Origin: a virus | Virus record (IMG/VR): IMGVR_UViG_3300048927_000209 | Strand: one strand, 5' to 3' | DNA: 64,000 nucleotides | In this document: positions 1 to 64,000 of the stretch, one piece after another | How the letters are laid out: the number at the start of each line of letters is the position of its first letter | Position numbering within the stretch: the stretch's first letter is position 1 | Program-made: the position numbers and the translations under genes | The notes under the pieces: generated by a model | Databases searched by the model: none | What the model was told of the DNA's origin: nothing | What the model saw: only the letters and a program-made list of their open reading frames with translations

Positions 1-322
1 GAGTTTCACATTTCCCAATCAACTCAACATGTAAACGACTATTTTCCTCACGGAGATCTAACACCTCATCGCCTAATGCTTTATTATGCTGTAACAGCAT
101 CCGGTTTTGCTGCAACATGTCCGTCATGTTAGGGTAGATGCTCGTCATGCCACGAAGAACACCTAACTCGTCAACGAACTGCCTGTTCTGCTTACTCAAG
201 TTCTCGTATTCACGATAGCCATAGATGACCAAACCTGAGAGCATAACAATGGATGCGATCAGCGCATAATAAATCCCTTTGTTTTTGCGCGAAGTGCTGT
301 ACCGGGTGGCGCCGTCGGACAT
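1..322 (-). CDS. partial CDS (3' end outside window): N-terminally membrane-anchored coiled-coil protein
   Basis: Own translation from ATG 322 (alt in-frame ATG 361): MSDGATRYSTSRKNKGIYYALIASIVMLSGLVIYGYREYENLSKQNRQFVDELG...; open to window edge; TM helix then Leu/Gln-rich heptad-like region; not in ORF track (no stop in window). Confidence 0.5.
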   Translation of the reverse strand, partial: MSDGATRYSTSRKNKGIYYALIASIVMLSGLVIYGYREYENLSKQNRQFVDELGVLRGMTSIYPNMTDMLQQNRMLLQHNKALGDEVLDLREENSRLHVELIGKCET

Positions 323-461
323 GAAGGTATTCGAGTGCTTCCGAATAAAGGGGAGACACATAAAAAGTATACGTAACAGTAGCATGCTGTTATTTCCCCC
401 AAATCACGTACCGTTGCTGAATGTTATGTCTTTTATCCACTCCCATTGTAAAGGGTGAACC

Positions 462-1787
462 ATGAAAACGATACTCGGGTTTGCGGTATGCAATGCCTTG
501 ATCAACAACAGCCCGCAGATTACAAATGCAATCGGCGAGTTATCAGCAATCTCCTTGACGTCTTCCCGAAACATCGGAACCTACACTAACGATAGTCAAC
601 CCGGTACGGTATTTCAGGCGTTCACCGCTGAGAACGATAACGGTGCCGACTTTGTTTTAACCGATGTCTATAAGTCGCCTATTCTCCAGTTACAATACTG
701 GTTGATGACGCGGATTATTGACGGGCGGATCACTAACGATAAGACCATTACACTGCAACAGATCACCAGCGAGTTTGGCAACGCCTGGTCGAACCTGGCG
801 ATTGGTGCGATGGTGACCGACGGTCAGCACTGGGCGCCAGAGTGGGTCTCTGGTAGCATCGTTGGCAGTAACGCTGATGACAACACCGTGAAGATCTGGT
901 TTGCTGACGCAGCCTTCCAGTTAAGCTACCCACGGTTTGAATTAGATGTGTTGAACTGTGTACCTAACGATCAGTTAGACATCCTGCACGAAGATTACGT
1001 TCAACAGAAGACAGCGATTGATGCTGTCACGAAAGGGGATGTGTCTCAGGCGCTGGATGAGATGATCGGTGTGCATCCACAGACCTTCATTCAGACCTAT
1101 TCATTCAAAGTGTACGACAAAGCCAATACCGCCAAATTCCAGATTGCCTACTGGCAAGTTGTGGGTTGGGGTAAGAACGGACGTAACGATGATGCGGCTT
1201 ATGAAGCCATCAAAGCGTCTATCCTGGCGAACTCGAAATACGATGAAGAAGAGTGGGGCCTAGTGATCCCGGATCTCTTCAACCCGATCGAGTACGTGAT
1301 CGCACCGAACTGGATGTCCTATAGCATTCCGAACAAAACGGTGCAAGCGGGTACCTACGATCCGGTTGTTGATTTTGAAACCATGCTGGAACTGCCACTG
1401 AAAGTCATGAAGTGGTACCCAGAAGATCACGTCCGCAAATCACTGCAGGTGTTCCCAAGTTTGACCAAATCGCTTTCATTGAACGCGGTGGCCAAACCAA
1501 CAAACCGCTCGGGTCAGTTCAAGTTGAAAGAGCTGTATCCGGACTATGCATTGATTCCTTCTGACAACGTCACCTTTGACAGTATCTCCCGCGGGACACA
1601 GGCGTTCATCTATGCCCTGCAAGAACTGATCATTGCTACCGAGACTATGCAGGAGTTCTCTGAGCTGCCAGCTGGGGTAAACCGTGTGGTGCGTGACGGT
1701 GTTATCTGCGGAACCAAAACGGTGGACGGGATCAAGCTGTTGATGGTGGCGAAGCCGTATACAGAATCTCTGTACGCGACTGCTTAA
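462..1787 (+). CDS. hypothetical protein, 441 aa (possibly virion-associated; function not recognisable)
   Basis: Long ORF, ATG preceded by AAAGGGTG; next + ORF follows after 10 nt; no catalytic motifs recognised. Confidence 0.6.
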   Translation: MKTILGFAVCNALINNSPQITNAIGELSAISLTSSRNIGTYTNDSQPGTVFQAFTAENDNGADFVLTDVYKSPILQLQYWLMTRIIDGRITNDKTITLQQITSEFGNAWSNLAIGAMVTDGQHWAPEWVSGSIVGSNADDNTVKIWFADAAFQLSYPRFELDVLNCVPNDQLDILHEDYVQQKTAIDAVTKGDVSQALDEMIGVHPQTFIQTYSFKVYDKANTAKFQIAYWQVVGWGKNGRNDDAAYEAIKASILANSKYDEEEWGLVIPDLFNPIEYVIAPNWMSYSIPNKTVQAGTYDPVVDFETMLELPLKVMKWYPEDHVRKSLQVFPSLTKSLSLNAVAKPTNRSGQFKLKELYPDYALIPSDNVTFDSISRGTQAFIYALQELIIATETMQEFSELPAGVNRVVRDGVICGTKTVDGIKLLMVAKPYTESLYATA

Positions 1788-1797
1788 GAGGTAAGCC

Positions 1798-2412
1798 ATG
1801 GCTAACATCACCCCACCACCACGCCTACGAGGCATTTGGCAGCTGAACGCCCCGTTTGCTGTAGTGTCCGATACCATCTACATGGCTGAAGCGGTACGTA
1901 CCATTGATGAGATGCTCGGCCTTAACGTCAATATCCTGGAGCGTGTTTACACACCGGTAGGGTTGACCAAGGTTGAGTACGAGTCAGACGTACTGAACAA
2001 CGCCATGATCATCACGTTGACAGCGCCCGGACAGAAGACCGTCTACGTGCCGAGCACCTATATCGCTTCAATGCCGGATGACACAGCCATTGCGTACGAC
2101 TACGTGGTGTTGTCGATCCCGTTAGGTGCGGTACCGTCCTCGTTGGTGAACTCACTGCAGCAAACCATGGATGAGGTTAAAAGCACAGTGTCAGATCTGA
2201 TTGGTATTGAACCTACAGTGTCGATTAACGTCGCACCTTCAGTAGGGACGGTCACCGCAGAGCAGCATCGTGTGAATGAGCAGAACCGTCTCAATGCGAT
2301 TAAACGTCGCACAACGGAGCATGCACAACTGATTGCGTCGGAAGCAGAGAATGAACGTCTCCGGACAATCATCGCTGACTACGAACAACGCCTCACCGCC
2401 AATAAAGCATAA
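1798..2412 (+). CDS. hypothetical protein with C-terminal coiled coil
   Basis: SD AAGAGG upstream; N-terminal ITPPPRL motif; C-terminal heptad-rich EQNRLNAIKRR..ENERLRTIIADYEQRL; followed by hairpin terminator. Confidence 0.6.
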   Translation: MANITPPPRLRGIWQLNAPFAVVSDTIYMAEAVRTIDEMLGLNVNILERVYTPVGLTKVEYESDVLNNAMIITLTAPGQKTVYVPSTYIASMPDDTAIAYDYVVLSIPLGAVPSSLVNSLQQTMDEVKSTVSDLIGIEPTVSINVAPSVGTVTAEQHRVNEQNRLNAIKRRTTEHAQLIASEAENERLRTIIADYEQRLTANKA

Positions 2413-2416
2413 CCTC

Positions 2417-2449
2417 GGGCAGGGCTACGGCTCTGCCTTTATGCCGATC
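2417..2449 (+). terminator. hairpin terminator with TTTATGCCG tail
   Basis: GGCAGGGC-TACG-GCTCTGCC (UACG loop) + TTTATGCCGATC, 5 nt after stop of 1798-2412. Confidence 0.65.
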
Positions 2450-2912
2450 AAAACAGTGTGTTGGTCGAATGAAACTTCAGATAGAGCGGTTGCGCCAATC
2501 CCTCTGTGGTCACAATCAACTCTAAGCGGTTGTTAGTTGTGATGTTAACACACGCCTTCTGATTCGGTCTGCTGTTCAACTCATGTGCAATCACCAACAC
2601 CATTTCGAACTGGTTACGCACTTCTTGCTGACACAACACCACAATCCAGTTAGCGATGGTGTCGATCAAAACGCTGTGAGTCTCTTCCACTTCTAACTCG
2701 TTTGGCATAAACAGGCGAGAGTGTAACTCGGCTACCACCACCATGCAAAGGGTAGGGCTTACCATCTCATTGTGACCCCGTATAAAGCTCGCCAACGAAC
2801 GTACACGTCGTTCCATCATTCGGGCCAACCAGGTATCGAACATTAGCCGTGTAATAGACAACAGCACGAACAAGCAAATGACAGTTCCAATCACCACTAA
2901 TAAGTCGTGCAT
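2448..2912 (-). CDS. membrane protein (N-terminal TM)
   Basis: ATG with SD CAGGGGG; N-terminal helix LLVVIGTVICLFVLLSI; bracketed by two terminators. Confidence 0.6.
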   Translation of the reverse strand: MHDLLVVIGTVICLFVLLSITRLMFDTWLARMMERRVRSLASFIRGHNEMVSPTLCMVVVAELHSRLFMPNELEVEETHSVLIDTIANWIVVLCQQEVRNQFEMVLVIAHELNSRPNQKACVNITTNNRLELIVTTEGLAQPLYLKFHSTNTLF

Positions 2913-2929
2913 AATAACCCCCTGTTAAA

Positions 2930-2963
2930 CAAAAAAAAAGAAGGGTAGCGATGCTCCCTTCTC
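2930..2963 (-). terminator. rho-independent terminator
   Basis: Minus strand GAAGGGAGC-ATC-GCTACCCTTC + T9. Confidence 0.8.
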
Positions 2964-2971
2964 TTATCACA

Positions 2972-3448
2972 TCATTTATCTGAACGCGTCAGACAATAGG
3001 TTACGGCTGCCGCAGTGATTGCACCGATAGCCAAGCCAGCAATCAGGTATTTGCGTTTACCCTTAGGCTTAGGCATTGGGATCTCGGTGCGCTCTTGCGG
3101 ATCAGGGTTGTGGCGCCCATCGAGCCATTCGCCAGCGCTCAGTGAAAGATCGATCGCGACTTGTTGACCCGTGATGTATGCGCTGGCATCCTGCATATCC
3201 TGCGAGGTCGCACCCATCTGTTTGAGAATCGCATACGGGAACTCTTCCGCCAGCAGGTTCTCAGTGAGGTGGGTAATCATCTCGATACGAATTTGTTGAT
3301 GCAGGGTTTCTTTCTCTTCATCAGAGAGTCCATTGAAGTCGACGTTCTCAACGATCCAGTCCTCAGCATCCTTGCCGTGTGCAAACCAGTCCAGCAGCAA
3401 TGTGCGAGAAGTTCCCGCGATGACTTCTTCCAACGTTTTGTATTTCAT
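2972..3448 (-). CDS. C-terminally anchored membrane protein
   Basis: ATGA overlap with upstream ORF; acidic soluble domain then C-terminal TM YLIAGLAIGAITAAAVTYCL; canonical terminator downstream. Confidence 0.65.
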   Translation of the reverse strand: MKYKTLEEVIAGTSRTLLLDWFAHGKDAEDWIVENVDFNGLSDEEKETLHQQIRIEMITHLTENLLAEEFPYAILKQMGATSQDMQDASAYITGQQVAIDLSLSAGEWLDGRHNPDPQERTEIPMPKPKGKRKYLIAGLAIGAITAAAVTYCLTRSDK

Positions 3449-3651
3449 TCTTCGTCCACCAACCGTGCTAATTTCTTCAGGATAGTTAATGCAGACGCCA
3501 TGACGATACCTGCACCCAATGCTTTTACGCCACGGTTCTCACTGCCGGCCAGTACCGCGCCCATGGTGATTGAAACCAGTGGAATACCCCAACGTTCAGG
3601 GCGGTTCACGTATTCAACTTGTTCACACTGCTTATTCTGTGTTTTGCTCAT
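3445..3651 (-). CDS. small membrane protein (68 aa)
   Basis: Gly/Ala-rich hydrophobic segments GIPLVSITMGAVLAG and LGAGIVMASAL; coupled to flanking ORFs. Confidence 0.55.
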   Translation of the reverse strand: MSKTQNKQCEQVEYVNRPERWGIPLVSITMGAVLAGSENRGVKALGAGIVMASALTILKKLARLVDEE

Positions 3652-4000
3652 CGTCTTTACCTTTACTCAGGAGCTTCACCATCAGTAGCCCAGCGGCCAC
3701 TATGACGAAGCCAGTGCCCATGCCCACGCCCGCTGCTTCCAGCTTTTCTTGTGGACGACCAAAGTTCTCGCGTTGCATCTCTTCCTTAACGGTCTGGTCC
3801 TCCACAGCAGTCAGGCCTGCAGTGACCAGCTCCATTGAGCAGAGTAATGCCGCAGCGAGTGCGATCTTTTCAGCCGGGAGTTTCTTTAGTAGCAACCCGG
3901 CCGATACAGCACCCACAAAACCTGCCCCACGGGACAGGCGAGTGAACAGTACAGTTTTACGTGCCGTGAGTGGGATACTCACTTCGTCGATTTGACTCAT
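3632..4000 (-). CDS. membrane protein (two Gly/Ala-rich hydrophobic segments)
   Basis: Start moved to ATG 4000 (SD AAGGA, 8 nt after upstream stop); track start 4084 would overlap upstream gene. Confidence 0.55.
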   Translation of the reverse strand: MSQIDEVSIPLTARKTVLFTRLSRGAGFVGAVSAGLLLKKLPAEKIALAAALLCSMELVTAGLTAVEDQTVKEEMQRENFGRPQEKLEAAGVGMGTGFVIVAAGLLMVKLLSKGKDDEQNTE

Positions 4001-4010
4001 GGCGAGATCC

Positions 4011-4724
4011 TTATTCAGCCGCGTTGTCGATGACGTCTTTGGCTTTACGCACCAGGAAACGACCAATGATCGCGCCGCACACAACAGACCCTACCATGCT
4101 CGGGATGACTTCGTCGAACAGGCTGAACGTAGATGCAGCTTCCACTTCATCGGCATCACCGTGTTTGGCAATCAGATCTGCTTTGTCTTTGCTGAGGCGA
4201 GAGATTGCGTTGTAGGCAATCAGACCACCGAAGATACCCGCAGTGACATCAGCAGCTTTCTTGCTACGGCCAAACTTACGGCCGGTTGCTGAAATGGTGG
4301 CTGCAGTAACAACCGCCATGCCGACGTTTTCGATGATCTGTTTGGTGCGGATACCTTTACGAGCTTTAGCCACGTCACGGATAGACACGATTTCGATTTG
4401 CTCTTCAGCCGCAGCCTGCACTTGTGCCGCACCTTCTTGCAGTGCCGCTTCAACGCCTTTTGCCAGGTTGGTCATTTCAACTTTCAGGTCGTTAGGGATT
4501 GCAGTGGTGTTGTTAGCGGTAGTGTTAGTGTTCATGGTTACTTCCTCACAGGTAATGGTTTCAGATTGGGTTTCGATGGTTACGTCGATGTGTGCCTCAT
4601 CAGCACGGGCAAAATGCATTTCAGCCAGAGACGGTTGTGAGCGAATGTTCACGATGTTGTCAGTCTGGGTATGGCGTGCTTTCTTAAAATCACGGACTGA
4701 GTTGATCATTGCGGAATTGCTCAT
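4011..4724 (-). CDS. membrane-associated hypothetical protein
   Basis: Start moved to ATG 4724 (SD GAGGAA, downstream of promoter-like motif 4765-4774); C-terminal half has three Gly-rich hydrophobic segments. Confidence 0.6.
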   Translation of the reverse strand: MSNSAMINSVRDFKKARHTQTDNIVNIRSQPSLAEMHFARADEAHIDVTIETQSETITCEEVTMNTNTTANNTTAIPNDLKVEMTNLAKGVEAALQEGAAQVQAAAEEQIEIVSIRDVAKARKGIRTKQIIENVGMAVVTAATISATGRKFGRSKKAADVTAGIFGGLIAYNAISRLSKDKADLIAKHGDADEVEAASTFSLFDEVIPSMVGSVVCGAIIGRFLVRKAKDVIDNAAE

Positions 4725-4759
4725 AATACGTTCCTCGAAAAGAGTAGGCACAGGCTACA

Positions 4760-4798
4760 TCTTAGTAATGTAGGGGTAATATCCTGTGCGTTGTAAAT
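4760..4798 (-). promoter_or_regulatory. promoter-like motif, class B (CCTACATTAC)
   Basis: Minus strand TTTACA-N19-TACATTACTAAGATGTAGCC; core 4765-4774; between terminator and ATG 4724. Confidence 0.45.
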
Positions 4799-4802
4799 TA
4801 GG

Positions 4803-4834
4803 GCGGCATAAAAGCGAGGGTGTTACCCCTCGCT
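4803..4834 (-). terminator. hairpin terminator with UUUUAUGCCG tail
   Basis: Minus strand AGCGAGGG-GTAACA-CCCTCGCT + TTTATGCCGCC; stop codon of 4823-5296 in loop. Confidence 0.65.
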
Positions 4835-5296
4835 GTTGTGACTTTTGACATGCCAGTTTAAGCGTGACAAGAGAGCAGGTGAAAGAACATCGGTGACTCG
4901 TGCTAAGTGCACATAACTCACTTTGTATTCCTTGACCTGTGTTTCATCGTCACGGATTAGTGTGATAGTGAATAAGGCATCGTCGCCCTGATCAATAATC
5001 ACACCAGACAGCCGATAACCGTCAGTGGTTTGGACATTGCTGAACTCTTTGAAGATCTCGGTATACAGCTCAACGAACGCATGAGTACCGTAAAGGGTCA
5101 AGTGTCGATGTGCTGTACGCTCCGCAATCTCGTACATTTGTTCAGTTTGAAACGCCCGGTCCAACAACTCAGGAGTGGTCAGAACGACCCACCGCTTTTG
5201 ATTGGTACCTGCTGGTTTCCGTATCATTGCACGAATCAGCAGAATGAAGAAGGTGATGATCGCCATGATAGCGACCCACTTAACTAAATCAAACAT
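4823..5296 (-). CDS. signal-anchored membrane protein
   Basis: Start moved to ATG 5296 (SD GAGGGA); MFDLVKWVAIMAIITFFILLIRAM anchor; track start would overlap upstream gene by 140 nt; stop codon sits in terminator loop. Confidence 0.6.
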   Translation of the reverse strand: MFDLVKWVAIMAIITFFILLIRAMIRKPAGTNQKRWVVLTTPELLDRAFQTEQMYEIAERTAHRHLTLYGTHAFVELYTEIFKEFSNVQTTDGYRLSGVIIDQGDDALFTITLIRDDETQVKEYKVSYVHLARVTDVLSPALLSRLNWHVKSHNSEG

Positions 5297-5306
5297 GTTA
5301 TTTCCC

Positions 5307-5753
5307 TCAGATCGATTCTGCGACGTTTGAACATATGATTTTGAACTCACGTTCAACAATACTGTTGGTACCAGTAATGCCAGCACCGCCAAACAGACGC
5401 TCCAGACCTTTGTCTGACACATATTTGCGATACGCTTTCCACGCATTCGCTACGCCTTCTTTGGTGATCGCAGCGCCAGTAAACAGTTTACGGACGTTAG
5501 CTTTCAGCCAGGCATAGATATTAGCCAGACGGTCTTTCTCATCAACCAGGCTATAGCTCATTGCTACGGCGCGTTTGATGTCAGATGCATCAACATCGAT
5601 GCCGATCAGTTTAGGGTTACGGAACTGGTAACGACGTTCAGCCAGACGAGCCACGCCATTCACGCCCAGTTCGTTGATGTTTTCACGTACCATCGCAACG
5701 AACTCGTCAGACATTACGAAGGTCAGTTTTGCAGTGTTAATAGTGTTCATGGT
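5307..5753 (-). CDS. hypothetical soluble protein (148 aa)
   Basis: Start moved to ATG 5753 (SD AAAGAGG); MNTINTAKLTF... Confidence 0.6.
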   Translation of the reverse strand, partial: TMNTINTAKLTFVMSDEFVAMVRENINELGVNGVARLAERRYQFRNPKLIGIDVDASDIKRAVAMSYSLVDEKDRLANIYAWLKANVRKLFTGAAITKEGVANAWKAYRKYVSDKGLERLFGGAGITGTNSIVEREFKIICSNVAESI

Positions 5754-5910
5754 AATACCTCTTTGCAATTGATTGATTATGGTTAGTTTGCTGAGGTTCA
5801 CATGAACGCTCAGCGATGTTAAGGACTATTGCAAACGAACCGGCACACCCTTGTAAGAGTAACCAGGTTAGTTTGGTTTAACGGACAGGATAATGGCATA
5901 GGACCACCTC

Positions 5911-6042
5911 CTAGAACTGCAGGTATGTGACAGTGGACTTAACATGCCCACGGCCGGCTTTCTTATTGATGTAGTTGAGTGCAGCGGTGGCTGCAAGCGA
6001 AACAACTACGGAGACAACAACTTTGGTAATGATCGATTTCAT
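5911..6042 (-). CDS. mini membrane protein (43 aa, below ORF-track cutoff)
   Basis: Own translation MKSIITKVVVSVVVSLAATAALNYINKKAGRGHVKSTVTYLQF; preceded by CTTAACCTGTTGGAG leader. Confidence 0.5.
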   Translation of the reverse strand: MKSIITKVVVSVVVSLAATAALNYINKKAGRGHVKSTVTYLQF

Positions 6043-6054
6043 GATAATGCTCCA

Positions 6055-6065
6055 ACAGGTTAAGG
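6055..6065 (-). promoter_or_regulatory. conserved leader element CCTTAACCTGT (pre-SD)
   Basis: Minus strand CGCCTTAACCTGTTGGAGCATTATC-ATG. Confidence 0.4.
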
Positions 6066-6078
6066 CGAAACAAACTAC

Positions 6079-6312
6079 TTACTGCGTCAGATTCTCAATG
6101 CGTGGGTCAGTGGCAGCAACTGAGCGAATTGATTTGACACGGACCACAGGCTGCGGGGCAAGGATAACGATCTTCAGTTTCTCGTCGCCCTGGTCGATCT
6201 TGGTCTGATGACGCTTGTTACGGATCTTCTGAATCTGGACCTCGTAATAGACACCCGCCGCAATCATGGCAGTGCAAGCAGCAACGTAGGCAACTTTAGC
6301 TAATGTGTTCAT
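6079..6312 (-). CDS. small single-pass membrane protein (77 aa)
   Basis: N-terminal TM VAYVAACTAMIAAGVYY; leader CCTTAACCTGTGAGAG 8 nt before ATG. Confidence 0.6.
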   Translation of the reverse strand: MNTLAKVAYVAACTAMIAAGVYYEVQIQKIRNKRHQTKIDQGDEKLKIVILAPQPVVRVKSIRSVAATDPRIENLTQ

Positions 6313-6323
6313 AAGGGACTCTC

Positions 6324-6334
6324 ACAGGTTAAGG
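6324..6334 (-). promoter_or_regulatory. conserved leader element CCTTAACCTGT (pre-SD)
   Basis: Minus strand CCCTTAACCTGTGAGAGTCCCTT-ATG. Confidence 0.4.
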
Positions 6335-6336
6335 GA

Positions 6337-6588
6337 TTATTTAACAACTTCGTACAGTGGGGCGATACGGTTAAAATCAACAGCTTTGCCAATCAGATCC
6401 ATGCACTCGATGTAGCTAGGACTGTTAGACTGACGAACGATTTTCATGACGGCTTCGTGCTGTTCACTACGAGTCAACTTACGCAGAACTACTGGCTCTG
6501 GTTTTGGTTTACGTTTGAAAACAGTGGCGATAGCGGTTACAGCGACGGCAGCGACAGCGATGATGGCAACAGCGTTTACGTTTGACAT
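6337..6588 (-). CDS. small single-pass membrane protein (83 aa)
   Basis: N-terminal TM AVAIIAVAAVAVTAIATVF; leader CCTTAACCTGTAGGAAC. Confidence 0.6.
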   Translation of the reverse strand: MSNVNAVAIIAVAAVAVTAIATVFKRKPKPEPVVLRKLTRSEQHEAVMKIVRQSNSPSYIECMDLIGKAVDFNRIAPLYEVVK

Positions 6589-6598
6589 GATGGTTCCT

Positions 6599-6609
6599 AC
6601 AGGTTAAGG
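6599..6609 (-). promoter_or_regulatory. conserved leader element CCTTAACCTGT (pre-SD)
   Basis: Minus strand CCCTTAACCTGTAGGAACCATC-ATG. Confidence 0.4.
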
Positions 6610-6615
6610 GAGAGG

Positions 6616-6711
6616 TTAAGCAGTTTCTTTTGAATCACCGTATGGAACATTCCACACAACGACCAGTGCAACAAACAGAACTAAAGATAAGACAGTCGTT
6701 AAATCAAACAT
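6616..6711 (-). CDS. mini membrane protein (31 aa, below ORF-track cutoff)
   Basis: Own translation MFDLTTVLSLVLFVALVVVWNVPYGDSKETA; leader CCTTAACCTGTGAGAAT. Confidence 0.45.
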   Translation of the reverse strand: MFDLTTVLSLVLFVALVVVWNVPYGDSKETA

Positions 6712-6722
6712 GGAATATTCTC

Positions 6723-6733
6723 ACAGGTTAAGG
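6723..6733 (-). promoter_or_regulatory. conserved leader element CCTTAACCTGT (pre-SD)
   Basis: Minus strand AACCTTAACCTGTGAGAATATTCC-ATG. Confidence 0.4.
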
Positions 6734-6744
6734 TTAAAGAGTTA

Positions 6745-6981
6745 TTACAGGGATGCTGCAGCGATATTGTCGATCGACTTCTTGGCTTGGGCTTGGACCT
6801 CTTCGTTATGAGGGTGGGTCACCGCCACTTTGTTGATAGCGTCGATAGAGGACTCAGCAATTGCATCAGACAGTTCGCTGATGGTTGCTTTGGCTTCTTT
6901 GTGGTTCTTGACTAACAGCACGATACCGGTTGCGATGGCAGCGATAGATGCAGTAGCGGTAATGATCAGTTTAGTGTTCAT
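6745..6981 (-). CDS. small single-pass membrane protein (78 aa)
   Basis: N-terminal TM LIITATASIAAIATGIVLLV; SD TGAGGA; downstream of promoter-like motif 7036-7073. Confidence 0.6.
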   Translation of the reverse strand: MNTKLIITATASIAAIATGIVLLVKNHKEAKATISELSDAIAESSIDAINKVAVTHPHNEEVQAQAKKSIDNIAAASL

Positions 6982-7035
6982 GGTAAATCCTCATTGATTA
7001 GTTAGATGTAAGAGAAGTTTATTGCTCTTATTCAC

Positions 7036-7073
7036 CTTTTTAATATAGGTCTGAGATTTTCTACAACTCAAAA
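7036..7073 (-). promoter_or_regulatory. promoter-like motif, class A (TTGAGT-N18-TATATT)
   Basis: Minus strand CTTTTGAGTTGTAGAAAATCTCAGACCTATATTAAAAAGGTG. Confidence 0.5.
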
Positions 7074-7083
7074 GAAACGGTTT

Positions 7084-7377
7084 TTACCAACCGATTGACA
7101 CGCCGTCATCCATTTCACTCAATGCATCGTGGAGTAAGCGACCCGTCTTATCAATGTTTAATTCCTTTTTGGAACGTTCCTCTGTCAGTGCTAAGATTTT
7201 CGCATACAACATTTTTACTTTTGGTGCAAATTTCTTGGACTCCTGCAGGTTTGCTGCAAACCACTTCTTTTCCATTTTGGTATGTTTAGCAGTTAACTTT
7301 ACCAACTGTGCAGTGATCTCAGTGATACGGGCGCGGTCGGCTTTAATGTCGGCTTGATATTCGATTACAGTTTTCAT
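7084..7377 (-). CDS. small coiled-coil protein (97 aa)
   Basis: SD GAGGTGG; Lys/Glu-rich helical sequence; promoter-like motif 7415-7452 upstream. Confidence 0.6.
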   Translation of the reverse strand: MKTVIEYQADIKADRARITEITAQLVKLTAKHTKMEKKWFAANLQESKKFAPKVKMLYAKILALTEERSKKELNIDKTGRLLHDALSEMDDGVSIGW

Positions 7378-7414
7378 GTTACCACCTCATGTTAAATTGG
7401 TTTGGTTTATACAC

Positions 7415-7452
7415 ATCGTTGATATAGGTCTGAAATCATCTGCAGCTCGAAA
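7415..7452 (-). promoter_or_regulatory. promoter-like motif, class A
   Basis: Minus strand GTTTCGAGCTGCAGATGATTTCAGACCTATATCAACGATGTG; ~40 nt upstream of ATG 7377. Confidence 0.5.
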
Positions 7453-7467
7453 CAAACAAAAATAAAA

Positions 7468-7514
7468 GATCGGCATAAAACCTCAACCCTTCCCCGTGAG
7501 GAGAAAGGTTGAGG
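7468..7514 (-). terminator. long imperfect hairpin terminator with UUUUAUGCCG tail
   Basis: CCTCAACC...GGTTGAGG outer stem; tail TTTTATGCCGATC; 6 nt after stop of 7521-8750. Confidence 0.7.
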
Positions 7515-7520
7515 CCTTAC

Positions 7521-8750
7521 TTATGCAGTACCCAGTACTTCTTTTGACACGGTGGTCTGACCGTTACCGTAGGTGCCCAGGAAGCGAGCCAGGTAATCAG
7601 CCTGCACATGGAACCACATATCCGGTTCAATGCGACCTGCCACCAGAATGATGGCAGCACGATCTTCACGCGCCAGTTCGATGTCGACTTTAGCTTTGTC
7701 GCCAGCAAACTTGCCTTTCACACCCACGTCACCGGTTTGACCGTCAGCATCTTTCGCTTCAGCGACATCATCTTCAGTCAAGACTTTCTGATAAGACGCT
7801 TCGAGACCGCCGTTCATCAGGTTGTATTCGAAGTCCACCTTAGCATCGGCCGGTGCAGCCGCTTGTGCGCGTTTGTAGACTTCTTCGCTGATAGACATCA
7901 GGTAATCAGCCAGATCGCCGGAGAAACGCTTGTACGCAGCCTGAGACGGTTTTACCACACGCTTCCAGTCACGGTGTTCAGCAGCATGACGCGCAACAGC
8001 GGAACGCACGTTGTTGCCCGCTGCATCATCAGCCGGATACGTGCTTGCGATATCGATGCTCTGAATATCTTCGTAGTTCACTTCGCCATCTTTGTTTTCG
8101 ATGACGTCCAGCGGACCACGTTTGTGCGTGACTACCTGCAACAGGTTTTCGTCTTGGTTGTAGGCCAGGGTAGCACCCAGGTAAATACCGTCGTCAGACT
8201 CTTTACCGTATTCCGCTTCCAGCATGGCTTTCTTGGCCGTCAGGAAATCAACTGCTTCTTGCACCAGCTTACGACCAATGCGGTCGATGTTTTCCAGACG
8301 TGCTTCCCAACCTTTCTCGCCAGGCAGCAGGGTGACTTCTGGCAGGTAGTACAGACCGATGTTCGGGTTGGTACGACGCTGATGTGCATCTTTCGCAGCC
8401 TGCTGCAGATGGTCGTAGCGCAGGATGAATTTGAACGCCTGCATATCCGGGTTCAGTTGGGTGTGTGCGTCATCCAGGTAAACCACAGGCTTACCATCTA
8501 CTACCGGCACAAACCACTCAGTCACAATGATGCGACGACGATCATGCTCAACATCGATGTCTGAACCAAAGGTCCAGTTAGCACGGTCAGCGACTTCAAT
8601 GTCGCGATAGAAACGCAGACGCACAGATTGACTGGCGAAGTCGCGAATGGAATCCAGCACCTGATCGACCCAGTTCTGTTCCCAATGAACCGGAGCATTA
8701 CGCTGAGCTTCTTTACGCAGTTGTTTCGTGTTGTTTTTCTTACCAGACAT
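7521..8750 (-). CDS. hypothetical protein, 409 aa (basic N-terminus, acidic body)
   Basis: SD AAGAGG; strong terminator immediately after stop; no motif recognised. Confidence 0.65.
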   Translation of the reverse strand: MSGKKNNTKQLRKEAQRNAPVHWEQNWVDQVLDSIRDFASQSVRLRFYRDIEVADRANWTFGSDIDVEHDRRRIIVTEWFVPVVDGKPVVYLDDAHTQLNPDMQAFKFILRYDHLQQAAKDAHQRRTNPNIGLYYLPEVTLLPGEKGWEARLENIDRIGRKLVQEAVDFLTAKKAMLEAEYGKESDDGIYLGATLAYNQDENLLQVVTHKRGPLDVIENKDGEVNYEDIQSIDIASTYPADDAAGNNVRSAVARHAAEHRDWKRVVKPSQAAYKRFSGDLADYLMSISEEVYKRAQAAAPADAKVDFEYNLMNGGLEASYQKVLTEDDVAEAKDADGQTGDVGVKGKFAGDKAKVDIELAREDRAAIILVAGRIEPDMWFHVQADYLARFLGTYGNGQTTVSKEVLGTA

Positions 8751-8761
8751 GCGGTGGCCTC

Positions 8762-9136
8762 TTATTGACAGATCGTATTTTTGAAATACGGTTTAGTATG
8801 TGCATACACGGTTGGTGCAAATTCCACAGAATGGATTACGACGCCCCTAAGTCCAAGGACTGTCAACCGAATACGGAAATCGATTACTTCAGCAGTAACA
8901 CGCGGTTTACGTAACCACGTACTGTGGTCTACATAGATACAAGTGCTTATGTATTCTAATACTTGTCGCTCAACGTACTTACGTAAACGGGTGGCAATAA
9001 AGTTCATGCGATCAACGCGATCACCGATTGGCTTGAGGTTGACAATGGCCAGGTAATCATCGGGTTGGGTGAGTGCCGCACTGATCTCGTGCAGCAACCA
9101 GGTGACCTGGCTCACGAGTCGTGGTGGAGGAGTCAT
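8762..9136 (-). CDS. hypothetical protein (124 aa)
   Basis: Track start is TTG; first ATG at 9136 gives MTPPPRLVSQVTWLL...; weak SD, start uncertain. Confidence 0.45.
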   Translation of the reverse strand: MTPPPRLVSQVTWLLHEISAALTQPDDYLAIVNLKPIGDRVDRMNFIATRLRKYVERQVLEYISTCIYVDHSTWLRKPRVTAEVIDFRIRLTVLGLRGVVIHSVEFAPTVYAHTKPYFKNTICQ

Positions 9137-9171
9137 TACAAAGCGTATCCGTACTGAGGTAAAAAACAAAA

Positions 9172-9210
9172 GTGCAACATAAAAGAAGAGAGCGGTTTCC
9201 CACCCTCTTC
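9172..9210 (-). terminator. hairpin terminator (GAAA loop) with UUUUAUG tail
   Basis: Minus strand GAAGAGGGUGG-GAAA-CCGCUCUCUUC (11 bp incl. 2 G.U that would be C.A on + strand) + TTTTATGTTG. Confidence 0.7.
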
Positions 9211-9223
9211 CTTATTGTGTTGA

Positions 9224-9781
9224 TTATGCCAGCGCCGCGTCGTCAGGCATGCTGCCTTCAAGGGCTGCGAACAGACCCGCCAGATTCTTGAGTGAACACT
9301 GAATCAGTTCAGCGTCAACCGCACAATCACCTTTACGCGCATGGTTAATGGCGATGATGACTTTGTGGTTGCCGAAAAGTGGTTTCAGCTCATTCTCAAG
9401 AACAGACTTAAGGGTATGAATTTCACCACCCGCAAAGTAGTAGTCGTTAGCCAGTTTGGCTTTCAGTGACGCGTGATGAAAGACGCCACGTAAACCACCC
9501 AGCATGTGATACTGGTGAACCGGTATTTTAACCGTGTCAGCGATCTCTTCACCCGACTTCACATTGATGATGTTAGTACGGATGGTTTGAAAGAGACCGT
9601 CTTCACTGTTGAAGCCCAGGTTGAAACGGGTGTTCACATCAAAGCTTTCCCGCCCGCCATGCAGTTTGATCTGATGACGGATGTCCGACTCGATGTATTG
9701 TTTCAAACGGATTAGGTATTCTTCAGCATTGGTGGCCGCGAGTGCCCGCACGACAGCTTCTTGGATAATGGATTGAATCAT
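9224..9781 (-). CDS. hypothetical protein (185 aa)
   Basis: ATG start; followed by 11-bp GAAA-loop hairpin terminator. Confidence 0.6.
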   Translation of the reverse strand: MIQSIIQEAVVRALAATNAEEYLIRLKQYIESDIRHQIKLHGGRESFDVNTRFNLGFNSEDGLFQTIRTNIINVKSGEEIADTVKIPVHQYHMLGGLRGVFHHASLKAKLANDYYFAGGEIHTLKSVLENELKPLFGNHKVIIAINHARKGDCAVDAELIQCSLKNLAGLFAALEGSMPDDAALA

Positions 9782-9868
9782 GGATGGTGGACCTTTGAAT
9801 TTATAATTGGTTGTTAATACTCAACCCCTGAGCAGAGTATTGGCTTGACGAACTTAATCGTCATAACA

Positions 9869-9952
9869 TCATTTTACGTTACAGACAAACATCAGGGTTA
9901 AACCGATAATGGTCACCATCAGGATGCCAAGATTAACGAGTGAATTGTTCAT
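9869..9952 (-). CDS. mini hydrophobic peptide (27 aa, below ORF-track cutoff)
   Basis: Own translation MNNSLVNLGILMVTIIGLTLMFVCNVK; leader TTTACATGTGAGGAAT; promoter-like motif at 10011-10020. Confidence 0.4.
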   Translation of the reverse strand: MNNSLVNLGILMVTIIGLTLMFVCNVK

Positions 9953-10004
9953 CAGATTATTCCTCACATGTAAAGTATTACATTTGTTTTCAGCTGAAAA
10001 CTCA

Positions 10005-10040
10005 CCATAGTGATATAGGTTTAAAATCTGATGGAAATTG
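10005..10040 (-). promoter_or_regulatory. promoter-like motif, class A core (ACCTATATCAC)
   Basis: Minus strand TTTCCATCAGATTTTAAACCTATATCACTATGGTG, ~55 nt upstream of mini-ORF 9869-9952; at the divergence point with the + block. Confidence 0.4.
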
Positions 10041-10073
10041 TATGTTATTCAACTATTAAAACAGGAACTACTT

Positions 10074-12206
10074 ATGGCTCTCTTTGACCGCGTTAAAGGG
10101 ATGCTTGGGATCATCAGCGTTCGGGAACAGAACGGCTTAATCACGATCTCTGGCACACCCTCGCGTTTTATCCAGTACGACATCGATAAACTGTGGGGCA
10201 CTTCCAAGATTGCCAAATACATGTTTAAGAACGTGAAACCCAGTGAATTCTCGTTCCACAGTTTCTTTGCGTTGGAAGTGGTGTACATGTTCGAGAAGAT
10301 GATCAACGACAAAACCCGTTACTGCAGTCGCCGGGTGTTGATTCGTATTGTTGAACTGATTAAAGAAAACACCTGGATGAATGACATCGATGAGAACTGG
10401 GCTGACATCATCGACATCAATCGCACCAAGCCTATCAAGTTTCCCCTGCTTCCCAGTCAGCGCGGATTCCTGCAGTACTACAACTACACCAAGCCGCGTT
10501 ACCGGTTAAAAGGTGCGTTGTACGCCGCGGACCCCGGTGCAGGGAAAACCATTGGTGGGATTGCCACCATGTTTGCCCGCGACCTGGACTACGTCTTTGT
10601 CATTTCGCCAAAGAAAGCCATTTACGACGTTTGGGAGAAAACCCTCAAAGAAAGTGTCAATGGCAATCAGACGACCTGGGTGGCCGATAGCAACACGGCA
10701 TGTCCAAAGGGTACCAAGTGGATGATCTTCCACTACGAACGCCTAGGACAGGCTCTGGAGATGGCTAAGAGCCTACGGTTACCGAATGTGGGGATTATCC
10801 TCGACGAGTCCCACAACCTGAACATGAAATCAAAGGAATCGATTCGTACCGCAACCTTTGACGAACTGTGCGTCGTTTCCAAATCCCAGGATGTGGTGTG
10901 GCTCTCCGGTACCGCACTGACTGCCATGGGGTCTGAAGCCATTCCGTTGTTCCGCTCTTTAATCCCAGACTTCAACAGTGACGTTGAATTTGCCATGCGC
11001 AAGATCTGGGGTAAAGTCGGGGGTAAGGCAAACGACATCCTGGCAAACCGTTTGGGAATTGTGAGCTTCTTGGTGCCTAAAGAAAGCTTCATGTCTGACA
11101 AGCCGGTCGAAGACACGAAGAAGGTGAAGATCCCCAATGGTCAACGTTATACCCTGGAGGCGATTCGCACACTCATGGTGTCCTTTATTAAGGAGCGCTT
11201 TGAGTACTACACCAAGAACCGGCCGGTGTATCAGCAGATCTACGACGACGCAATGATCGCCCACCGTCGTGACCTGCGCACGCAACAGGACCACGAAGCC
11301 TTTAAGAAGTACCAGGCGAACGTGGCAATGTTCCAGAAGTACGGTTTTGACCCCCGCACCATGTCAGACGAGTCCAAGTACTGTAACGATTACGAACTCA
11401 ACGTGATCATCCCATCGTTGCCGGATTCGTTGAAAGCACCGTTCAAGGATGCCCGTTCGGTGATCAAGTACGTGGACCTGAAGATTAAAGGTGAATGTCT
11501 GGGTCGGATACTGGGCAAGGAGCGTACGCAATGCCATATCGACATGGTCGCACACATTGACTTCCAACAGTACATCGACAACGCCACGAAGAAGACGTTG
11601 ATCTTTACGGACTTTGTCCCGGTGTTGGAAGAGGCTCGTCGGGTGTGTATTGAGAAGGGGTATAACCCGGTGGTGGTCTACGGTGACACGAACAATGAAT
11701 TGGTGAGCATCATCAAGGATTTCCGTAGTAACGTTGACATTAATCCACTGGTAGCAACCTTCCGCTCACTGGCAGAAGCTGTGCCTGTAACGGAGGCCAA
11801 CAACGGAATGATGTTGAACAAGCCTTTCCGTTTCCATCATTACAAGCAAGCTGTATCCCGTATGCACCGCATCGGTCAGGACGAAACGGTTTACATCAAC
11901 AACTTCGTTCTGGATACCGGGAATGAGCCGAACATCTCCACCCGCTCAGAAGACATCATGAACTGGTCTCGTGACCAGGTCGATCAGCTGATGGGGTATG
12001 ACCGTTACGGTTCAACGGTCAATGTGCCAGAGGTTGCTGACGGGATCGGACTGGAAACGCTGGATGAACCACCGTTTGACCCGGACGAAGGATTCCTGTC
12101 CAGTGGTAACGAAGCACTGTATAATTTCATGGAGGCAGAAGGGTTTATTGTCGAAGAGTTACCGACGGCCATTAAACCACCACGCTCTAAAGCCATGAAC
12201 TGGTAA
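10074..12206 (+). CDS. SNF2/Rad54-family helicase-like ATPase
   Basis: Track start is TTG; ATG 10074 has SD CAGGAAC. Motif I ADPGAGKT, motif II ILDESHNL, III LSGTAL, VI QAVSRMHRIGQ. Confidence 0.8.
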   Translation: MALFDRVKGMLGIISVREQNGLITISGTPSRFIQYDIDKLWGTSKIAKYMFKNVKPSEFSFHSFFALEVVYMFEKMINDKTRYCSRRVLIRIVELIKENTWMNDIDENWADIIDINRTKPIKFPLLPSQRGFLQYYNYTKPRYRLKGALYAADPGAGKTIGGIATMFARDLDYVFVISPKKAIYDVWEKTLKESVNGNQTTWVADSNTACPKGTKWMIFHYERLGQALEMAKSLRLPNVGIILDESHNLNMKSKESIRTATFDELCVVSKSQDVVWLSGTALTAMGSEAIPLFRSLIPDFNSDVEFAMRKIWGKVGGKANDILANRLGIVSFLVPKESFMSDKPVEDTKKVKIPNGQRYTLEAIRTLMVSFIKERFEYYTKNRPVYQQIYDDAMIAHRRDLRTQQDHEAFKKYQANVAMFQKYGFDPRTMSDESKYCNDYELNVIIPSLPDSLKAPFKDARSVIKYVDLKIKGECLGRILGKERTQCHIDMVAHIDFQQYIDNATKKTLIFTDFVPVLEEARRVCIEKGYNPVVVYGDTNNELVSIIKDFRSNVDINPLVATFRSLAEAVPVTEANNGMMLNKPFRFHHYKQAVSRMHRIGQDETVYINNFVLDTGNEPNISTRSEDIMNWSRDQVDQLMGYDRYGSTVNVPEVADGIGLETLDEPPFDPDEGFLSSGNEALYNFMEAEGFIVEELPTAIKPPRSKAMNW

Positions 12207-12246
12207 GTCAGTAAGACAGGGATGTCATCTACATAGCGAGGGTCTT

Positions 12247-13368
12247 ATGTTAGAAATGCTTGTAGGGGGTGGGGGTAAACCTTACTACCCGAAATCAGGA
12301 CCCGGACCGAAGTCTCTTCAGTACGGCAACGAGCAAGCGGGTTACTTTGGTACGGTAACCCAATCGCAGCTTTTCACCCCAACCGAAATTTTCAATCAAT
12401 TGAACATCCCACTGTTAGGTCCGTCACTTGACGCCAGTATGCTGTGGGGTAAGTTCTATTACCAGGGGACCATTGTCTATATTCCAACCCGACCAGTTAA
12501 CACCACTGCCCAGGTGTTCAGCTGGGAGTCGTTATACCAAATGGGGTTGGTGTACGGAACAGACAACGACGGGGCTTATCCTTCACCGGTATCAGCACCC
12601 TATAACCAGCGTACACTTATTGTGAAAAAGCTGGAGAACAAAGTTGCGGGCTTTAAAGTGCGGCTGCCGAGTGCGGGAAACACCGACCCCATGACAGCAA
12701 CGTTATCCGCAGCGGGTGAGTTCAGTGTGTTGCTCAGCAACATCATTGCGTTGGGCGTGGGTGCTGGCACAGGGAAATGGGACAGTTTAGACACCACGGT
12801 GTTTAATAGTACGTCCTACGAACTGTCACTGACCTCGCTTTTAAACAGCACCACGTCTGCATTGTACGGTCGTGGCCTTACCAGCAATCCAGGGCAGTAT
12901 TCGTACAGTAATCTATCAAAGACAGGAACCGCCACCACCATTTTGTGGTGGCCTGTTTTGCAATATATAAATCCCGATGAAAACTTGCTCGACTTGATCA
13001 GCTTTACCACCCAGTTACCGCAGCCAATGGCGGTGGATATGTTACAAACCACCGGCGAGTCAACCGGCGGTATTCTCAACGCGTTTAACGTAACGTCGTC
13101 ACCGGTTGCTAAACCGGCACAGGCCTCGGCAACGTACACTGCAGTGGTTTCACCGGTTAACCTTTATCCGTCTGTTGCAGGTCCTGCACCGCGGGTAACA
13201 AAAGTCACTGCCGAACCACTCCAGGGACCCGTCAACATTGTAGTGAGTCATGTCGGCCCCACCCCGGTCCTGAAGGTTGATAACCCGATGACTGTGTTTA
13301 ACCCGTTTGCACCGACAGTGCGTTATGAACCTAAACCACTGACCGGTCTGAAACTCGCCGACCAATAG
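12247..13368 (+). CDS. receptor-binding/tail-fibre-like protein, GPGP-core paralog with MLEMLVGGGG N-terminus
   Basis: SGPGPKSLQYGNEQAGYFG, GTIVYIPTRP, FKVRLP, WWPVLQYINPDENL core shared with six other ORFs; ~120-aa C-terminal extension. Confidence 0.55.
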   Translation: MLEMLVGGGGKPYYPKSGPGPKSLQYGNEQAGYFGTVTQSQLFTPTEIFNQLNIPLLGPSLDASMLWGKFYYQGTIVYIPTRPVNTTAQVFSWESLYQMGLVYGTDNDGAYPSPVSAPYNQRTLIVKKLENKVAGFKVRLPSAGNTDPMTATLSAAGEFSVLLSNIIALGVGAGTGKWDSLDTTVFNSTSYELSLTSLLNSTTSALYGRGLTSNPGQYSYSNLSKTGTATTILWWPVLQYINPDENLLDLISFTTQLPQPMAVDMLQTTGESTGGILNAFNVTSSPVAKPAQASATYTAVVSPVNLYPSVAGPAPRVTKVTAEPLQGPVNIVVSHVGPTPVLKVDNPMTVFNPFAPTVRYEPKPLTGLKLADQ

Positions 13369-13376
13369 AGGTAGCC

Positions 13377-14288
13377 ATGGCAATTAAATTAAGTTGGACC
13401 AACCGTAACACCCAGCCGATCACTACATCAATCTACCGTGGTGACGTGCCACTGGATCGCAATAACTTGGGTACTCCGTTGGTGGTTCTGACCAACAACG
13501 AAACCAGCTGGGTCGATACCACTGCGGCGCAGGGTAACACGTACTACTACGTATTCAAAACCAGCAATGGTAGTGAAACCATTACTTCACGTAACCAGAA
13601 ACAACAGGCAGCTGAAACCCGCGGCCCAGGTTCCAACGTGTTCCAATATGGTGACCGTGAACTGGGCTTGTATGATGTTATCGGTGCGGATATGTTTATC
13701 AGTGCGGCTAACCTTAATACCCTGGTGGGTGGTGCGGTATCTGCCGTTGTTGCGAATAACAGCTGGTACAAGTTAGCCCGTAAGGGTAAAGTGTTTATGG
13801 TACCGGAGCGTGTTATTGGGTATACCACCTCGTATAACGCCCTGAATGCATTGGGGTTGGTCACGGGTAAAACGGTACAGATCAATGGCTTTACCTGGAA
13901 GGTACGCCTCATGCGTGGTTGGCGTGAAGCTGACTCCACCGTGCCGTTGCCTTCTAACGCCCTGAATACGTTTGATACCGCAACGTACAGCCAAACCTGT
14001 GAGTTCAATGATTTTGTATATCCGATGTGTGCACCCACACCTGTTACGCAACGCCTGCCTAACTGGTCGCAAGTCGGGGTAGCGGCACTGTACTCGAGCT
14101 ACGGCAACTACGTATTAACGCAGGAGCTGAGTGCCGAAGGTGACCGCTGTTTTGTACGGCTTATTTCTGGGATCGGTACCAATGAGCGTACGAAGCTTTC
14201 AGCCGGCTCTGTGACTCAGACCGTCGTGCCGGGTACGTCAAACACAAACGTTGGTTGGTGGCCGGTGTTAGAATTGGTGGAGGTGTAA
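13377..14288 (+). CDS. FN3-headed receptor-binding-like paralog
   Basis: N-terminal FN3-like MAIKLSWTNRNT..IYRG..YYYVFKT; core RGPGSNVFQYGDRELG..GKVFMVP..WKVRL; ends WWPVLELVEV. Confidence 0.55.
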   Translation: MAIKLSWTNRNTQPITTSIYRGDVPLDRNNLGTPLVVLTNNETSWVDTTAAQGNTYYYVFKTSNGSETITSRNQKQQAAETRGPGSNVFQYGDRELGLYDVIGADMFISAANLNTLVGGAVSAVVANNSWYKLARKGKVFMVPERVIGYTTSYNALNALGLVTGKTVQINGFTWKVRLMRGWREADSTVPLPSNALNTFDTATYSQTCEFNDFVYPMCAPTPVTQRLPNWSQVGVAALYSSYGNYVLTQELSAEGDRCFVRLISGIGTNERTKLSAGSVTQTVVPGTSNTNVGWWPVLELVEV

Positions 14289-14289
14289 C

Positions 14290-15207
14290 ATGGCAATCAC
14301 TGCTAACTGGACAGCAGTATCGGGTTCCACCGGTTATAAGCTGTATCGTCAGGCTGGTGCAAAAGTTGACCTCACTAATCTGCCAGCCGATGTCGTGTCC
14401 GTTGCCGCGGACAAAACCACGTATCAATACCCTGCATCGGTGAGCAACACTCTCTACTACGTGGTGGTGGCCTCAACAGATGCTAACGGGTTGGTGACGT
14501 TCTCTGATCAGATCATGATCGGTTACTATCCTGATACCGGACCTGGACCGTCTACGCTACTGCGGGGTGATTGGTCATTCGGTTTCTTTGGTGAGGTGCC
14601 GGTGACCGATGTGGCGTCACCTAACGAGATTTATGCATCAGCCTACGCCTTAAAGGGGTCGAGTGCGTTATCACCACAAAACGCCTGGTCGGTGTATTAT
14701 AAGTGTATTGTGGCAGGGCGTATCATCTTCATCCCTGATAATGCGTATGCTAACAACGGACCCACCTTTGAAACCCTTCGTACCGCTGGCTTTGCGTTAG
14801 CGGATTACAGCTATGAAGCTAATGGTGTCAAGGTCGCGCGTAATGGGTTTGAGTTTGTGGCCCGTGTTGCCCACGCAACTGCCGGTCCGCTGACAACCAT
14901 TATCGCTGATCCAACAAAGGCCACGGACGACATCAGTCGTTCTGAACTGGGTATGTTCATAGCGCTGTTTGGTGGTTCTAATGCGCCAGGTGCAGTTCCT
15001 GCCGTTGCAGGTAATACACCATACACCAAGTACAGACTGGGCGATTACTCAGTACCGACATACCAAAATACGCTACCCACAGACACCTTTATTAACGCCC
15101 AGAGTTCAGGGGTGGTTGCTGCCACGGTGGTCAGCTCGGCAACGGTATCAGCGGTTGCAACCAGCGCGTCGTCACGCGCTAACCTTGTTCTCGAACTGCT
15201 GTTCTAA
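14290..15207 (+). CDS. FN3-headed receptor-binding-like paralog
   Basis: MAITANWTAVSGSTGYKLYR..LYYVVVAS; DTGPGPSTLLRGDWSFGFFGEV; GRIIFIP; ends NLVLELLF; 1-nt gap to upstream stop. Confidence 0.55.
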   Translation: MAITANWTAVSGSTGYKLYRQAGAKVDLTNLPADVVSVAADKTTYQYPASVSNTLYYVVVASTDANGLVTFSDQIMIGYYPDTGPGPSTLLRGDWSFGFFGEVPVTDVASPNEIYASAYALKGSSALSPQNAWSVYYKCIVAGRIIFIPDNAYANNGPTFETLRTAGFALADYSYEANGVKVARNGFEFVARVAHATAGPLTTIIADPTKATDDISRSELGMFIALFGGSNAPGAVPAVAGNTPYTKYRLGDYSVPTYQNTLPTDTFINAQSSGVVAATVVSSATVSAVATSASSRANLVLELLF

Positions 15208-15222
15208 TAGGAGGGCTTTACC

Positions 15223-16104
15223 ATGGGTGTAAAACTCACCTGGCAGAATCGTGGTACCGTGCCACTGGATTCTATTCGCATTTATCGTTCAGCCACCAAA
15301 ACCGGTGATTTGGTATTGATTGACACCATTGCGGGTAGTGCATTGACGTATGAAGACACCACCATGCCAACCACTAACCGGGTTTATTGGTATGCCGTTG
15401 CTTCGGTATTGAACGGCAATGAAACGTTGGGTGCACGCACACCACTGGGTCATTTCCCCGACAGTGGACCTGGGCCGAAGAACATCGCCATTGGGGATTG
15501 GGAGTTTGGTTATTTCGGTGAACTCACCGCCGATATGGCTTCCGTACCTACCTTTGATGAGGTCGCTTCAGCTGCGGGATTGAACCGGTCAAGTGACACC
15601 CCCACTAAAGTACGTAAGTGGGTGGTGGGTGGTAAGATCATCTATATTCCGAATGCAGCCATCGGCACGTATACACAGCCTAACATGCTGACGTATAAAT
15701 TGATGAAACCGTTTAACTCGGACAGTGCGGCCGTGTTATCCATTGGTAAAGGCAACTACGGATTCAAAGTCCGGATACCACGCTCTTCCAATGTGAACGA
15801 CACTGCAGCCATGTCAGACATCAATGGTGATAGCAGTAAATACAAAAGTGAACTGTGGGCCTTGTTTGCGCATCATGTGAATCTGGATTCAGCGTCGGAA
15901 GCCAGCCGTTACTTTAAAGGGGCGTTTCGTCTGGGGGATGAGACCAGTATATATTCGACATCAGGTCGTATCTTCCTGGGTTATGCAAATGCCACGACGT
16001 ATAACGCCTTGATTTGGTCGCAGTGGTCCAGTACGTCATCGTACCCATTTAGTAACTCAATTGCGGCGTACCTGGTGTATGAATTGGATTTCGGCACCAC
16101 GTAA
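15223..16104 (+). CDS. FN3-headed receptor-binding-like paralog
   Basis: MGVKLTWQNRGT..IYRS..YWYAVASV; DSGPGPKNIAIGDWEFGYFGEL; GKIIYIP; FKVRIP; bidirectional terminator follows. Confidence 0.55.
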   Translation: MGVKLTWQNRGTVPLDSIRIYRSATKTGDLVLIDTIAGSALTYEDTTMPTTNRVYWYAVASVLNGNETLGARTPLGHFPDSGPGPKNIAIGDWEFGYFGELTADMASVPTFDEVASAAGLNRSSDTPTKVRKWVVGGKIIYIPNAAIGTYTQPNMLTYKLMKPFNSDSAAVLSIGKGNYGFKVRIPRSSNVNDTAAMSDINGDSSKYKSELWALFAHHVNLDSASEASRYFKGAFRLGDETSIYSTSGRIFLGYANATTYNALIWSQWSSTSSYPFSNSIAAYLVYELDFGTT

Positions 16105-16117
16105 GCAAAAAGAAAAG

Positions 16118-16179
16118 ACGGCATAAAAGTAAAGACACCCTCCCTGCCTTACGGCGGAGAGGGTGTCTTTTTATGCTGG
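16118..16179. terminator. bidirectional terminator between convergent blocks
   Basis: AAAGACACCCTC..GAGGGTGTCTTT stem; + side tail TTTTTATGCTGG; - side tail ACTTTTATGCCGTC. Confidence 0.8.
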
Positions 16180-16199
16180 TGAGTCTTTATCTTTTTCTG

Positions 16200-16502
16200 T
16201 TAAACGGCTTCAGCTAAATACGCTTCGCGCAGGGTACCAAGTTTGGTGTTCCCATTTACGCTTGCGCCTGAACCGTCAACGATTTCCACTTCAATGTCAG
16301 AACCAATGACCTGAGCGATACGCTTACGCAGCGTGGACAGGTTATTAGTTTTGGCACAGCGGTTCTTGAACACGTCGGCGTAGTTTTCACCCGTAAAGGC
16401 TACTTTCTTTTTCGCACCAACGCGTAATACCACACGGACGCCTTCACGATCAAGGACGCTTTGTTCTACCGACTCAGCGGTGATGGTTTTCTTCAAAGTC
16501 AT
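16200..16502 (-). CDS. hypothetical protein (100 aa)
   Basis: ATG ORF convergent with + block; shares bidirectional terminator 16118-16179. Confidence 0.55.
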   Translation of the reverse strand: MTLKKTITAESVEQSVLDREGVRVVLRVGAKKKVAFTGENYADVFKNRCAKTNNLSTLRKRIAQVIGSDIEVEIVDGSGASVNGNTKLGTLREAYLAEAV

Positions 16503-16577
16503 GAGGTATTCCCATTATTAGAATAAACAGGTTGCTTGTGTGTAATGGACCACCCGGTAGGTGGTCATATACATTAG

Positions 16578-16973
16578 TCAGAACTCATACTGGTCTTGGG
16601 TAAAGCTAACCGATACAAAGCCCTTACGCGTGGCCAACGACAGATGGATCCGTCCGTCTTCATGGAGTTTACCAATCCGCAGTCTTACTTCAGCCAATTC
16701 TGGATCTTGTTGCAAACGATCAATGAAACTATCACGGTAATCCGCATAACGCATCCACGTCTGCATGAAGTCGCGAATCCCTTTGATGTAGCGACACGGT
16801 GACGAGGGCATCCGGGTCAGGATGTTGTCATCCAACAGAAAGCGATCCCGTTTATTAGGTACGCTACGATCATCGTGCAGTTTACGAACACGAGACATGA
16901 ATTTGTCCCAGGCCGGCACTTGCGTCAGAGGGGCGTGGGTGCCCAGAGAAGTCATACGAGTTGCTACATGCAT
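16578..16973 (-). CDS. hypothetical protein (131 aa)
   Basis: Start moved to ATG 16973 (SD TGGAGC). Confidence 0.5.
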   Translation of the reverse strand: MHVATRMTSLGTHAPLTQVPAWDKFMSRVRKLHDDRSVPNKRDRFLLDDNILTRMPSSPCRYIKGIRDFMQTWMRYADYRDSFIDRLQQDPELAEVRLRIGKLHEDGRIHLSLATRKGFVSVSFTQDQYEF

Positions 16974-16985
16974 AGGGTGCTCCAA

Positions 16986-17615
16986 TTAACCAGGAATAAC
17001 CAGGGTGACGTCTGCTTCAGCAAACATGGTTGCTGCAATGATCTTCTTCACACGCTGAATGTGCATTGGATCAATGACATACGTCGCACCACCGTTTTCT
17101 TCCAGACGCACGTCACCGCAATCCATACCCGGCATTGGAATGACGATTGGATCCTGCCGACGTTTTTCCAGTGTCACCAAATGACAATATTCAATCAGCG
17201 ACTTTTCGAACGCCGTGTAATTGAACGTCACTTTCTTTGACGTGTGATAGTGCGTGGAGATGATGATGACACTATCACGTTCCAGGATCATCAGGTGACC
17301 GAGTTTACGCGCATCGTACGGGACGGTGGCATACTGCGTCAGCATGATCGGTGCAGCACGATCGTTTACAGCTTTACCGTCTTCACGGACAGCTGCTTCC
17401 AACTTGATCAGCGGGGTCTGGTCATATTTAGCAATCAGCTCTTCACGACGTTTCGCATCGAGCAGGAAGTTTTCAAGAACGTAATTGTTCTTCAACCACA
17501 CGGTGTTGTTGCTCAGCAGCATCACACCTTTTAATTGGGTTTGAATGGTAAATGGATTGCCGGTAGCTTCTTTCACTACGGCGGTCGGGCTGGTCACTGC
17601 TACGGGTTTAGTCAT
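16986..17615 (-). CDS. hypothetical protein (209 aa)
   Basis: Track start is TTG; ATG 17615 with SD GAGG 7 nt upstream. Confidence 0.55.
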   Translation of the reverse strand: MTKPVAVTSPTAVVKEATGNPFTIQTQLKGVMLLSNNTVWLKNNYVLENFLLDAKRREELIAKYDQTPLIKLEAAVREDGKAVNDRAAPIMLTQYATVPYDARKLGHLMILERDSVIIISTHYHTSKKVTFNYTAFEKSLIEYCHLVTLEKRRQDPIVIPMPGMDCGDVRLEENGGATYVIDPMHIQRVKKIIAATMFAEADVTLVIPG

Positions 17616-17624
17616 TGGGTACCT

Positions 17625-17656
17625 CAAAGGGGAAACAAGGGGATGGCGACATCCCC
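17625..17656 (-). terminator. hairpin after DHFR-fusion gene
   Basis: Minus strand GGGGATG-TCGC-CATCCCC + TTGTTTCC (weak U tract). Confidence 0.45.
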
Positions 17657-17663
17657 AGTAAGT

Positions 17664-19334
17664 TTATTTACGGGTCAGCACATAACGGCTGTACGGCAAT
17701 GGCGGTGAGACTGATTCATCCTTGAGATCTTCAGCCAGGATGGTAACATCCCACTTGCCATTGATGTCACTGCCGGTCAGTGGGAAGAACACATCCGCAT
17801 GGGTGTCGTCACTGTGGATACTGGTGAGATACACTTTCTGTGTGTCCTCCATGAACAGATCATACACTTCACCACCACCGATGACAAAGATCTCTTTACC
17901 TTTGGCCACGCGGTTAGCCAGTAACAGCGCTTCTTCTTTGGTGGTCACGCACAGCAGGTTGTTGTAATCAACTTCATCGCCACCGCTCAGCAGGCTCAGG
18001 TCAGCATGCTCTTCCTGGTAACGCATCACGTACTCAGGATCACGGGTCAACACGATGTTGATGCGGTTTGGCAGTGGTTTACCAATTGACTCAAAAGTCT
18101 TACGACCCATGATCACAACGTTGCCGGTGGTGGTTTGGCGGAAGAACTGCAGATCTTCCTTAATACGCCACAGCAGATCAGAACCAATCCCAATGCCATT
18201 GGTCGGGCCCACTGCAACAATCGCTGACACGGTTGACTTGTCCATGTCCGGATCACCAAACGGCATTTCTGCTTCAGGCTGTTGAATAGGCAACAGACCC
18301 AGCCCTGCACGGATACGCTGTTCGTTCTTGCGATACACCTCTTCCGCTTCTACCGGACGCTCATCCAACCCGAAGGTAGTAGAGATCTCCAGTGAAGAAT
18401 CGGCTGCACCCACAAAGAAACGCATTTCAGCACGGATGGCGTTTTGCGACTCCATGTAGGTATGGGTGATCATGCAGTTAATTTCAGGGTTGATGCTGCC
18501 ACGAACAGAAACGGTCAATCCATCCGTTAACGCCGTGAACTCATGCAGGCCGAACATGTCGTTCAACATCTTGTTCAGATTCTGAGCGAGTATCGTACGC
18601 GTAGGAATATCCATCACTTCCATGTCGCCGTAATTGATGCCCAGGATCAGTTTACGATGCAGTTCCAACAACACATTGATCAGACCGTACTGGGTCAGGT
18701 TGCTGTCCGAGAACAGTTCTTCACCGCCGTCACGCAAAACAGTCAAACGTGACTGCAGCGTAAAGGTGTTGTTTTCCGCCACCTCGTACTGGTAAACCAC
18801 GCCATCGAAGAACACGCTACCCACTGTGTTCATGACAACGTGATCGTTGGTGGTCAGACGACTGTACAGTTCGTGTGGCGATGGCACGTGTTCGCTGTGT
18901 TTGACTTCAATCTCCTGCCACGCCTGCCCTGGGATCATGTAACGGATGATCAGGTCGTAACCGTCAGTGGTGGTCACCTCGACGTACAGGGTTCCGCCAT
19001 TAACCGCTTCCGCCACATTGAGTTTGACATCCAGCCAATCTGCGGTCACGAAATCGTGTTGACCCGTGGTCTGGTGTAAGGTGTTCATGACCAGCGTCAG
19101 AATGCTCTCGGCAAACAGATCGGTTGGCTTAACGTAATCACGCTCAAACAACGCTTCCAGATAGACGTAGGACAGGATCTTCTTGTCGGTCCAGTGGATC
19201 GCATCACGGTCATGCACGGCACGCACCACGGTGTCATTCACATAAAGAATGACCGGCGCAATTTCGTTGTCCTCTGGATTACGGACAATCGTCAATACCT
19301 GGTCGACAGGCGTGAAGTTTAATTCGTTGCTCAT
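17664..19334 (-). CDS. folA: dihydrofolate reductase fused to a ~366-aa N-terminal domain of unknown function
   Basis: C-terminal 190 aa: [70 protein letters not shown] (DHFR motifs). Start at ATG 19334 (SD TAAGGA); track start is TTG. Confidence 0.85.
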
Positions 19335-19376
19335 AAACAATCCTTACGGGTATGGGTAATGGTTAATGGGGTTACA

Positions 19377-19412
19377 TGAAAGTAATGTAGGCACAAGACT
19401 ATTTGCGTTGTG
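19377..19412 (-). promoter_or_regulatory. promoter-like motif, class B
   Basis: Minus strand GCCTACATTACTTTCATGTAACCCC; core 19382-19391; upstream of DHFR-fusion gene. Confidence 0.45.
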
Positions 19413-20007
19413 CCAGGAACTCCACCGCACGTAGCACGGTGCTGTAGATGGGTTCACTGCGATACGGAAGATGAAAGCCGGTATCTGGCGTAAAGTCAGC
19501 AAACTCTTTATCAAAGAAGTTCACAAACGGCAACGCATAGGCGTGATCTTTTTGATACGCACATAACTGCTTTGCCATGTTGTCCCACTCTTCATCGGTG
19601 ATGGCGGTTATACCGTGGTCGTAATACAACCCGGCATTGACAGACACCGCGGAACGCAACGTCCGAATACGCCGCACAGCATCGTCCACGTTAATGATGT
19701 TGGCTTGGATCTCTTCATTAGAAAGCCCCGCCACACGCATTCCTTTTATATCGTGTTCGATCAGCCCGTTGATGTGCGCGACTGCCTCCTCGATAGTAGG
19801 GAATGTGTTCTCCATGGAGATCTTCACTTTTGGTGCGTGTTTGTGTTCACCCGCCATCAGCTTGTAGATCTCGTTAGGCACGCCCGTGGGATGCTGTTTG
19901 CTAAACTGGTACAAGGTATTCCACTTCTCTTCACCGCTAAGTGAAGACGCGACGTACCAAAGTCGCTTCACCGGCTGGTCGAAATAGAACATGATTCCGT
20001 AGAACAT
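19399..20007 (-). CDS. hypothetical protein (weak GIY-YIG-like N-terminus; LigA domain-Ia-like segment)
   Basis: YGIMFYFDQPVKRLWYVASS resembles GIY-(10-11)-YIG; LRSAVSVNAGLYYDHGITAITDEEWDNMAKQL resembles the YY..isD.EYD..L of NAD-ligase domain Ia; motif-level only. Confidence 0.5.
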   Translation of the reverse strand: MFYGIMFYFDQPVKRLWYVASSLSGEEKWNTLYQFSKQHPTGVPNEIYKLMAGEHKHAPKVKISMENTFPTIEEAVAHINGLIEHDIKGMRVAGLSNEEIQANIINVDDAVRRIRTLRSAVSVNAGLYYDHGITAITDEEWDNMAKQLCAYQKDHAYALPFVNFFDKEFADFTPDTGFHLPYRSEPIYSTVLRAVEFLAQRK

Positions 20008-20009
20008 AA

Positions 20010-20381
20010 TTACCCCACGGGTTTGGTTAAGTCATACAAGACCTGATGAACACCTTTCATGCAGATATTAATGCACGTATTAATGTTCTTCGGTAAACGT
20101 GCCAACGCACTTGAACCGGGCTCAGGTGGCGGTGACATGGTTGAGGGATGAATAGGAACATAGGGGAATTCAACGGTCATCGCGCGTTCATGATCCTGAG
20201 CATCGAAGACGGCATCAAAGCGATCTCCTATCCGGTTCATTTCCCGCTTCAACTCTTTTTGAATTCCCACCATACGCTCAGCTGTTACGTAGAGGTCGTA
20301 GTTACATACCCCCACTAGTTTCAGCTGAGGTTCCTCAGGACACGTAACATGAAATAACACACTGTACGCAATTGCTTTCAT
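20010..20381 (-). CDS. hypothetical protein (123 aa)
   Basis: Start moved to ATG 20381, 10 nt after upstream stop; longer track ORF overlaps upstream gene. Confidence 0.5.
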   Translation of the reverse strand: MKAIAYSVLFHVTCPEEPQLKLVGVCNYDLYVTAERMVGIQKELKREMNRIGDRFDAVFDAQDHERAMTVEFPYVPIHPSTMSPPPEPGSSALARLPKNINTCINICMKGVHQVLYDLTKPVG

Positions 20382-20391
20382 GTCATATCCG

Positions 20392-20796
20392 TTAAAGCAG
20401 TTCGGATAACGTAGTGCACACCCAACCATCATCTTCGGTGTGTGACGCCACAGGTTTATTGTAAAGCAGACCCAGCGCCTTGAAGTAAATCGTGCGCTGC
20501 ATGTCATAGCTCATTGTGTAACGATCAAATTCACCGTGTAAGGCTGAATTGATGTCGAATGGCTTGACAAAACTTATTTCGGTTACCGGCTGTACGTTAT
20601 GGAGTAGGACTTGAATTGCATCCGTTTCATTGGGTGCAGCAACCACACCCATATACGTGCAGCGATCGTTATCGATACTTTGACCGGAGATCCAATAACT
20701 CAGAAACTCCGGCGTCGGTATCTCACGCAACATGCGATACAGCCCCGCTGATTCATCGACTGCCCAGCGGATATTCCACAGCTTTAATTCGGTCAT
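20392..20796 (-). CDS. hypothetical protein (134 aa)
   Basis: Start moved to ATG 20796 (SD GGAGGA). Confidence 0.55.
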   Translation of the reverse strand: MTELKLWNIRWAVDESAGLYRMLREIPTPEFLSYWISGQSIDNDRCTYMGVVAAPNETDAIQVLLHNVQPVTEISFVKPFDINSALHGEFDRYTMSYDMQRTIYFKALGLLYNKPVASHTEDDGWVCTTLSELL

Positions 20797-20832
20797 AGTG
20801 TCCTCCATATAAAGAGTGGAATTAGTCCGCGA

Positions 20833-21309
20833 TTACATGTTCAGTACGATGTGGCGGAAATGACTGACGAAACGGTGCTGGTCGGTCTCAATACAAATCC
20901 ACTCACTGTGGTCCGTAAAGAGTTTCACCTGCAGTTCCATCCGATTGATTTCCGGGCAGATAGCTAAACGTGCGCTGGTTGCAAACTTGTTCGTCTTCAA
21001 CGGGATAATCACCGCATCAAACGATTCCAAGTAAGGGATCTTCAAACTCACATGTTTGTACCACTGCTCTTTGGTGTAACGGTTGCGAACGGCATTTTTA
21101 ACCACCCGCACACGTTTCTGACTGTGGACAAGCTTGTGCATTTCGAACAGGTTCAGGCCGTCCGTCTGTGTTGCCACATACTGGGTGAAGCTGCGAAACA
21201 TGGAAAGAAACTTTTCACGGTCAATACCCAAGTCGTCCAGGTCGGGCAGTATCTCATGGAACGACACTTCGATCGGGCACGGGTTGACGTAGTTGGGTTT
21301 GATTCTCAT
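20833..21309 (-). CDS. hypothetical protein (158 aa)
   Basis: ATGA overlap with upstream ORF. Confidence 0.55.
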   Translation of the reverse strand: MRIKPNYVNPCPIEVSFHEILPDLDDLGIDREKFLSMFRSFTQYVATQTDGLNLFEMHKLVHSQKRVRVVKNAVRNRYTKEQWYKHVSLKIPYLESFDAVIIPLKTNKFATSARLAICPEINRMELQVKLFTDHSEWICIETDQHRFVSHFRHIVLNM

Positions 21310-21836
21310 AACGCACCTTCAAACGCTGGGAGTTCTTTCACCGCACGGTAACGCGCCTGCAACACCGGGATAGCAGCTTCGCACTCGTACTCCGCGACCT
21401 TAGCGATGCAGTGGTGCAGTTCCTCAGGCAACTTGAGACCGTAACGCTCAACAAAAGCTTTCACCAGGAAGGCCCCGTGGGAGTCTACCGGCATCCATTC
21501 TTCACACGCTGAACGGTACTCCAGCTCATGAATCGGGTCCAGGTCACCACGGCTCCACTCCTGGTTAGCCGACGTACCTTCCGGATACCCTTCGGGATAC
21601 TGGGTGTCGTAGTCCACGCCATCGATACGCATCCAGCAGTGGTTACGGTTAACCAGGATCGCCACGTTGTAGTTGAACTTCTCGCGCAGTACCTGACTGG
21701 CAGCAATCGCAACCAACCCACAATCGCCGCTGTTGATGGCTTTCACTGTTGCGGAGTGGTCTTCCAGTTGGCGGTCGGCGTTATACGCAACCCAGCAACG
21801 AACCAGGTCATTTAATACATTAGCAATGGTGCTCAT
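21306..21836 (-). CDS. hypothetical protein with papain/transglutaminase-like Cys-His-Asp signature (tentative)
   Basis: INSGDCGLVAIAASQVL..(27 aa)..NRNHCWMRIDGVDYD: C..H..D order and context like transglutaminase-core cysteine peptidases, but spacing is shorter than typical. Confidence 0.35.
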   Translation of the reverse strand: MSTIANVLNDLVRCWVAYNADRQLEDHSATVKAINSGDCGLVAIAASQVLREKFNYNVAILVNRNHCWMRIDGVDYDTQYPEGYPEGTSANQEWSRGDLDPIHELEYRSACEEWMPVDSHGAFLVKAFVERYGLKLPEELHHCIAKVAEYECEAAIPVLQARYRAVKELPAFEGAL

Positions 21837-21845
21837 GGTCTTTCC

Positions 21846-22487
21846 TTATTTAGTCAGGTCCAGGCCTAAAACTTCGGTGATGAGGGATTTGTTCGTTTCA
21901 AACACAACGCCCACATCGATCTTTGGGTTCTCGGTCATATCGTGTTTAATGGTAACACTGCGCTCAACGTTACCGTCTACTACTGTGAAGGTGATCTTCT
22001 GTAAGAAGCCGGGGGTGGCACGACCCATGCTGTCCAGGAAGATAGAGGAGATGCGCCAGTGAATTTCCTTTCCACCAATCTCGATGTTATCGTTATTGAT
22101 GTACTGGTTATCAACAATACTGTTTAACGGCTTCATCGCCGCTTGTGCTTTGACGAGGTCAGCATCCGTCATCTTGTAATGCAGCTGCTCCATCGCACCA
22201 TGCACCACAGCCTTACGCAGCACGCTGAGATAATTCTGCGCAATGGAAGCTAGCCGATCTTCTGGCAGTGGGAACTTGTACGTGTCTTCACGACCAAGCA
22301 AGATATCCAGGTCGTCGTTACCATCAGGACCTGGAATATAAGCCACCGCTTGATAGTACGGTTTTTCCGCATCCATCTGCCACATGTCAACAGTAAGCCC
22401 CTGTTGGTTCCGTGTCAGGAGTTTAACGTGATTGCCTTTGTCTTCCATTGGTTGGAACTGTAACAAGGTAGTGAAATTGGTGTTCAT
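21846..22487 (-). CDS. hypothetical protein (213 aa)
   Basis: ATGA overlap with upstream ORF. Confidence 0.55.
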   Translation of the reverse strand: MNTNFTTLLQFQPMEDKGNHVKLLTRNQQGLTVDMWQMDAEKPYYQAVAYIPGPDGNDDLDILLGREDTYKFPLPEDRLASIAQNYLSVLRKAVVHGAMEQLHYKMTDADLVKAQAAMKPLNSIVDNQYINNDNIEIGGKEIHWRISSIFLDSMGRATPGFLQKITFTVVDGNVERSVTIKHDMTENPKIDVGVVFETNKSLITEVLGLDLTK

Positions 22488-23032
22488 TTGACAAACTCCT
22501 GATGGTACGTAGCGAAAAAGTCGATCATCTCATTCCAGGTTTGCTCTAACCCGTCGTGAATAATTTTGGATACCTCAGAGCTGGAATCGCCGATGTTGTT
22601 GTAACTCATGACGATTTGCCAGCTGGGGTAAAGTTCAGACGATAACTTGGTTCTGCCGGTGGCGGGGTCGACATCAAAGGCCCAGGATAACAGAAAGGAA
22701 CGAATCTCCGGTCGATAAAGACCCCAAGCGTCCCGGTCCAACTTGGCCATGAACAATTCAAAGGCGTCCATTAACCAGCCGCCTTCTTTATTGATGACGA
22801 AGATGATGTTGCGCTTCTGCCGGTCGCTGTAGTGCTTCATGTCATTGCGGGCTTCATATTCACCCTGAGTATGACCAGAGCAAGACCACGTACTACACAC
22901 ACCGGTGAACTCGTTGAACTTTTTCAGACTTTCTACAATACGCGGATCAACCCCATTAAGGTCATTTGCCAACCAATCTTCCCAACGCTGGGTGATGATA
23001 GCAAACTGCGCGTCCGTTACTACGTTGAACAT
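22484..23032 (-). CDS. hypothetical protein (182 aa)
   Basis: SD TAGGAG; leader TTTACCCGTAGGAG. Confidence 0.55.
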   Translation of the reverse strand: MFNVVTDAQFAIITQRWEDWLANDLNGVDPRIVESLKKFNEFTGVCSTWSCSGHTQGEYEARNDMKHYSDRQKRNIIFVINKEGGWLMDAFELFMAKLDRDAWGLYRPEIRSFLLSWAFDVDPATGRTKLSSELYPSWQIVMSYNNIGDSSSEVSKIIHDGLEQTWNEMIDFFATYHQEFVK

Positions 23033-23079
23033 GCGATTCTCCTACGGGTAAAGGAACTGCCCGCCTAAGCGGGCGTGGG

Positions 23080-24717
23080 TTAACGGTTACGCAGTAAATC
23101 TGCCAAACTGTTCAGCACAGCCGATTCAGTGTTAACCGGTTTGTGACGAGGCACGCGCACAGGAACAGCTTCCAGAATATCCTTGGCGCGTTCAGCAATG
23201 AACTTACTGTCCACCACAATCTTCGTATCCTCAGGCATGTTAGACGCATCATAGCGAAGCTGGTCAAACAACACACTGCTGATGTTAATGAGTCGACGTG
23301 CACCAATATCTTCACCACGCTGGTTGCAGTCAAACGCCAACTGAGCAATGTCTTTCACTGCTTCGTCAGTGATGTCGAAATCAACACCCTCTGCACCCAT
23401 GATCGTTTTGAGTTTGGCGATTACGGACCCATGCGGTTTGTTCAAAATCTGATACAGGGAATCTTTGTCCAGCGGTTGCAGACGCACGTGCACTGGAAGA
23501 CGACCCAGTATCTCAGCCGGGACATCGGAGACCTTGGCAATGTTGAACGCGCCTGAGGCAATCCAGAGAATGTTAGCCGTGTTGATACGAAAGCTACGGT
23601 TCTTAGCACGATTGTTACCGTAGTACTGTTCCCGCTCACCCTGCATCGGAACGTCCAGTGTTACCCCGTCCAGATAGGGGAGTAAATCACGCACTACACC
23701 AATGTTACCGACGTTACCACCAGACTTATCAACAAAGATCTTGTCAATCTCATCAATGAAGATAATGCCACGGTCTTCCACCAAACGGACAATGAAGTCA
23801 TCTGGGATATCGCCCGAAGGTCGATTAGCAACCTTGGCGGTCTTAACCAGATCGCCCCATTTGGTCTTATGGTATTTCCCCAATGCAATGGCAATATCCT
23901 TTAACTTATCCGGCGCCATTGCCATGATAACGTTATTGACGTACGACTCGGTCAGTTTGGGACGACGACTCAACCTTGAGTAGTAACTGGTTGGTAGTAG
24001 CGTTTGCAGGTGATCAGCAATGGCCTTGTCTTTCAGTCCCGCCGCTGCAATACACATCGCCGCAAAGTTCTGGTAGATGAGGTAATCACCCGTTGCTTGA
24101 GCGCCACCAAAGCTTAACCCCATCTCTTCCATTATGTCGTCGAAAGCAGACTTCTTCTTCTCACTAGGTGACGTCAGTCGATGATGCAGGATGTAACTTG
24201 CCGGCACAATCAGCTTGTTCAGCTTTCCGGCGTTAGACGCATCTTCTACCTGTGCGTAAGTCAAACCGGCTGGGTCGACCTTAAGATGTTTGGCAACGAG
24301 ATCCTTGTCTTCTAAGAACAGTTTGCGTGTTAACCCGCTCACTGCTGCAGAAGGTGCAGCAGCTTTGCTTTGTTCTTTCCACAGGCTAGGTGCGATACGT
24401 ACAGCTTCTGTAACCAGATCAGAGAGAATGGTTTTCACATCCCGGCCAAAGTAACCCACCTGCGTGAACTCAGTGATCTCTACTTTGATAAACGGTGCGT
24501 TAGTGAGTTCAGCCATCTGGCGGGCCAGCTCAGTTTTTCCCACGCCACTTGGTCCAATCATCAGGATGTTGTTTGGTACCACGTAACGCCATTCCTCACC
24601 GGTATTCTCTAAGCGCAATGCGCGTTCACGGTAAGAAACAGCAATGGCGCGTTTTGCATCCATTTGACCAATGACGAACTGGTCTAAGTACTGCGTGATT
24701 TCAAATGTAGTTTTCAT
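23080..24717 (-). CDS. hslU: HslU-type AAA+ unfoldase with enlarged intermediate domain
   Basis: LDQFVIGQMDAKRAIAV; ILMIGPSGVGKTELARQMAELTNAPFIKVEITEFTQVGYFG (Walker A); GIIFIDEIDKI (Walker B); ILWIASGAF; GRLPVHVRL; IGARRL. ATGA overlap with upstream ORF. Confidence 0.9.
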   Translation of the reverse strand: MKTTFEITQYLDQFVIGQMDAKRAIAVSYRERALRLENTGEEWRYVVPNNILMIGPSGVGKTELARQMAELTNAPFIKVEITEFTQVGYFGRDVKTILSDLVTEAVRIAPSLWKEQSKAAAPSAAVSGLTRKLFLEDKDLVAKHLKVDPAGLTYAQVEDASNAGKLNKLIVPASYILHHRLTSPSEKKKSAFDDIMEEMGLSFGGAQATGDYLIYQNFAAMCIAAAGLKDKAIADHLQTLLPTSYYSRLSRRPKLTESYVNNVIMAMAPDKLKDIAIALGKYHKTKWGDLVKTAKVANRPSGDIPDDFIVRLVEDRGIIFIDEIDKIFVDKSGGNVGNIGVVRDLLPYLDGVTLDVPMQGEREQYYGNNRAKNRSFRINTANILWIASGAFNIAKVSDVPAEILGRLPVHVRLQPLDKDSLYQILNKPHGSVIAKLKTIMGAEGVDFDITDEAVKDIAQLAFDCNQRGEDIGARRLINISSVLFDQLRYDASNMPEDTKIVVDSKFIAERAKDILEAVPVRVPRHKPVNTESAVLNSLADLLRNR

Positions 24718-25034
24718 ACACCATGACCTATTGTTATCTGATAGTTCACAGGGGTCGCTGACACATCCAGGATGGTTAACAGGATACCCGTGTGTTGAAT
24801 AAGCGCAGGTTGCAGATGCCGATATAGACGCAGAAAGATGTCGCGACCTAATGGGTCCCAGGTCTGCATGTCTTGTTCCAGACGCGGATAGTGTAACGGA
24901 TTGGATACTGCAACCAGAACGTTCAAAATAATCGGACGCAGGTAATCGGTTTTCTTTTGATTCACCGCCAAATCACTGCTGAGTGGAAGAACTGGCAGTA
25001 AGGGGTTGGTAATGTCGAAGATCGACCGGTCCAT
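24714..25034 (-). CDS. hypothetical protein (106 aa), first gene of the hslU-like operon
   Basis: Strong SD AAGGAG; promoter-like motif 25096-25105 upstream. Confidence 0.6.
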   Translation of the reverse strand: MDRSIFDITNPLLPVLPLSSDLAVNQKKTDYLRPIILNVLVAVSNPLHYPRLEQDMQTWDPLGRDIFLRLYRHLQPALIQHTGILLTILDVSATPVNYQITIGHGV

Positions 25035-25089
25035 TCTGACTCCTTGATCATTGAACGCTATAAATGTAAAGGCTTATGTTCAGGGTTAC

Positions 25090-25125
25090 ATAAAGGTAAT
25101 GTAGGTATAAAAACATTTAGGCGGC
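25090..25125 (-). promoter_or_regulatory. promoter-like motif, class B
   Basis: Minus strand ACCTACATTACCTTTATGTAACCC; core 25096-25105; directly after terminator, upstream of hslU-like operon. Confidence 0.45.
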
Positions 25126-25148
25126 ATAAAACCAGGGACGAGCCCTGG
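25121..25148 (-). terminator. hairpin terminator with UUUUAUGCCG tail
   Basis: CCAGGG-5 nt-CCCTGG + TTTTATGCCGCC; 7 nt after stop of LamG gene. Confidence 0.6.
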
Positions 25149-25154
25149 CTATGC

Positions 25155-25862
25155 TTATTTGAAGATTGGGTGAGGTGGGGTGAAGTTAGCGCTGTAGCGT
25201 GCAAAGTTGTATAACCCAAATTCAGGCATATACAAATCACCCGTACCACTGTTTGCTTTACCAATGGTAAAAGCCGATAACCCACCGGACAGATCAAACG
25301 CCCCGTTGAAATCAGGCAGGTTATAGGTGGTACCTGTTCCAGAGGCCAACATTTGTTGGACGCCGTCAATGTAGAAGACGCAGCGGTTGTTCTTACGTAC
25401 CAACGCGTAGTGATGCCAACCGTTTCGCAATGAAGTCCCGGTGACGTTCGGGCTGAAGTTACCGCCATTACCCAGATCGATCCCCACCTGCATACGCTGA
25501 CCATAACCGCCGTTGGCCACGCGAATGGTCAGGTACTTACCGTTCTTAAACGTGAGCAACAACAGGGGGTAGTAGTCGCCCGGGAGTGTCGACATCCAAC
25601 ACCAACACTCCAGGGTAAAATCACTGGACCCCAATGTGTCAATTGCACTCAGCGGTGTCACGTTAGCAAAAGTACCCAAGCAACGTAGGCTTTGCGTATA
25701 CCCACTGATTTCTGCGCCCGAACCATGTGCGGTAATCACACCACCGGAATAGCTGGTTACTGCCGGTGTACTGGTGCTCTTCCCCTGATCAAAGTTAAAG
25801 CCCATGACCGGGGTGCCTGGCACAATACTCCCTCTACTCCTCCCCATAATCATTTCTAACAT
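25155..25862 (-). CDS. concanavalin-A/LamG-like lectin-fold protein with MLEMIMG N-terminus
   Basis: SSDFTLECWCW..GWHHYALVR..VFYIDGV..FTIGKA..LYMPEFGLYNFA typical of LamG (Laminin_G_3). Track ATG 25910 lies in the terminator tail; start moved to ATG 25862/25865 (SD GGGGTG). Confidence 0.65.
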   Translation of the reverse strand: MLEMIMGRSRGSIVPGTPVMGFNFDQGKSTSTPAVTSYSGGVITAHGSGAEISGYTQSLRCLGTFANVTPLSAIDTLGSSDFTLECWCWMSTLPGDYYPLLLLTFKNGKYLTIRVANGGYGQRMQVGIDLGNGGNFSPNVTGTSLRNGWHHYALVRKNNRCVFYIDGVQQMLASGTGTTYNLPDFNGAFDLSGGLSAFTIGKANSGTGDLYMPEFGLYNFARYSANFTPPHPIFK

Positions 25863-25882
25863 CATCGCACCCCATTGTTTAC

Positions 25883-25900
25883 ATCTACCGTTATAGAATT
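25883..25900 (-). promoter_or_regulatory. promoter-like motif (variant TCTATAACGGTAGATGTAAAC)
   Basis: One base shorter than CTATATCACGGTGATGTAA at 55754; between terminator 25905-25933 and ATG 25862. Confidence 0.3.
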
Positions 25901-25904
25901 TGGT

Positions 25905-25933
25905 CAGCATAAAGGCAGGACCGAAGTCCTGCC
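25905..25933 (-). terminator. C(UUCG)G hairpin terminator with UUUAUGCUG tail
   Basis: Minus strand GGCAGGAC-TTCG-GTCCTGCC + TTTATGCTG; after tdk. Confidence 0.75.
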
Positions 25934-25940
25934 CGTATGA

Positions 25941-26540
25941 TCAGTAGTAACCCAACAGTTTACCGTGATGGTAGCGACACACAGCCACGTAGCGGTCATT
26001 ACCGCCGACTTCAACCTGTGGACCGTCCTTCACCGCATCCCCGTGTTTGTCCAAACGAACAACATGGGTGGCTTTGCGACAGCAGTTATCGGGGCCGCCA
26101 CAAATGGTTTTGGTTTCCGTTAACGTATCGGCGATTGAGAGCAATGCGGCAGACCCTGGGAACAACTTACCCTGGAAGTCGGTACGCAGACCAAAGGCAA
26201 TCACCGGGATCTTAAAGATGTCAACGATGCCAGCAATGTCACGCACTTGTTGTTCCGTCATGAATTGGGCTTCATCAATCAGGATACAGAACGGGCGCAC
26301 CTCACGAATCAACCGAGAGACCACATCCATCAGCACACTATCAACATTGAACAACACCGCTGGCGCCTCTAATCCAATGCGACTGGTGACTTTTGAAACG
26401 TTCTCACCATCACGTGTGTCGACACTGGGTTTCAGAATCAAGCACGAACGCTTGAGTTCGGTATAGTTGTGCCATACCTGGATTAACCCCGTGGACTTAC
26501 CGGTGTTCATACTGCCGAAACGAAATTCAAGCTTAGCCAT
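25941..26540 (-). CDS. tdk: thymidine kinase
   Basis: P-loop FGSMNTGKST; IDEAQF; C-terminal Zn ribbon CGGPDNCCRKAT..VAVCRYHH. Confidence 0.9.
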   Translation of the reverse strand: MAKLEFRFGSMNTGKSTGLIQVWHNYTELKRSCLILKPSVDTRDGENVSKVTSRIGLEAPAVLFNVDSVLMDVVSRLIREVRPFCILIDEAQFMTEQQVRDIAGIVDIFKIPVIAFGLRTDFQGKLFPGSAALLSIADTLTETKTICGGPDNCCRKATHVVRLDKHGDAVKDGPQVEVGGNDRYVAVCRYHHGKLLGYY

Positions 26541-26549
26541 AATGTGATC

Positions 26550-27875
26550 CTATTTCTCGTTCAGCAAATATTTGTTACTGATGATTTTCAGTGAGAAGTC
26601 GCGGGTTTTGGATTTAACCACCACACCTTCACGGGTACCGGACTTGGCAAAGAAGCGAGGGCCTTCGGCATAACGCAGCAAGTCTTTCATATCCACCGGT
26701 AGACGGAAGTGATCATCCAACACCGGCACATAACTCAGACCCACACGCTTACAGACCTCACGGGCTTCTTCAGGCAACAATGGTTCACGACCGTTAACAT
26801 AGACGCGATAGACAAAGAACTGCTTTTCATCCACGCCTTCATAGTTACCCTGAATACCCGGCCCAACAACCTCACCCTGTACGGTGTACGCAACGCCACG
26901 ACGTTTGTACTCGAGCTTGAGCTTCTCCATGATCGCCCAGTTACGTGCGGTCTTCAGGAATGAATCACTGTCAGCTTTAATGACCCGCACGAACTTCGGT
27001 GTGCCAACGTTGATGAAACGGGATTCACGGTTGAGTTTGATCAACTGCTTAATCCAGTCCAGGCCGAACTTGCCTTCCGGCTTTACAAAACAGCGCGGCT
27101 GAATCGCTCGACGGTTACGCAGCATCAGAAGACCAATCCAACGGCGGATAGCTTTCGGCCAGCTAAACACAATGTCTTGCTGTTCGATCTCTGTGTTGCG
27201 TGAACACACACCCGTAACCAGACGGTCGCCGTCTTCCATGCTGTACACGGTCATGGACTCGCCATCCAGCTTAACTGTGACCTCGAACTCTTCCCGGTTC
27301 GCCACTGCGTGCTTATACATCGTGGAGGCGTTCTGTACGCGGTTCTCCTCAGACTTACGCAGGAAAGCAGGGAAAGGTAGCGGTTCAGGCTGTGGGCCCA
27401 GGATACGCAGCGCCAGGCGGTGGAACCACCCATACTGCACTTCAACTGGGTTGTTGACCTTGGACTCAGACTTGTCGTACTTCAGCACACCCAGCTCTTC
27501 GGTACAGTCATCGCCTTCCACTTTACCGGCAGAGGCCAGTGCCACAGGAATTGGGACCAGCAGGCCCTGTGACATCTCTTTACGCAGCTTGATGGATTTG
27601 ATACGGCAATACGTCTGATCGTTGAACGTCTTCAGGTTATCGCCACGCTCTTCCAGGAACGCGAACTCAGGCAGTGACGTAGGAACCAGAGAATCAATCT
27701 CGCAGTACAACGCCCAGTCACCTTTCTTGAATTCGTCAAGCTTGATACACACCTGCCAACCGCCAATGATCGCCAGTGACAAACGATCGGCATTGGGGTG
27801 GGGTAATACATCATCAATTTCCACAATACGGGCGAGCTGACGAAACTCTTCTTTTACGGCACGTCCTTCACTCAT
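26550..27875 (-). CDS. ATP-dependent RNA ligase with N-terminal OB domain (DRB0094/Rnl5-like)
   Basis: N-terminal OB-like VEIDDVLPHPNADRLSLAIIGGWQVCIKLDEFKKGDWALYCEIDSLVP; adenylyltransferase motif I VTVKLDGESMTVY. Confidence 0.7.
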   Translation of the reverse strand: MSEGRAVKEEFRQLARIVEIDDVLPHPNADRLSLAIIGGWQVCIKLDEFKKGDWALYCEIDSLVPTSLPEFAFLEERGDNLKTFNDQTYCRIKSIKLRKEMSQGLLVPIPVALASAGKVEGDDCTEELGVLKYDKSESKVNNPVEVQYGWFHRLALRILGPQPEPLPFPAFLRKSEENRVQNASTMYKHAVANREEFEVTVKLDGESMTVYSMEDGDRLVTGVCSRNTEIEQQDIVFSWPKAIRRWIGLLMLRNRRAIQPRCFVKPEGKFGLDWIKQLIKLNRESRFINVGTPKFVRVIKADSDSFLKTARNWAIMEKLKLEYKRRGVAYTVQGEVVGPGIQGNYEGVDEKQFFVYRVYVNGREPLLPEEAREVCKRVGLSYVPVLDDHFRLPVDMKDLLRYAEGPRFFAKSGTREGVVVKSKTRDFSLKIISNKYLLNEK

Positions 27876-27889
27876 GGTGGTAGTCTCTT

Positions 27890-28183
27890 TTAATAATCAA
27901 CAAAAGGGGTTGCAAGACGCAAGACTTCTTCAGACGATAATTCATCTAAGTCAGAAGAAACAAACCCATATTTAAATGTCTCGGAGAACGCTTGACCTGC
28001 CTTGTCATCGTCGCCGGCACAAACAAACCGATAAGGCAACAGACACAACTGTTTATACAGCGCGTCAGAAACGTTACTACCTAAAACCGACCAGGCGTTG
28101 AACCCTAACCGGTGCAGTGCACACGCTTTGAAAACCGATTCAGTTAAGAATACGGTTGTTGGTCTGTTGGTTGTTAATTTCAT
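27890..28183 (-). CDS. Toprim-domain half of a split DnaG-like gene
   Basis: TTVFLTESVFKACALHRLGFNAWSVLGSNV..FVCAGDDDKAGQAF (Toprim E...DxD). In +1 frame relative to 28140-28433; internal ATG 28183 (MKLTT); longest ORF reaches 28222. Confidence 0.55.
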   Translation of the reverse strand: MKLTTNRPTTVFLTESVFKACALHRLGFNAWSVLGSNVSDALYKQLCLLPYRFVCAGDDDKAGQAFSETFKYGFVSSDLDELSSEEVLRLATPFVDY

Positions 28184-28433
28184 ACTCCACAGGTAACTCC
28201 AAACCCCACACCAGCTGCGCATTACCGTTCATGCGAGTAAAGTACTTCGCTTCTTTTGGATTGTTAGTAAGCGACTTCTTCGGCGCATCCGGGGTATACG
28301 TCTGATAGCCTTTTAATCTGCCATCGAAATCAAACAATGGAACCGTCATACTGGTCTCGGTCAACCAGGTGGTCGGGTAACGCTCTAGGTCATAGCCGCG
28401 CTCCCTCAGGTGTTGCTGCATGGTTAAAGTCAT
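28140..28433 (-). CDS. N-terminal half of split DnaG-like primase-core gene
   Basis: TVPLFDFDGRLKGYQTY..PKEAKYFTRMNGNAQLVWGLE resembles DnaG core (fPi.d..G.viGf.gR..pKY.N....LyGl) just before Toprim; SD TGGAGTG. Confidence 0.5.
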   Translation of the reverse strand: MTLTMQQHLRERGYDLERYPTTWLTETSMTVPLFDFDGRLKGYQTYTPDAPKKSLTNNPKEAKYFTRMNGNAQLVWGLELPVEYEINNQQTNNRILN

Positions 28434-28650
28434 AATACACTCCAGAATCGTATTCGGTGAACTGCTTGAGAAACATCGACTCAGATTCCACCCAGACTTT
28501 GCCCGGTGGATAGTCGTACGTCGCTGTCAGGTTCTGATAAACAATCATCGGTACCGAACAGTCTTGACCGTGGGCTGCTTTCGCCAACACCTGAAACGGC
28601 AAGCCAGAAGGTGACCGGTATACGTGACCAACGGTAATGTCTGAAATCAT
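28390..28650 (-). CDS. DUF1653-like small protein
   Basis: VGHVYRSPSGLPFQVLAKAAHGQDCSVPMIVYQNL..GKVWVESESMF matches DUF1653 pattern (Y.h..G..Y.vl..a.h.e....vVY..l....wvRp..mF); SD AAGGA. Confidence 0.5.
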   Translation of the reverse strand: MISDITVGHVYRSPSGLPFQVLAKAAHGQDCSVPMIVYQNLTATYDYPPGKVWVESESMFLKQFTEYDSGVYYDFNHAATPEGARL

Positions 28651-28664
28651 AGGCGGTCCTTAAT

Positions 28665-28694
28665 GGGAATAAAGGCCAGGGAAGAACCCTGACC
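28665..28694 (-). terminator. hairpin with UUUAUUCC tail
   Basis: Minus strand GGUCAGGG-UUCUU-CCCUGGCC (G.U only valid on - strand) + TTTATTCC. Confidence 0.5.
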
Positions 28695-28719
28695 AATAAG
28701 TGTGTGGTTATATATACCA

Positions 28720-28745
28720 ATGAAGTATGTAATGTTTTACAAATT
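28720..28745 (-). promoter_or_regulatory. promoter-like motif (variant AACATTACATAC)
   Basis: Minus strand TTTGTAAAACATTACATACTTCATTGG; lies upstream of hairpin 28674-28694. Confidence 0.3.
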
Positions 28746-28747
28746 CA

Positions 28748-29698
28748 TCAGCTCGTTGGAATGAGTTCAAGGATGCCAAAGACGTAATGCGTGGTACTGC
28801 TGCCGGACAGCGTGGCGCCCAAGCATTGGTTGATCCCGTTTCCGATAATTAAGCTTATCACGGCGTTGCTGGTATTACCGTGCTGTGTTAACACCGGATT
28901 AAGGTTACTGATGAGTGAGCTTGTACCAGCGTGAAGCTGAGCCGGTGCCAAACCTTGTGCAATGGCCGATGCTACCCCTACCCACCCCACAGTGAGTGAT
29001 GAGATCATGGATGCTTCGGAGAACGAGGTTTCACGGACGATGGCGGTTGTCACAGCCACGTTGGTTCTAATGTCACCGGTTTGCTGTGCCTTAGGTAGCC
29101 GGGCGTAAAACTCGTACGAACCAAACACCACTTTCTTATTCTGCACTACAGGGGTCGATCCAGCGGTGGTGGTTGCATGTGGCACTGTTGCCTCACCCGT
29201 CCCTAACATCGCCCCGGCGTTGTAGAGTGCGTTAAGTGTTGATACCGGTGCCTGGGTGGTTTGTCTGACTGGGTTGTTGGGGATAAACAACACTTTGCCG
29301 TTACACGCCATTTTGTACCAGGTGGTGATCGCTGTGGTGTATGCGGTACCTACCGGGAATGCGGCTTGCATATCGGTCGAGGAAACGAAGTCAGACACGT
29401 TGAGCGTGCCGAAGTAACCGAACTCCATGTTACCCCGTGCTAACACCTGAGGGCCCGGACCGGTATCGGTGATTGCACAGAAAGGTGTTATTGCGCCCGG
29501 GATTTCATCCGACGCACTCAGCACAGCATTAATACGGTAGTAGTACAGCACGTTGTTGGACGCATTGCTGTCGACGTACGACGTGGCAGTATTTGCCAGG
29601 GTAGTGAGCAGCGCAAGGTTAGTTGGTGACGTCCCGCGGTAAACTTTGAAGTTAGTGACCCCGGTATTGCGGTTGGACCAATTTAGTGTAATCGCCAT
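28748..29698 (-). CDS. FN3-headed receptor-binding-like paralog
   Basis: MAITLNWSNRNTGVTNFKVYRG..LYYYRINAV; DTGPGPQVLARGNMEFGYFGTL; GKVLFIPNN; ends FGILELIPTS. Confidence 0.55.
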   Translation of the reverse strand: MAITLNWSNRNTGVTNFKVYRGTSPTNLALLTTLANTATSYVDSNASNNVLYYYRINAVLSASDEIPGAITPFCAITDTGPGPQVLARGNMEFGYFGTLNVSDFVSSTDMQAAFPVGTAYTTAITTWYKMACNGKVLFIPNNPVRQTTQAPVSTLNALYNAGAMLGTGEATVPHATTTAGSTPVVQNKKVVFGSYEFYARLPKAQQTGDIRTNVAVTTAIVRETSFSEASMISSLTVGWVGVASAIAQGLAPAQLHAGTSSLISNLNPVLTQHGNTSNAVISLIIGNGINQCLGATLSGSSTTHYVFGILELIPTS

Positions 29699-29700
29699 GA

Positions 29701-30525
29701 TTATTCCACCAATTCTAACAAGAAGATTGTGATACCAGTGACGGCATTACCAACAGGGTACCAGGTGATCGCACCGGTTGACGGGGTGCGGCCATTAACA
29801 TACCCGGCGTTGGTCTCACGACAGATGATCGCGATACTTTTGTTCTGGTTGCCCAATTTACCCAGGGTTTCACCATCCATCGGTGCCAGCTGGTTAAAGT
29901 GACACAGGCACAGTTTAATAAATTCGATATCGTAATCCCCGGCGGTAGGTCGGCTGGCATTGTCCCAAGAAGAGGGCATGCCTTTGGGGAGTCTCGCCAA
30001 ATAGTTAAAGCCGTCGAAACTTACTGGCAACCCGGCGTTGTTATTCAGCAGCGAACCAAATGAGCTGTACGACGACGCGATCAAGTTGGTTGTTATTGGT
30101 ATCGCAACCACGACCTTACCGTTGTAGGAGAACTTAAGTCCAGCTGGTAGGACGTTGTCAGCGATTCCTGCAGTCGGCATACCCAATTGGGTCAAGAGTG
30201 AAACTGTGCGACCAAACGATACGCTATCAATAAATCCGTACGCGTCATTTCCCAACACCACTGTAGGGTTGCCGTGACCACGAACATACTGTGCGACCAT
30301 TGGGTAGTTACGGGTTGAGGTCCTAACACCGGCTGACACAAACTCAATCACGTAGTAATACGTGGTGCCCAGTGTTACGCTGGTGTCTTTATACGTGGTT
30401 TCACCGTTGGTCAACGTCACCAGTGGCGTACCCAAATTCTTACGATCAAGTTCAGCAGTGCCGCGGTAGATGTTCGTTGTAACCGCACCACTGTTAACAT
30501 TAGTCCATGCAAGGTTAATAAACAT
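29701..30525 (-). CDS. FN3-headed receptor-binding-like paralog
   Basis: MFINLAWTNVNSG..NIYRGTAELDRKNLGTPLVTLTNGETTY..YYYVIEF (closest to 13377-14288); ends FLLELVE; 2-nt gap to neighbours. Confidence 0.55.
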   Translation of the reverse strand: MFINLAWTNVNSGAVTTNIYRGTAELDRKNLGTPLVTLTNGETTYKDTSVTLGTTYYYVIEFVSAGVRTSTRNYPMVAQYVRGHGNPTVVLGNDAYGFIDSVSFGRTVSLLTQLGMPTAGIADNVLPAGLKFSYNGKVVVAIPITTNLIASSYSSFGSLLNNNAGLPVSFDGFNYLARLPKGMPSSWDNASRPTAGDYDIEFIKLCLCHFNQLAPMDGETLGKLGNQNKSIAIICRETNAGYVNGRTPSTGAITWYPVGNAVTGITIFLLELVE

Positions 30526-30527
30526 AA

Positions 30528-31487
30528 TTATTTGCTCACGGTTGGAACGATGGAGTAGACGCCGGCGTTACCTGCATACACATTAGAGGCACTCGTCACG
30601 ACAGGGCTGGAAGCAGTGGACACCAACGGGACTGCAGGTGTTCCCATGACAATAAGGTCGCCTGGTGCACGCAATGTAGTGGTGGTCTGGGTATCGGTAA
30701 CCACAGGTCTTGCAGACGGGTTCGTTAACTTGACATTCAGTGCAAAGATCAAGTTCTCATCAGGGCGAATCAATTCCAACACAGGTGTCCAGCTAAACGA
30801 GTTGTTGTTTGCGTAGAACTGACCGGCGTTCGGTGTCGCCACTTGAGGGTAAGCGTGCACATTACCCTTGCTTATCAATGTCTGCCCGTACGTCCAATGA
30901 TAGTGGATATCCGTGTTGGCATTTAACGTATCCCACGCAATACCGTCTGTAGGTTGCCCATTCATTAAAATGTGACTGTACAGTTTATACTGTTCGGAAT
31001 CCTGAATCGTGGTGGTCGTGACATCGGTCGATAACGCTACTACGGTTTGACTGTTATCCGTAAGCATACGGATTTTAAATAACCAAGAATCCCCGTTAGG
31101 GTCGGTCCATTCAATGTACTGTAATTGGTTCACCGCGGTCAATGCACCTGCCTGAGCAGGCCCTGGACCGTCTACGCCAAAGATGAATCCGGCGTTGTAC
31201 ATTGCTGCATACGTCGCCGTACCGCCCCAAGGTCCGTTTGGGATAAACAGGATCTTGTTATTGAGCACCGCCTTTAACCACCCCGGTGTTGCATTGGATG
31301 TGCCAGTGTAGGCAGAGGTGTTCAGATTACCGACCGCTGCAATCTGACCCAGGGTCGGCATGAGTTTGGTATCAATAATACCTAACCAACCGTCTGTCTT
31401 GTTGCCACCCAGGATTTGTTTGTTTCCTGGGCCAGAGTAAGGGAGAAAGGCTTTTCTATTACCCCCAAAGAGTATACTTTCTATCAT
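30528..31487 (-). CDS. receptor-binding/tail-fibre-like protein, GPGP-core paralog with MIESILFGG N-terminus
   Basis: SGPGNKQILGGNKTDGWLG; NKILFIPNGP; WTPVLELIRPDENL then C-terminal extension (same architecture as 12247-13368). Confidence 0.55.
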   Translation of the reverse strand: MIESILFGGNRKAFLPYSGPGNKQILGGNKTDGWLGIIDTKLMPTLGQIAAVGNLNTSAYTGTSNATPGWLKAVLNNKILFIPNGPWGGTATYAAMYNAGFIFGVDGPGPAQAGALTAVNQLQYIEWTDPNGDSWLFKIRMLTDNSQTVVALSTDVTTTTIQDSEQYKLYSHILMNGQPTDGIAWDTLNANTDIHYHWTYGQTLISKGNVHAYPQVATPNAGQFYANNNSFSWTPVLELIRPDENLIFALNVKLTNPSARPVVTDTQTTTTLRAPGDLIVMGTPAVPLVSTASSPVVTSASNVYAGNAGVYSIVPTVSK

Positions 31488-31530
31488 GGCGTAAGCGCCC
31501 CCGTATTCGAGTGATGATACATATCATCAA

Positions 31531-31560
31531 CCGGCATAAAAGGCAGGCCAAAGCCTGCCC
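31531..31560 (-). terminator. hairpin terminator with UUUUAUGCCG tail
   Basis: Minus strand GGCAGGC-TTTG-GCCTGCC + TTTTATGCCGG. Confidence 0.75.
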
Positions 31561-31567
31561 AAGTTGC

Positions 31568-32080
31568 TTACAGGTGCTTTTTCACAAACGCCAGAATACC
31601 TGCACCTTTATGACCAAAGTCATGTCCGGCAACCTTCAGGATATCGAGCACTTTGTCTGCAGCGTCATCATCGTTGGATGAGAATGCCTTTGCCAACGCC
31701 GCAGCGTCATCAAATACCGGACCCAGGTCATGACCTGCTGTTACCAGCAAACCTTTTACAGCATCCAGCAGTTTGTCGGCGCGTTCAGTCAAGGCTTCCG
31801 TAACCTTATCTTCAACGCTTTTGATTACCGCAGCAACGTCAGCTTTCGCTTCGGACACCACCACCCCAACAACGTTCTCTGCTGCTTGTAGTAATGACGC
31901 GGGATTATCACCCACTGCCGCTTCTACACGCACCACCGCCTGTCCTACCGGAGTAGGTGCTGAATCTACCGCAGGTGCTTCTGCCACACCTTGACCTTCA
32001 GCGACTACGTCTGCCATGTTACTATCCCCATGCTTGTTAACGAACTTGTGATACAAGTAGTTTATTATTGTCTCGAACAT
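31568..32080 (-). CDS. Ala/Val/Asp-rich hypothetical protein (170 aa)
   Basis: SD GAGGGAAG; internal repeat AGHDLGP/AGHDFGH; alt start ATG at Met22. Confidence 0.55.
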   Translation of the reverse strand: MFETIINYLYHKFVNKHGDSNMADVVAEGQGVAEAPAVDSAPTPVGQAVVRVEAAVGDNPASLLQAAENVVGVVVSEAKADVAAVIKSVEDKVTEALTERADKLLDAVKGLLVTAGHDLGPVFDDAAALAKAFSSNDDDAADKVLDILKVAGHDFGHKGAGILAFVKKHL

Positions 32081-32120
32081 TTTACTTCCCTCGACTTACC
32101 TTGCCGTAAGACATAACATG

Positions 32121-32149
32121 GCGGCATAAAAGCGGGACCGAAGTCCCGC
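32121..32149 (-). terminator. C(UUCG)G hairpin terminator with UUUUAUGCCG tail
   Basis: Minus strand GCGGGAC-TTCG-GTCCCGC + TTTTATGCCGCC; after tailspike gene. Confidence 0.8.
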
Positions 32150-32155
32150 CTTATA

Positions 32156-34051
32156 TTACACTGCGTCTTTCTTCAGCTGGATGTAACGGATCTCGGATTT
32201 CGCCCAAGCTGCTGAGCTAACCAAAACACGTACAGCCAGGTGATCGTTCTTGATCTGGCCTTTCAGTAACAGATGACCTTCGTTAGTTACACCAACGCCA
32301 GCCTTCTGACCAATCGACCACTGTTCTGCAACGTCGGTTACATTCGTCAGTGCTGCAATCTCTTCGTCCGCCATTGGGGCAACGTCTGGACGGAAGTAAT
32401 AACAGACACCGGCTTCAGCACGGGTCTTACCGGTTGCATTGATCACAGGGATCACATTACGGGTATAGGCTTTTAACTGCACATACACCATGAAGGAACC
32501 GGCACTGACCTTCACTGTCTTCACAGCCAGGATCGGTGAGGAACCACACGGCATGAGTGTCGCACCCACAACACCGTCTTTCTTCTGCTGAACACGAAGC
32601 AGTGTATTACCGCCACCTTGACGGGTATCATCAATGTCATTGAGGTTAGCCCCAACAGACAAGAAGTTACCGGTACCGATGAAGTTGATGTCAATCTGGT
32701 CACCCTCTTCAGGTGAGTACCAGCGACCCACACGGAACCACTTCGGTGCTGCTGCAGAGTTGCTGATTTTGTTACGGGACATCATGGTGCCTGGGTCGAG
32801 GTAACCATCGATGAACAGACCGTGGTTACTGATATCAACACGCCCACGCTCCCACAGACTCAGCCATTCAACCACAGCTGGGTCTTCCTTGTAATCGATA
32901 GACGAGCCTGACTGCAGACCCGTTTGGTTTTCAATCAGTCGAGCGTAAGTCGCCTTGAGTGGGTTCTTACAGTCTTCCATATTGAAACCGTTGATGATCC
33001 ATTGTCCGTTACTGATATCACCTGGGTTCTCGGTGTGTTCAATCCATCCGTTGGTGATAAAGGACTGCGTACAACGTGGCAGGTTAAAGACTTTCCCACC
33101 CACGCACTTCTGTACGTTGAAGTTACTCATGTCAATGGCGGTAGAGTGATCCCACACTCCCGCAGCACGACCAGACCACTTAGCGGCGATAACATCACCG
33201 CGGCACTCTGAGGCGTACCACTGATGCAGTTTGGTATCCAGCGTATCAACCAGCTGAACACACGTACCGCCAATCTGTTCAAAGCGAACAGAACACATGT
33301 TAAAGAACTGACCACCAATGATGGTGTTGTTGTAGACGCCTTTATTGTTCGGGGCAGCTTCGGTAGCCTTGCCTCGGAAAATAAAGTTAGCCAGCTCCAC
33401 TTTACGCGCCGCAATATCAACAATGAAGTTGCTATTGGCGTCGGTGTAAACAATGGTGCTGCTCAGGTAACCGAAGTTAGTCTGACCGCCAGTGAGTTTA
33501 AACAGGTTGAGTTCATTAGGGAATTTAATCTGAGAAATGAAGCACTCGCCAGCGGGGTAACGAACGCCCACGCCCTGCATGTTCTTCACACTCCAATTGT
33601 ACATGGCAATAGCCGCGGCTGCCGTATCAGTCACCCCATCCATCTTCGCCCCAAAATGCGTGACGTTGATAGTGTTAACATCGTGACAAGCACGGACCCA
33701 CCGGAAACCATTCCCAGCTGCCACCATCCCGCCATCATCGGTACCTTTACTCAAGTAACCAATGAATTCTCCACCACCATCGGTAGAGCCGGCGTTCCAC
33801 CCTTTAAGCGAAATACGCATACCGTCTTTCTTGGGCTTCAATTGACGCAGAGCCGCAAAGGACTCGACCTGGCCAATCATACTCAGGGCATCGCTGGACG
33901 CTAACGAATCAGCAGACAGATTGTTTTTCAGAAGATCGGTGATCTGGGACAAGGGGAAGCTTTTCAGCGTACCGTCTTTATCCTGGAATACCACTTTACC
34001 GCCTGCATCGGCGATATCCTGAATTTGCAATACAGTGCTATTGTCGGCCAT
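32156..34051 (-). CDS. tailspike / polysaccharide depolymerase (pectate-lyase-3-type beta-helix)
   Basis: INVTHFGAKMDGVTDTAAAAIAMYNW matches the N-terminal signature of Pectate_lyase_3 tailspikes (v..FGAkGDGvtDdT.Aiq.A); 631 aa; terminator follows. Confidence 0.7.
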   Translation of the reverse strand: MADNSTVLQIQDIADAGGKVVFQDKDGTLKSFPLSQITDLLKNNLSADSLASSDALSMIGQVESFAALRQLKPKKDGMRISLKGWNAGSTDGGGEFIGYLSKGTDDGGMVAAGNGFRWVRACHDVNTINVTHFGAKMDGVTDTAAAAIAMYNWSVKNMQGVGVRYPAGECFISQIKFPNELNLFKLTGGQTNFGYLSSTIVYTDANSNFIVDIAARKVELANFIFRGKATEAAPNNKGVYNNTIIGGQFFNMCSVRFEQIGGTCVQLVDTLDTKLHQWYASECRGDVIAAKWSGRAAGVWDHSTAIDMSNFNVQKCVGGKVFNLPRCTQSFITNGWIEHTENPGDISNGQWIINGFNMEDCKNPLKATYARLIENQTGLQSGSSIDYKEDPAVVEWLSLWERGRVDISNHGLFIDGYLDPGTMMSRNKISNSAAAPKWFRVGRWYSPEEGDQIDINFIGTGNFLSVGANLNDIDDTRQGGGNTLLRVQQKKDGVVGATLMPCGSSPILAVKTVKVSAGSFMVYVQLKAYTRNVIPVINATGKTRAEAGVCYYFRPDVAPMADEEIAALTNVTDVAEQWSIGQKAGVGVTNEGHLLLKGQIKNDHLAVRVLVSSAAWAKSEIRYIQLKKDAV

Positions 34052-34121
34052 GATGTCTCCGCTTAGTAAAACAAGTTAAGTGTAGTGAACGTAGTGTTCA
34101 TAGCATACACCACTTAACTTA

Positions 34122-34610
34122 TCAAGGCCAGGTCACCACAACCTTACCGTTGGTGCCGTTGGAGCCAGATGAATTTCGATTACCAGTCCCTCCGGGTGAA
34201 CCTAACCCGTTGCCGGCATTTGACCCAGCGCCACCTGCCAGACTGTTTCGGCTTCCACCGCCTCCTTCACCACCCAACGCAGACCCCTGACTGACACCAT
34301 TAATCAATAGCGCCAGCGTTTCCCCTTTGCCGCCGTTACTGCTGCTGCTTCCACCTGTTCCTCCTTTACCCCCAGAGAAAGAAACCACGTCCCCTCGTTT
34401 GAGTGTTTTAATTACCGACACTAATTCACCATTGCCCCCTTTACCCCCAGGGTAAGTATTTGTTGATCCACCAGCCCCTGCGCCAGCGCCGTATAAATTA
34501 AAGGTCACGTCTCTTGACACAGTGGAAACCCATGTGTTGTTGTAGAGAATCGTTTGATTGCCGGTACCTGGCTCCGCAACAGAACCACCTAATGTCATTA
34601 TTTCCATCAT
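34122..34610 (-). CDS. glycine-rich fibre-like protein with MMEIMTLGG N-terminus
   Basis: GAGAGGSTNTYPGGKGGNGE..GGKGGTGGSSSSNGGKGE..GGEGGGGSRNSLAGGAGSNAGNG; start moved to ATG 34610/34607 downstream of promoter-like motif. Confidence 0.55.
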   Translation of the reverse strand: MMEIMTLGGSVAEPGTGNQTILYNNTWVSTVSRDVTFNLYGAGAGAGGSTNTYPGGKGGNGELVSVIKTLKRGDVVSFSGGKGGTGGSSSSNGGKGETLALLINGVSQGSALGGEGGGGSRNSLAGGAGSNAGNGLGSPGGTGNRNSSGSNGTNGKVVVTWP

Positions 34611-34630
34611 GCAATAGCCTCTGCATTTTT

Positions 34631-34650
34631 TAGGTAGAATATAGGATTTA
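34631..34650 (-). promoter_or_regulatory. promoter-like motif (ATCCTATATTCTACC)
   Basis: Immediately after terminator tail, 20 nt upstream of ATG 34610. Confidence 0.4.
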
Positions 34651-34651
34651 T

Positions 34652-34681
34652 CCGGCATAAAGGCCAGACCGAAGTCTGACC
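34652..34681 (-). terminator. C(UUCG)G hairpin terminator with UUUAUGCCG tail
   Basis: Minus strand GGUCAGAC-UUCG-GUCUGGCC (G.U on - strand, C.A on +) + TTTATGCCGGA. Confidence 0.75.
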
Positions 34682-34688
34682 CGTATGT

Positions 34689-35351
34689 TTAGATCTTGCA
34701 ACCACCGCCATCGCACTCGTTAGAGGCTTCAACGACTTCACCGCCACCGGCTTGTTTCTCTTCCGCAACACGTTCTGCTGCATCCAGATCCAGTGAACTC
34801 AGTGCATCGATGTTGAAGTCGCCATCGGCGGCTGGGTTATTACCTGACATTGCATTTTCCTCTCTTTCGTATTGTTGCTGAAGTACAGCTTCGTGTTCGG
34901 CCTGAACCGGATCCCAGGCATCGGTTTCAACGAGCGTTTCACCAAACTCGTTAGCTGGGATGAAACCTGGGATCTCACCACGCTTACGTTGCGGTTCAGC
35001 TTCATCCAGTATAACATTGGTCGGCTCAACTTTACGCATCGCGACACCATAATGCAGTACCACGTCACTCAGTGAAATACTGCGCACATAGTTCAGGTTA
35101 GCGGTTGGGAGCTCGCTCTTAATGGTGTCAAGCATCCCCAAGATGATGAGTTTGTCACGCACTGGGTTGTGGCGGTGACTGTAAGCTTCTTTCAGCAGTT
35201 CAACGGACTTAACGAAGTCCAGTTGCGCTGGATTGCCTTCTACCTGAGTCTGCTCACTCAGACCGACGCTGATGGGGTCAAAGCGTGCGCCGTTGATGAA
35301 TACCTGCGTGAAGAACTCCTGCGTTAAAGCAGGCTTGGTTACATCGGTCAT
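34689..35351 (-). CDS. acidic hypothetical protein (220 aa)
   Basis: Track start is TTG; ATG 35351 with SD AAGGAA just after T10 terminator; C-terminus ..ECDGGGCKI. Confidence 0.55.
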   Translation of the reverse strand: MTDVTKPALTQEFFTQVFINGARFDPISVGLSEQTQVEGNPAQLDFVKSVELLKEAYSHRHNPVRDKLIILGMLDTIKSELPTANLNYVRSISLSDVVLHYGVAMRKVEPTNVILDEAEPQRKRGEIPGFIPANEFGETLVETDAWDPVQAEHEAVLQQQYEREENAMSGNNPAADGDFNIDALSSLDLDAAERVAEEKQAGGGEVVEASNECDGGGCKI

Positions 35352-35367
35352 AATGGGTTCCTTAGAC

Positions 35368-35395
35368 AAAAAAAAAAGAGGAGCCGCAGCCCCTC
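35368..35395 (-). terminator. rho-independent terminator
   Basis: Minus strand GAGGGGC-TGCG-GCTCCTC + T10. Confidence 0.8.
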
Positions 35396-35407
35396 AGGTA
35401 TAACATA

Positions 35408-35740
35408 TTAAGATCCGATGATCTGTGGGGCGTCTTTGGTCGGTGTATGTAACACACCTTCAATGACCACTTCCAGTTCACCGGTTGCGAGTTGGTTGAA
35501 GGTCTCAACCACTTTCAAAAGCTCGTGTTCACACAGATGCTTGTTCGCAATGTGACGTGCAACTGCTAACACCTGCTCAGGTTCTTTACGGGCATTCACG
35601 ATCTCACGACAGCAATTGCGAATCGCCCGGTTAGGTTGGCCACCGTGTGAGATAGCGGACGCACGTGCCAGCACCAAGTTGTCGAGCAGTGACTTGACCG
35701 CTTTCGACGCAGCGTCGTTAAAGGTAACAGTGTTATTCAT
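35408..35740 (-). CDS. hypothetical protein (110 aa)
   Basis: ATGA overlap with upstream ORF; canonical terminator downstream. Confidence 0.55.
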   Translation of the reverse strand: MNNTVTFNDAASKAVKSLLDNLVLARASAISHGGQPNRAIRNCCREIVNARKEPEQVLAVARHIANKHLCEHELLKVVETFNQLATGELEVVIEGVLHTPTKDAPQIIGS

Positions 35741-36336
35741 TTACCAATGGCCTCGAGTAATTTGCCAATGACGTGCGGAGTCGCCTGCTCCTTCATGCGT
35801 TTCAGAATACTGTCACGAATGGTGTAGTCATCACGGCTAAGTGGTCTGGTGCGGTCCCTCAAAGAGTCCAGCCAGGCGTTGTATTCATCCACAGTGCCGC
35901 GCAATGCCAGGAACTGCATGTTCAGTTGGCGGTTATTTAATTGTTCCCGACGCGTGGCATTCTCAAACCCCTGTTCAGGGTTGTGCATAAAAACCATTGC
36001 TGCGTCATGACTTTCTAACAGTTCAGCGCAATACTTATCGCATCTTTCTTTGAGGGCGATGTAGTTCTCACTGTCGCGTGGTATTGTTGTGAAGCCATCC
36101 ACCACCGCTAATACGCGACAACACGTGGAAGGCGAAATCTCGTTTGTCAAAGCCATTTTAATGAAGGCATTGACACGTGCAGAGAGTTCATCTTCTTTTC
36201 CTTGGATATGTGCGTAAGGCACGATGATCTGGCTGAGTAAACCAATAAAACCAGCATCCTGTCGGTGAGCGAATTTTTCGTGAGCGGCTTCCTCAAAAGC
36301 TTCGCGGTCTTTGGTTAGCAGTTTTTCCAGTTCCAT
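35737..36336 (-). CDS. hypothetical protein (199 aa)
   Basis: Leader CCTTAACTTGTAGGAGC 8 nt before ATG. Confidence 0.55.
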   Translation of the reverse strand: MELEKLLTKDREAFEEAAHEKFAHRQDAGFIGLLSQIIVPYAHIQGKEDELSARVNAFIKMALTNEISPSTCCRVLAVVDGFTTIPRDSENYIALKERCDKYCAELLESHDAAMVFMHNPEQGFENATRREQLNNRQLNMQFLALRGTVDEYNAWLDSLRDRTRPLSRDDYTIRDSILKRMKEQATPHVIGKLLEAIGK

Positions 36337-36348
36337 GATAATGCTCCT

Positions 36349-36359
36349 ACAAGTTAAGG
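36349..36359 (-). promoter_or_regulatory. conserved leader element CCTTAACTTGT (pre-SD)
   Basis: Minus strand CCCTTAACTTGTAGGAGCATTATC-ATG. Confidence 0.4.
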
Positions 36360-36398
36360 GTAAAAGAAAAAGCCTGGGACGAACCCAGGCCTTGTATC

Positions 36399-36977
36399 TT
36401 ACTGCGGCTGCTGCTCGCCATCACGGAAGACCGTGGTGTTGCGCACATCGAGGCCATCAATAGAGATGTTGTTGCCGTCGACTTTCAGACCGAGCTTCTT
36501 CTCTTCCAGGTCGAAATCTACCTGGGTGACTTTGATGAGCAACGAACCGTTTACATAGACCAGCTCATCTGGACCGTTGCCGGCTGTGTGATAGGCTTCT
36601 TCCAGACCTTCGATAGCCGAGTTTGCCAGTGAAAGCGCACGCTTGATATCACCGTCGAGGTCTTCACGGCTAACGTTAGCGTGTGGGACGAAATTGTGGT
36701 TGACTTTTACATCAGCCGTGTTCTTTGTTACGCTGTTGTTGAACAGTGCGCTACGCAGGAAACCTGAGGCATTGAGGAAGACTTTACGGCCATTGGTGTT
36801 GTCATCCAGACCTTGGTCACCCGACAGTTGCACCGTCAGACGAGGAGCCCAGGCGCCAGCACCACCCACTTGAATATCCAGCACGTTCAGACCGTCAATG
36901 GTAATCGACAGGTCGCGCAGATGTGGTTCAGTTTTGTTCAGTTCAGCGGTGGTAGTTGAGGCAGTAGTTGTGGTCAT
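36399..36977 (-). CDS. hypothetical protein (192 aa)
   Basis: SD GGAGAA; Thr-rich N-terminus. Confidence 0.55.
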   Translation of the reverse strand: MTTTTASTTTAELNKTEPHLRDLSITIDGLNVLDIQVGGAGAWAPRLTVQLSGDQGLDDNTNGRKVFLNASGFLRSALFNNSVTKNTADVKVNHNFVPHANVSREDLDGDIKRALSLANSAIEGLEEAYHTAGNGPDELVYVNGSLLIKVTQVDFDLEEKKLGLKVDGNNISIDGLDVRNTTVFRDGEQQPQ

Positions 36978-37049
36978 GGTGGTTCTCCGGTTTATTGGTC
37001 TAACAGGTATATGAAGTACAAAGAATGTTAAGGTTTACAACAGTACAAC

Positions 37050-37268
37050 TTACGGGTACGTGGGTAACCCTAACGCGGTGCGCAGGGCCATAGCAAATAC
37101 CATAACGGCAATGATTGTGCAGACCACCCCAACCGAGGTCATCCACCAGGCAACGGAGTAGCGGCGGTCGTTATTACGTACCGAACGCCAGCCCATACTG
37201 GAATAGCTGAAGCACGTAAAGCTACCCGCGAATACCAGGATCATTACTACGGCGATTAACTGAGTCAT
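37050..37268 (-). CDS. small two-TM membrane protein (72 aa)
   Basis: Track start is TTG; ATG 37268 with SD AAGAGG; two hydrophobic helices. Confidence 0.55.
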   Translation of the reverse strand: MTQLIAVVMILVFAGSFTCFSYSSMGWRSVRNNDRRYSVAWWMTSVGVVCTIIAVMVFAMALRTALGLPTYP

Positions 37269-37278
37269 GATCAACCTC

Positions 37279-37482
37279 TTATTTAAAGTGAGTGTACAGG
37301 GTAGAGATCAGCCAGTAGAGGCCGAACACGATAGCGCTCAGATTGGCTTCCAGTGCAACGGTCAGCGCACGTTTACTGTCACCATCGGCAAAGCTGCGAC
37401 CCATGTAGACGATCAACGTTGTTATAACCATGACGATCAAAAACACAACACAAATAAGCAGGTTGACAGGATAGTCAAGCAT
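37279..37482 (-). CDS. small two-TM membrane protein (67 aa)
   Basis: Leader TTTACTTGTGAGGAAC; promoter-like motif 37533-37542 upstream. Confidence 0.55.
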   Translation of the reverse strand: MLDYPVNLLICVVFLIVMVITTLIVYMGRSFADGDSKRALTVALEANLSAIVFGLYWLISTLYTHFK

Positions 37483-37529
37483 AGGGTGTTCCTCACAAGT
37501 AAAGGTTAATTATTTTACACAGATACACC

Positions 37530-37566
37530 TAGGTAATATAGCTATGTAAAAATCTGGATTACAAAA
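37530..37566 (-). promoter_or_regulatory. promoter-like motif (TTGTAA-N18-TATATT)
   Basis: Minus strand TTGTAATCCAGATTTTTACATAGCTATATTACCTAGGTG; overlaps the 3' end of mini-ORF 37559-37738. Confidence 0.45.
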
Positions 37567-37738
37567 TTTGCACGTTCATCAAGTCACCCAGCCAGATACC
37601 AAAGCCGACCATCATCGCCATCAGTAACAGAAGCCAAGCTAACATACCACGTAGAGATTGCCGCGTGGCTAATACACGGCTTACCACCAATGTCGTGGCC
37701 AATACAATCAAAACAAATGCAAACACAAAAGAAAGCAT
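37559..37738 (-). CDS. small two-TM membrane protein (59 aa, below ORF-track cutoff)
   Basis: Own translation MLSFVFAFVLIVLATTLVVSRVLATRQSLRGMLAWLLLLMAMMVGFGIWLGDLMNVQIL; SD GGAG; starts 2 nt after upstream stop. Confidence 0.5.
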   Translation of the reverse strand: MLSFVFAFVLIVLATTLVVSRVLATRQSLRGMLAWLLLLMAMMVGFGIWLGDLMNVQIL

Positions 37739-37740
37739 GA

Positions 37741-38274
37741 CTACTCCTGGTCGTTGTTGTGATACAAAGTGCCAAGGAACGGAAACACCGGCCGGTTTAC
37801 AGGATCGGTTTTCAATGTCTTGGCGATCTGCGCACGACTGTGCATCATCTTACCATACTGGTAATGAATGTGTGGAAGAATGAAAGCAATAAGCCAGCCT
37901 TCATCCACGTTATAGGTGCCGATGTGTTTTACCACATCTTCCGTGTAATGGTGCGGCGGGGTTGCGACATAGTCATCCTCACCCATGCTTTGGATGGTTG
38001 TCCAGAACCAATGTGCGAACAGACCAGGGAACCCATGCGAAGCAAGTATCTGCGGTGGCGGTACGCGACCCGCGTCCAGGTACACCAGTGAGTCACACCA
38101 GAAATTAACCAGGTCCGGTGTGAAGTCCAACCCACCTACTTCAACATAGAAGGGACGTTGTAAACTAAAGGCTTGACGAATCTTACCTGGATCATCCCCG
38201 GCGTCCATGATCTCTTTGGGCGGACCTTGCAGTAACATCGTCACAAAGGCCGCAACCTGTTGGATAGTGCGCAT
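37741..38274 (-). CDS. hypothetical protein (177 aa)
   Basis: TAATG overlap with upstream ORF. Confidence 0.55.
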   Translation of the reverse strand: MRTIQQVAAFVTMLLQGPPKEIMDAGDDPGKIRQAFSLQRPFYVEVGGLDFTPDLVNFWCDSLVYLDAGRVPPPQILASHGFPGLFAHWFWTTIQSMGEDDYVATPPHHYTEDVVKHIGTYNVDEGWLIAFILPHIHYQYGKMMHSRAQIAKTLKTDPVNRPVFPFLGTLYHNNDQE

Positions 38275-38855
38275 TATTCCTCCTCACTGATTTTTTCTTT
38301 AGGTGGAACAATGCGAGCGCCAATACTACTGATGACAAGTTCATCACCGCACCAGCGTGCCAATTGACGTATATCAGCCAGATACACGCGAGCGTTGTTC
38401 ATCATGACAAACTCGTAATCGTTCTCAACATACGCCTGCATCGGTGTGTTAATCATTCGCATGTAGGCGTTATTGAGTTCATGCGCATAATCACCAATGA
38501 TCATGGCCCGACCGAGTTTGTCCATGGTGTACGAATAACCCACCAGACCCGACTGTTCTTCTTTCGGACGACGCAGACACACGGACCCGCCTTCACGTAT
38601 TAACCCAAATCCAAACAGTTCACGACAACGTTCATCAACGTGATAAGCGTAAGCCGTCGCCGGGAAGTTATTCACAGCAACGCGTACCACAGCCGCGCCA
38701 TACCCTTGAACATTGTCGGGCAATGATGGCTGATTGAGCAGGGTTGGTAAATCCAGTTTCGCGTTCGGTGAATACAAAACCAGTTCTTCACCGCCAATTA
38801 ACTTTAACACAGCAACACCGATAGCTTCGACCATCACTTTAGGTAAGCCAGTCAT
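38274..38855 (-). CDS. hypothetical protein (193 aa)
   Basis: SD AAGGA. Confidence 0.55.
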   Translation of the reverse strand: MTGLPKVMVEAIGVAVLKLIGGEELVLYSPNAKLDLPTLLNQPSLPDNVQGYGAAVVRVAVNNFPATAYAYHVDERCRELFGFGLIREGGSVCLRRPKEEQSGLVGYSYTMDKLGRAMIIGDYAHELNNAYMRMINTPMQAYVENDYEFVMMNNARVYLADIRQLARWCGDELVISSIGARIVPPKEKISEEE

Positions 38856-38864
38856 AACAGATCC

Positions 38865-39023
38865 TTATAAAAAGAAGGTGGCGCGAATAAACACCATGAG
38901 GAAAAATAACATCACCAGGAAAATAAGGCAGGTTGTTGCAGTGCGGTTAAGATCAAAATACCCTGCAAGTTTGTAGGAGACCGCCACCATGACGATCACC
39001 ACCAGAACAATCATTAAGAACAT
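38865..39023 (-). CDS. small two-TM membrane protein (52 aa, below ORF-track cutoff)
   Basis: Own translation MFLMIVLVVIVMVAVSYKLAGYFDLNRTATTCLIFLVMLFFLMVFIRATFFL; strong SD AAGGAGG. Confidence 0.55.
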   Translation of the reverse strand: MFLMIVLVVIVMVAVSYKLAGYFDLNRTATTCLIFLVMLFFLMVFIRATFFL

Positions 39024-39031
39024 AACCCTCC

Positions 39032-39472
39032 TTAACGCCGGCCGATAGTAATACTCTCCCGGCCATTACGTTGTGTTTCAGCAGCACGTTTACGGCGAAT
39101 CTCTGCTACTGCACGTTCTGCATCGGTGGCTTTGATCAGCCATAGCTTGGTGAACCCTTTGAGGTTACCCGGGGTGTAGTTGAAGTGGTTGGGTTCCAGT
39201 GCCTTCGCAACCGTAATAAGACGCTCACCTTCTTGACGACGCGTCTTGTGAAAAGCAACATAGATGTGCTGTGCTTCCATCTCTTGCAGGATACGGCGTT
39301 CGTACATCTCTGCATTGAAATCGTTGTTGGCAACGGGCATGATAAACATGATAACCCTGACAGACCCAAAAGATGAGTCCTCGATGGTATTAATTAACAG
39401 AGACTGATGATGGACAGGGTTATTGCCCAATCCATTCAAAATACGTTCGGTGACAAATTTAACATTAGACAT
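39032..39472 (-). CDS. hypothetical protein (146 aa)
   Basis: Start moved to ATG 39472 (SD GGAGAC). Confidence 0.5.
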   Translation of the reverse strand: MSNVKFVTERILNGLGNNPVHHQSLLINTIEDSSFGSVRVIMFIMPVANNDFNAEMYERRILQEMEAQHIYVAFHKTRRQEGERLITVAKALEPNHFNYTPGNLKGFTKLWLIKATDAERAVAEIRRKRAAETQRNGRESITIGRR

Positions 39473-39489
39473 GGCGCTGTCTCCTAAAA

Positions 39490-39505
39490 ATGGTATGTAA
39501 TGCAA
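39490..39505 (-). promoter_or_regulatory. promoter-like motif (variant GCATTACATACC) in divergent intergenic region
   Basis: Minus strand TTTGCATTACATACCATTTTTAGGAGAC upstream of ATG 39472. Confidence 0.3.
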
Positions 39506-39519
39506 ATAGGGGATGGATC

Positions 39520-39933
39520 ATGTCAGATAACGTTGTGTTACCCAATATTCCATTGCTGTACTTAAATCACCGTGATCGTTTCCAGCTGACTGAAGATTAT
39601 GTAACTCCGGAAGTAATTGTACCGAAGGGGCTAATCACTGACGGCGGTACTATCCCTCGTGTGTTATGGTCCCTGTTCCCGCCTTACTACAAATACCTGC
39701 CAGCGTGTATTGTGCACGACTACATGTATCTGTTAGCCATTCGGGGCGTGGGGACAAAGGCAGACGCGGACTGGTTGTTCAAAAAGAACATTCAGCGCTG
39801 TGGTCTGGGTGCAAGCTATTGGTGGCCCATGTACTGGTTCGTGCGGGTGTTCGGCAGGCCTTCTTTAAAGAGCCATGCTGAGCTTCCTACGAGTCTCGTC
39901 GTGGTGCCTGATTTATTAGTCAAACCGGCATAA
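39520..39933 (+). CDS. DUF1353-like protein
   Basis: IVPKGLITDGGTIPRVLWSLF..ACIVHDYMY..ADADWLF matches DUF1353 (TDG.S.P...W....HD..Y....aD); ATG 39520 with SD GGGGATGG; only + gene in 48 kb. Confidence 0.6.
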   Translation: MSDNVVLPNIPLLYLNHRDRFQLTEDYVTPEVIVPKGLITDGGTIPRVLWSLFPPYYKYLPACIVHDYMYLLAIRGVGTKADADWLFKKNIQRCGLGASYWWPMYWFVRVFGRPSLKSHAELPTSLVVVPDLLVKPA

Positions 39934-39977
39934 GACCCAGGTAGGTACCCGCAAGGGCGCCTACCTGGTTTATGACA
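39925..39977. terminator. bidirectional terminator flanking the lone + gene
   Basis: CCAGGTAGG..CCC-GCAA-GGG..CCTACCTGG; + tail TTTATGACAC; - tail TCTTATGCCGG. Confidence 0.7.
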
Positions 39978-39978
39978 C

Positions 39979-40296
39979 TTAGAGCGCTTTCGCACCTTCC
40001 ATTGGCGGTACGTTATTGATCCACGGTCGTGCAGGACGACGCGGCGCAATACGGGTGCGTGGGTACTTACCGGCAAACGTCCAGTAGCCGTCTTTGACGT
40101 TACGGATAGCAGGCCAGTTATTCAGGCTCTCACTCGCACGCGCAGCATGCGGATAATTACCGTAGCCGCGCAGGAACTCGGTTGAGCACGTGACGGTCTG
40201 TCCTTCACGCCAGGAGGAATGACGGATCAGGTCACCTGGGTTCGCTTCTAAGGCGATGGCTACCAGACGACTGTATTGCTGTGTGTTTTGTTCCAT
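39979..40296 (-). CDS. hypothetical protein (105 aa)
   Basis: Start moved to ATG 40296 (MEQNTQQ), 13 nt after upstream stop; longer track ORF overlaps neighbour. Confidence 0.5.
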   Translation of the reverse strand: MEQNTQQYSRLVAIALEANPGDLIRHSSWREGQTVTCSTEFLRGYGNYPHAARASESLNNWPAIRNVKDGYWTFAGKYPRTRIAPRRPARPWINNVPPMEGAKAL

Positions 40297-40309
40297 GAAG
40301 ATTGTCTCG

Positions 40310-40507
40310 TTAATGAACCACAACGGTGTGTTCAGGCTTGCCGTTTTCGTCCAGGTAAATGATGGTTTCCGGCCCAGTGAACCACTCCACCGGGTTACCG
40401 TTAAATTGACAGTGATGCAGTTCGCGCATGCGCTGAGCACGGTACTTCGCCCAGCGACTACGGAATTTACCAAACAAGTTGACGACAGTACCCACGCGGT
40501 CACTCAT
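40310..40507 (-). CDS. hypothetical protein (65 aa)
   Basis: Track start is GTG; ATG 40507 (MSDRVG) 1 nt after upstream stop. Confidence 0.45.
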   Translation of the reverse strand: MSDRVGTVVNLFGKFRSRWAKYRAQRMRELHHCQFNGNPVEWFTGPETIIYLDENGKPEHTVVVH

Positions 40508-40508
40508 C

Positions 40509-40781
40509 CTAATTGATGATAACGAAGCGATCGTTATCGCGATCGAAGGAAACACCTGCGCTGTCTTTAATCAGGCAGTTTCCATTATCAAAGGCGGCAG
40601 TACCGCCCAAACGTTGAATAGCTTCACAGGTCGAAGCCGCTTCCTGACGGTTAAGTCCTTTGTTTCCTGCCAGCATAATTACGACGCCCACCAGGATGAC
40701 TATGGGGTTGAGGTTACACGCCCCGCGGTAGAAGACGAACATGCCAAACAGGACGACTACCCATAATAATAGTTCTAACAT
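40509..40781 (-). CDS. two-TM membrane protein (90 aa)
   Basis: SD AAGGA; LLLWVVVLFGMFVFY and IVILVGVVIMLAG helices. Confidence 0.55.
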   Translation of the reverse strand: MLELLLWVVVLFGMFVFYRGACNLNPIVILVGVVIMLAGNKGLNRQEAASTCEAIQRLGGTAAFDNGNCLIKDSAGVSFDRDNDRFVIIN

Positions 40782-40791
40782 AGCTGATTCC

Positions 40792-41469
40792 TTAGCTTAC
40801 ATGGAAATGGGCTTTGACGTCAGCCACGGTTTTAAACTGCTTCATGACGCTGTCTAGCTTGCGCATCAACACTGACTGCCCGTCGTTGCTGAGGTAATAA
40901 CTCGGGCCGGTGTTCTGCTGCTCTTCCAGCATTGCACGCATCTCTTCAGTACAGAAATGCTCCTGGCAAATCCAATCATTGCCTGCACCTTCCCGCAACT
41001 CAATGTAGAAGGTTTCACGGTCGGTAATGGTGATGTGGTCATCGAACATCAGGTGGGTGTAGAAATAAATCACACGTCCATCCAGACCCATGCTAGCAAT
41101 ACGGAAATCGTCCCAGCGTTTGAGCTCGGTCTCACGCATCAGGATCTCACACAAGTGCTCAAGCGTCATTGTGAAACGCAGATCACCAAAACGCCCCATG
41201 GGGTAGAGCTCGACGATCCCGTTGCGTAACTCCCAGTAGACCTTACCGTGTGTTGATTCAATTACAGCCGTCTCGACACGCACTTTGTGCGGAATTGACA
41301 GACACGTCTGTTTGGAGAAGATATTGGTAAACCCGAGGTTGTTGAAACGGATAAACTGCGACAACTCACTGAGGTTGTTCTCGCTGCACTTGATGACCAG
41401 TGTCTGGGTCAGTGCATTGACCAGTTCCATTGAGAACGAACGATTAATAACACGTAAAGATGAAGTCAT
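40792..41469 (-). CDS. hypothetical protein (225 aa)
   Basis: SD AGAGGAAA. Confidence 0.55.
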   Translation of the reverse strand: MTSSLRVINRSFSMELVNALTQTLVIKCSENNLSELSQFIRFNNLGFTNIFSKQTCLSIPHKVRVETAVIESTHGKVYWELRNGIVELYPMGRFGDLRFTMTLEHLCEILMRETELKRWDDFRIASMGLDGRVIYFYTHLMFDDHITITDRETFYIELREGAGNDWICQEHFCTEEMRAMLEEQQNTGPSYYLSNDGQSVLMRKLDSVMKQFKTVADVKAHFHVS

Positions 41470-41510
41470 GGTAATTTCCTCTGGGACTCAATTGCCCCGT
41501 TGAGTGTGGA

Positions 41511-42170
41511 TTATTTCTTTCTGTAAATATACCAGCTGTCGTGGATGCCATCAAACTGGATGGCGTATTCATTTAAGAACGCCGCATCAAGCTCTTCAAA
41601 CTGCTCGGGCTCTTCAAGTGTTGCAAAGAACTCATCACTGCCGGTACAACCACCCCAGCTCTCGCCCTGATAGATGAGGTATTGGCCCGATACCATTTTG
41701 CTGACGGTTTCCATCCCGTCATGCGGCCAACTCAGCACGACAATGTCGTACTGACCGACATCGTGATCACGGACGTCGCAGTGGATCACTTTACTGCCGA
41801 CATCTTTGTAACTACCCCAGTGACCATAGCCGTGTGACCAGTTATCAATCGCCGTGACTTTGATACCGCGGTTTCGCAGGCAATGACTCAGGTAACCAGA
41901 TCCTGCACCACTGTCCAGCACACGCTTACCGCGCATGAAACCAGCCAGACGACTAATCACTTCGGTAGGAAGAATAACAAACCCATAACGTGGCACATAC
42001 TTATCACGTGTCTCCCAGCCACCGCGCCAACCCTGACCGTTAAGCCAGTGTGTCCATTGTTTGTGGCTGAAGGTGCGATCATGAATGGGTTGACTGAGGA
42101 ATTTACGAAATAACTGCTCAGTGCGTTTTGAGAACTGCTTTTTACTTTCCAACGGGTAAGGGTAAAACAT
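41511..42170 (-). CDS. SAM-dependent methyltransferase (class I)
   Basis: Motif I RVLDSGAGSGYLSHCLRNRGIKVTAIDN; strong SD AGGAGG overlapping upstream stop. Confidence 0.7.
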   Translation of the reverse strand: MFYPYPLESKKQFSKRTEQLFRKFLSQPIHDRTFSHKQWTHWLNGQGWRGGWETRDKYVPRYGFVILPTEVISRLAGFMRGKRVLDSGAGSGYLSHCLRNRGIKVTAIDNWSHGYGHWGSYKDVGSKVIHCDVRDHDVGQYDIVVLSWPHDGMETVSKMVSGQYLIYQGESWGGCTGSDEFFATLEEPEQFEELDAAFLNEYAIQFDGIHDSWYIYRKK

Positions 42171-42173
42171 GGA

Positions 42174-42755
42174 TTAACCTCCTGACGAATGGGAAGAGGA
42201 TGCGTGTGCGGACACAGAGCGACCAAAACCACCGCGAGTAATGGTTGCGGATGTAGGACGACTGACAAAAGCGGTGCGACTGGTTTTGAAGTTACGCCCC
42301 GAGATTGCACTGCCGTAGTTCTTGCCTTGGGCATCGAAGGCTTGGCGGTACATCCCGCTACCAGGGCGGCTGGATGAGTACAGCGGCTGTGCATAATGGC
42401 TGCCGGTGTTGCCGTACATATAACCATACGGATAAGGCATCCAGTGAGTCGAACTGCTGGAGTAGTGACACTGATCACTGGAGAAGTCCTGCTCACAGTC
42501 TTTTTGAGTGGCGTACTTCGGACCAGTGCGATCGGCTTCCCGCATTGCATTGTCGTAAGCAGACTTACACTGTGCCGATTCAGACGGGTGTGCACGACTG
42601 CAGTCATCCGCGTTCTTGTACATAGCGACATCCTGATCAGCCACCTCATCACAAGCCACTAAGGCACCTGTGGAAGCAATCACGATCATGGAGACCTTGC
42701 CAAAATGCCATGCCTTACGGAAACGGTCATGGCGGATGTTCTTGGTTCTTTTCAT
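42174..42755 (-). CDS. YgiB/DUF1190-like lipoprotein
   Basis: MKRTKNIRHDRFRK..ALVAC (lipobox)..YKNADDCS..SAQCKSAYDNAMREADRTGPKYATQKDC..WMPY..TRGGFG closely parallels E. coli YgiB as I recall it; start moved to ATG 42755. Confidence 0.65.
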   Translation of the reverse strand: MKRTKNIRHDRFRKAWHFGKVSMIVIASTGALVACDEVADQDVAMYKNADDCSRAHPSESAQCKSAYDNAMREADRTGPKYATQKDCEQDFSSDQCHYSSSSTHWMPYPYGYMYGNTGSHYAQPLYSSSRPGSGMYRQAFDAQGKNYGSAISGRNFKTSRTAFVSRPTSATITRGGFGRSVSAHASSSHSSGG

Positions 42756-42756
42756 T

Positions 42757-42996
42757 TTAGTTATCATCGTTACCAGGTTTACCCTGCAGGAAGTTTTCAA
42801 CATCGATTTTAAGCATATCGAGTTTACCGTTCAGTTCCAGCTCGGAGACCATCGCACCGCTCAGATAACCTTTGAGGTATTCGTCGAGCTTAAGTGGGTT
42901 AACACGCTCACCATCCATCACCATCCCGTGACGCTTCATGTTGGCAACAATCACAGCAACATCAACTTCAATCTCAACAACAATCTTCTTTGACAT
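42757..42996 (-). CDS. hypothetical protein (79 aa)
   Basis: Leader ATTAACCCGTAGGGGA. Confidence 0.5.
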   Translation of the reverse strand: MSKKIVVEIEVDVAVIVANMKRHGMVMDGERVNPLKLDEYLKGYLSGAMVSELELNGKLDMLKIDVENFLQGKPGNDDN

Positions 42997-43013
42997 GACA
43001 AATCCCCTACGGG

Positions 43014-43370
43014 TTAATGGTGAACGATTAATGCGTCAGTCTTGGCCGCAGCCATTGACCAACTAATGGAACGACTGATCTGGTCGGTGAAGCGACCCTT
43101 CTCATCCACAACGATAAACATCGCGTTGGAGAGTCCTTTTGTCATGTTCTCAGCCACACGGGGGTCGTGCGGGTAAGTACGGAATTCGATACGCTCAAAC
43201 TGCTCTTTGCTCAGGTTCTCCTGAAACAGGGCTTTGAGTTCACTGCGACTACCCACGTCCGCAAAGACAACAGGTTTTTGGTCTGAATCGAATGCCGTTT
43301 TAACATACGCAAGGTAAGTTGCAATCATGACGTTGCTAAAACGGTACTCGGTTTTAATCTCTCTAATCAT
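43014..43370 (-). CDS. hypothetical protein, tandem paralog A (118 aa)
   Basis: MIREIKTEYRFSNVM..FIVVDEKGRFTDQ..LIVHH parallels the next ORF; SD GGAG. Confidence 0.55.
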   Translation of the reverse strand: MIREIKTEYRFSNVMIATYLAYVKTAFDSDQKPVVFADVGSRSELKALFQENLSKEQFERIEFRTYPHDPRVAENMTKGLSNAMFIVVDEKGRFTDQISRSISWSMAAAKTDALIVHH

Positions 43371-43380
43371 ACAAGTCTCC

Positions 43381-43408
43381 GGATATAAGAAGAGGGCCGA
43401 AGCCCTCT
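43381..43408 (-). terminator. C(UUCG)G hairpin
   Basis: Minus strand AGAGGGC-TTCG-GCCCTCT + TCTTATATCC (poor U tract). Confidence 0.5.
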
Positions 43409-43413
43409 AGGTA

Positions 43414-43761
43414 TTAATGCTGAACAAACAACACGTCGGGGTTACCAACCGCTTGCATCACAGGTGCCATGATGTCAGTGTAGCGGCCTGTGTCATCAAC
43501 AATGATCCAGGTGACATTGGCGGCACCACGTCCGAGGTTGTTGGCCTCACGTTCACTGGTTGGGTAGCCAACAAACCACACCGCGGCAAAAGACGTTTCG
43601 TCAATGAAGTGCGGTAAATGATCTTTGAACTTCTGTTGATTTTCCAAAGACGCCGCAATGAACACTTGACGACCTTCGTCCTGTGCGCGGGTGATGCGTT
43701 CCGCATACAGCTTTAACATATCCGCATTGAAGCGGTAAGCGACTTGTTTGACTTCGATCAT
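43414..43761 (-). CDS. hypothetical protein, tandem paralog B (115 aa)
   Basis: Start moved to ATG 43761: MIEVKQVAYRFNADM..WIIVDDTGRYTDI..LFVQH. Confidence 0.55.
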   Translation of the reverse strand: MIEVKQVAYRFNADMLKLYAERITRAQDEGRQVFIAASLENQQKFKDHLPHFIDETSFAAVWFVGYPTSEREANNLGRGAANVTWIIVDDTGRYTDIMAPVMQAVGNPDVLFVQH

Positions 43762-43775
43762 GTAACCCCCAGAGA

Positions 43776-44675
43776 TTACTTGTTTAACCAATCGGTCAGA
43801 TAAATACGGGTAGTCGGCTTCGTGCTCGGGTCAGCCAGTGCCGCTTCCACCATTTCACGGGTGAAGTCAGACTCTTTGACAAAAGTACCCTGGACCATTA
43901 ATCCTTTCCGTTGCCAAATATCGTAATACGCTTCGTGCAGACATTCGGCCAGTGTCCAGCCATGTTCCAACGCGACTGTCTCGAGGGTGTACACGACATC
44001 CGCTGCAGACTCAGCAATGTCCGCCAGGATGAAACCGTGCATTTCACTTTCGCTGTCAGCTTCGCCGGCGTCGTAGTCGGCCTGCTGTTCGATGTAACGC
44101 GCCGTGTTAGTCAGACCATACAGCACTTGAAGACTGAAACGCTTCAGTCCTTTTGCACGATACAACGCCTTAGCGGAAACGCGTTCGTTTTCATTCAGCA
44201 CGGTAACGTAGTCTTCCAGATTGATGTCCAGACAACCCACGGAGTTCACCAGGCAGACAATGATGTCACCAATGTCGTCTTTGAGCATCGGGTACTGACG
44301 CTTACCGATGTGGGTCCAGAACTCACCCGCTTCAGTCAGACCTTTGATCAGCTGATCGAGATCAGTAGAACCACCGCCGATGATGTTACGGTCGGTTGCC
44401 CACTGACGGATCTTCGCCATGTACTCCGGCACGGTTTCCAGCGGATGGACGTTGTTCTCTTTAATCGCGCCATCTTTAATCACGACGTTGCCCAGGAAGC
44501 GAGACGGTCCATTTACCGGCGCTTCTTTGTAGGTGGCAGTCACATCGATGGTGACTGACAGACCGGACACTGGCGCGTCAACGATGAAACCATTGACAAT
44601 CTTTTTAACGATAGCGACCGGGTCGGTTGCATCATGAGGAATGTTGATAACTAAGGTACCGTTAGACTGTGACAT
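43776..44675 (-). CDS. MazG-like nucleoside triphosphate pyrophosphohydrolase domain protein
   Basis: IRQWATDRN..LIKGLTEAGEFW..LKDDIGDIIVCLV..ECLHEAYYDIWQRKG fits the MazG EExxE/DxxD helices; N-terminal ~85 aa unknown. Confidence 0.55.
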   Translation of the reverse strand: MSQSNGTLVINIPHDATDPVAIVKKIVNGFIVDAPVSGLSVTIDVTATYKEAPVNGPSRFLGNVVIKDGAIKENNVHPLETVPEYMAKIRQWATDRNIIGGGSTDLDQLIKGLTEAGEFWTHIGKRQYPMLKDDIGDIIVCLVNSVGCLDINLEDYVTVLNENERVSAKALYRAKGLKRFSLQVLYGLTNTARYIEQQADYDAGEADSESEMHGFILADIAESAADVVYTLETVALEHGWTLAECLHEAYYDIWQRKGLMVQGTFVKESDFTREMVEAALADPSTKPTTRIYLTDWLNK

Positions 44676-44706
44676 GCGTGTTCTCTTTATTGAGGTGGTT
44701 AAAAGG

Positions 44707-45399
44707 TTAGTCTTTTGGGGACAGGTCAGCTTCGATCGTGATGCCGGTCTTAGCCACCGCTTCCATCACGACCAGGTATTCTTCTTCGCCCAGACCGCCA
44801 GTGTGATCCATGCGCTGGAACAGCGATGCCATGTTCTCACCAACTTTAACTGGCAGGGGTGCGAGCTTACCGATGAGCGTAGTGCCGATCAGTGTGCGCT
44901 GCAGTTCGGTGCCACCTGAGAAGTTCAGGGTCAGTGGGCCGGCCTCTTTTGCTTCTGCGTGAGTTGCGGCCACGGTGTTCAGAATGCCGCGAATCATGGC
45001 ATCAACCGCCTGGATACTCCCAAACACCACCAGGTGATCAGAGCGCAGACCCGCACCGACATGTGCCATCCAGTTCTGGAGAGTCCAGTCTTTGCGTTCG
45101 CCCTTGCCAAAGTCCAGACGGGTCACAGCGTCCATTACGGCCAGTTCCCATTTAGACTTGTTCGCTTCGTCACGTTTAACTTCCATTTCCCAGACGTGCG
45201 TCAACCACAGGTTCAACTTCCATTCGCCTTCTTCGGCATTGAAGCTGTAGACCACTTCATCGGCAACCAGCGCGATGTCGTTGTCATCCGCATTAGCCGG
45301 CAGTTCTTTCTTACTGTCGACCTTGGCAGTGAACGTTACTTCGTCGTTACCGTACTCAAACAGATTCGGGTAGTCGGTAGGTGGTTGTACGTTGATCAT
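44707..45399 (-). CDS. hypothetical protein (230 aa)
   Basis: SD AAGGA. Confidence 0.55.
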   Translation of the reverse strand: MINVQPPTDYPNLFEYGNDEVTFTAKVDSKKELPANADDNDIALVADEVVYSFNAEEGEWKLNLWLTHVWEMEVKRDEANKSKWELAVMDAVTRLDFGKGERKDWTLQNWMAHVGAGLRSDHLVVFGSIQAVDAMIRGILNTVAATHAEAKEAGPLTLNFSGGTELQRTLIGTTLIGKLAPLPVKVGENMASLFQRMDHTGGLGEEEYLVVMEAVAKTGITIEADLSPKD

Positions 45400-45411
45400 A
45401 CGGGTTTATCC

Positions 45412-45759
45412 TTAACAGGTGTGGTAGACGATTTCGGGTTGATCGGGGAACGACAGATGGTTGTCAATCCGCATCCGTCGATCAGTAATGAACGTAGGGT
45501 TTAACGCGTCCAGCTCAGGCTGAAGCTCACTATTACGTCCCAGGCACAGATATTTAGGCAAACGATGACCACTGATTCTCAGGATCACGTACACCTTGTT
45601 GTTGAGTATGGCATAGTCACCATCCTCTTTGATCTGGTATGCTTCCAGAATCGACATGTTGTCAATTTGTGGACGGCATTTACGGATCAGCTGACAAAGC
45701 TGATTAAACATGGGTTGATCAATGTTGATCTGTTTTGTGTTGACAATCATGAATGGCAT
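45412..45759 (-). CDS. hypothetical protein (115 aa)
   Basis: Leader TCTTAACTTGTTGGGG. Confidence 0.55.
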   Translation of the reverse strand: MPFMIVNTKQINIDQPMFNQLCQLIRKCRPQIDNMSILEAYQIKEDGDYAILNNKVYVILRISGHRLPKYLCLGRNSELQPELDALNPTFITDRRMRIDNHLSFPDQPEIVYHTC

Positions 45760-45771
45760 AGTAACGCCCCA

Positions 45772-45781
45772 ACAAGTTAAG
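45772..45781 (-). promoter_or_regulatory. conserved leader element CTTAACTTGT (pre-SD)
   Basis: Minus strand TTCTTAACTTGTTGGGGCGTTACT-ATG. Confidence 0.4.
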
Positions 45782-45783
45782 AA

Positions 45784-46287
45784 TTACACACCGACTTTGT
45801 GCGGCACGAACAGCGAACGCATCCACTTCCAGAAACCGAGCGTTGACGAGGCATGCGGTTTATCAAACGACTCATCATTGATGTAAATTTTAGCACATGC
45901 AATGCCGTCGAATTCGTAAGCTGCAAACAAGTCAGGGTGTTTGCTCACAAACGTCAGGCACACCACGTTCAACATTTTCTTGATGTTATCGCCGTACAGG
46001 ATGTCATCGTAAACAGGTACACCATCCAGTTTCAGTTTATCAATACGAATATCAAACCAACCCATGTTCGTATCGATGCTGAAGGTAATGTTGTGATTAG
46101 CCCCGCAGCCATTGCCTTTTATTACTGCAGCTTCTAACTCAGCAATGGGTGCATCTAACATAGCCGCTAACGCCTCGGCCATGCTTTCACCCAGCTGCTT
46201 ACCGACACGGTGATAAAGGGGTTCTGGTTGTGGTGTGGCGTCTCGCAGTGGTGTGGTGCGAGCTTTAAGATCGGCAAACTTACCCAT
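45784..46287 (-). CDS. hypothetical protein (167 aa)
   Basis: SD AGAGG after terminator 46311-46350. Confidence 0.55.
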   Translation of the reverse strand: MGKFADLKARTTPLRDATPQPEPLYHRVGKQLGESMAEALAAMLDAPIAELEAAVIKGNGCGANHNITFSIDTNMGWFDIRIDKLKLDGVPVYDDILYGDNIKKMLNVVCLTFVSKHPDLFAAYEFDGIACAKIYINDESFDKPHASSTLGFWKWMRSLFVPHKVGV

Positions 46288-46310
46288 AAAAACCTCTGGT
46301 TTGTGTTAAA

Positions 46311-46350
46311 AAATAAGGCCAGGGAATTACCCCTGGCGCTTATGCCGATT
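46311..46350 (-). terminator. rho-independent terminator; GGCATAAG motif on the upstream side
   Basis: Minus strand CGGCATAAGC-GCCAGGG-GTAATT-CCCTGGC + CTTATTTTTT. Confidence 0.7.
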
Positions 46351-47752
46351 ACTCAGCGTCTTCGTCTTCGTCAGCACGATCGTCAGCGTGAACTTCCGCA
46401 TTCACGTGATCAACCACCACTTCGCTTACAACGACTTTACCGTTAACGATCTTGATGTTCTTACGCGGTTTACGCAGCGTCGCCGCCAAAGAGACTGGCT
46501 CAGTTGGCGGCTCTTTGAATGCCGGCATGCCGGCAGTTTCACGCGCAACCACCGCTTCCTCTGGTGTTAACAGACGGAAGTCAATAACCGCAAAACAACG
46601 ACCTTCACGCATCAACGCCGGTTCGATCTGTTTGCGATCGACGACGTTGGTGAGGAAGACGACTTTACGTGACGTGTTGCTTGAGATACCGTCGGTTTCA
46701 TTCAGCAGGTTACCCATCAGGGTGTTACCCATGGTGCGTGGTGCGATCAGAATATCCGCATCCTCACAGATGACCATTGGAACACGCGGCTCTTCTTTCT
46801 TTCCTTCTACTGTTACACGGAAGGCTGCAAGCTTTCTGTCGAACAGTTCGGCATCCAGCAGCGGGCTGCCTTCAAACAGATCCGCACGTGAACGCGCTTC
46901 AGCACCAGCGATTTGTGCCATGTATTTGTCACTCGTCTTAAAGACAAAGTCAACAAAGTCACGGTCCGCAATCACGTCGGTTTTCTTGGCGTAGATTGGC
47001 AGAATGTGCAACAAATCAATAGCCGCAGATACAGCAGAGGTTTTACCTGTACCCGGAGGACCTGACAGAATCAGTACGGATTCATCCGATGCCATGAATT
47101 GCGCAAACAACTCATGCACTGATCCACCCAGGTAAGGATAGTACGTAGGTTCGGCGACACGCGGTGTATCGATAGTGCCACTGATCATCCCCAAGGTATC
47201 ACCGCTGCCACCCATGATTGACATACCACGGGCAGGGTTTTTCACCACCTCATAATACGGTGTGCGACTTTCGGTGACTGGATCGATGTTGACGTTCTCC
47301 TTCATCAAGTCCAGCAGCTCGAGCGCCAGAGTCTCAACGCCCGCAAAATTGATTGTCAGATTACGGTGACTATCCGGTGCTACAGACAGATGACCAATGA
47401 CGCGATTACCCTCATCCAATGCGATGAAGTTGGCATCACCTTTACGGATAAACTCATGCTTCGCCAGGAACGGCTTGAGGAAATCGTCAGACGGGAAATA
47501 CTGCGTGTGATGCAGGAAATTATCAGTATCGAAGCGCACCCACGGCAGACCCAGTGCTTCGCAGCACGCTTTGCAAAGCGCCATGTCCAGGTCCTTATGA
47601 TCCTGATCACCGTAGCCAGCAGAGTTCACCCAGCTGAACAGCAACTCACCTACTGAACTGAATACCGAATCCAGCGGTTTAACGACAGAAGTAACAGAAA
47701 CGTCGGTGTTCAGATCAGAGACAGAACGCAGGGCTTTAACAGTGTTGTTCAT
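46349..47752 (-). CDS. classical AAA-family ATPase with ~200-aa N-terminal domain
   Basis: Walker A VLILSGPPGTGKTSAV; Walker B PMVICEDADILI; second region of homology VVFLTNVVDRKQIEPALMREGRCFAVIDF. Confidence 0.8.
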   Translation of the reverse strand: MNNTVKALRSVSDLNTDVSVTSVVKPLDSVFSSVGELLFSWVNSAGYGDQDHKDLDMALCKACCEALGLPWVRFDTDNFLHHTQYFPSDDFLKPFLAKHEFIRKGDANFIALDEGNRVIGHLSVAPDSHRNLTINFAGVETLALELLDLMKENVNIDPVTESRTPYYEVVKNPARGMSIMGGSGDTLGMISGTIDTPRVAEPTYYPYLGGSVHELFAQFMASDESVLILSGPPGTGKTSAVSAAIDLLHILPIYAKKTDVIADRDFVDFVFKTSDKYMAQIAGAEARSRADLFEGSPLLDAELFDRKLAAFRVTVEGKKEEPRVPMVICEDADILIAPRTMGNTLMGNLLNETDGISSNTSRKVVFLTNVVDRKQIEPALMREGRCFAVIDFRLLTPEEAVVARETAGMPAFKEPPTEPVSLAATLRKPRKNIKIVNGKVVVSEVVVDHVNAEVHADDRADEDEDAE

Positions 47753-47765
47753 ACAGGTTTCCTTT

Positions 47766-47799
47766 TATTAAATAAAGTGCCGTGAAGAAGATCACGGCA
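47766..47799 (-). terminator. hairpin with CUUUAUUU tail
   Basis: Minus strand TGCCGTGA-TCTTCT-TCACGGCA + CTTTATTTAAT. Confidence 0.55.
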
Positions 47800-47809
47800 T
47801 TGAGATTCA

Positions 47810-49873
<2,064 letters not shown>

Positions 49874-49880
49874 CAGAGTG

Positions 49881-50222
49881 TTAACCTGCGGTTTTAATAG
49901 CGGGGATGATCTTCATGCCAGCCGAGTGTTCGTAGGATCTGTAGCCTGTTACGATACCCGTCATACTCTCAGCGTGGTCGTCCATGTTTTTGAGCGTGTC
50001 AGTGTCCAGGTGTTCGATAACAATGTCACATGCATCCAACTCCATGGCATCCGCCGGACCCATGACCCGTTCAGGCAGTGCATCCACATCGTGCTGTGCG
50101 TGTTCACCGAGGCGGTTGTCGAGCAGGAAGTGTTGAGACAAGGCGTGACTGATGATGTCAGTGAGCTTCGCCTTTGCCACACTCTTTGGACCTGCAACGA
50201 AGATCACAATCTTCTCTTTCAT
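49881..50222 (-). CDS. hypothetical protein with degenerate P-loop-like N-terminus (113 aa)
   Basis: KIVIFVAGPKSVAKAKLTDIISHAL parallels the P-loop segment of the upstream ORF; TAATG coupling. Confidence 0.5.
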   Translation of the reverse strand: MKEKIVIFVAGPKSVAKAKLTDIISHALSQHFLLDNRLGEHAQHDVDALPERVMGPADAMELDACDIVIEHLDTDTLKNMDDHAESMTGIVTGYRSYEHSAGMKIIPAIKTAG

Positions 50223-50707
50223 TATTTACTCCCAGGCACTATACGCTTGTACAGGTGCTGCTCGTCCAACAGGATCTTGGTTTGTTTACGCACCGTCGCC
50301 GAGGCCTTGTCAATATCCTTGATCGCGTTCGCCATCTCTTTTTCAGCCCGTGGGGTAAAGTTAAGCTCAAAGCCTTTATCCCGTAGCGCTTCGGCGATAA
50401 TGTGCTGGATCAGCGTCTTACCGCTGTTGCTCATCCCGGCAATGGTGATGGTGACACTGTCTTTGTGTGCGTTCTTCTCCTCACCTTTGACAAGCTTACC
50501 TTCACTCACCAGCAACACCGTGCCCGCTGGATCCCAGGACATTCCCTCGACATGGTCGATATGGGCACTACGGCTTTCGTTACCTGGGAAGCCATTAGAG
50601 GCCACGATGTATTCACCACGACCGTAAATGGAGTTAGCCCAGATAGGGATAAGTTCTTTCTTTGCTTTGAGGTGGTTGATCAAATTCTGGCGGGTAGATT
50701 CTGACAT
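50222..50707 (-). CDS. P-loop (Walker A) protein (161 aa)
   Basis: Start moved to ATG 50707 (SD CAGGAG); VTITIAGMSNSGKTLIQHII = GxxxxGKT. Confidence 0.55.
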   Translation of the reverse strand: MSESTRQNLINHLKAKKELIPIWANSIYGRGEYIVASNGFPGNESRSAHIDHVEGMSWDPAGTVLLVSEGKLVKGEEKNAHKDSVTITIAGMSNSGKTLIQHIIAEALRDKGFELNFTPRAEKEMANAIKDIDKASATVRKQTKILLDEQHLYKRIVPGSK

Positions 50708-50742
50708 GTAAACTCCTGAGTACAAACAAGTAAGGGTTAAGG

Positions 50743-51096
50743 TTAGTGGGCGGTCTGAGTGTATAAGGTATCGCCCAGGATGGTCATGCTGAGGCTTTTC
50801 TTATCCGGTCCGGTGATCGTCACGGAATGTTCGTCGATATGACCAACACGCGTCATGGCATAGTCCTTGGTAAACCATTTGGTGCGCGCACTCACCAGGA
50901 TGTTCTCCATGTGACCTTGCAGATCGTAGTCAAGTTCTGCGTCGCACATCCACACTTTTTCAATGCAACGTTTGCGTTTCGACACGTAAACGATAATCAG
51001 CTTACCGGTCTGCATCTCTTTCAACGGGGCGTCGAGAAGATGGAAGTTATACGTCTTACCGGCAACACTAACGGGAATGACATCTTCAAGGTGCAT
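50743..51096 (-). CDS. hypothetical protein (117 aa)
   Basis: Leader TTTACTTGTAGGAAG. Confidence 0.55.
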   Translation of the reverse strand: MHLEDVIPVSVAGKTYNFHLLDAPLKEMQTGKLIIVYVSKRKRCIEKVWMCDAELDYDLQGHMENILVSARTKWFTKDYAMTRVGHIDEHSVTITGPDKKSLSMTILGDTLYTQTAH

Positions 51097-51117
51097 AATA
51101 CTTCCTACAAGTAAAGG

Positions 51118-51462
51118 TTAATTAAAGCTCGGCAATGCACAAGACTCATAACCCTTGGCCTGGGTGATGGTTTTGTTAACCGAGTCGTAGATATACTGAC
51201 ATTTAGTGTGGGGTTCGGTGAGATTAAAGATAGGGGTGTTATCCACACTGGTTTTATCAAAAGCTTCCAGGTTGTCCACAGTTGGTGAATCCACCCAGGT
51301 AAAGATAACAGACATGATGATGACATACACCACCAAGCCTGAAATGAACCAGGTCAAAAGACGGTTACTCTTTTTACGTTTAGTACGGCCGCCAATTGCA
51401 TCCACGGTATGGGTGCTACCGATGTCACCACTGTCGAAATCGCCATTTACACGTAAAGTCAT
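51118..51462 (-). CDS. single-pass membrane protein (114 aa)
   Basis: TM LLTWFISGLVVYVIIMSVIF after basic stretch. Confidence 0.55.
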   Translation of the reverse strand: MTLRVNGDFDSGDIGSTHTVDAIGGRTKRKKSNRLLTWFISGLVVYVIIMSVIFTWVDSPTVDNLEAFDKTSVDNTPIFNLTEPHTKCQYIYDSVNKTITQAKGYESCALPSFN

Positions 51463-51510
51463 TACAAATACCTGCTGTTGTAGTTAAAGTCAAACGATGT
51501 ACGGAGGATG

Positions 51511-52032
51511 TCAGATTTTACTTAATGTCAGTGACTTCTCTGCACGGGTTACCAGCAACTGGTTGTTCTTGTTCAGCATCGCCAAACAATCGATACAGTG
51601 CGCCATGTTGTTCCACGGAATCAAATACACTTCGTGGGTATCAATCCCGGTTTGCAACGTGATCTCCCACGCCTGGGTTTCATCTTCCGGTTCCAGGACA
51701 TTCTTCACGTAAAACACCCACCCTGGATGCTGCCCGGTAGATCGCTCCACGGCTTTGGCGTAGTCCGTGCCAATACGAAAGTGTTCCGTGATCTGCTGCA
51801 TGAAATAATGGTAATTATTATCATACTCCGTTTCAAAGTGATCTTCCAAACGGTTGGTCATGGCGATGAGGGTGTTGCGAAACGAATCATTCACATGATC
51901 CAACACCAAATCATCATTGGCATACAGCACCACCGGTTTGTGGTCGTTACGAAACCGCGACACAGTAATCCACAACAGCACCACAATCACAACGCCGTAG
52001 AAGGATATCTTTCCCCACTCTGCTAAACTCAT
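51511..52032 (-). CDS. signal-anchored membrane protein (173 aa)
   Basis: Track start is GTG; ATG 52032 with SD GAGGTGG; TM ISFYGVVIVVLLWITV. Confidence 0.55.
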   Translation of the reverse strand: MSLAEWGKISFYGVVIVVLLWITVSRFRNDHKPVVLYANDDLVLDHVNDSFRNTLIAMTNRLEDHFETEYDNNYHYFMQQITEHFRIGTDYAKAVERSTGQHPGWVFYVKNVLEPEDETQAWEITLQTGIDTHEVYLIPWNNMAHCIDCLAMLNKNNQLLVTRAEKSLTLSKI

Positions 52033-52122
52033 CTCACCCACCTCTTTTCAATATAAAAAGAAACTACCCCTACCAGGGCTTGCGCCCCAGCAGAAGCAGT
52101 CCCGACGATACGTTAAAAACCC

Positions 52123-52665
52123 TTAAGCAATAACAACCCCTTCGCCGCCACGCATGAACCCGTTAACTAACTGCTCGAGTTGCTGCGAGTGGTAGACCAT
52201 CTTACCTTCCATCCGGTCAAGGTCACTATTCTCAATGACCAGAGGCAGGGTGTTGATAATCTCATTGGTGTTGATGGTAAGTTGAAAGCCATACGCCACC
52301 TGATCACCCATGTCATCAACAAAGGTTGTGGTGTGACTAACAGATAAGTGAATACGCATTGCAGGACAGCGTGACGCAGTCAACATGTAAGACAAGGTGG
52401 CTTGCCACACCTGCAGATACGTTGCAACACCATCGGTGGCTCTACGTAATCGACTGATATCCTCAGTACCACTTCCTGCAGCGATACTTTGTGTGGGTAC
52501 GACTGTCAGGTTAACACTGTTCAGTGCAGTGGTGAGCATGCTGAACAAGTAGGTTAGATTAAGACCTTCTAACCGTTTAATGTTGTTCTTGGCATACCCA
52601 ATGTGGATCAATAACGTAAAGATCAAACACACTGTTAAAAGTGTGGTGATGATGAAGTTACTCAT
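52123..52665 (-). CDS. signal-anchored membrane protein (180 aa)
   Basis: MSNFIITTLLTVCLIFTLLIHIGY anchor; alt start ATG 52698. Confidence 0.5.
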   Translation of the reverse strand: MSNFIITTLLTVCLIFTLLIHIGYAKNNIKRLEGLNLTYLFSMLTTALNSVNLTVVPTQSIAAGSGTEDISRLRRATDGVATYLQVWQATLSYMLTASRCPAMRIHLSVSHTTTFVDDMGDQVAYGFQLTINTNEIINTLPLVIENSDLDRMEGKMVYHSQQLEQLVNGFMRGGEGVVIA

Positions 52666-52777
52666 GATAAGGATTCTCTTATAAAAGAGTATCGTCATAT
52701 AACTCGTCTCGTTAGCGTAAGCTCGCTAAAAACCAATAATGGCTTCTATACGAAGAGACAAGATTGTACGAAAATAC

Positions 52778-53248
52778 TTAAGGATTGAGCATCACGATTT
52801 CGACCGTACACTCTAACTGGAGAAACTTCTCGATCAGGTACTGGGGTTTGATAGCCGTACCATGACGCCGATGTAACTCCCCGACTAAGTCATCTAACTG
52901 CAAATCTGCTTGCCACACATCAGCACGGCCGTACCAGACATAGTGTTCCAGGTCGATACGGTCCGTGCCTTTGGCCAATACACCTACGATGTCATCAGGC
53001 ATCCGGCAGCTCAACGACCAATCGGTCATCACTACCTTCTGAATGACTTCACCCCGCGTTTCCAGTCGGTTCAACAACGTCACCAGGTGTTCCTGCACAT
53101 AAGGGGCGTTCTTGACATTAACGGGCACACGTTCCAACTTTAAGTTAAAGCGTTCTACCTTGGCGTTCTCACTATCCGAGTCATACCCTAACAGACTTGG
53201 ATTCTTGAACTTAAAGATAGATTGTACGGATGGGCTCATAGTAGACAT
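52778..53248 (-). CDS. hypothetical protein (156 aa)
   Basis: Leader GCTTAACTTGTGAGGTAC. Confidence 0.55.
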   Translation of the reverse strand: MSTMSPSVQSIFKFKNPSLLGYDSDSENAKVERFNLKLERVPVNVKNAPYVQEHLVTLLNRLETRGEVIQKVVMTDWSLSCRMPDDIVGVLAKGTDRIDLEHYVWYGRADVWQADLQLDDLVGELHRRHGTAIKPQYLIEKFLQLECTVEIVMLNP

Positions 53249-53259
53249 AAAAGTACCTC

Positions 53260-53269
53260 ACAAGTTAAG
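53260..53269 (-). promoter_or_regulatory. conserved leader element CTTAACTTGT (pre-SD)
   Basis: Minus strand GCTTAACTTGTGAGGTACTTTT-ATG. Confidence 0.4.
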
Positions 53270-53311
53270 CAAAGAAGCCAGGACTCCCTGGCTATTTAAG
53301 GTAGTAGTGGG

Positions 53312-54058
53312 TTACGACACCCACTCGTCGAACCGCTCAAGCGCCACTGTAACCAAATGACTATTGGGGTACGACACAGCAGATTTCATTTCTTCAATTT
53401 CTGCCTCATACATCAGCAAGGTGTACTTGGGCATGCTGTCCCAGGCATAACCGCTGACCCCGAACTTCTCCCGCATATGGGTGATGGAGTCGGCAATGAT
53501 GGTGCGTTTGGTTTCTTCCGTTACCACTGTACCCTGTTCGAGCTGAGCGTAACGGAAACGCACCGCACGGCGCATATACCCGTACAGGTCAGGCTTACCC
53601 CTGTCTGCTGCAGCGACCGCCTCAGAAGCGCTGTGAGAGCGTTTATGCTTCCAGGAGGCACGATGCTCTAATACGCACTCTTCGATCATGGTCACTTCGT
53701 CATATGTGAATGCATTGCGACTGACCGGGCTGGAGCACAGGAACTCACGATAGACCGCCAAAGCACCCAGGATGTGATGCTTATCCCGATTAACGTGACA
53801 CTTGGTATCATGCAGTAATGCGGCTACCAGAATGACGCCTCGCCATTGCTGGAGTTCCGGAAAACGTTTGATAATCTCATCGGCATGGATCACTACCGCA
53901 ATAGCATGATCTTCCAGATGCGCTGCATCGTTTAGTGCGTACTGCGACAGAGCTTTGCTGATAACACTCTCTGGCAAATAAGTCTCTAATAGACGACGGA
54001 AGGTATGCTTGCGATAAACCAGGATCGCTTCAGCGCCCAAGGATTTTGTTTCACTCAT
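53312..54058 (-). CDS. HD-domain phosphohydrolase
   Basis: HLEDHAIAVVIHADEI..(~30 aa)..LVAALLHDTKCH = H...HD signature of the HD superfamily; ATGA overlap with RHH gene. Confidence 0.65.
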   Translation of the reverse strand: MSETKSLGAEAILVYRKHTFRRLLETYLPESVISKALSQYALNDAAHLEDHAIAVVIHADEIIKRFPELQQWRGVILVAALLHDTKCHVNRDKHHILGALAVYREFLCSSPVSRNAFTYDEVTMIEECVLEHRASWKHKRSHSASEAVAAADRGKPDLYGYMRRAVRFRYAQLEQGTVVTEETKRTIIADSITHMREKFGVSGYAWDSMPKYTLLMYEAEIEEMKSAVSYPNSHLVTVALERFDEWVS

Positions 54059-54327
54059 GATGGTTCCTTATCAAGCGGGAAGGTTGCATCAAACTCTGCA
54101 ATGCGCTTACCGAGGGTTTCTTGTTGCTCAACGAGTTGCTGACGCACTACGTCACGATAATGATGCAGCGCCAAGTGGATAAGACGAGAACGGTTAGCCT
54201 CACCGGAGAGACGCAGCAGTTCTTCAAACTCATGTGCTGTCATGAGTGTCTTGTCTTTACGAGGGAGTGTGGGAAACTTAACCGACACCCCAACGTGTTG
54301 ATTGACTTCTTTGTCCATGGGCGCCAC
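54055..54327 (-). CDS. ribbon-helix-helix (CopG/Arc-like) DNA-binding protein
   Basis: beta strand VGVSVKFP, helix AHEFEELLRLSGE, helix NRSRLIHLALHHYR. Confidence 0.5.
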   Translation of the reverse strand: MAPMDKEVNQHVGVSVKFPTLPRKDKTLMTAHEFEELLRLSGEANRSRLIHLALHHYRDVVRQQLVEQQETLGKRIAEFDATFPLDKEPS

Positions 54328-54329
54328 CG

Positions 54330-54932
54330 TTATGCTTTATCGATAAATACGTAAGTCACGGTGTCGGTCACGTCAAGTGGCGTTAGCAACGTGAGATTAT
54401 TTTCGTAAGAGAAGATACGAAGAATATCTAATACGGTCAGCGACAACATTCTTGACGCATCATGGGTTACGATATCTTCACGGTTAAACATAGAGGCATT
54501 GGCCGGAGCAGGCTGTAAGTCAAGAAGATACCGCATGTCAAATTTGTTGTCGCATTGAAGTTGCTGCCGTTCATCCTGCGGCACGGTGTTGCCAGATTGA
54601 CAAACCGTCAGCATCAACAAACCTGGCTGCTGAACAAACGTACGAATACTGATGGTGCCGTTTTTCAGATCCACTTCCTGATGCACACCATGTTCCAAAA
54701 AGTCTTCAACAGCATTGGGTTTAATGTCACCGTGCTTGGAGATCTCGGCATACGACATACCCATGACATTAGCTGTGTCGACCAGGATCTGTGCCACGAC
54801 TTCTCTTATCTTGTCACACTGGCGCGCAACGGCATACTCTGGATCAATGGCTTTACGTATAAAAGTTTTAATAACACCAGGTCTCTTTGGTGCTTCATCG
54901 CGACAAGATTGAGATAAAGGATTCTTTGACAT
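54330..54932 (-). CDS. HTH (XRE-like) domain protein with C-terminal domain
   Basis: ILVDTANVMGMSYAEISKHGDIKPNAVEDFLEHG looks like helix-turn-helix; leader CTTAACCCGTAGGAAC; promoter-like motif upstream. Confidence 0.45.
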   Translation of the reverse strand: MSKNPLSQSCRDEAPKRPGVIKTFIRKAIDPEYAVARQCDKIREVVAQILVDTANVMGMSYAEISKHGDIKPNAVEDFLEHGVHQEVDLKNGTISIRTFVQQPGLLMLTVCQSGNTVPQDERQQLQCDNKFDMRYLLDLQPAPANASMFNREDIVTHDASRMLSLTVLDILRIFSYENNLTLLTPLDVTDTVTYVFIDKA

Positions 54933-54944
54933 GACAGCGTTCCT

Positions 54945-54955
54945 ACGGGTTAAGG
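54945..54955 (-). promoter_or_regulatory. conserved leader element CCTTAACCCGT (pre-SD)
   Basis: Minus strand ACCTTAACCCGTAGGAACGCTGTC-ATG. Confidence 0.4.
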
Positions 54956-54979
54956 TTTAAGGGTTTAAAGTGATCACAC

Positions 54980-55015
54980 ACATTAGTAATGTAGGAGTGA
55001 AAATAACTGCAAGCA
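54980..55015 (-). promoter_or_regulatory. promoter-like motif, class B
   Basis: Minus strand TCCTACATTACTAATGTGTGTG; core 54986-54995; upstream of HTH-RHH-HD operon. Confidence 0.45.
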
Positions 55016-55059
55016 TTAAAACCGTCATCGCCATAGTCATACATAGGTTGACTATTTAT

Positions 55060-55095
55060 CATAAAACAAAAAAGAAAGAGCCGAAGCCCTTTCTT
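55060..55095 (-). terminator. C(UUCG)G hairpin terminator
   Basis: Minus strand AAGAAAGGGC-UUCG-GCUCUUUCUU + TTTTGTTTTATG. Confidence 0.8.
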
Positions 55096-55098
55096 CAT

Positions 55099-55398
55099 TT
55101 ATAACCAGCCAGTGTACTGATCGGGGTAGTCGGCTTTAAACCGCTTCCTGGCCCATTCAATACGACTGGTTGTCTCCCTTGCCTCTTTATACAGATCCTC
55201 CGCCTTTTTCCTGGCTTTGTCACACATCATGCTGAAGCATGCATAATTAGGCGTGTACACACTCATCTCTGCTTTCTTACGCGCCATCCTTTCTGCTTCT
55301 TTATACGCTTCAGCTGCGTCATCATACTGCGTGCAGGATAGCTTCACCAGTCGATCAATGTCGTCAAGGCGAGACAGCATCGGGGTCTTATTAGTCAT
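55099..55398 (-). CDS. helical hypothetical protein (99 aa)
   Basis: ATG 55398 (alt GTG 55416 coupled to upstream stop); UUCG terminator follows. Confidence 0.5.
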   Translation of the reverse strand: MTNKTPMLSRLDDIDRLVKLSCTQYDDAAEAYKEAERMARKKAEMSVYTPNYACFSMMCDKARKKAEDLYKEARETTSRIEWARKRFKADYPDQYTGWL

Positions 55399-55417
55399 GG
55401 ATATATTACACTCCACC

Positions 55418-55717
55418 TTAGATGCGATGAGAAGGAAAGTCCAGGTTGAAGTTCAGAATAGCCACTTTACTGCACTGACGATTACGGTCAGCTTCTTCCC
55501 GCAGGTTACGTGCTTGGATGGTTGCTGCTGCGCCCAGGAGACGATACATTTCACGCTGACCATTTCCCTCGGGAAACTGCAGGGCTTTCGCACGTAAACC
55601 GTCAGCGCCCATTTCAGCCATTGTGGCGATGTTGCCATTGTGCAGGGTTAATGCGGCTAAACGTTCCAGGTCTTCCATGCGCGCGTCAATCATTTCTTCG
55701 TAGTTCTTAGTCATCAT
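55418..55717 (-). CDS. helical hypothetical protein (99 aa)
   Basis: Leader CCTTACTTGTGAGAT; promoter-like motif 55754-55764 upstream. Confidence 0.55.
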   Translation of the reverse strand: MMTKNYEEMIDARMEDLERLAALTLHNGNIATMAEMGADGLRAKALQFPEGNGQREMYRLLGAAATIQARNLREEADRNRQCSKVAILNFNLDFPSHRI

Positions 55718-55749
55718 TAAATCTCACAAGTAAGGGGATAGAATTACAT

Positions 55750-55787
55750 CACCGTGATATAGGTCTGAAACCATTTGCAGCTCAAAC
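55750..55787 (-). promoter_or_regulatory. promoter-like motif, class A
   Basis: Minus strand GGTTTGAGCTGCAAATGGTTTCAGACCTATATCACGGTGATGTAA; abuts terminator tail. Confidence 0.5.
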
Positions 55788-55821
55788 CGGCATAAAAGGC
55801 GGATGGTTTTACCCACCCGCC
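55788..55821 (-). terminator. hairpin terminator with UUUUAUGCCG tail
   Basis: Minus strand GGCGGGUGG-GUAAAA-CCAUCCGCC (G.U on - strand only) + TTTTATGCCGG; after pnuC-like gene. Confidence 0.7.
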
Positions 55822-55828
55822 CAGTTAT

Positions 55829-56509
55829 TTACTTTCTGTGTGTATAGTGGCAAATCATGACACTAACCAAAGAAACCAACCAAGCGATCACTCCAGGTAT
55901 TCCGTGACCATTCTGCAGGTAGTAGACGACCCAGAGTGCCACCGCAATGATGCACACCTGAATCCACACTAACCACTGTTCACGAAATCCTAAGATTATT
56001 AATAGCGTCCCGATGCTCCCTCCAATCAAGGTAAGGCTGCGCAACGTCTCCGCTATATCGCCCGTGGCTAAGAGATTGTGAACCACTAACCCGGTGCCTA
56101 ACAGTAGCCCGAAGGTAATAGCCAGATCTTGCCAAAAGGGAAGTGATTGTGGGGATTGGGGGCGGTGAAAAGCGAATTCATATCGCCAGACAAACGCGCC
56201 CAGTAAGTTGACTACCAAAAACAGCCCTTGCTCCCAGAGGTGAACGGCCATCCCCAGACGGTAGCAGTAGATTCCGTAAAAGGCGACCGCCACGCCGCCG
56301 AATAAGAAACCCACCAGATAGCCCCGTCCCAGAAGAATGAAATGCAGCACGAAGGATAGCGTCGCTACGTAGTAGAACCAATCCGCCATGTAACATGCTG
56401 TGGCCGATAACACCAAGGAAGCGCCCAGTACCCAACCCATTTCAAGTTTAGACCAGGACATTGATCGACTCACGAGACATTCCTCAGGTAACAAAGACAT
56501 ATCATTCAT
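55829..56509 (-). CDS. pnuC: PnuC-like nicotinamide riboside transporter
   Basis: Multi-TM; LPFWQDLAITFGLLLG and GFREQWLVWIQVCIIAVALWVVYY parallel E. coli PnuC PFWDS.. and TRKYVENWLLWVIINVISVVIF (from memory); start set at TGATG-coupled ATG 56509. Confidence 0.65.
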   Translation of the reverse strand: MNDMSLLPEECLVSRSMSWSKLEMGWVLGASLVLSATACYMADWFYYVATLSFVLHFILLGRGYLVGFLFGGVAVAFYGIYCYRLGMAVHLWEQGLFLVVNLLGAFVWRYEFAFHRPQSPQSLPFWQDLAITFGLLLGTGLVVHNLLATGDIAETLRSLTLIGGSIGTLLIILGFREQWLVWIQVCIIAVALWVVYYLQNGHGIPGVIAWLVSLVSVMICHYTHRK

Positions 56510-56826
56510 CAGCCAAACCAGATCTTCCCCTTTGACAAAATTAGAAAGAACGTACATAACCCCCAGGTATCTGTTTTACTGTTGGTACAGGTTAAGGACA
56601 AACCCTGCTCGGCACAGTATTTTAATAATGCATCGACCTTGTCTTGATCATTAAAATGCTCATTAAGCAGGTACTGTAATTCGATTATTGTGTCTTGCGC
56701 ATCGTCAGGCAGGTGACGTCGGTTAGCCTTGTCGGTGATGCGAAGCGTCGAACAAGGTACCGTCGGGTGTGCTTCAAGCGATTGAATAAGAGTGCACACT
56801 TCTGGGATCACTGTTGTAGGTAGCAT
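56509..56826 (-). CDS. hypothetical protein (105 aa)
   Basis: ATG 56826 just after terminator 56850-56879; stop overlaps pnuC-like start (TGATG). Confidence 0.45.
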   Translation of the reverse strand: MLPTTVIPEVCTLIQSLEAHPTVPCSTLRITDKANRRHLPDDAQDTIIELQYLLNEHFNDQDKVDALLKYCAEQGLSLTCTNSKTDTWGLCTFFLILSKGKIWFG

Positions 56827-56849
56827 AATACCGTAACCGTAAACGTAAC

Positions 56850-56879
56850 AAAAAATAAAGCGAGGCGGCAAGCCCCGCT
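56850..56879 (-). terminator. rho-independent terminator
   Basis: Minus strand AGCGGGGC-TTGCC-GCCTCGCT + TTATTTTTTG. Confidence 0.75.
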
Positions 56880-56887
56880 GTATTTGT

Positions 56888-57415
56888 CTACGCTGGCACC
56901 TCATTGCGGATATCCACAATCGAAGTTTTGTCCAACTGACTATACCATTCCTTCAAGTGCAGCAGATCACCAGGTTTGGAGAAGCAGTGGTCCGCACCAA
57001 ATGCGCGCTCACCCAAGTCACCGCCTTTGTCCGTTCGGGCGTACAATACCTGGCGTGCAATCCAAGCCCGGTTAACCCGATAAGCACCCGGGTCACGACC
57101 ATCAAGTCTAGCATAGGCCGCCACCACAATGTCGTCAGGGCCTTCTACTGCAACGACAACAAAGTACTGTACAAAGCGTTCATGCCAGTTATCACCCACT
57201 TCAGGTTGACGTAAATGCTTGACGTTAAGGTATCCCAGCGTTTCATGCGGGTGCACGTTTTTGCTAATGAGCTTGGCGAGTTCTTGCTTCAAGACCCCAT
57301 TAACCAAATCGCTTAAAGGCAGATCGGGCCGGTTTAGCGCTTCGAGATTGTTACGCAGTTTGGTGTACAACCGCATAGTCTCGTCATCTAGCACCACGGT
57401 ATTACGCTGTTCCAT
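56888..57415 (-). CDS. hypothetical protein, tandem paralog (175 aa)
   Basis: KHLRQPEVGDNWHERF and NRAWIARQVLYA parallel AHLKNPQVGDRWFNTA and DREYLAWQVHVC of the upstream ORF. Confidence 0.55.
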   Translation of the reverse strand: MEQRNTVVLDDETMRLYTKLRNNLEALNRPDLPLSDLVNGVLKQELAKLISKNVHPHETLGYLNVKHLRQPEVGDNWHERFVQYFVVVAVEGPDDIVVAAYARLDGRDPGAYRVNRAWIARQVLYARTDKGGDLGERAFGADHCFSKPGDLLHLKEWYSQLDKTSIVDIRNEVPA

Positions 57416-57980
57416 TAACAGGTTCCTTATTAATACGACGGTCTTCCGCCACGTTGTTCTGTGCGTTCTCGGAAAGTTCTTTGATCAATTCTTCATTATG
57501 CTTGTTTGTATCGTCCGGCTGACACAAATGCGAGAAGTGTGATATTGGGAAGGTATCAAAGTCGACTGGGCCGTCCTGTGTTTTGCTTGGACACACATGT
57601 ACTTGCCACGCTAAGTACTCGCGATCCATGCGCACAAAGCCTGGTGTGTCGTTCCAGACCCAGGCAATGAAGTCGTGTTCATTTGTCACCTGATAAATAA
57701 CAAGGTCCAAATTATTCGTAGCGGTGTTAAACCAGCGATCACCTACCTGAGGGTTCTTCAGATGCGCCCTTGCTACTTCCTGTGCGGACGCTGGTTTAGG
57801 TTCGTAGCGGCGCAGCATGGCATCTACACCGGTTTCTACGGCCTGGTTTAAGATACCAAAGCGTTCATTGACCGTCATCTCTTGCTCACACAACAGGACA
57901 ATCAGACGTTTGATCTTCTCTTTAACAATGGGTGACACAACCAGATCGCCACCTTTTACATCGGGTATTTTGATATTCAT
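57402..57980 (-). CDS. hypothetical protein, tandem paralog (192 aa)
   Basis: SD GAGGA then TTTAACCTGT directly before ATG. Confidence 0.55.
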   Translation of the reverse strand: MNIKIPDVKGGDLVVSPIVKEKIKRLIVLLCEQEMTVNERFGILNQAVETGVDAMLRRYEPKPASAQEVARAHLKNPQVGDRWFNTATNNLDLVIYQVTNEHDFIAWVWNDTPGFVRMDREYLAWQVHVCPSKTQDGPVDFDTFPISHFSHLCQPDDTNKHNEELIKELSENAQNNVAEDRRINKEPVNGTA

Positions 57981-58035
57981 ACAGGTTAAATCCTCATAAA
58001 AGCAGAGACGCCTTTCGACGCCTCTGCCAGTCAGG

Positions 58036-59184
58036 TTAAACAGCTACGTCGAACTTGATGAACGGGTGCGGATCATACGCGGCCACGGCAATGTCCTCCC
58101 ACTCGTAATCTTCCAGGCGATCATGTTTGTTAACGATCTCCACGATTGGAAGTTCACGTGGTGTACGGGAGAATTGCTGAACCAGACCTTCTGTGTGATT
58201 TTTGTACACGTGCACGTTCGTGCCGTCGAACTCCAACTCACGCGGAATCATGTTCAGGGTTTTCGCGTACATCAGCAGCATGAGGCCGTAGCTGGCGATG
58301 TTGTACGGAAGACCCACACAGAAGTCCACAGAACGTTGGTGCCACTTCAGATCGAGATAACGCGTTGGTACGTTGTGTTGCTCCAGGAAAGCATCCAGCT
58401 GATGTTCATCACCGTTTTCTTTGACCCACTTGTCCCAGATGTGCGGGTTGTTGTCAACCAGCCACTGAACACGCTCGACATGGGTCAGCTCATCGGTGTA
58501 GAACTCAATCGCCCAGTGACACGGTGTGAGACAGGGTTTCCCGTTACGCACATTGTCTTGCGGAGAGATTGATTCATCAGGCATGTCTGCCGGATCCCAC
58601 AGACTAATCATAATGCGACGACTTTCCGGATTATGACGCAAGAGATCTAAAGTGTATTCCACTTGATCCACTGTGCTGCCATCGCGTGCTTTCCAGGCAC
58701 GCATTCTCGGACCGTACGGCGCATTGGTTTCACCTGCAGGCATATCCACTATATCTATTTCAGTGGGAACGTCGTGTTGGCGCATGAAGGCTTTACCGGC
58801 CTCTTCTGCTTGTTGTTCATACTTACCATCGACCCATAACGCATAAGCCTCAGGATTGTTTTCACGCAGCCAACGCACTTGTTCATATCCGCTAAGACGC
58901 TTCGCTCGAAGCACCGGTTCGGTTATCGACCAGGCTCGCCAAATGAACCCACATTTACGTTCTTCTAAAAATTGCACATCGGTGCGGCCGAGGAGAATCC
59001 ATTTCAGTTCGTGAAACACCGATTCCAAATTCACTTTTTTAGTTGTTGGTAAGGGGAACCCCTCACGCATGTCAAACACCAACTTCGCACTACGAATACT
59101 TTTGGTACCTGTACCTGTGCGATCACCGCGTGAACGGCCCTCTCGCAAGATATGGTGACCTAGGGTTAGATATTTATTATCCAT
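58036..59184 (-). CDS. thyA: thymidylate synthase (ThyA type) with two homologous ~40-45-aa insertions
   Basis: DRTGTGT; FPLPTTKK; catalytic LTPCHW; HQRSVDFCVGLPYNIASY (Asn, dUMP-type); NVHVYKNH; C-terminus YDPHPFIKFDVAV; 382 aa vs ~264 for E. coli ThyA. Confidence 0.9.
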   Translation of the reverse strand: MDNKYLTLGHHILREGRSRGDRTGTGTKSIRSAKLVFDMREGFPLPTTKKVNLESVFHELKWILLGRTDVQFLEERKCGFIWRAWSITEPVLRAKRLSGYEQVRWLRENNPEAYALWVDGKYEQQAEEAGKAFMRQHDVPTEIDIVDMPAGETNAPYGPRMRAWKARDGSTVDQVEYTLDLLRHNPESRRIMISLWDPADMPDESISPQDNVRNGKPCLTPCHWAIEFYTDELTHVERVQWLVDNNPHIWDKWVKENGDEHQLDAFLEQHNVPTRYLDLKWHQRSVDFCVGLPYNIASYGLMLLMYAKTLNMIPRELEFDGTNVHVYKNHTEGLVQQFSRTPRELPIVEIVNKHDRLEDYEWEDIAVAAYDPHPFIKFDVAV

Positions 59185-59277
59185 TTATTATGCCCTTTGC
59201 TCGGAAGTCAACGAAACGTAACGAAAAAATGTTGTCTCTATTGAGACCGGAGTAAAGTAAAGAATTGCTGTAAGTAA

Positions 59278-59715
59278 TTAAAGTGACTTGGTAGTCAAAG
59301 CGTTCAAAGACATTTCACCAGCGGTTGCAATTGAAGGGTAGCCCTGGACAATCTTGATGTTGTCCTCGTCTACGCCGACAGCGGCAGTCAGTGACTCTAA
59401 TACTGACACGTTGGTCCATTCAGTACCAGGGTTCGATACCACCAGAGCTGAGGTCCAATGCAAGCGGTTGTCTTTTGTGTACTGCACGCCCACGACCATC
59501 GAGTCCGTAGGCATCCCGTGGATATTAACAGATGGCAAATGACACCCAGTGATCTCAGTGATGTCGCACCCTTCAGCCAGGTTATCCACCGCGTTACGCT
59601 GATAAGGTTTGATTTGATCGCCGAAATCATTGCTGATGCACAACAGACCATCTTCCAGGAGATTTTTGATGCCTTTGTTAATAGCATCTAAGCAGACATT
59701 AAAGATCTTTAGCAT
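59278..59715 (-). CDS. hypothetical protein (~145 aa; start uncertain)
   Basis: Track start is GTG inside a hairpin; first plausible ATGs at 59730/59715. Confidence 0.4.
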   Translation of the reverse strand: MLKIFNVCLDAINKGIKNLLEDGLLCISNDFGDQIKPYQRNAVDNLAEGCDITEITGCHLPSVNIHGMPTDSMVVGVQYTKDNRLHWTSALVVSNPGTEWTNVSVLESLTAAVGVDEDNIKIVQGYPSIATAGEMSLNALTTKSL

Positions 59716-59782
59716 TAGCGTGATTCCCATTTTAGAGAGGAAGGTAAGGCGTCTACCCAGAGTGACAGACGCCACCCGAGTT

Positions 59783-60328
59783 TTATGCCGCGGCTGACAT
59801 CAACCAATCAGCACAAGCCTTTATATTACCGTACGAACCGTAAATCTCCATACCGGTACGCATATCCAGCGCGTCTGAAATAGACAAGCCGCGTACATCC
59901 CAACCCACAAGAGGCACTGCCGAAACCTGCTGGGTGGTGAGATCCATCTTAACCGTTACGACTAACGAACGGATCATTCTGGTGCCCTGGAAATCGAAGC
60001 GACAGATAAAAGTTTTGATGGGGGACTGATGCGTGTTAATATTAGCTAACTCCAGACAGCGCCCGGTAAACGTCACCCCGGGTTGTTTGATGTCATTGAT
60101 ATTCAGTCCATGCAGGATCACCTGTAGTGTGAACGGGTGGAATATCTGCGAAACATCGGAAGCGGAAAGAGATCCAACCCCCGCATGAGTGTTAACTTCA
60201 GCCCAATAGTTAGTAACGTTAGAGTAAGTCATTTGATCCTCCGAATCTTTAGATACTGGTGTCCCTATCTGGTGGCTAAGCCAGAGGGGGCAGTCGCCAT
60301 CGACAGATCCAACTGTCTTGACTTTCAT
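59783..60328 (-). CDS. hypothetical protein (181 aa; alt start 60232)
   Basis: ATG 60328 preceded by CTTAAGTGTGTGTAAGAAAC; an internal ATG at 60232 has a stronger SD (GGAGGA). Confidence 0.45.
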   Translation of the reverse strand: MKVKTVGSVDGDCPLWLSHQIGTPVSKDSEDQMTYSNVTNYWAEVNTHAGVGSLSASDVSQIFHPFTLQVILHGLNINDIKQPGVTFTGRCLELANINTHQSPIKTFICRFDFQGTRMIRSLVVTVKMDLTTQQVSAVPLVGWDVRGLSISDALDMRTGMEIYGSYGNIKACADWLMSAAA

Positions 60329-60415
60329 GCCGTTTCTTACACACACTTAAGGCAAAGCAACTACCTAATGATGACGAGTCATTAGGGCACAGCTATCAGG
60401 TAGACAACTGAAAGT

Positions 60416-61054
60416 TTATGAAACAGGTGTGTGCAATAGTGCCCGATCATCCGACCCGTTGTGTGGCGTAATGGGTTTCATCACTCGACAACACGGGAAG
60501 TCCGGTAAGTCCGGGAACGGTTTGAAGTCCGGGGTATACCCGATGGTGGTGTTTAGTTTGGCATCGAAATAGGTCCTTGCATCGCGGTACCGACCAAAGG
60601 AGTAACCGAAATCGGCTCCAGACTGATCAGCAACATGCTGTTGATAAGTATCGTCGATATGACGACCACGAAAGAACACTACGAATTTACTGTCAGGCCC
60701 GCTCTGGGCATGATGCAACGCTTTTAAATCATCGACGAGGCTTTTGAATTTCACCGATACCGTCTTGAAATCCAAGGTGCCGTCTCTGATGAAGCCACGT
60801 GCAGTCGCCAAACGTTCTTGCTGCCACCACTGTTGGGTCTCTTCGTCGTGACGACGACCGTCCAACCACTGGCTGTCAACGTGTAACGTTAGGTAACTCG
60901 CTTCTGCTGATGGGCTACTGTCATTAAATGGGGTGCTAAGTTGTACAGCAGACTCAGGGGTAATGATGCTGAAGAGGGTTGTTGCAGGAACTCTCGCAAC
61001 GGCACCCTCTTGCTCACTCCGGGTTTCTGAATTTGCAAGTAATGCGTGTATCAT
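60416..61054 (-). CDS. DEDDh 3'-5' exonuclease-fold protein (Rv2179c-like), possibly degenerate
   Basis: DEETQQWWQQ, FFRGRHIDD, YRDARTYFD and C-terminal HNGSDDRALL resemble the family pattern T..WW, G..FD, RT, H.A..DA; N-terminal DxE is not evident (IITPES). Start moved to ATG 61054 (SD AAGGGA). Confidence 0.35.
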   Translation of the reverse strand: MIHALLANSETRSEQEGAVARVPATTLFSIITPESAVQLSTPFNDSSPSAEASYLTLHVDSQWLDGRRHDEETQQWWQQERLATARGFIRDGTLDFKTVSVKFKSLVDDLKALHHAQSGPDSKFVVFFRGRHIDDTYQQHVADQSGADFGYSFGRYRDARTYFDAKLNTTIGYTPDFKPFPDLPDFPCCRVMKPITPHNGSDDRALLHTPVS

Positions 61055-61138
61055 GATGCATCCCTTACTAAATGAAACAAGGTGATCGGCAAAGCTGCTT
61101 TTCAAATGATGGGAACACATATGTTAACAAAAACATAT

Positions 61139-61474
61139 TCAGGCAAAGAACACAAAACCTTTGCTGGTTACCAGCTTAGCAGAAAGCCAACCACAACTGT
61201 CCTGTTCGCCCGGGACCCACTTGACCGATACCTTATCAAGCTTCGTTAGCGCCACAACAGCTCCACGCGAATCGGCCTCAAAACCAACCGCGTAAACCCC
61301 CATCTTGACTTTGGTGACCAACTCTTTTAATTCAGGTGACATCAAGCGCAAGATGTTTTGATCGTTAAGGTCACGCCGGGGATTATCCGGCATGTCTTTA
61401 CGGTTCGCCAGTCTGACCAACGCATCGGTCAGATCACCAACCGCTTTGATCTCCTCTTCATCAATCCGACTCAT
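61139..61474 (-). CDS. hypothetical protein (111 aa)
   Basis: Start moved to ATG 61474 (TAATG coupling; SD GGAGG). Confidence 0.5.
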   Translation of the reverse strand: MSRIDEEEIKAVGDLTDALVRLANRKDMPDNPRRDLNDQNILRLMSPELKELVTKVKMGVYAVGFEADSRGAVVALTKLDKVSVKWVPGEQDSCGWLSAKLVTSKGFVFFA

Positions 61475-61884
61475 TATACCTCCACGCAGGCGATGCCCTG
61501 CCACTCACCCGCCAGATCCATTAGCGTGGTTTCTTTCATCGTGGAACGTACCACGGAGGCAAGCGCTGACGCTGACGTTCGTGTGATGGAAAGATAAGGG
61601 TGCTGATCAATCAGTGCGTTCACCACGTCCACTGCCCAGTTATTACGGGTGACATTGTGGTACACGAATTGTGCCAACATCACACCGTCCACCGATTCCA
61701 TTCCCAGGGTAGGCTCGTAGTCCGCCATTGGCAAATCGAACTTATCACGCAGGTCACGGTGATGACCAATATGATTCATTATGGATTGAATACCCGAAAA
61801 CGACAAGTTATCACCACGGATGATGACACCCGCTTGTTCGTCTTCATCTTCATCTTTTACCAGAAAGGCAACAATCGTTGTCAT
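61474..61884 (-). CDS. hypothetical protein with HslV-like N-terminus (136 aa)
   Basis: MTTIVAFLVKDEDEDEQAGVIIRGDN vs HslV (M)TTIVSVRRNGHVVIAGDG (from memory); rest not alignable by eye. Confidence 0.5.
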   Translation of the reverse strand: MTTIVAFLVKDEDEDEQAGVIIRGDNLSFSGIQSIMNHIGHHRDLRDKFDLPMADYEPTLGMESVDGVMLAQFVYHNVTRNNWAVDVVNALIDQHPYLSITRTSASALASVVRSTMKETTLMDLAGEWQGIACVEV

Positions 61885-61885
61885 G

Positions 61886-62515
61886 TTACTTACCCCAAAT
61901 TAAATGTTTCAGTGGACGGTCAAAGGACAGGTTGTCAGCTATTGCATGATGACCCGCTGTGTTGTAGTAGTATACGCTCGCCAGATGGTGATTCGCCAGC
62001 GACGCCAGGTATGAACTACCGCTGAGACGTTCACGTAAAGCAATCTGTTCGCAGAATCCTTTCAACATCTGACGTATCCACGGATAGTGGTCGAAGACAA
62101 CCTGATTGCCGTAGTCAACCATGCCGGTTTTATCACTGACGTAATGCGTGCGTTCCTTTTTGTCACGCGCAATCTGCCAGCCCGTTAAGTCGATATAGTA
62201 ATGATCGGTAGTGCCTTCGATATAGATGCCGTATTCAATGTTGCAGCTTTCAAAGCGGTTGTTTTCAGCATCCACATACTGCGCCACGAAGTACGCCCAA
62301 TACTCGACTTCTTCTTCCAGTTCAATGGGACGTTTGAACGGCTGGCAATAACCCACGACATTGCGCATATCAGCTTGGTGTCTGTGCCGACCAGGCAGAA
62401 GGTTAAAGAAGTCTGTGCTCATCCAGTTCCAGGGGATGATCTGACCCGACAATGGCGTGTGTTCACCGATGCGTCTTAGCACACCATCCAGTTCAGGTTG
62501 TTTCATCAAATTCAT
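61886..62515 (-). CDS. hypothetical protein (209 aa)
   Basis: AAAAGGAAACATGT directly before ATG. Confidence 0.55.
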   Translation of the reverse strand: MNLMKQPELDGVLRRIGEHTPLSGQIIPWNWMSTDFFNLLPGRHRHQADMRNVVGYCQPFKRPIELEEEVEYWAYFVAQYVDAENNRFESCNIEYGIYIEGTTDHYYIDLTGWQIARDKKERTHYVSDKTGMVDYGNQVVFDHYPWIRQMLKGFCEQIALRERLSGSSYLASLANHHLASVYYYNTAGHHAIADNLSFDRPLKHLIWGK

Positions 62516-62532
62516 ACATGTTTCCTTTTAAA

Positions 62533-62564
62533 CGGCATAAAAAGCCGGAGGGGTTACCTCCGGC
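62533..62564 (-). terminator. hairpin terminator with UUUUUAUGCCG tail
   Basis: Minus strand GCCGGAGG-TAACC-CCTCCGGC + TTTTTATGCCGTT. Confidence 0.75.
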
Positions 62565-62731
62565 ATTTGAGTTACAGGCGAAGCGAACGCAGGACTACTT
62601 AAATCTAACGACTTTAGTAATTCCACATACGGTCATGCAACCGCAGCCGGAGTCTAACCCTTCCCCGAGGGAGATGTTTGACCACCCCCTTCGATGCGAC
62701 TGTCGATATTGAAGTCGCAACCACATGTTAC

Positions 62732-63037
62732 TCATACAATAACGAACTTCGGTTTGTTCGGTTCAGAGTAGTCCACATAGAAGTCAGTAGGGTGTAAGTA
62801 CACAACACGGGCCTTGAAGTCGCTGAAGATGAAACCGTCTACGGTATCTGGCCGTAGGCGTTTGATGAACCCGACCAGTTGCTCTGCGTAGTGATCCGCC
62901 ATTTCTTTGGTTTCACCCTGCTCATGGAGATGTTCAGCGATCGGGTCTTTCAGGATGTCTACTTCACCGGGCTTGGCCCTGAAGATCGGCGTGTGCTTCA
63001 CCAGACCTTGTTTAGCAATATACATTGCGATGATCAT
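62732..63037 (-). CDS. hypothetical protein (101 aa)
   Basis: ATG 63037 overlaps upstream stop (TGATG); SD GAAGAGG. Confidence 0.55.
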   Translation of the reverse strand: MIIAMYIAKQGLVKHTPIFRAKPGEVDILKDPIAEHLHEQGETKEMADHYAEQLVGFIKRLRPDTVDGFIFSDFKARVVYLHPTDFYVDYSEPNKPKFVIV

Positions 63038-63522
63038 CACATCACCTCTTCAATGTCAGTAAACGGGATATGGTAACCGTTCTGATCCACCCAGCACAAT
63101 TGATAGTGAGTGATCTCCGGCAAGAAGCGGCGCTTGTCGGTGTCGAACGATTCCGTGTGACCACCCAGTACCGTAATCGAAAACCCTTTAGCTGCTGCCA
63201 TCATCACCATGGTAATGTAGGTGGAACAGGTTTGGGCCTGGTACGAGGATGCCAGTGCGGGCGGTAGTTCAATACGGGTGTTGCCTTTGGTGACTAACAC
63301 TTCACCCACATGAATTTGACCCGCATGCAGCTTGTTGAGAAAGTCACCCAGTTCAGTAAAGCTACGCCCACGCACCAGCACAGTTTGGGTCAGGTCAGCC
63401 AGGTTCATGGTTACCAGTACCGGTAAGACCGAGATCTCGTTGGTAATCAATAACCCGCGTTGGGACTCTCCTACCAAGTAGGATTTCCCCACTTCTAAAA
63501 TAGGCGCTGCAGGATTGTACAC
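63037..63522 (-). CDS. hypothetical protein (~161 aa; GTG start inferred)
   Basis: Track start (GTG 63588) overlaps upstream gene by 65 nt; GTG 63522 lies 2 nt after upstream stop with SD GAAGAGG. Confidence 0.4.
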   Translation of the reverse strand: MYNPAAPILEVGKSYLVGESQRGLLITNEISVLPVLVTMNLADLTQTVLVRGRSFTELGDFLNKLHAGQIHVGEVLVTKGNTRIELPPALASSYQAQTCSTYITMVMMAAAKGFSITVLGGHTESFDTDKRRFLPEITHYQLCWVDQNGYHIPFTDIEEVM

Positions 63523-63523
63523 G

Positions 63524-63949
63524 TTACACCTCTTCGTAGAAACGGAGTGCGGTTGGAATACGGTGACGGCCACTGTACGACTGATCACGACCGGTACGTT
63601 TAGCGAACTCCAAGTGACCCCAGTTAAACCCGTATTCGGTTAGAATGTGAACGACGTTGTGGTTATCCCTTTCGTCATTATCACCCTCATATTCACGAAA
63701 CCGGGCTAACACCTCACCGTTGCTGTCGTTCACCACTTCGAAGTAATCGCGGGAGTGCCAGCGCTTTCCTCGGTTACGGCGGTCTTGATCGGTGAGGCGG
63801 GTATTCCAGGCTTTGATCACTGCTTCCTCAGAGGTGTGCATGTCTTTGAGTTTCAACATACACCCGGTGCAACGCATCAGCCAAAACACCAATGCGAACT
63901 TCTGCGTCTTAGCGGGCGAGGCACACAGCGGACATGATTTAATTTTCAT
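63524..63949 (-). CDS. Lar-like zinc-ribbon (restriction-alleviation family) fused to a ~90-aa C-terminal domain
   Basis: MKIKSCPLCASPAKT..MRCTGCMLKL..SEEAVIKAWNTR matches the Lar family pattern (CPFCG...C..C....eeAi..WN.R); alt start ATG 63961. Confidence 0.55.
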   Translation of the reverse strand: MKIKSCPLCASPAKTQKFALVFWLMRCTGCMLKLKDMHTSEEAVIKAWNTRLTDQDRRNRGKRWHSRDYFEVVNDSNGEVLARFREYEGDNDERDNHNVVHILTEYGFNWGHLEFAKRTGRDQSYSGRHRIPTALRFYEEV

Positions 63950-64000
63950 TGCCGTTTTCATCCTCACTGTCAACGCGATGAGAAACCTTGACCAACAGAT

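Follow-up and report, generated by a model that had tools for sequence, protein, structure and literature searches.

Seven paralogous ORFs in two inverted clusters

The DNA analyzed here, termed the window, is the whole 64,000-nt stretch of IMG/VR record IMGVR_UViG_3300048927_000209. It carries seven related ORFs, four on the plus strand (cluster 1) and three on the minus strand (cluster 2), at the positions given by an earlier sequence-only reading (Table 1; ORFs are referred to by the position of their 5' end). As that reading had proposed, they form one paralogous family: the seven can be aligned from end to end, nearly every pair gives a significant BLASTP match, and an HMM built from them, searched against every window ORF of 60 aa or more, matched exactly those seven. 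Identity among the window paralogues is 20-35%. In pairwise BLASTP the top pair, 13377 and 30525, shares 35% over 185 aa (E 1e-25), 30525 being the closest paralogue of 13377; the closest paralogue of 12247 is 31487, at 28% identity (E ~1e-17).

Both clusters have the same order, a long member followed by members with an FN3 module, in opposite orientation, and the 12,643 nt between them agree with the spacing of ~12.6 kb first estimated. No DNA-level repeat joining the two clusters was found in the window, which fits an old duplication. The dS of 13377 versus 30525 is beyond estimation at 35% protein identity.

Three neighbors to which the sequence-only reading drew attention, a tailspike, a LamG protein and a Gly-rich protein, are all real, and the tailspike-like EPS depolymerase gene lies 670 nt beyond cluster 2. 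The genes flanking both clusters are mostly those of DNA and nucleotide metabolism, including a helicase, a DHFR-like protein, thymidine kinase, RNA ligase and an AAA ATPase; no tail module was found among them.

Table 1. Members of the family, their domains and neighboring ORFs in the window, with orthologues in pEa_SNUABM_37
Feature	Position	Strand	Description	pEa_SNUABM_37 orthologue (identity)
12247, L-class, 373 aa	12247..13368	+	No FN3	gp132 (47%)
GPG core of 12247	aa ~10-245, nt ~12274-12981	+	Alpha/beta, AF2	
C-terminal tail of 12247	aa 250-373, nt ~12994-13365	+	Pro/Val/Thr-rich, predicted disordered	
13377, B-class, 303 aa	13377..14288	+	FN3 + GPG core	gp131 (67%)
FN3 of 13377	aa 1-~78, nt 13377-13610	+	Foldseek and PDB profile search	
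GPG core of 13377	aa ~82-303	+	AF2	
14290, C-class, 305 aa	14290..15207	+	FN3 + core; class HMM C 327 vs 58 bits for next class	gp130 (46%)
15223, second C-class, 293 aa	15223..16104	+	FN3 + core; class HMM C 348 vs 58 bits; extra, fourth gene of cluster 1	gp129 (59%)
LamG ORF	25155-25910		PF13385	
29698, C-class, 316 aa	28748..29698	-	FN3 + core; class HMM C 352 vs 92 bits; last gene of inverted cassette	gp111 (48%)
30525, B-class, 274 aa	29701..30525	-	FN3 + core, degenerate motifs (GHG); class HMM B 327 vs 56 bits	gp110 (47%)
31487, L-class, 319 aa	30528..31487	-	Core + ~80 aa C-terminal extension, no FN3; class HMM L 395 vs 59 bits; first gene of inverted cassette	gp109 (36%)
EPS depolymerase/tailspike-like ORF	32156-34051		phrog_4250, E 3e-231	
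Gly-rich ORF	34122-34658			

Motifs, domains and predicted structure

Four core motifs had been described as common to all seven ORFs. A regex check upheld this for two of them, the GPG...G...G(Y/F)FG block (7/7, with a GHG variant in 30525 and a final D in 13377 and 30525) and F/W-x-(V/A)-R (7/7), and found the others degenerate in some members. GK(I/V)xx(I/V)P occurs in six of the seven, 30525 being deviant, and W(W/T)PVLEL is clear in 12247, 13377 and 31487, degenerate (xLEL) in 14290, 15223 and 30525, and GILELI in 29698. Conservation along the proteins is highest in the FN3 domain and the GPG block, and core residues 181-280 are the most variable.

The FN3-like N-terminal module reported for five of the seven proteins is an FN3 domain by both PDB profile search and Foldseek. 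The family profile matched the FN3 domains 3B4N and 3MPC at E 1e-3 to 4e-3, the matches being the FN3 domain of the PelI pectate lyase and an "Fn3-like protein", and the module superimposes on the PelI/Pel3 FN3 domains with a Foldseek probability of 1.00 and an rmsd of 2.1-2.5 A over 76 residues. The Pfam fn3 model gave no match to it at E<=1. The two members lacking FN3 had been credited with about 120 extra C-terminal residues each; extensions are present in both, their lengths being ~130 residues in 12247 and ~80 in 31487. AF2 modeled the B-class protein 13377, FN3 and core together, with pLDDT 92.7 and pTM 0.78, and the L-class protein 12247 with pLDDT ~90 in the core and 30-40 in the tail. 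The L-class tail is thus predicted to be disordered, with conserved short motifs: WWPVLQYINPxENLLDL, PPP..VDL and a C-terminal Y.P.P.TG.KL.DQ are kept among orthologues of 12247.

The core itself, which the sequence-only reading could not name, remains without a name after structure prediction and searches with Foldseek and against PDB and Pfam. There was no Pfam match to the core in 91 family members, no PDB sequence match and no significant Foldseek match in PDB. In the AF2 models it is a confidently predicted alpha/beta fold without a named family or solved structure. Among its best four Foldseek PDB matches, three (TvpA 2Y3C, PvdO and PorK) share an FGE-type/C-type-lectin-like fold, at values that are not significant (E 0.06-1.3, probability <=0.2, TM 0.14-0.21), and we treat this likeness of the predicted core as a lead only. 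A DGR variable protein (CLec/FGE fold) was considered and rejected: the fold matches are not significant, the window has no TR/VR-like repeat, and there is no sequence support. Assignment to a known fiber, spike or RBP family was likewise rejected, the proteins matching no tail-category PHROG and the core having no Pfam match and no significant PDB fold or sequence match.

A known family of giant-phage particle proteins

The seven proteins belong to a known, functionally uncharacterized family of giant-phage particle proteins. All of them match the PHROG 1062/3589 profiles at E 1e-26 to 1e-55 (12247 phrog_3589 at E 1e-51, 13377 phrog_1062 at E 1e-55); PHROG 3589 is labeled "virion structural protein". 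Their closest characterized homologues are SPN3US gp145-153 (SPN3US_0145-0153; BLASTP E 1e-20 to 1e-35), the core-bearing sub-group of what Thomas et al. (2016, 2017) and Scheuch et al. (2023) describe as "paralog family B". The best SPN3US match of 12247 is gp145 (E 9e-35), the closest studied relatives of 13377 are gp146/149/152, and 14290 and 15223 match gp147 (E 5e-20) and gp153 (E 2e-21), respectively. Each of the seven has a 1:1 orthologue in phage pEa_SNUABM_37, with identities of 36-67% (Table 1), and that phage has a further tandem LBC triplet.

All tblastn matches of the family are to phiKZ-like jumbo phages of 197-316 kb. A 94%-identical protein was found on a 279.7-kb contig, and the contigs of the long representatives that we looked up reach about 250-275 kb. 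The family comprises 1758 cluster representatives at E<=1e-3 (clusters at 50% identity). Elsewhere among jumbo phages, Kelch, Laminin_G_3, Big_6/Big_13, Big_2 and DUF285 (BspA-type) domains occur as fusion partners of the core. The Kelch fusion is seen in phiKZ gp83, an annotated virion protein with the core at its N terminus (HMM E 2e-19). Unlike the window genes, gp83 is a single gene, without FN3, whose core is followed by a Kelch beta-propeller. The "Kelch-like" protein Q2Z0S6 of phage EL also shares the core (Foldseek BFVD E 1e-8).

Three classes in a conserved L-B-C cassette

The family falls into three classes, L, B and C, and in nearly every multi-member locus examined these are encoded on one strand in the order L-B-C. 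The loci examined included eight genomes outside those used to build the class HMMs; among such held-out genomes the order recurs in phiEaH2 (three times), Wellington (twice), Phobos and ChrisDB (three times each) and L015 (twice), and L010 and L011 have LBCC. One locus, L017, is an exception (L L B C C B). The window arrays read LBCC on the plus strand and an inverted LBC on the minus strand. A three-gene cassette is therefore what has been duplicated, which in turn suggests that the L, B and C proteins form a three-protein complex. The SPN3US papers cited here make no mention of the three-class split or of the cassette.

SPN3US gp145-153 resemble the window set in the core domain, the three classes, the L-B-C order, the FN3-plus-core build of B and C, and their occurrence in a phiKZ-related jumbo phage. 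They are virion proteins, as the window set would be by homology. The SPN3US genes, however, form three tandem cassettes on one strand, whereas the window has two, inverted and 12.6 kb apart, one with an extra C. SPN3US L-class proteins also carry an extra N-terminal domain of ~150 aa, common to gp138-144 and phiKZ gp127, which the window L proteins lack.

Such expansion might also yield dispensable products of rampant gene duplication, without specific role and tolerated in a large genome, a possibility raised by the SPN3US authors themselves. Copy number varies widely among relatives, from one in phiKZ through seven in the window and nine core-bearing in SPN3US to ten at the pEa_SNUABM_37 locus; SL2 keeps a four-gene block that was lost in phiKZ, and the SPN3US genes so far identified as essential include none of this family. 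Against this, the pEa_SNUABM_37 orthologues are kept 1:1 at 36-67% identity although the paralogues stand at 20-35%, class identity and gene order persist from genus to genus, motifs and fold are conserved, and the SPN3US homologues are produced and incorporated in virions. We consider dispensability highly improbable.

Location in the virion

The identification of the seven as virion structural proteins is supported by the PHROG 3589 label and by mass spectrometric detection of the SPN3US and RisingSun homologues. In SPN3US, gp145-153 were recovered at full level in tailless head particles, with head/WT PSM ratios, where read, of 1.06-1.67 compared to <0.07 for tail proteins (PMC10052503 Table S2); the known tail proteins all fall more than 10-fold in tailless heads (PMC10052503). 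These homologues are of low copy, belong to the head fraction and are not cleaved by gp245 (PMC10052503 Tables S2/S5/S6; PMC5105663/PMC5694885). PSM per kDa is 3.6-10.7 for the SPN3US family members, compared with 11.7 for the portal, which has 12 copies, and 285 for the major capsid protein. Transferring this by homology, at only ~25-36% identity between SPN3US and window proteins, we infer that the proteins of the window phage are head-associated too.

The sequence-only reading suggested a branched multi-receptor adsorption apparatus. On this view the seven would be receptor-binding proteins of the tail or baseplate, serving as its alternative tips or side branches and working with the EPS depolymerase tailspike. 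FN3 domains are common in tail fiber and baseplate proteins, other jumbo phages have the core joined to lectin-like and propeller modules, and the EPS depolymerase gene (phrog_4250, E 3e-231) lies close to cluster 2. In addition, another sub-group of SPN3US family B, gp138-144, is homologous to phiKZ gp127 (HMM E 2e-29), which the 2026 phiKZ atlas places in the outer baseplate. However, gp127 and gp138-144 have no domain in common with the window proteins. The link to gp127 runs only via the N-terminal domain of SPN3US L-class proteins that is missing here; the gp138-144 HMM matched those N-termini and none of the window proteins, and comparison of the core profile with that of the gp127 family by hhalign gave 0.2% probability. 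As judged by these profile comparisons, the name "paralog family B" in the literature covers two unrelated domains. Furthermore, the phiKZ atlas screened predicted tail proteins and gp83 was not placed, and the genes around both clusters are those of DNA and nucleotide metabolism. A location in the tail or baseplate was rejected on the head/WT ratios, at least 1.06 for SPN3US gp145-153 and <0.07 for tail proteins, which are data of the homologues. The branched tail apparatus is thus not borne out, since the SPN3US homologues keep their full level in tailless heads and the flanking genes include no tail module; we regard receptor binding from the tail as improbable. A ligand-binding role sited on the head is conceivable.

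Presence in the head fraction would also accommodate internal proteins that are packaged in the capsid and may enter the host with the DNA, in the manner of the phiKZ-type inner-body/ejection proteins. SPN3US heads contain much disordered internal protein (PMC7552025), the family-B proteins gp141, gp143 and gp160 were marked "Head ejection?" (Thomas et al. 2017), and the 3.5 A phiKZ capsid has no ordered external density assigned to gp83. Yet none of SPN3US gp138-154 is cut by the prohead protease, their N-termini being intact or only Met-trimmed (PMC10052503 Table S6), whereas cleavage does occur in gp53 and gp54, which are abundant ejection proteins, and in gp47 and gp50. It was the gp138-144/160 sub-group, whose proteins have no core domain, that received the "ejection" label. 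Modules of the FN3, Ig, LamG, Kelch and BspA types are typical of exposed binding proteins rather than packaged ones, and phage Ig-like domains are surface-exposed; the partners of the core thus point away from packaging. Membership in the phiKZ-type internal head/ejection family was rejected, PF12699 being present in 0/91 members and the SPN3US homologues being unprocessed. We think an internal location unlikely.

No family member is found in solved virion structures; phiKZ gp83 is absent from both published ones, the 3.5 A capsid model and the 40-protein atlas. SPN3US capsids show external density without assignment (PMC7552025).

A possible head-borne complex

We favor, as the probable explanation, that the window carries two copies of an L-B-C cassette of phiKZ-related jumbo phages whose products are head-associated and likely form a three-protein, externally exposed complex. 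All seven proteins are built on one alpha/beta core, to which B and C add an N-terminal FN3 and L a C-terminal tail. The classes are encoded together in the same order and duplicated as a unit, which makes it probable that one protein of each class joins in a complex; the L tail would be its flexible anchor. Exposure on the particle exterior is probable in view of the modules attached to the core, FN3 in the window and Kelch, LamG, Ig-like and BspA-type ones in other jumbo phages. The complex may serve as an accessory decoration or weak adhesin, and duplicated cassettes would give variant surfaces, the C-terminal half of the core probably being the most variable part. The evidence for the complex and adhesin proposals consists of gene order and domain content. 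Some observations run counter to the favored explanation: the copy number is low, unlike a 260-copy hexamer decoration; the EPS depolymerase gene adjoins cluster 2; and Thomas et al. tentatively marked some family-B proteins "head ejection?", that is, internal.

T4 Hoc offers a likeness in possible mode of action only: it too is head-associated, non-essential-looking, uncut by the prohead protease and of Ig-superfamily-type domain structure, and a Hoc-like knob is present on SPN3US hexamers (PMC7552025). It differs in that PDB searches gave no sequence or fold match to it, and in being one protein of ~155 copies, whereas the window family consists of three-class cassettes, of low copy in SPN3US.

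A more specific and rather doubtful proposal is that each cassette encodes a capsid-mounted three-protein adhesin, anchored by the disordered L tail and binding through the variable half of the core, with two such devices made from the seven genes. If true, cassette duplication and divergence would have produced a head-borne, multi-specific attachment system alongside the tail fibers. An adhesive role on the capsid surface is possible, and we infer it only from the FN3 modules here and the Kelch, LamG and Ig fusions elsewhere.

For the window, the outcome is mostly a correction: by homology, these would be head-type virion genes rather than a tail adsorption module. The genes extend a known, unsolved family, whose three-class L-B-C organization goes unmentioned in the SPN3US papers cited here. 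Heads of phiKZ-type jumbo phages contain ~50 different proteins, most without an assigned place or role, and this family, widespread at more than 1,700 clusters at 50% identity, is among the largest paralogue expansions known in one phage genome. The conserved cassette, the core without a significant PDB match and the division of "family B" into two domains provide concrete targets for structural and genetic work, and the cassette provides a testable hypothesis, that of a three-protein head complex.

Seven paralogous genes in two clusters

All seven ORFs that the sequence-only reading had assigned to one family were found in their expected places in the window, and a full-length alignment of them was obtained. 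Pairwise BLASTP matches were significant for nearly all pairs, and an HMM built from the seven sequences picked only these seven among the window ORFs, in agreement with a paralogous family of seven. In the closest pairs, one member comes from each cluster: 13377 with 30525 (ORFs are named by start coordinate; 35%, E 1e-25) and 12247 with 31487 (28%, E about 1e-17). No DNA repeat joining cluster 1 to cluster 2 was found in the window, which argues that the cluster duplication is old, as had been proposed. Gaps between genes inside each cassette are 1-15 nt, and a scan of cluster 1 for sigma-70 promoters and terminators gave nothing exceeding shuffled expectation.

The motifs quoted for the family were recovered, with small deviations in individual members. 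ORF 30525 has a GHG variant and lacks the GKxxxxP motif. Three members have a clear W(W/T)PVLEL ending, which is degenerate in the others. The extra C-terminal stretch ascribed to two members, put at about 120 residues, does exist, but measures about 130 aa in 12247 and only about 80 aa in 31487. The original seven-gene observation is confirmed as genuine and was described with care.

Relatives among jumbo phages

Searches of Pfam with the seven proteins produced no matches. In PHROGs, all seven matched phrog_1062 and/or phrog_3589 ('virion structural protein') with E values of 1e-26 to 1e-55. No phage genome matched the locus by megablast; relatives were found at the protein level, where tblastn matches were exclusively to phiKZ-related jumbo phages (Erwinia, Salmonella, Pseudomonas, Ralstonia and others). 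The closest sequenced phages are the Erwinia phages pEa_SNUABM_37 and pEa_SNUABM_48, the first of which has 1:1 orthologues of every one of the seven genes (36-67% identity) in an identical arrangement. The counterparts in phage SPN3US are SPN3US_0145 to SPN3US_0153, which were assigned to 'paralog family B' by Thomas et al. (PMC5105663, PMC5694885).

When 1.84 billion representatives were searched with a profile, 1758 clusters matched at E<=1e-3. Some of the cluster representatives are very long, with the core repeated several times, and the contigs of those looked up, which measure between a few kb and about 250-275 kb, suggest jumbo-phage genomes. In BFVD, a database of predicted viral structures, all 36 matches at E<=1e-3 were to jumbo-phage proteins, the majority of which bear the name 'virion structural protein'. 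The seven genes belong to a known, uncharacterized jumbo-phage virion protein family.

In the phiKZ-like phage SL2, at least three genes of a four-gene block annotated 'virion structural protein' are family members. The block is absent from phiKZ, where a 96-nt ORF matching the SL2_021 C-terminus at 93% identity looks like the remnant of a deletion.

Features of the window and of compared phage loci
Feature	Position	Strand	Content
Cluster 1	12247-16104	+	ORFs 12247, 13377, 14290, 15223; order LBCC
Cluster 2	28748-31487	-	ORFs 29698, 30525, 31487; order LBC
558-aa protein	17664-19340	-	DHFR domain only at aa 367-527 (phrog_316)
LamG protein, 251 aa	25155-25910	-	PF13385; amid nucleotide-metabolism genes
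EPS depolymerase/tailspike-like, 631 aa	32156-34051	-	phrog_4250, E 3e-231; Pfam none
Gly-rich ORF, 178 aa	34122-34658	-	GGxGG-type runs; internal 75-nt repeat at 34352/34427
TGATATAGGTCTGAAA... motif	7041-7072, 7420-7451, 10011-10042, 55755-55786	+	four copies
34-44-nt motif	6037-6070, 36331-36364, 42991-43024, 45754-45787, 54927-54960		..CATGAyAA..CCyACrrGTTAAGG..
GC-rich hairpin (CGGGCAGGGCTACGGCTCTGCC...)	2416-2452, 25899-25935, 34653-34683	both	intergenic
SL2 four-gene block	L005:4904-9541		SL2_018-021
phiKZ PHIKZ_p90	L007:22929-23024		
phiKZ gp83	L008:35347-36861		
phiKZ gp127	L021:32271-33143		

Conserved L-B-C cassette

Reciprocal BLAST sorted the family members into three classes. Class L, without FN3 and with a C-terminal tail, holds 12247, 31487 and SPN3US gp145/148/151; class B holds 13377, 30525 and SPN3US gp146/149/152; class C holds 14290, 15223, 29698 and SPN3US gp147/150/153. 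Class HMMs were scanned against the window, pEa_SNUABM_37, SPN3US and twelve IMG/VR loci, and the order L-B-C on one strand was seen in nearly all multi-member loci; it holds also in eight genomes left out of HMM building. Among these genomes, the triplet occurs three times in phiEaH2 and Phobos, three times with an additional L in ChrisDB, and twice in Wellington and in locus L015, while L010 and L011 read LBCC. Directly beyond the cassette matching cluster 2, pEa_SNUABM_37 has one more tandem LBC. The sole deviating locus, L017, reads L L B C C B. Because the L-B-C order is kept across loci, it is the triplet that is maintained and duplicated as a unit. No mention of the triplet was found in the published SPN3US work searched for it, and a cassette organization of the family has not been noted in the SPN3US literature examined.

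Predicted structure and domain partners

An AlphaFold2 model of ORF 13377, made from a 91-sequence alignment (pLDDT 92.7, pTM 0.78), predicts that a beta-sandwich occupies aa 1 to about 78 and that a mixed alpha/beta core comes after it. The N-terminal module is FN3 by both Foldseek and PDB profile search, as had been read from the sequence; its best matches are the FN3 domains of two pectate lyases, PelI and Pel3, which superpose over 76 residues with an rmsd of 2.1-2.5 A. In class B, conservation is highest in FN3 and in the GPG block, and variability peaks at aa 181-280, the C-terminal half of the core. For the FN3-less ORF 12247, the core is modeled confidently (aa 10-245, pLDDT about 90) and the C-terminal tail (aa 250-373) is predicted to be disordered (pLDDT 30-40). 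Orthologues nonetheless share conserved motifs in this tail, as would be expected if it folded onto a partner.

The core itself matches no domain family that we could name, as the sequence-only reading had also held. Pfam searches with the seven proteins and 91 homologues left the core without a match; PDB sequence-profile searches with the alignment of the seven and with a broad family alignment gave FN3 matches only, or nothing at E<=10; and in Foldseek searches of PDB with both models FN3 alone was significant. The top core fold matches, TvpA, PvdO and PorK, have an FGE/C-type-lectin-like fold (probability <=0.2, TM 0.14-0.21), a resemblance we regard as a lead only. The idea of a DGR variable protein, raised by TvpA, was rejected, as the window is without template/variable repeats.

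In long proteins of jumbo-phage type the core is fused to Kelch propeller, LamG, Big_6/Big_13 and DUF285/BspA modules, and one homologue of the family carries Big_2. In phiKZ gp83, the family core occupies aa ~13-230, and aa 225-495 form a Kelch beta-propeller that matches PDB Kelch domains (phmmer E 1e-19 to 1e-9); no PDB match to gp83 was found beyond this region. Kelch, LamG, Big and BspA-type modules are characteristic of exposed binding proteins. These fusion partners, the FN3 domain and the absence of protease processing in the SPN3US homologues lead us to favor an external position on the particle over packaged or ejected proteins.

Gene neighborhood

Upstream of cluster 1 lies a helicase (722-aa ORF, phrog_62). 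The interval separating the clusters encodes a DHFR-like protein, an AAA ATPase, thymidine kinase and RNA ligase, and farther along the window are genes for DNA ligase, MazG and thymidylate synthase. The sole adsorption-type neighbor is the EPS depolymerase ORF just beyond cluster 2; the Gly-rich ORF has no PHROG or Pfam match. A tail module is not supported by this neighborhood. The 722-aa ORF was also considered as the counterpart of SPN3US gp155, the head protein adjoining the SPN3US array, and was rejected because BLASTP showed no similarity.

The LamG domain of the 251-aa protein is also found fused to the family core in the jumbo-phage proteins P0109, P0111 and P0120. The N-terminal ~360 aa of the 558-aa protein are uncharacterized (phrog_11777). 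Three short elements recur in the window. One copy of the TGATATAGGTCTGAAA motif, a possible phage promoter or 5' leader element, directly precedes the start (10038) of the helicase gene that heads the cluster-1 gene string. The 34-44-nt motif overlaps minus-strand gene starts and is probably an upstream/RBS element common to one temporal gene class. The CGGGCAGGGCTACGGCTCTGCC hairpin is probably a bidirectional terminator.

Location on the virion

The sequence-only reading had suggested a branched multi-receptor adsorption apparatus. In published supplementary tables, SPN3US gp138-gp154 are listed as 'B / Head', and heads of the tailless 255(am107) type give spectral counts for them that are equal to or above those from wild-type virions; among the values taken, normalized head/wild-type ratios are 1.06-1.67, and those of sheath, tube, baseplate and fiber proteins are below 0.07 (PMC10052503). 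From part of the published counts we computed 3.6-10.7 PSM per kDa for gp145-153, as compared to 11.7 for the 12-copy portal and 285 for the major capsid protein, which points to a low copy number. The studied family members are head components. Since the SPN3US homologues are head-located, being kept in tailless heads, and low in copy number, and since the neighboring genes are not a tail module, a tail receptor-binding apparatus is argued against. For the window proteins, a head location would be transferred from SPN3US homologues at about 25-36% identity.

A baseplate kinship was raised by a weak match of SPN3US gp141 to PDB 9XQD chain 'PHIKZ127'; phiKZ gp127 was docked into the outer baseplate star lobe by a 2026 atlas. 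SPN3US gp138-144 are indeed homologous to phiKZ gp127 (HMM E 2e-29) and gp126 (4e-8). By HMM, only an N-terminal ~150-aa domain is common to gp138-144 and gp145/148/151/154, and the window proteins are without this domain of the SPN3US L-class proteins. The GPG core in SPN3US (L003, 115393-133154) is confined to gp145-153, and profile-profile comparison (hhalign) of the core and gp127 families was negative (probability 0.2%). We therefore reject the kinship: as the gp127/gp138-144 and core profiles differ, the published 'family B' brings together two domains that are unrelated to each other, and where gp127 sits in the baseplate is irrelevant to the window proteins. There is also a discrepancy between the 'Head' assignment of SPN3US gp138-144 by mass spectrometry and the position of phiKZ gp127 in the baseplate.

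No member of the core family was found in solved virion structures, and phiKZ gp83 is missing in both the 3.5 A phiKZ capsid model and the 40-protein atlas. Assignment of gp83 to the neck whisker is unsupported, the whisker being gp34/gp144. Its RefSeq note, 'structural head protein', was discarded as evidence because the tail sheath gp29 is annotated identically, which makes phiKZ RefSeq location notes unreliable. The SPN3US capsid bears an unassigned Hoc-like knob on every hexamer (PMC7552025); gp145-153 were not assigned to it because their low abundance misfits 260 copies. A head-borne adhesin role for the family is possible but unproven. The simplest reading of the cassette is that one L, one B and one C protein would act in a common complex. 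Together with a core domain that has no significant PDB match, the cassette organization is the main interest of this family.

Follow-up and report, generated by a model that had tools for sequence, protein, structure and literature searches.

The window analyzed here is a 64-kb stretch of a ~281-kb viral genome (IMGVR_UViG_3300048927_000209). The initial annotation had placed six open reading frames (ORFs) between 20833 and 25034, and this was borne out both by the ORF list of the window and by an independent gene caller, which called the same genes on a 99%-identical 281-kb ENA contig. All six lie on the minus strand. The features of the region are as follows.

25132..25148, minus strand: hairpin CCAGGGCTCGTCCCTGG followed by TTTT, 3' of gene 25155-25910 (read from sequence)
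24714..25034, minus strand: small partner ORF, 106 aa (ORF list; overlap read from sequence)
23080..24717, minus strand: HslU-derived AAA+ ATPase, 545 aa, jumbo-phage clade phrog_4339 (profiles, PDB sequence search, fold)
24532..24555, minus strand: Walker A GPSGVGKT, residues 55-62 (sequence)
24445..24456, minus strand: pore-1 loop GYFG, predicted to grip substrate, residues 88-91 (sequence)
23806..24387, minus strand: enlarged I-domain, residues 111-304, 193 aa (alignment and model)
23740..23763, minus strand: Walker B IFIDEIDK, residues 319-326 (sequence)
23599..23649, minus strand: clade-specific loop insertion QGEREQYYGNNRAKNRS, residues ~357-373 (alignment and model)
23083..23166, minus strand: variable C-terminal extension, residues 518-545 (alignment)
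23059..23074, minus strand: GC-rich hairpin GCCCGCTTAGGCGGGC directly 3' of the ATPase stop codon
20833..23032, minus strand: four neighboring accessory ORFs of 182, 213, 176, and 158 aa

An ATGA overlap joins the small ORF to the ATPase gene, and an AAGGAG Shine-Dalgarno sequence lies 6 nt upstream of the small ORF. Farther downstream, ATGA overlaps occur at the 22484/21846 and 21306/20833 junctions, with a 9-nt gap at 21846/21836. All of these junctions had been described correctly; the gap after the ATPase stop codon is 47 nt rather than the 48 nt first given. Of the hairpins in the region, the most terminator-like, GCCCGCTTAGGCGGGC (23074-23059), lies in this gap; it has a weak T tail. Hairpin CCAGGGCTCGTCCCTGG, on the other side, was absent from the list produced by a consensus terminator scan and was read from the sequence, as was the AT-rich stretch between it and the small ORF. 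The CCAGGGCTCGTCCCTGG region is the likely boundary of a two-gene unit comprising the small ORF and the ATPase gene.

Comparison with NCBIfam profiles gave the ATPase 280.7 bits for HslU versus 175.5 bits for ClpX, the former being below the HslU equivalog cutoff of 362.45 (TIGR00390). A PDB sequence search matched HslU (E=1e-65) in two blocks on either side of the I-domain, and the top 50 Foldseek matches in the PDB were all HslU/ClpY. By profile, sequence, and fold, the product of ORF 23080-24717 is an HslU/ClpY-type AAA+ ATPase, as had been proposed in preference to ClpX or Lon; the profile search brought no reassignment to another AAA+ clade. The AAA+ core is ~39 to 51% identical to Escherichia coli HslU in aligned segments. 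The protein also matched phrog_4339 (E=7e-107), a clade annotated "putative HslU" in the Erwinia Agricanvirus phages, where identity is 45% and synteny is conserved; HslU-like annotations occur in other jumbo-phage records as well. Within this clade, identity falls to 36 to 45%, and AAA+ cores are 43 to 85% identical to that of the window protein. The initial annotation was aware of no earlier description of such a system in a phage, a view overtaken by these records and by the experimental localization of one member, gp116 of Erwinia phage RAY. The window ATPase is a solid lead but not a new one, having relatives already annotated in other giant phages.

Every motif originally quoted for the ATPase was found in the ORF: GPSGVGKT starts at residue 55, GYFG at 88, IFIDEIDK at 319, ASGAF at 387, GRLP at 405, and GARRL at 472. 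Walker A and Walker B are 264 residues apart, start to start, and not about 210 as estimated earlier. In the alignment, Walker A and B, sensor-1, the Arg finger (GRLP), and sensor-2 (GARRL) are invariant across the phage clade, and 23 of 24 members have the pore loop GY(F/Y/H/V)G, the exception being P0009 (GFYG). Homologues of ~900 aa carry a LAGLIDADG intein inserted after K61 of Walker A, and P-loop inteins are present in four homologues. Since inteins typically occupy conserved sites of ATPases, these are consistent with a functional P-loop. Taken together, the motifs predict that the machinery for ATP hydrolysis is retained, as is the pore loop that grips substrate. A decaying, functionless acquisition of host hslU would account for a score below the equivalog cutoff and for the loss of the HslV-docking tail and partner peptidase described below. 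This is highly improbable given invariant catalytic motifs in so divergent a clade, conserved synteny, the persistence of P-loop inteins, and the expression and specific localization of a green fluorescent protein (GFP) fusion of the RAY protein.

Bacterial HslU (TIGR00390; PDB 1G4A, 1DO0, and 6PXK) has the same AAA+ module, in which the I-domain insertion follows the pore-1 loop. It shares with the window protein the GYxG pore loop and the Walker, sensor, and Arg-finger motifs, and both are without an N-terminal zinc domain and an IGF loop. The two differ in the I-domain, which in the window protein is unrelated in sequence, ~70 aa longer (193 aa versus 125 aa in E. coli, for which the initial annotation, correct in calling the domain expanded, had given about 130), and basic rather than acidic. 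Across the phage clade, I-domains are 175 to 218 aa long with pIs of 8.3 to 9.4 (9.35 in the window protein), compared with 118 to 145 aa and 4.9 to 5.3 in bacterial HslU. The window I-domain is mostly helical in the predicted structure. The domain is fast evolving in the clade, those of other members being only 11 to 35% identical to that of the window protein. A second addition is the loop QGEREQYYGNNRAKNRS, 13 to 20 aa long in the clade, between Walker B and sensor-1. It is not present in bacterial HslU and aligns with the position of the RKH loop of ClpX, although it has no RKH motif; model confidence for this loop is low.

The elements by which HslU activates its peptidase also were inspected. 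The bacterial C-terminal DLS(R/K/Q)(F/Y)IL tail (DLSRFIL) is missing from all phage members aligned, in agreement with the earlier remark that the C terminus does not resemble the HslV-activating tail. Some members stop at about residue 517, before the tail region, and several have no C-terminal extension; where present, the extension is not conserved (12 to 61% identity). The position of Pro315 is occupied by a nearly invariant Val (Val396) in the clade. Pro315 is required for HslV activation (PMC4106860), as is the C-terminal tail (PMC4106860, PMC6429459). By alignment, both determinants are missing across the clade, and alignment with ClpX indicated that the IGF loop is absent from it too.

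Searches for a partner peptidase substantiated the original statement that no Ntn-peptidase gene lies nearby. No HslV, ClpQ, or ClpP-like sequence was found in the 64-kb window, where hslV does not adjoin the ATPase gene, and no peptidase Pfam domain was detected in the window's 87 ORFs at E<=1e-6. HslV was not found in related complete genomes, and no jumbo phage was matched when 50,697 phage records were searched with HslV by tblastn. The matches were to short fragment or bacterial-genome records and to one unannotated Staphylococcus record of 386 kb that has HslV beside HslU; these HslV-positive records look like host DNA.

With no phage peptidase found in the window, the ATPase might instead dock on the HslV of the host, taking the role of an alternative specificity subunit and redirecting the peptidase to phage-chosen substrates. 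Judging from the Erwinia and Salmonella phages among the relatives, the host probably belongs to a group that normally carries HslV. Bacterial HslU-HslV gene pairs, one of them enterobacterial, were recovered in the tblastn search, and the identity of the AAA+ core to E. coli HslU also is in keeping with docking. Against this stand the clade-wide loss of the tail and Pro315, the members that end before the tail region, the poor conservation of the C-terminal extensions, and the localization of RAY gp116, as a GFP fusion, inside the phage nucleus (PMC10299810), a compartment reported to exclude host nucleases. We consider capture of host HslV, one of three options first put forward, to be distinctly unlikely, although a noncanonical mode of docking to HslV or another peptidase is conceivable from the sequences.

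Of the neighboring ORFs, only 24714-25034, the small one upstream, tracks the ATPase. An ORF of 106 to 121 aa ends at or overlaps the ATPase start in 8 of 10 related loci (the window, L010, RAY gp115, AH06_121, L012, L015, L018, and L019), so the tight coupling noted in the window extends to most of the clade. It was missing from L014 and L020, the loci that diverge most, and small-ORF homology was undetectable at L017. With an HMM built from the window lineage, the upstream ORFs of AH06 (E=8e-5) and RAY (E=5.5e-4) were the top nonself matches among 792 ORFs; the reverse HMM was weak (E=0.31, rank 2 of 756), and only 3 matches were found in 1.8 billion representative proteins. The family is fast evolving and lineage restricted, with weak homology beyond close relatives.

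The four downstream ORFs had been grouped with the ATPase in one operon. This was rejected, as a hairpin separates them and their presence varies independently; they lie outside the ATPase module. In Salmonella phage SA002, homologues of the 182-, 213-, and 176-aa ORFs occur in the same order at a locus that has neither the ATPase nor the small ORF. The 158-aa ORF had no homologue in related loci. The 176-aa ORF (21306-21836) belongs to phrog_6870, and the Cys-His-Asp signature pointed out in it corresponds to positions conserved in its family (Cys39, His66, and Asp77). Its model is confident (pLDDT, 87.9), with the Cys capping a helix and the His starting a strand, as in papain/transglutaminase-like enzymes.

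Such a protein, or one encoded outside the window, could be a new phage peptidase that pairs with the ATPase to form a novel ATP-dependent protease, and in Agricanvirus the 176-aa homologue (gp117) is directly downstream of the ATPase gene. However, the 14.5-kb locus examined in phage OBP holds a member of the 176-aa family beside RNA polymerase genes and contains no HslU-like gene; the member in Klebsiella phage Miami is ~55 kb from the HslU-like gene; at SA002 the family occurs without the ATPase; and it is missing within 6 kb in four loci that carry the ATPase. Neither sequence nor fold searches with the 176-aa protein gave a significant match to a peptidase, and it is not obvious how a small papain-like fold of monomer size would provide a ring on which a hexamer could dock. 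A new protease of this kind is very unlikely.

Of the three options originally listed, the stand-alone remodeller fits best. We favor, with a probability of roughly 55%, a protease-independent unfoldase or remodeller descended from HslU, with a dedicated small partner and probably acting in the phage nucleus. The protein would be a hexameric AAA+ unfoldase/translocase uncoupled from any peptidase, having lost the HslV binding and activation elements; the loop by which ClpX docks on ClpP was presumably never part of it. Substrate choice may have been rebuilt through the larger, basic, fast-evolving I-domain and the added loop at the pore mouth, and probably depends also on the small protein, a putative adaptor or regulator produced in step with the ATPase. 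RAY gp116 is a syntenic orthologue, and it is by analogy with this 45%-identical protein, the one whose location was observed, that the window ATPase probably is nuclear. Chimallin is not among the products of the 64-kb window, so synteny with Agricanvirus is the ground for assigning this phage a nucleus-forming lifestyle. Inside the nucleus, the ATPase may act on specific proteins or protein-DNA assemblies, unfolding them or pulling them apart without feeding them to a protease.

An action against the host also was considered, in which the protein either forms mixed, tail-less hexamers with host HslU and so poisons it or unfolds host defense proteins in the cytoplasm. The conserved HslU-like core, the patchy distribution of what is an accessory gene, and a fast-evolving I-domain and small partner, which would suit an arms race, are compatible with this, and defense evasion was named as a possibility by the RAY authors. 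The orthologue was reported to be nuclear, however; 39 to 51% core identity to host HslU lends no particular support to mixed hexamers; and known defense and antidefense families were unmatched beyond generic P-loop similarity. We regard this action as unlikely.

The favored remodelling of DNA-bound complexes would resemble that by ClpX, the sister family of HslU, which can work by itself as a remodeller, as in disassembly of the MuA transpososome. In the alignment, the phage loop takes the place of the RKH loop at the entrance to the ClpX pore, whereas the window protein is without the zinc-binding N-domain, the IGF loop, and the RKH motif of ClpX and scores lower with its profile.

The closest described system is that of RAY and Agricanvirus, in which the ATPase is 45% identical to the window protein over 97% of its length. 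The window matches it in gene order, from thymidine kinase through gp114, the small overlapping ORF, and the ATPase to the gp117-like ORF and, later, a DHFR fusion, and the large I-domain, inserted loop, and missing HslV tail are shared. The window protein represents a separate sublineage, whose closest relatives (59 to 62% identical) come from metagenomes only; its 193-aa I-domain is only 16% identical to the 212-aa I-domain of RAY, and in the window the gp117-like gene is separated from the ATPase gene by two additional ORFs of 182 and 213 aa. More distant are the ATPases of Erwinia phage Machina (gp129), Cronobacter phage CR5, and Salmonella phage SPAsTU, which are only about 31% identical to the window protein over the core and have a different genomic neighborhood, with no homologous small upstream ORF seen at their loci. 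Machina gp129, like the window ATPase, has no HslV tail. In all three, HslU-like N- and C-terminal parts of the AAA+ core surround a very large inserted domain, the I-domain of Machina being ~330 aa.

All six minus-strand ORFs proposed for this region by the initial annotation were recovered, and the same six were called by a gene caller on ENA contig ERZ25039495 contig_106439, which is 99% identical and 281,302 bp long:

20833-21309, minus strand: 158-aa ORF
21306-21836, minus strand: 176-aa protein with a Cys-His-Asp signature
21846-22487, minus strand: 213-aa ORF
22484-23032, minus strand: 182-aa ORF
23080-24717, minus strand: 545-aa HslU-like ATPase
24714-25034, minus strand: 106-aa ORF upstream of the ATPase gene

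The gene junctions could be read directly from the DNA. ORF 24714-25034 overlaps the ATPase ORF at an ATGA, as had been described, and so do the ORF pairs at 22484/21846 and 21306/20833; the gap at 21846/21836 is 9 nt. The gap 3' of the ATPase gene is 47 nt; within it, at 23074-23059, lies the hairpin that a consensus scan of the region ranked as most terminator-like. A megablast search with the 4.2-kb region returned no match among 50,697 phage records; none of those records comes from a close relative.

The assignment of the ATPase to the HslU type and not to ClpX was borne out by profile, PDB sequence, and fold searches, in each of which HslU was the top match. The NCBIfam HslU model (TIGR00390) scores the protein at 280.7 bits, which is under its equivalog cutoff of 362.45 bits, compared with 175.5 bits for ClpX; ClpX membership was rejected on these scores and on the alignment. 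HslU chains in the PDB are matched with an E value of 1e-65 over residues 3-111 and 304-510, two blocks on either side of the I-domain, and the 50 top Foldseek matches of the AlphaFold model (pLDDT 73.8) in the PDB are all HslU/ClpY structures. Unlike ClpX, the ATPase has no N-terminal C4 zinc-binding domain and begins directly with the AAA+ module, its residue 3 aligning with residue ~66 of full-length ClpX chains. The ~42-residue IGF-bearing insertion through which ClpX docks to ClpP is likewise absent, as it is from HslU (the ClpX sequence used for comparison was checked against PDB 8E91). PADLOC returned only generic P-loop matches.

The strongest family match of the ATPase is phrog_4339, a full-length profile labeled "unknown function" (E=6.7e-107). 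Searching 5.8 billion proteins with the ATPase revealed a distinct clade of ~30 proteins (524-582 aa, 245-1200 bits), below which the scores drop and level off at ~230 bits, where ordinary bacterial HslU proteins lie. The named members are annotated as "putative HslU / ATP-dependent protease" and come from the Erwinia Agricanvirus phages Ea35-70, RAY, Simmy50, and AH06 (45% identity). RAY gp116 is 45% identical over 97% of the length, and the gene order is the same as in RAY: thymidine kinase, gp114, gp115, gp116, gp117, gp119, and gp120, followed by homologues of a dihydrofolate reductase (DHFR) fusion. Prichard et al. (2023) expressed 24 RAY proteins as GFP fusions; gp116-GFP localized to the phage nucleus, and the authors gave no function for it (PMC10299810). 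The view that no phage system of this kind had been described therefore does not hold, since the gene class is already annotated in many genomes and has been localized in RAY. A literature search found no further papers on this class of jumbo-phage genes. HslU-like ATPases of jumbo phages are a known family, of which the window protein is a divergent new representative, and the features added here are the clade-wide loss of both determinants of HslV activation, a loop at a ClpX position, a charge-reversed I-domain, and a constant small partner gene. Because the gene is accessory, annotated in many genomes, and localized in one phage, these features sharpen an existing lead and do not open one; with an orthologue already flagged and localized by specialists, it is a defined lead in phage-nucleus biology.

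One further relative touches on published annotation. According to its published description, Salmonella phage pSal-SNUABM-04 has two HslV-encoding loci and lacks HslU (PMC7823757). By tblastn, an HslU-like gene lies in that record (MT710307.1, 106156-107820) under "putative DnaA protein" and "hypothetical protein," and no match to HslV was obtained there. The annotation is probably wrong.

To describe the clade, the phage proteins were aligned with HslU from Escherichia coli and five other bacterial HslU sequences. All of the motifs quoted for the ATPase are present. Walker A and Walker B are separated by 264 residues (residue 55 to residue 319), which corrects an earlier count of about 210.

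Motor motifs of the ATPase; each aligns with E. coli HslU and is invariant across the aligned phage clade
Walker A: GPSGVGKT, residue 55
Walker B: IFIDEIDK, residue 319
Sensor-1: ASGAF, residue 387
Arg finger: GRLP, residue 405
Sensor-2: GARRL, residue 472

The pore loop, GY(F/Y/H/V)G, is kept in every aligned clade member but one. Four homologues of ~900 aa (P0010, P0019, P0027, and P0028) carry a ~350-aa LAGLIDADG insertion (PF14528) exactly after the Walker A lysine (GPSGVGK/T, between window residues 61 and 62, nt ~24532-24537), which is probably an intein. P-loops are typical intein sites, and inteins at this position are consistent with a functional ATPase. With the motor conserved to this degree, the notion that the gene is a functionless relic is very hard to credit.

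[quoted passage not shown] All six bacterial HslU sequences in the alignment end in DLS(R/K/Q)(F/Y)IL, and no aligned member of the phage clade has this tail. The window protein ends in SLADLLRNR after a nonconserved extension, in agreement with the earlier observation that its C terminus does not resemble the activating tail. Within the clade, some proteins terminate near residue 517; in others an extension of 20 to 45 aa is present, with 12-61% identity to that of the window protein. The position of Pro315 is taken by Val396 (NIAKVSD), and this valine is nearly invariant in the phage clade. Machina gp129, a distant jumbo-phage relative, follows the same pattern, having an I-domain of ~330 aa and no HslV tail. 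The ATPase might still engage the HslV of the host in a noncanonical manner, given its HslU-type core, but with both determinants missing we regard this as improbable.

The statement that no hslV gene lies beside the ATPase gene was upheld by phmmer and tblastn searches of the 64-kb window, in which E. coli HslV, Bacillus subtilis ClpQ, and E. coli ClpP matched nothing. Pfam analysis of the 87 window ORFs yielded 20 families at an E value of ≤1e-6, none of them a peptidase. These searches cover 64 kb of a genome of ~281 kb. Among the 50,697 phage records, 14 were matched by HslV in a tblastn search, none from a jumbo phage; they comprise short fragments, bacterial genomes, and an unannotated Staphylococcus record of 386 kb in which HslU adjoins HslV, and they look like host DNA.

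A novel phage peptidase could take the place of HslV, and the 176-aa protein is a candidate. The Cys-His-Asp signature noted in it holds as an observation: His66 is invariant, and Cys39 and Asp77 are each kept by 90% or more of 14 family members. In a confident model (pLDDT 87.9, built from a four-sequence alignment), Cys39 caps the N terminus of a helix, His66 stands at the start of a strand beginning at residue 67, and Asp77 follows the next strand, so that the model contains the Cys-at-helix, His-on-strand arrangement of papain/transglutaminase-like peptidases. No significant tie to any characterized protein emerged from Pfam (YunG only, E=0.03), a PDB profile search (best E, 0.35), a Foldseek search of the PDB (best E, 0.5), or a Foldseek search of BFVD, where only uncharacterized jumbo-phage proteins were matched. 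The best Foldseek match in the PDB, menin, which contains a transglutaminase-like domain, is a weak hint only. The family (phrog_6870) occurs in many jumbo phages, including OBP, SA002, Moabite, Miami, and Vibrio phage pTD1, and Agricanvirus phages have longer paralogues of ~241 aa. In OBP its gene neighbors RNA polymerase genes, and in Klebsiella phage Miami ~55 kb separate it from the HslU-like gene. Such a distribution speaks against any obligatory tie to the ATPase, and a partnership of the ATPase with a novel phage peptidase appears quite improbable. The family itself may be a new family of thiol enzymes.

The I-domain (residues 111-304) follows the pore loop at the same insertion point as in bacterial HslU. 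Its enlargement, inferred initially, was confirmed at 193 aa, and the E. coli figure given with it (~130 aa) is corrected to 125 aa. It is 15% identical to the bacterial I-domain and unalignable with it, and when queried by itself against the PDB it gave no match. In the AlphaFold model it is mostly helical. I-domain lengths are 175-218 aa in the main clade compared with 118-145 aa in bacteria, and identity to the window protein within the clade is 11-35% in the I-domain and 43-85% in the core. The charge of the I-domain is reversed, with a pI of 8.3-9.4 in 28 of 29 phage-type sequences compared with 4.9-5.3 in bacterial HslU. In addition, clade members have an insertion of 13-20 aa before sensor-1, at the position of the ClpX RKH loop (VPMQG…EREQYYGNNRAKNRSF in the ATPase and VPPQG…GRKHPQQEF in ClpX), although the RKH motif is absent from the ATPase. 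Neither bacterial HslU nor the most divergent phage member has this pore-entrance insertion, which is modeled with low confidence, as expected of a flexible loop.

The six ORFs had been read as one operon. Twelve related loci were examined for comparison. In Salmonella phage SA002, homologues of the 182-, 213-, and 176-aa ORFs stand in unchanged order between the thymidine kinase and DHFR genes, and both the ATPase and the small upstream ORF are missing from that locus; SA002 is not among the 18 records covering at least 80% of the ATPase. Two reverse-strand genes lie between thymidine kinase and the 182-aa homologue in SA002 (MN445183.1, 82888-97391), and these occupy the slot of gp114, the small ORF, and the ATPase in the window phage. 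SA002 is a natural indel in which the ATPase and its partner are removed together. A homologue of the 158-aa ORF was found in no related locus. A six-gene functional operon is not supported and was rejected on this presence/absence matrix together with the hairpin 3' of the ATPase gene. Pfam, NCBIfam, and PHROGs gave no match for the 106-, 213-, or 158-aa ORF. Below threshold, residues 25-55 of the 182-aa ORF match TYW3/Taw3 tRNA methyltransferase profiles (E=0.002-0.013), and the ORF also matches phrog_7413 at a subthreshold level; its homologues in SA002 and in the related locus L019 are 40% and 41% identical, respectively.

The small ORF is the constant neighbor. In the window, RAY, AH06, and five other loci (L010, L012, L015, L018, and L019), an ORF of 106 to 121 aa either stops at the start of the ATPase gene or runs into it, and a 114-aa ORF with undetectable homology occupies the same place in L017. 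With an HMM of the window lineage, the upstream ORFs of AH06 (E=8e-5) and RAY (E=5.5e-4) ranked first among 792 ORFs; the reverse search was weak (E=0.31). The family is tiny. A word-indexed search with the 106-aa ORF found only two proteins, and an exhaustive HMMER search of 1.8 billion representative proteins found three, so that no useful alignment or structure prediction could be obtained. Hairpins delimit the two-gene unit on both sides, one upstream that was seen in the sequence itself and the one at 23074-23059 downstream. From the distribution of the neighbors and the constancy of the small ORF, the functional unit is therefore the pair of small ORF and ATPase.

The best-supported reading, to which we assign a probability of roughly 55%, is that the ATPase is a protease-independent, HslU-derived unfoldase or remodeler. 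Three elements would determine its choice of substrate: the remodeled I-domain, the extra loop at the pore entrance, and the cotranslated small partner. If it behaves like RAY gp116, its site of action would be the interior of the phage nucleus. RAY gp116 colocalizes with DNA, and this, together with the basic I-domain, tentatively suggests targets that are DNA bound or acidic. An action against the host in the cytoplasm is unlikely, given the nuclear localization of the orthologue. If the remodeler reading is correct, the protein would show cleanly, in a natural case, an AAA+ protease subunit turned pure remodeler, with its unfolding machinery kept and all known elements for docking to a peptidase lost. 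The constant gene pair, the charge-reversed I-domain, and the natural "deletion" in SA002 provide experimental handles.

In nucleus-forming jumbo phages, a protein shell separates the phage DNA from the cytoplasm. A bolder and quite improbable proposal is that the ATPase and its partner form a nuclear protein-handling machine of these phages, a peptidase-freed motor inside or at the chimallin shell. Such a motor would draw selected proteins through the lattice or strip proteins from phage DNA, with cargo specificity coming from the fast-evolving I-domain and the partner. For physical transit into the phage nucleus, an unfoldase is among the solutions that have been suggested (bioRxiv 10.1101/2024.03.27.586873).

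Several other window genes were noted:

17664-19340, minus strand: 558-aa protein with a C-terminal DHFR and an N-terminal region of several hundred residues
19399-20007, minus strand: 202-aa protein that may be a stand-alone ligase Ia-like domain
25155-25910, minus strand: 251-aa Laminin_G_3 (concanavalin-like) protein
46349-47752, minus strand: second ATPase, classical AAA (PF00004, residues 227-393; phrog_35110, unknown function)
47836-49845, minus strand: full-length NAD-dependent DNA ligase
55829-56557, minus strand: PnuC-like nicotinamide mononucleotide transporter (PF04973, E=3e-14)

The DHFR fusion is common to Agricanvirus (24-25% identity), SA002 (47%), and metagenomic relatives. The 202-aa protein is 48% identical to AH06 gene 126 ("DNA ligase, adenylation domain"), and Pfam gives a faint Nlig-Ia match for its positional counterpart in L019 (32% identity). 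The second ATPase gene is directly downstream of the NAD-dependent ligase gene. The ligase and the PnuC-like transporter together suggest a phage-directed supply of NAD. The Laminin_G_3 gene is the best conserved of its block (64% identity to RAY gp114), and its product matches the C-terminal part of the ~1100-aa profile phrog_3545.
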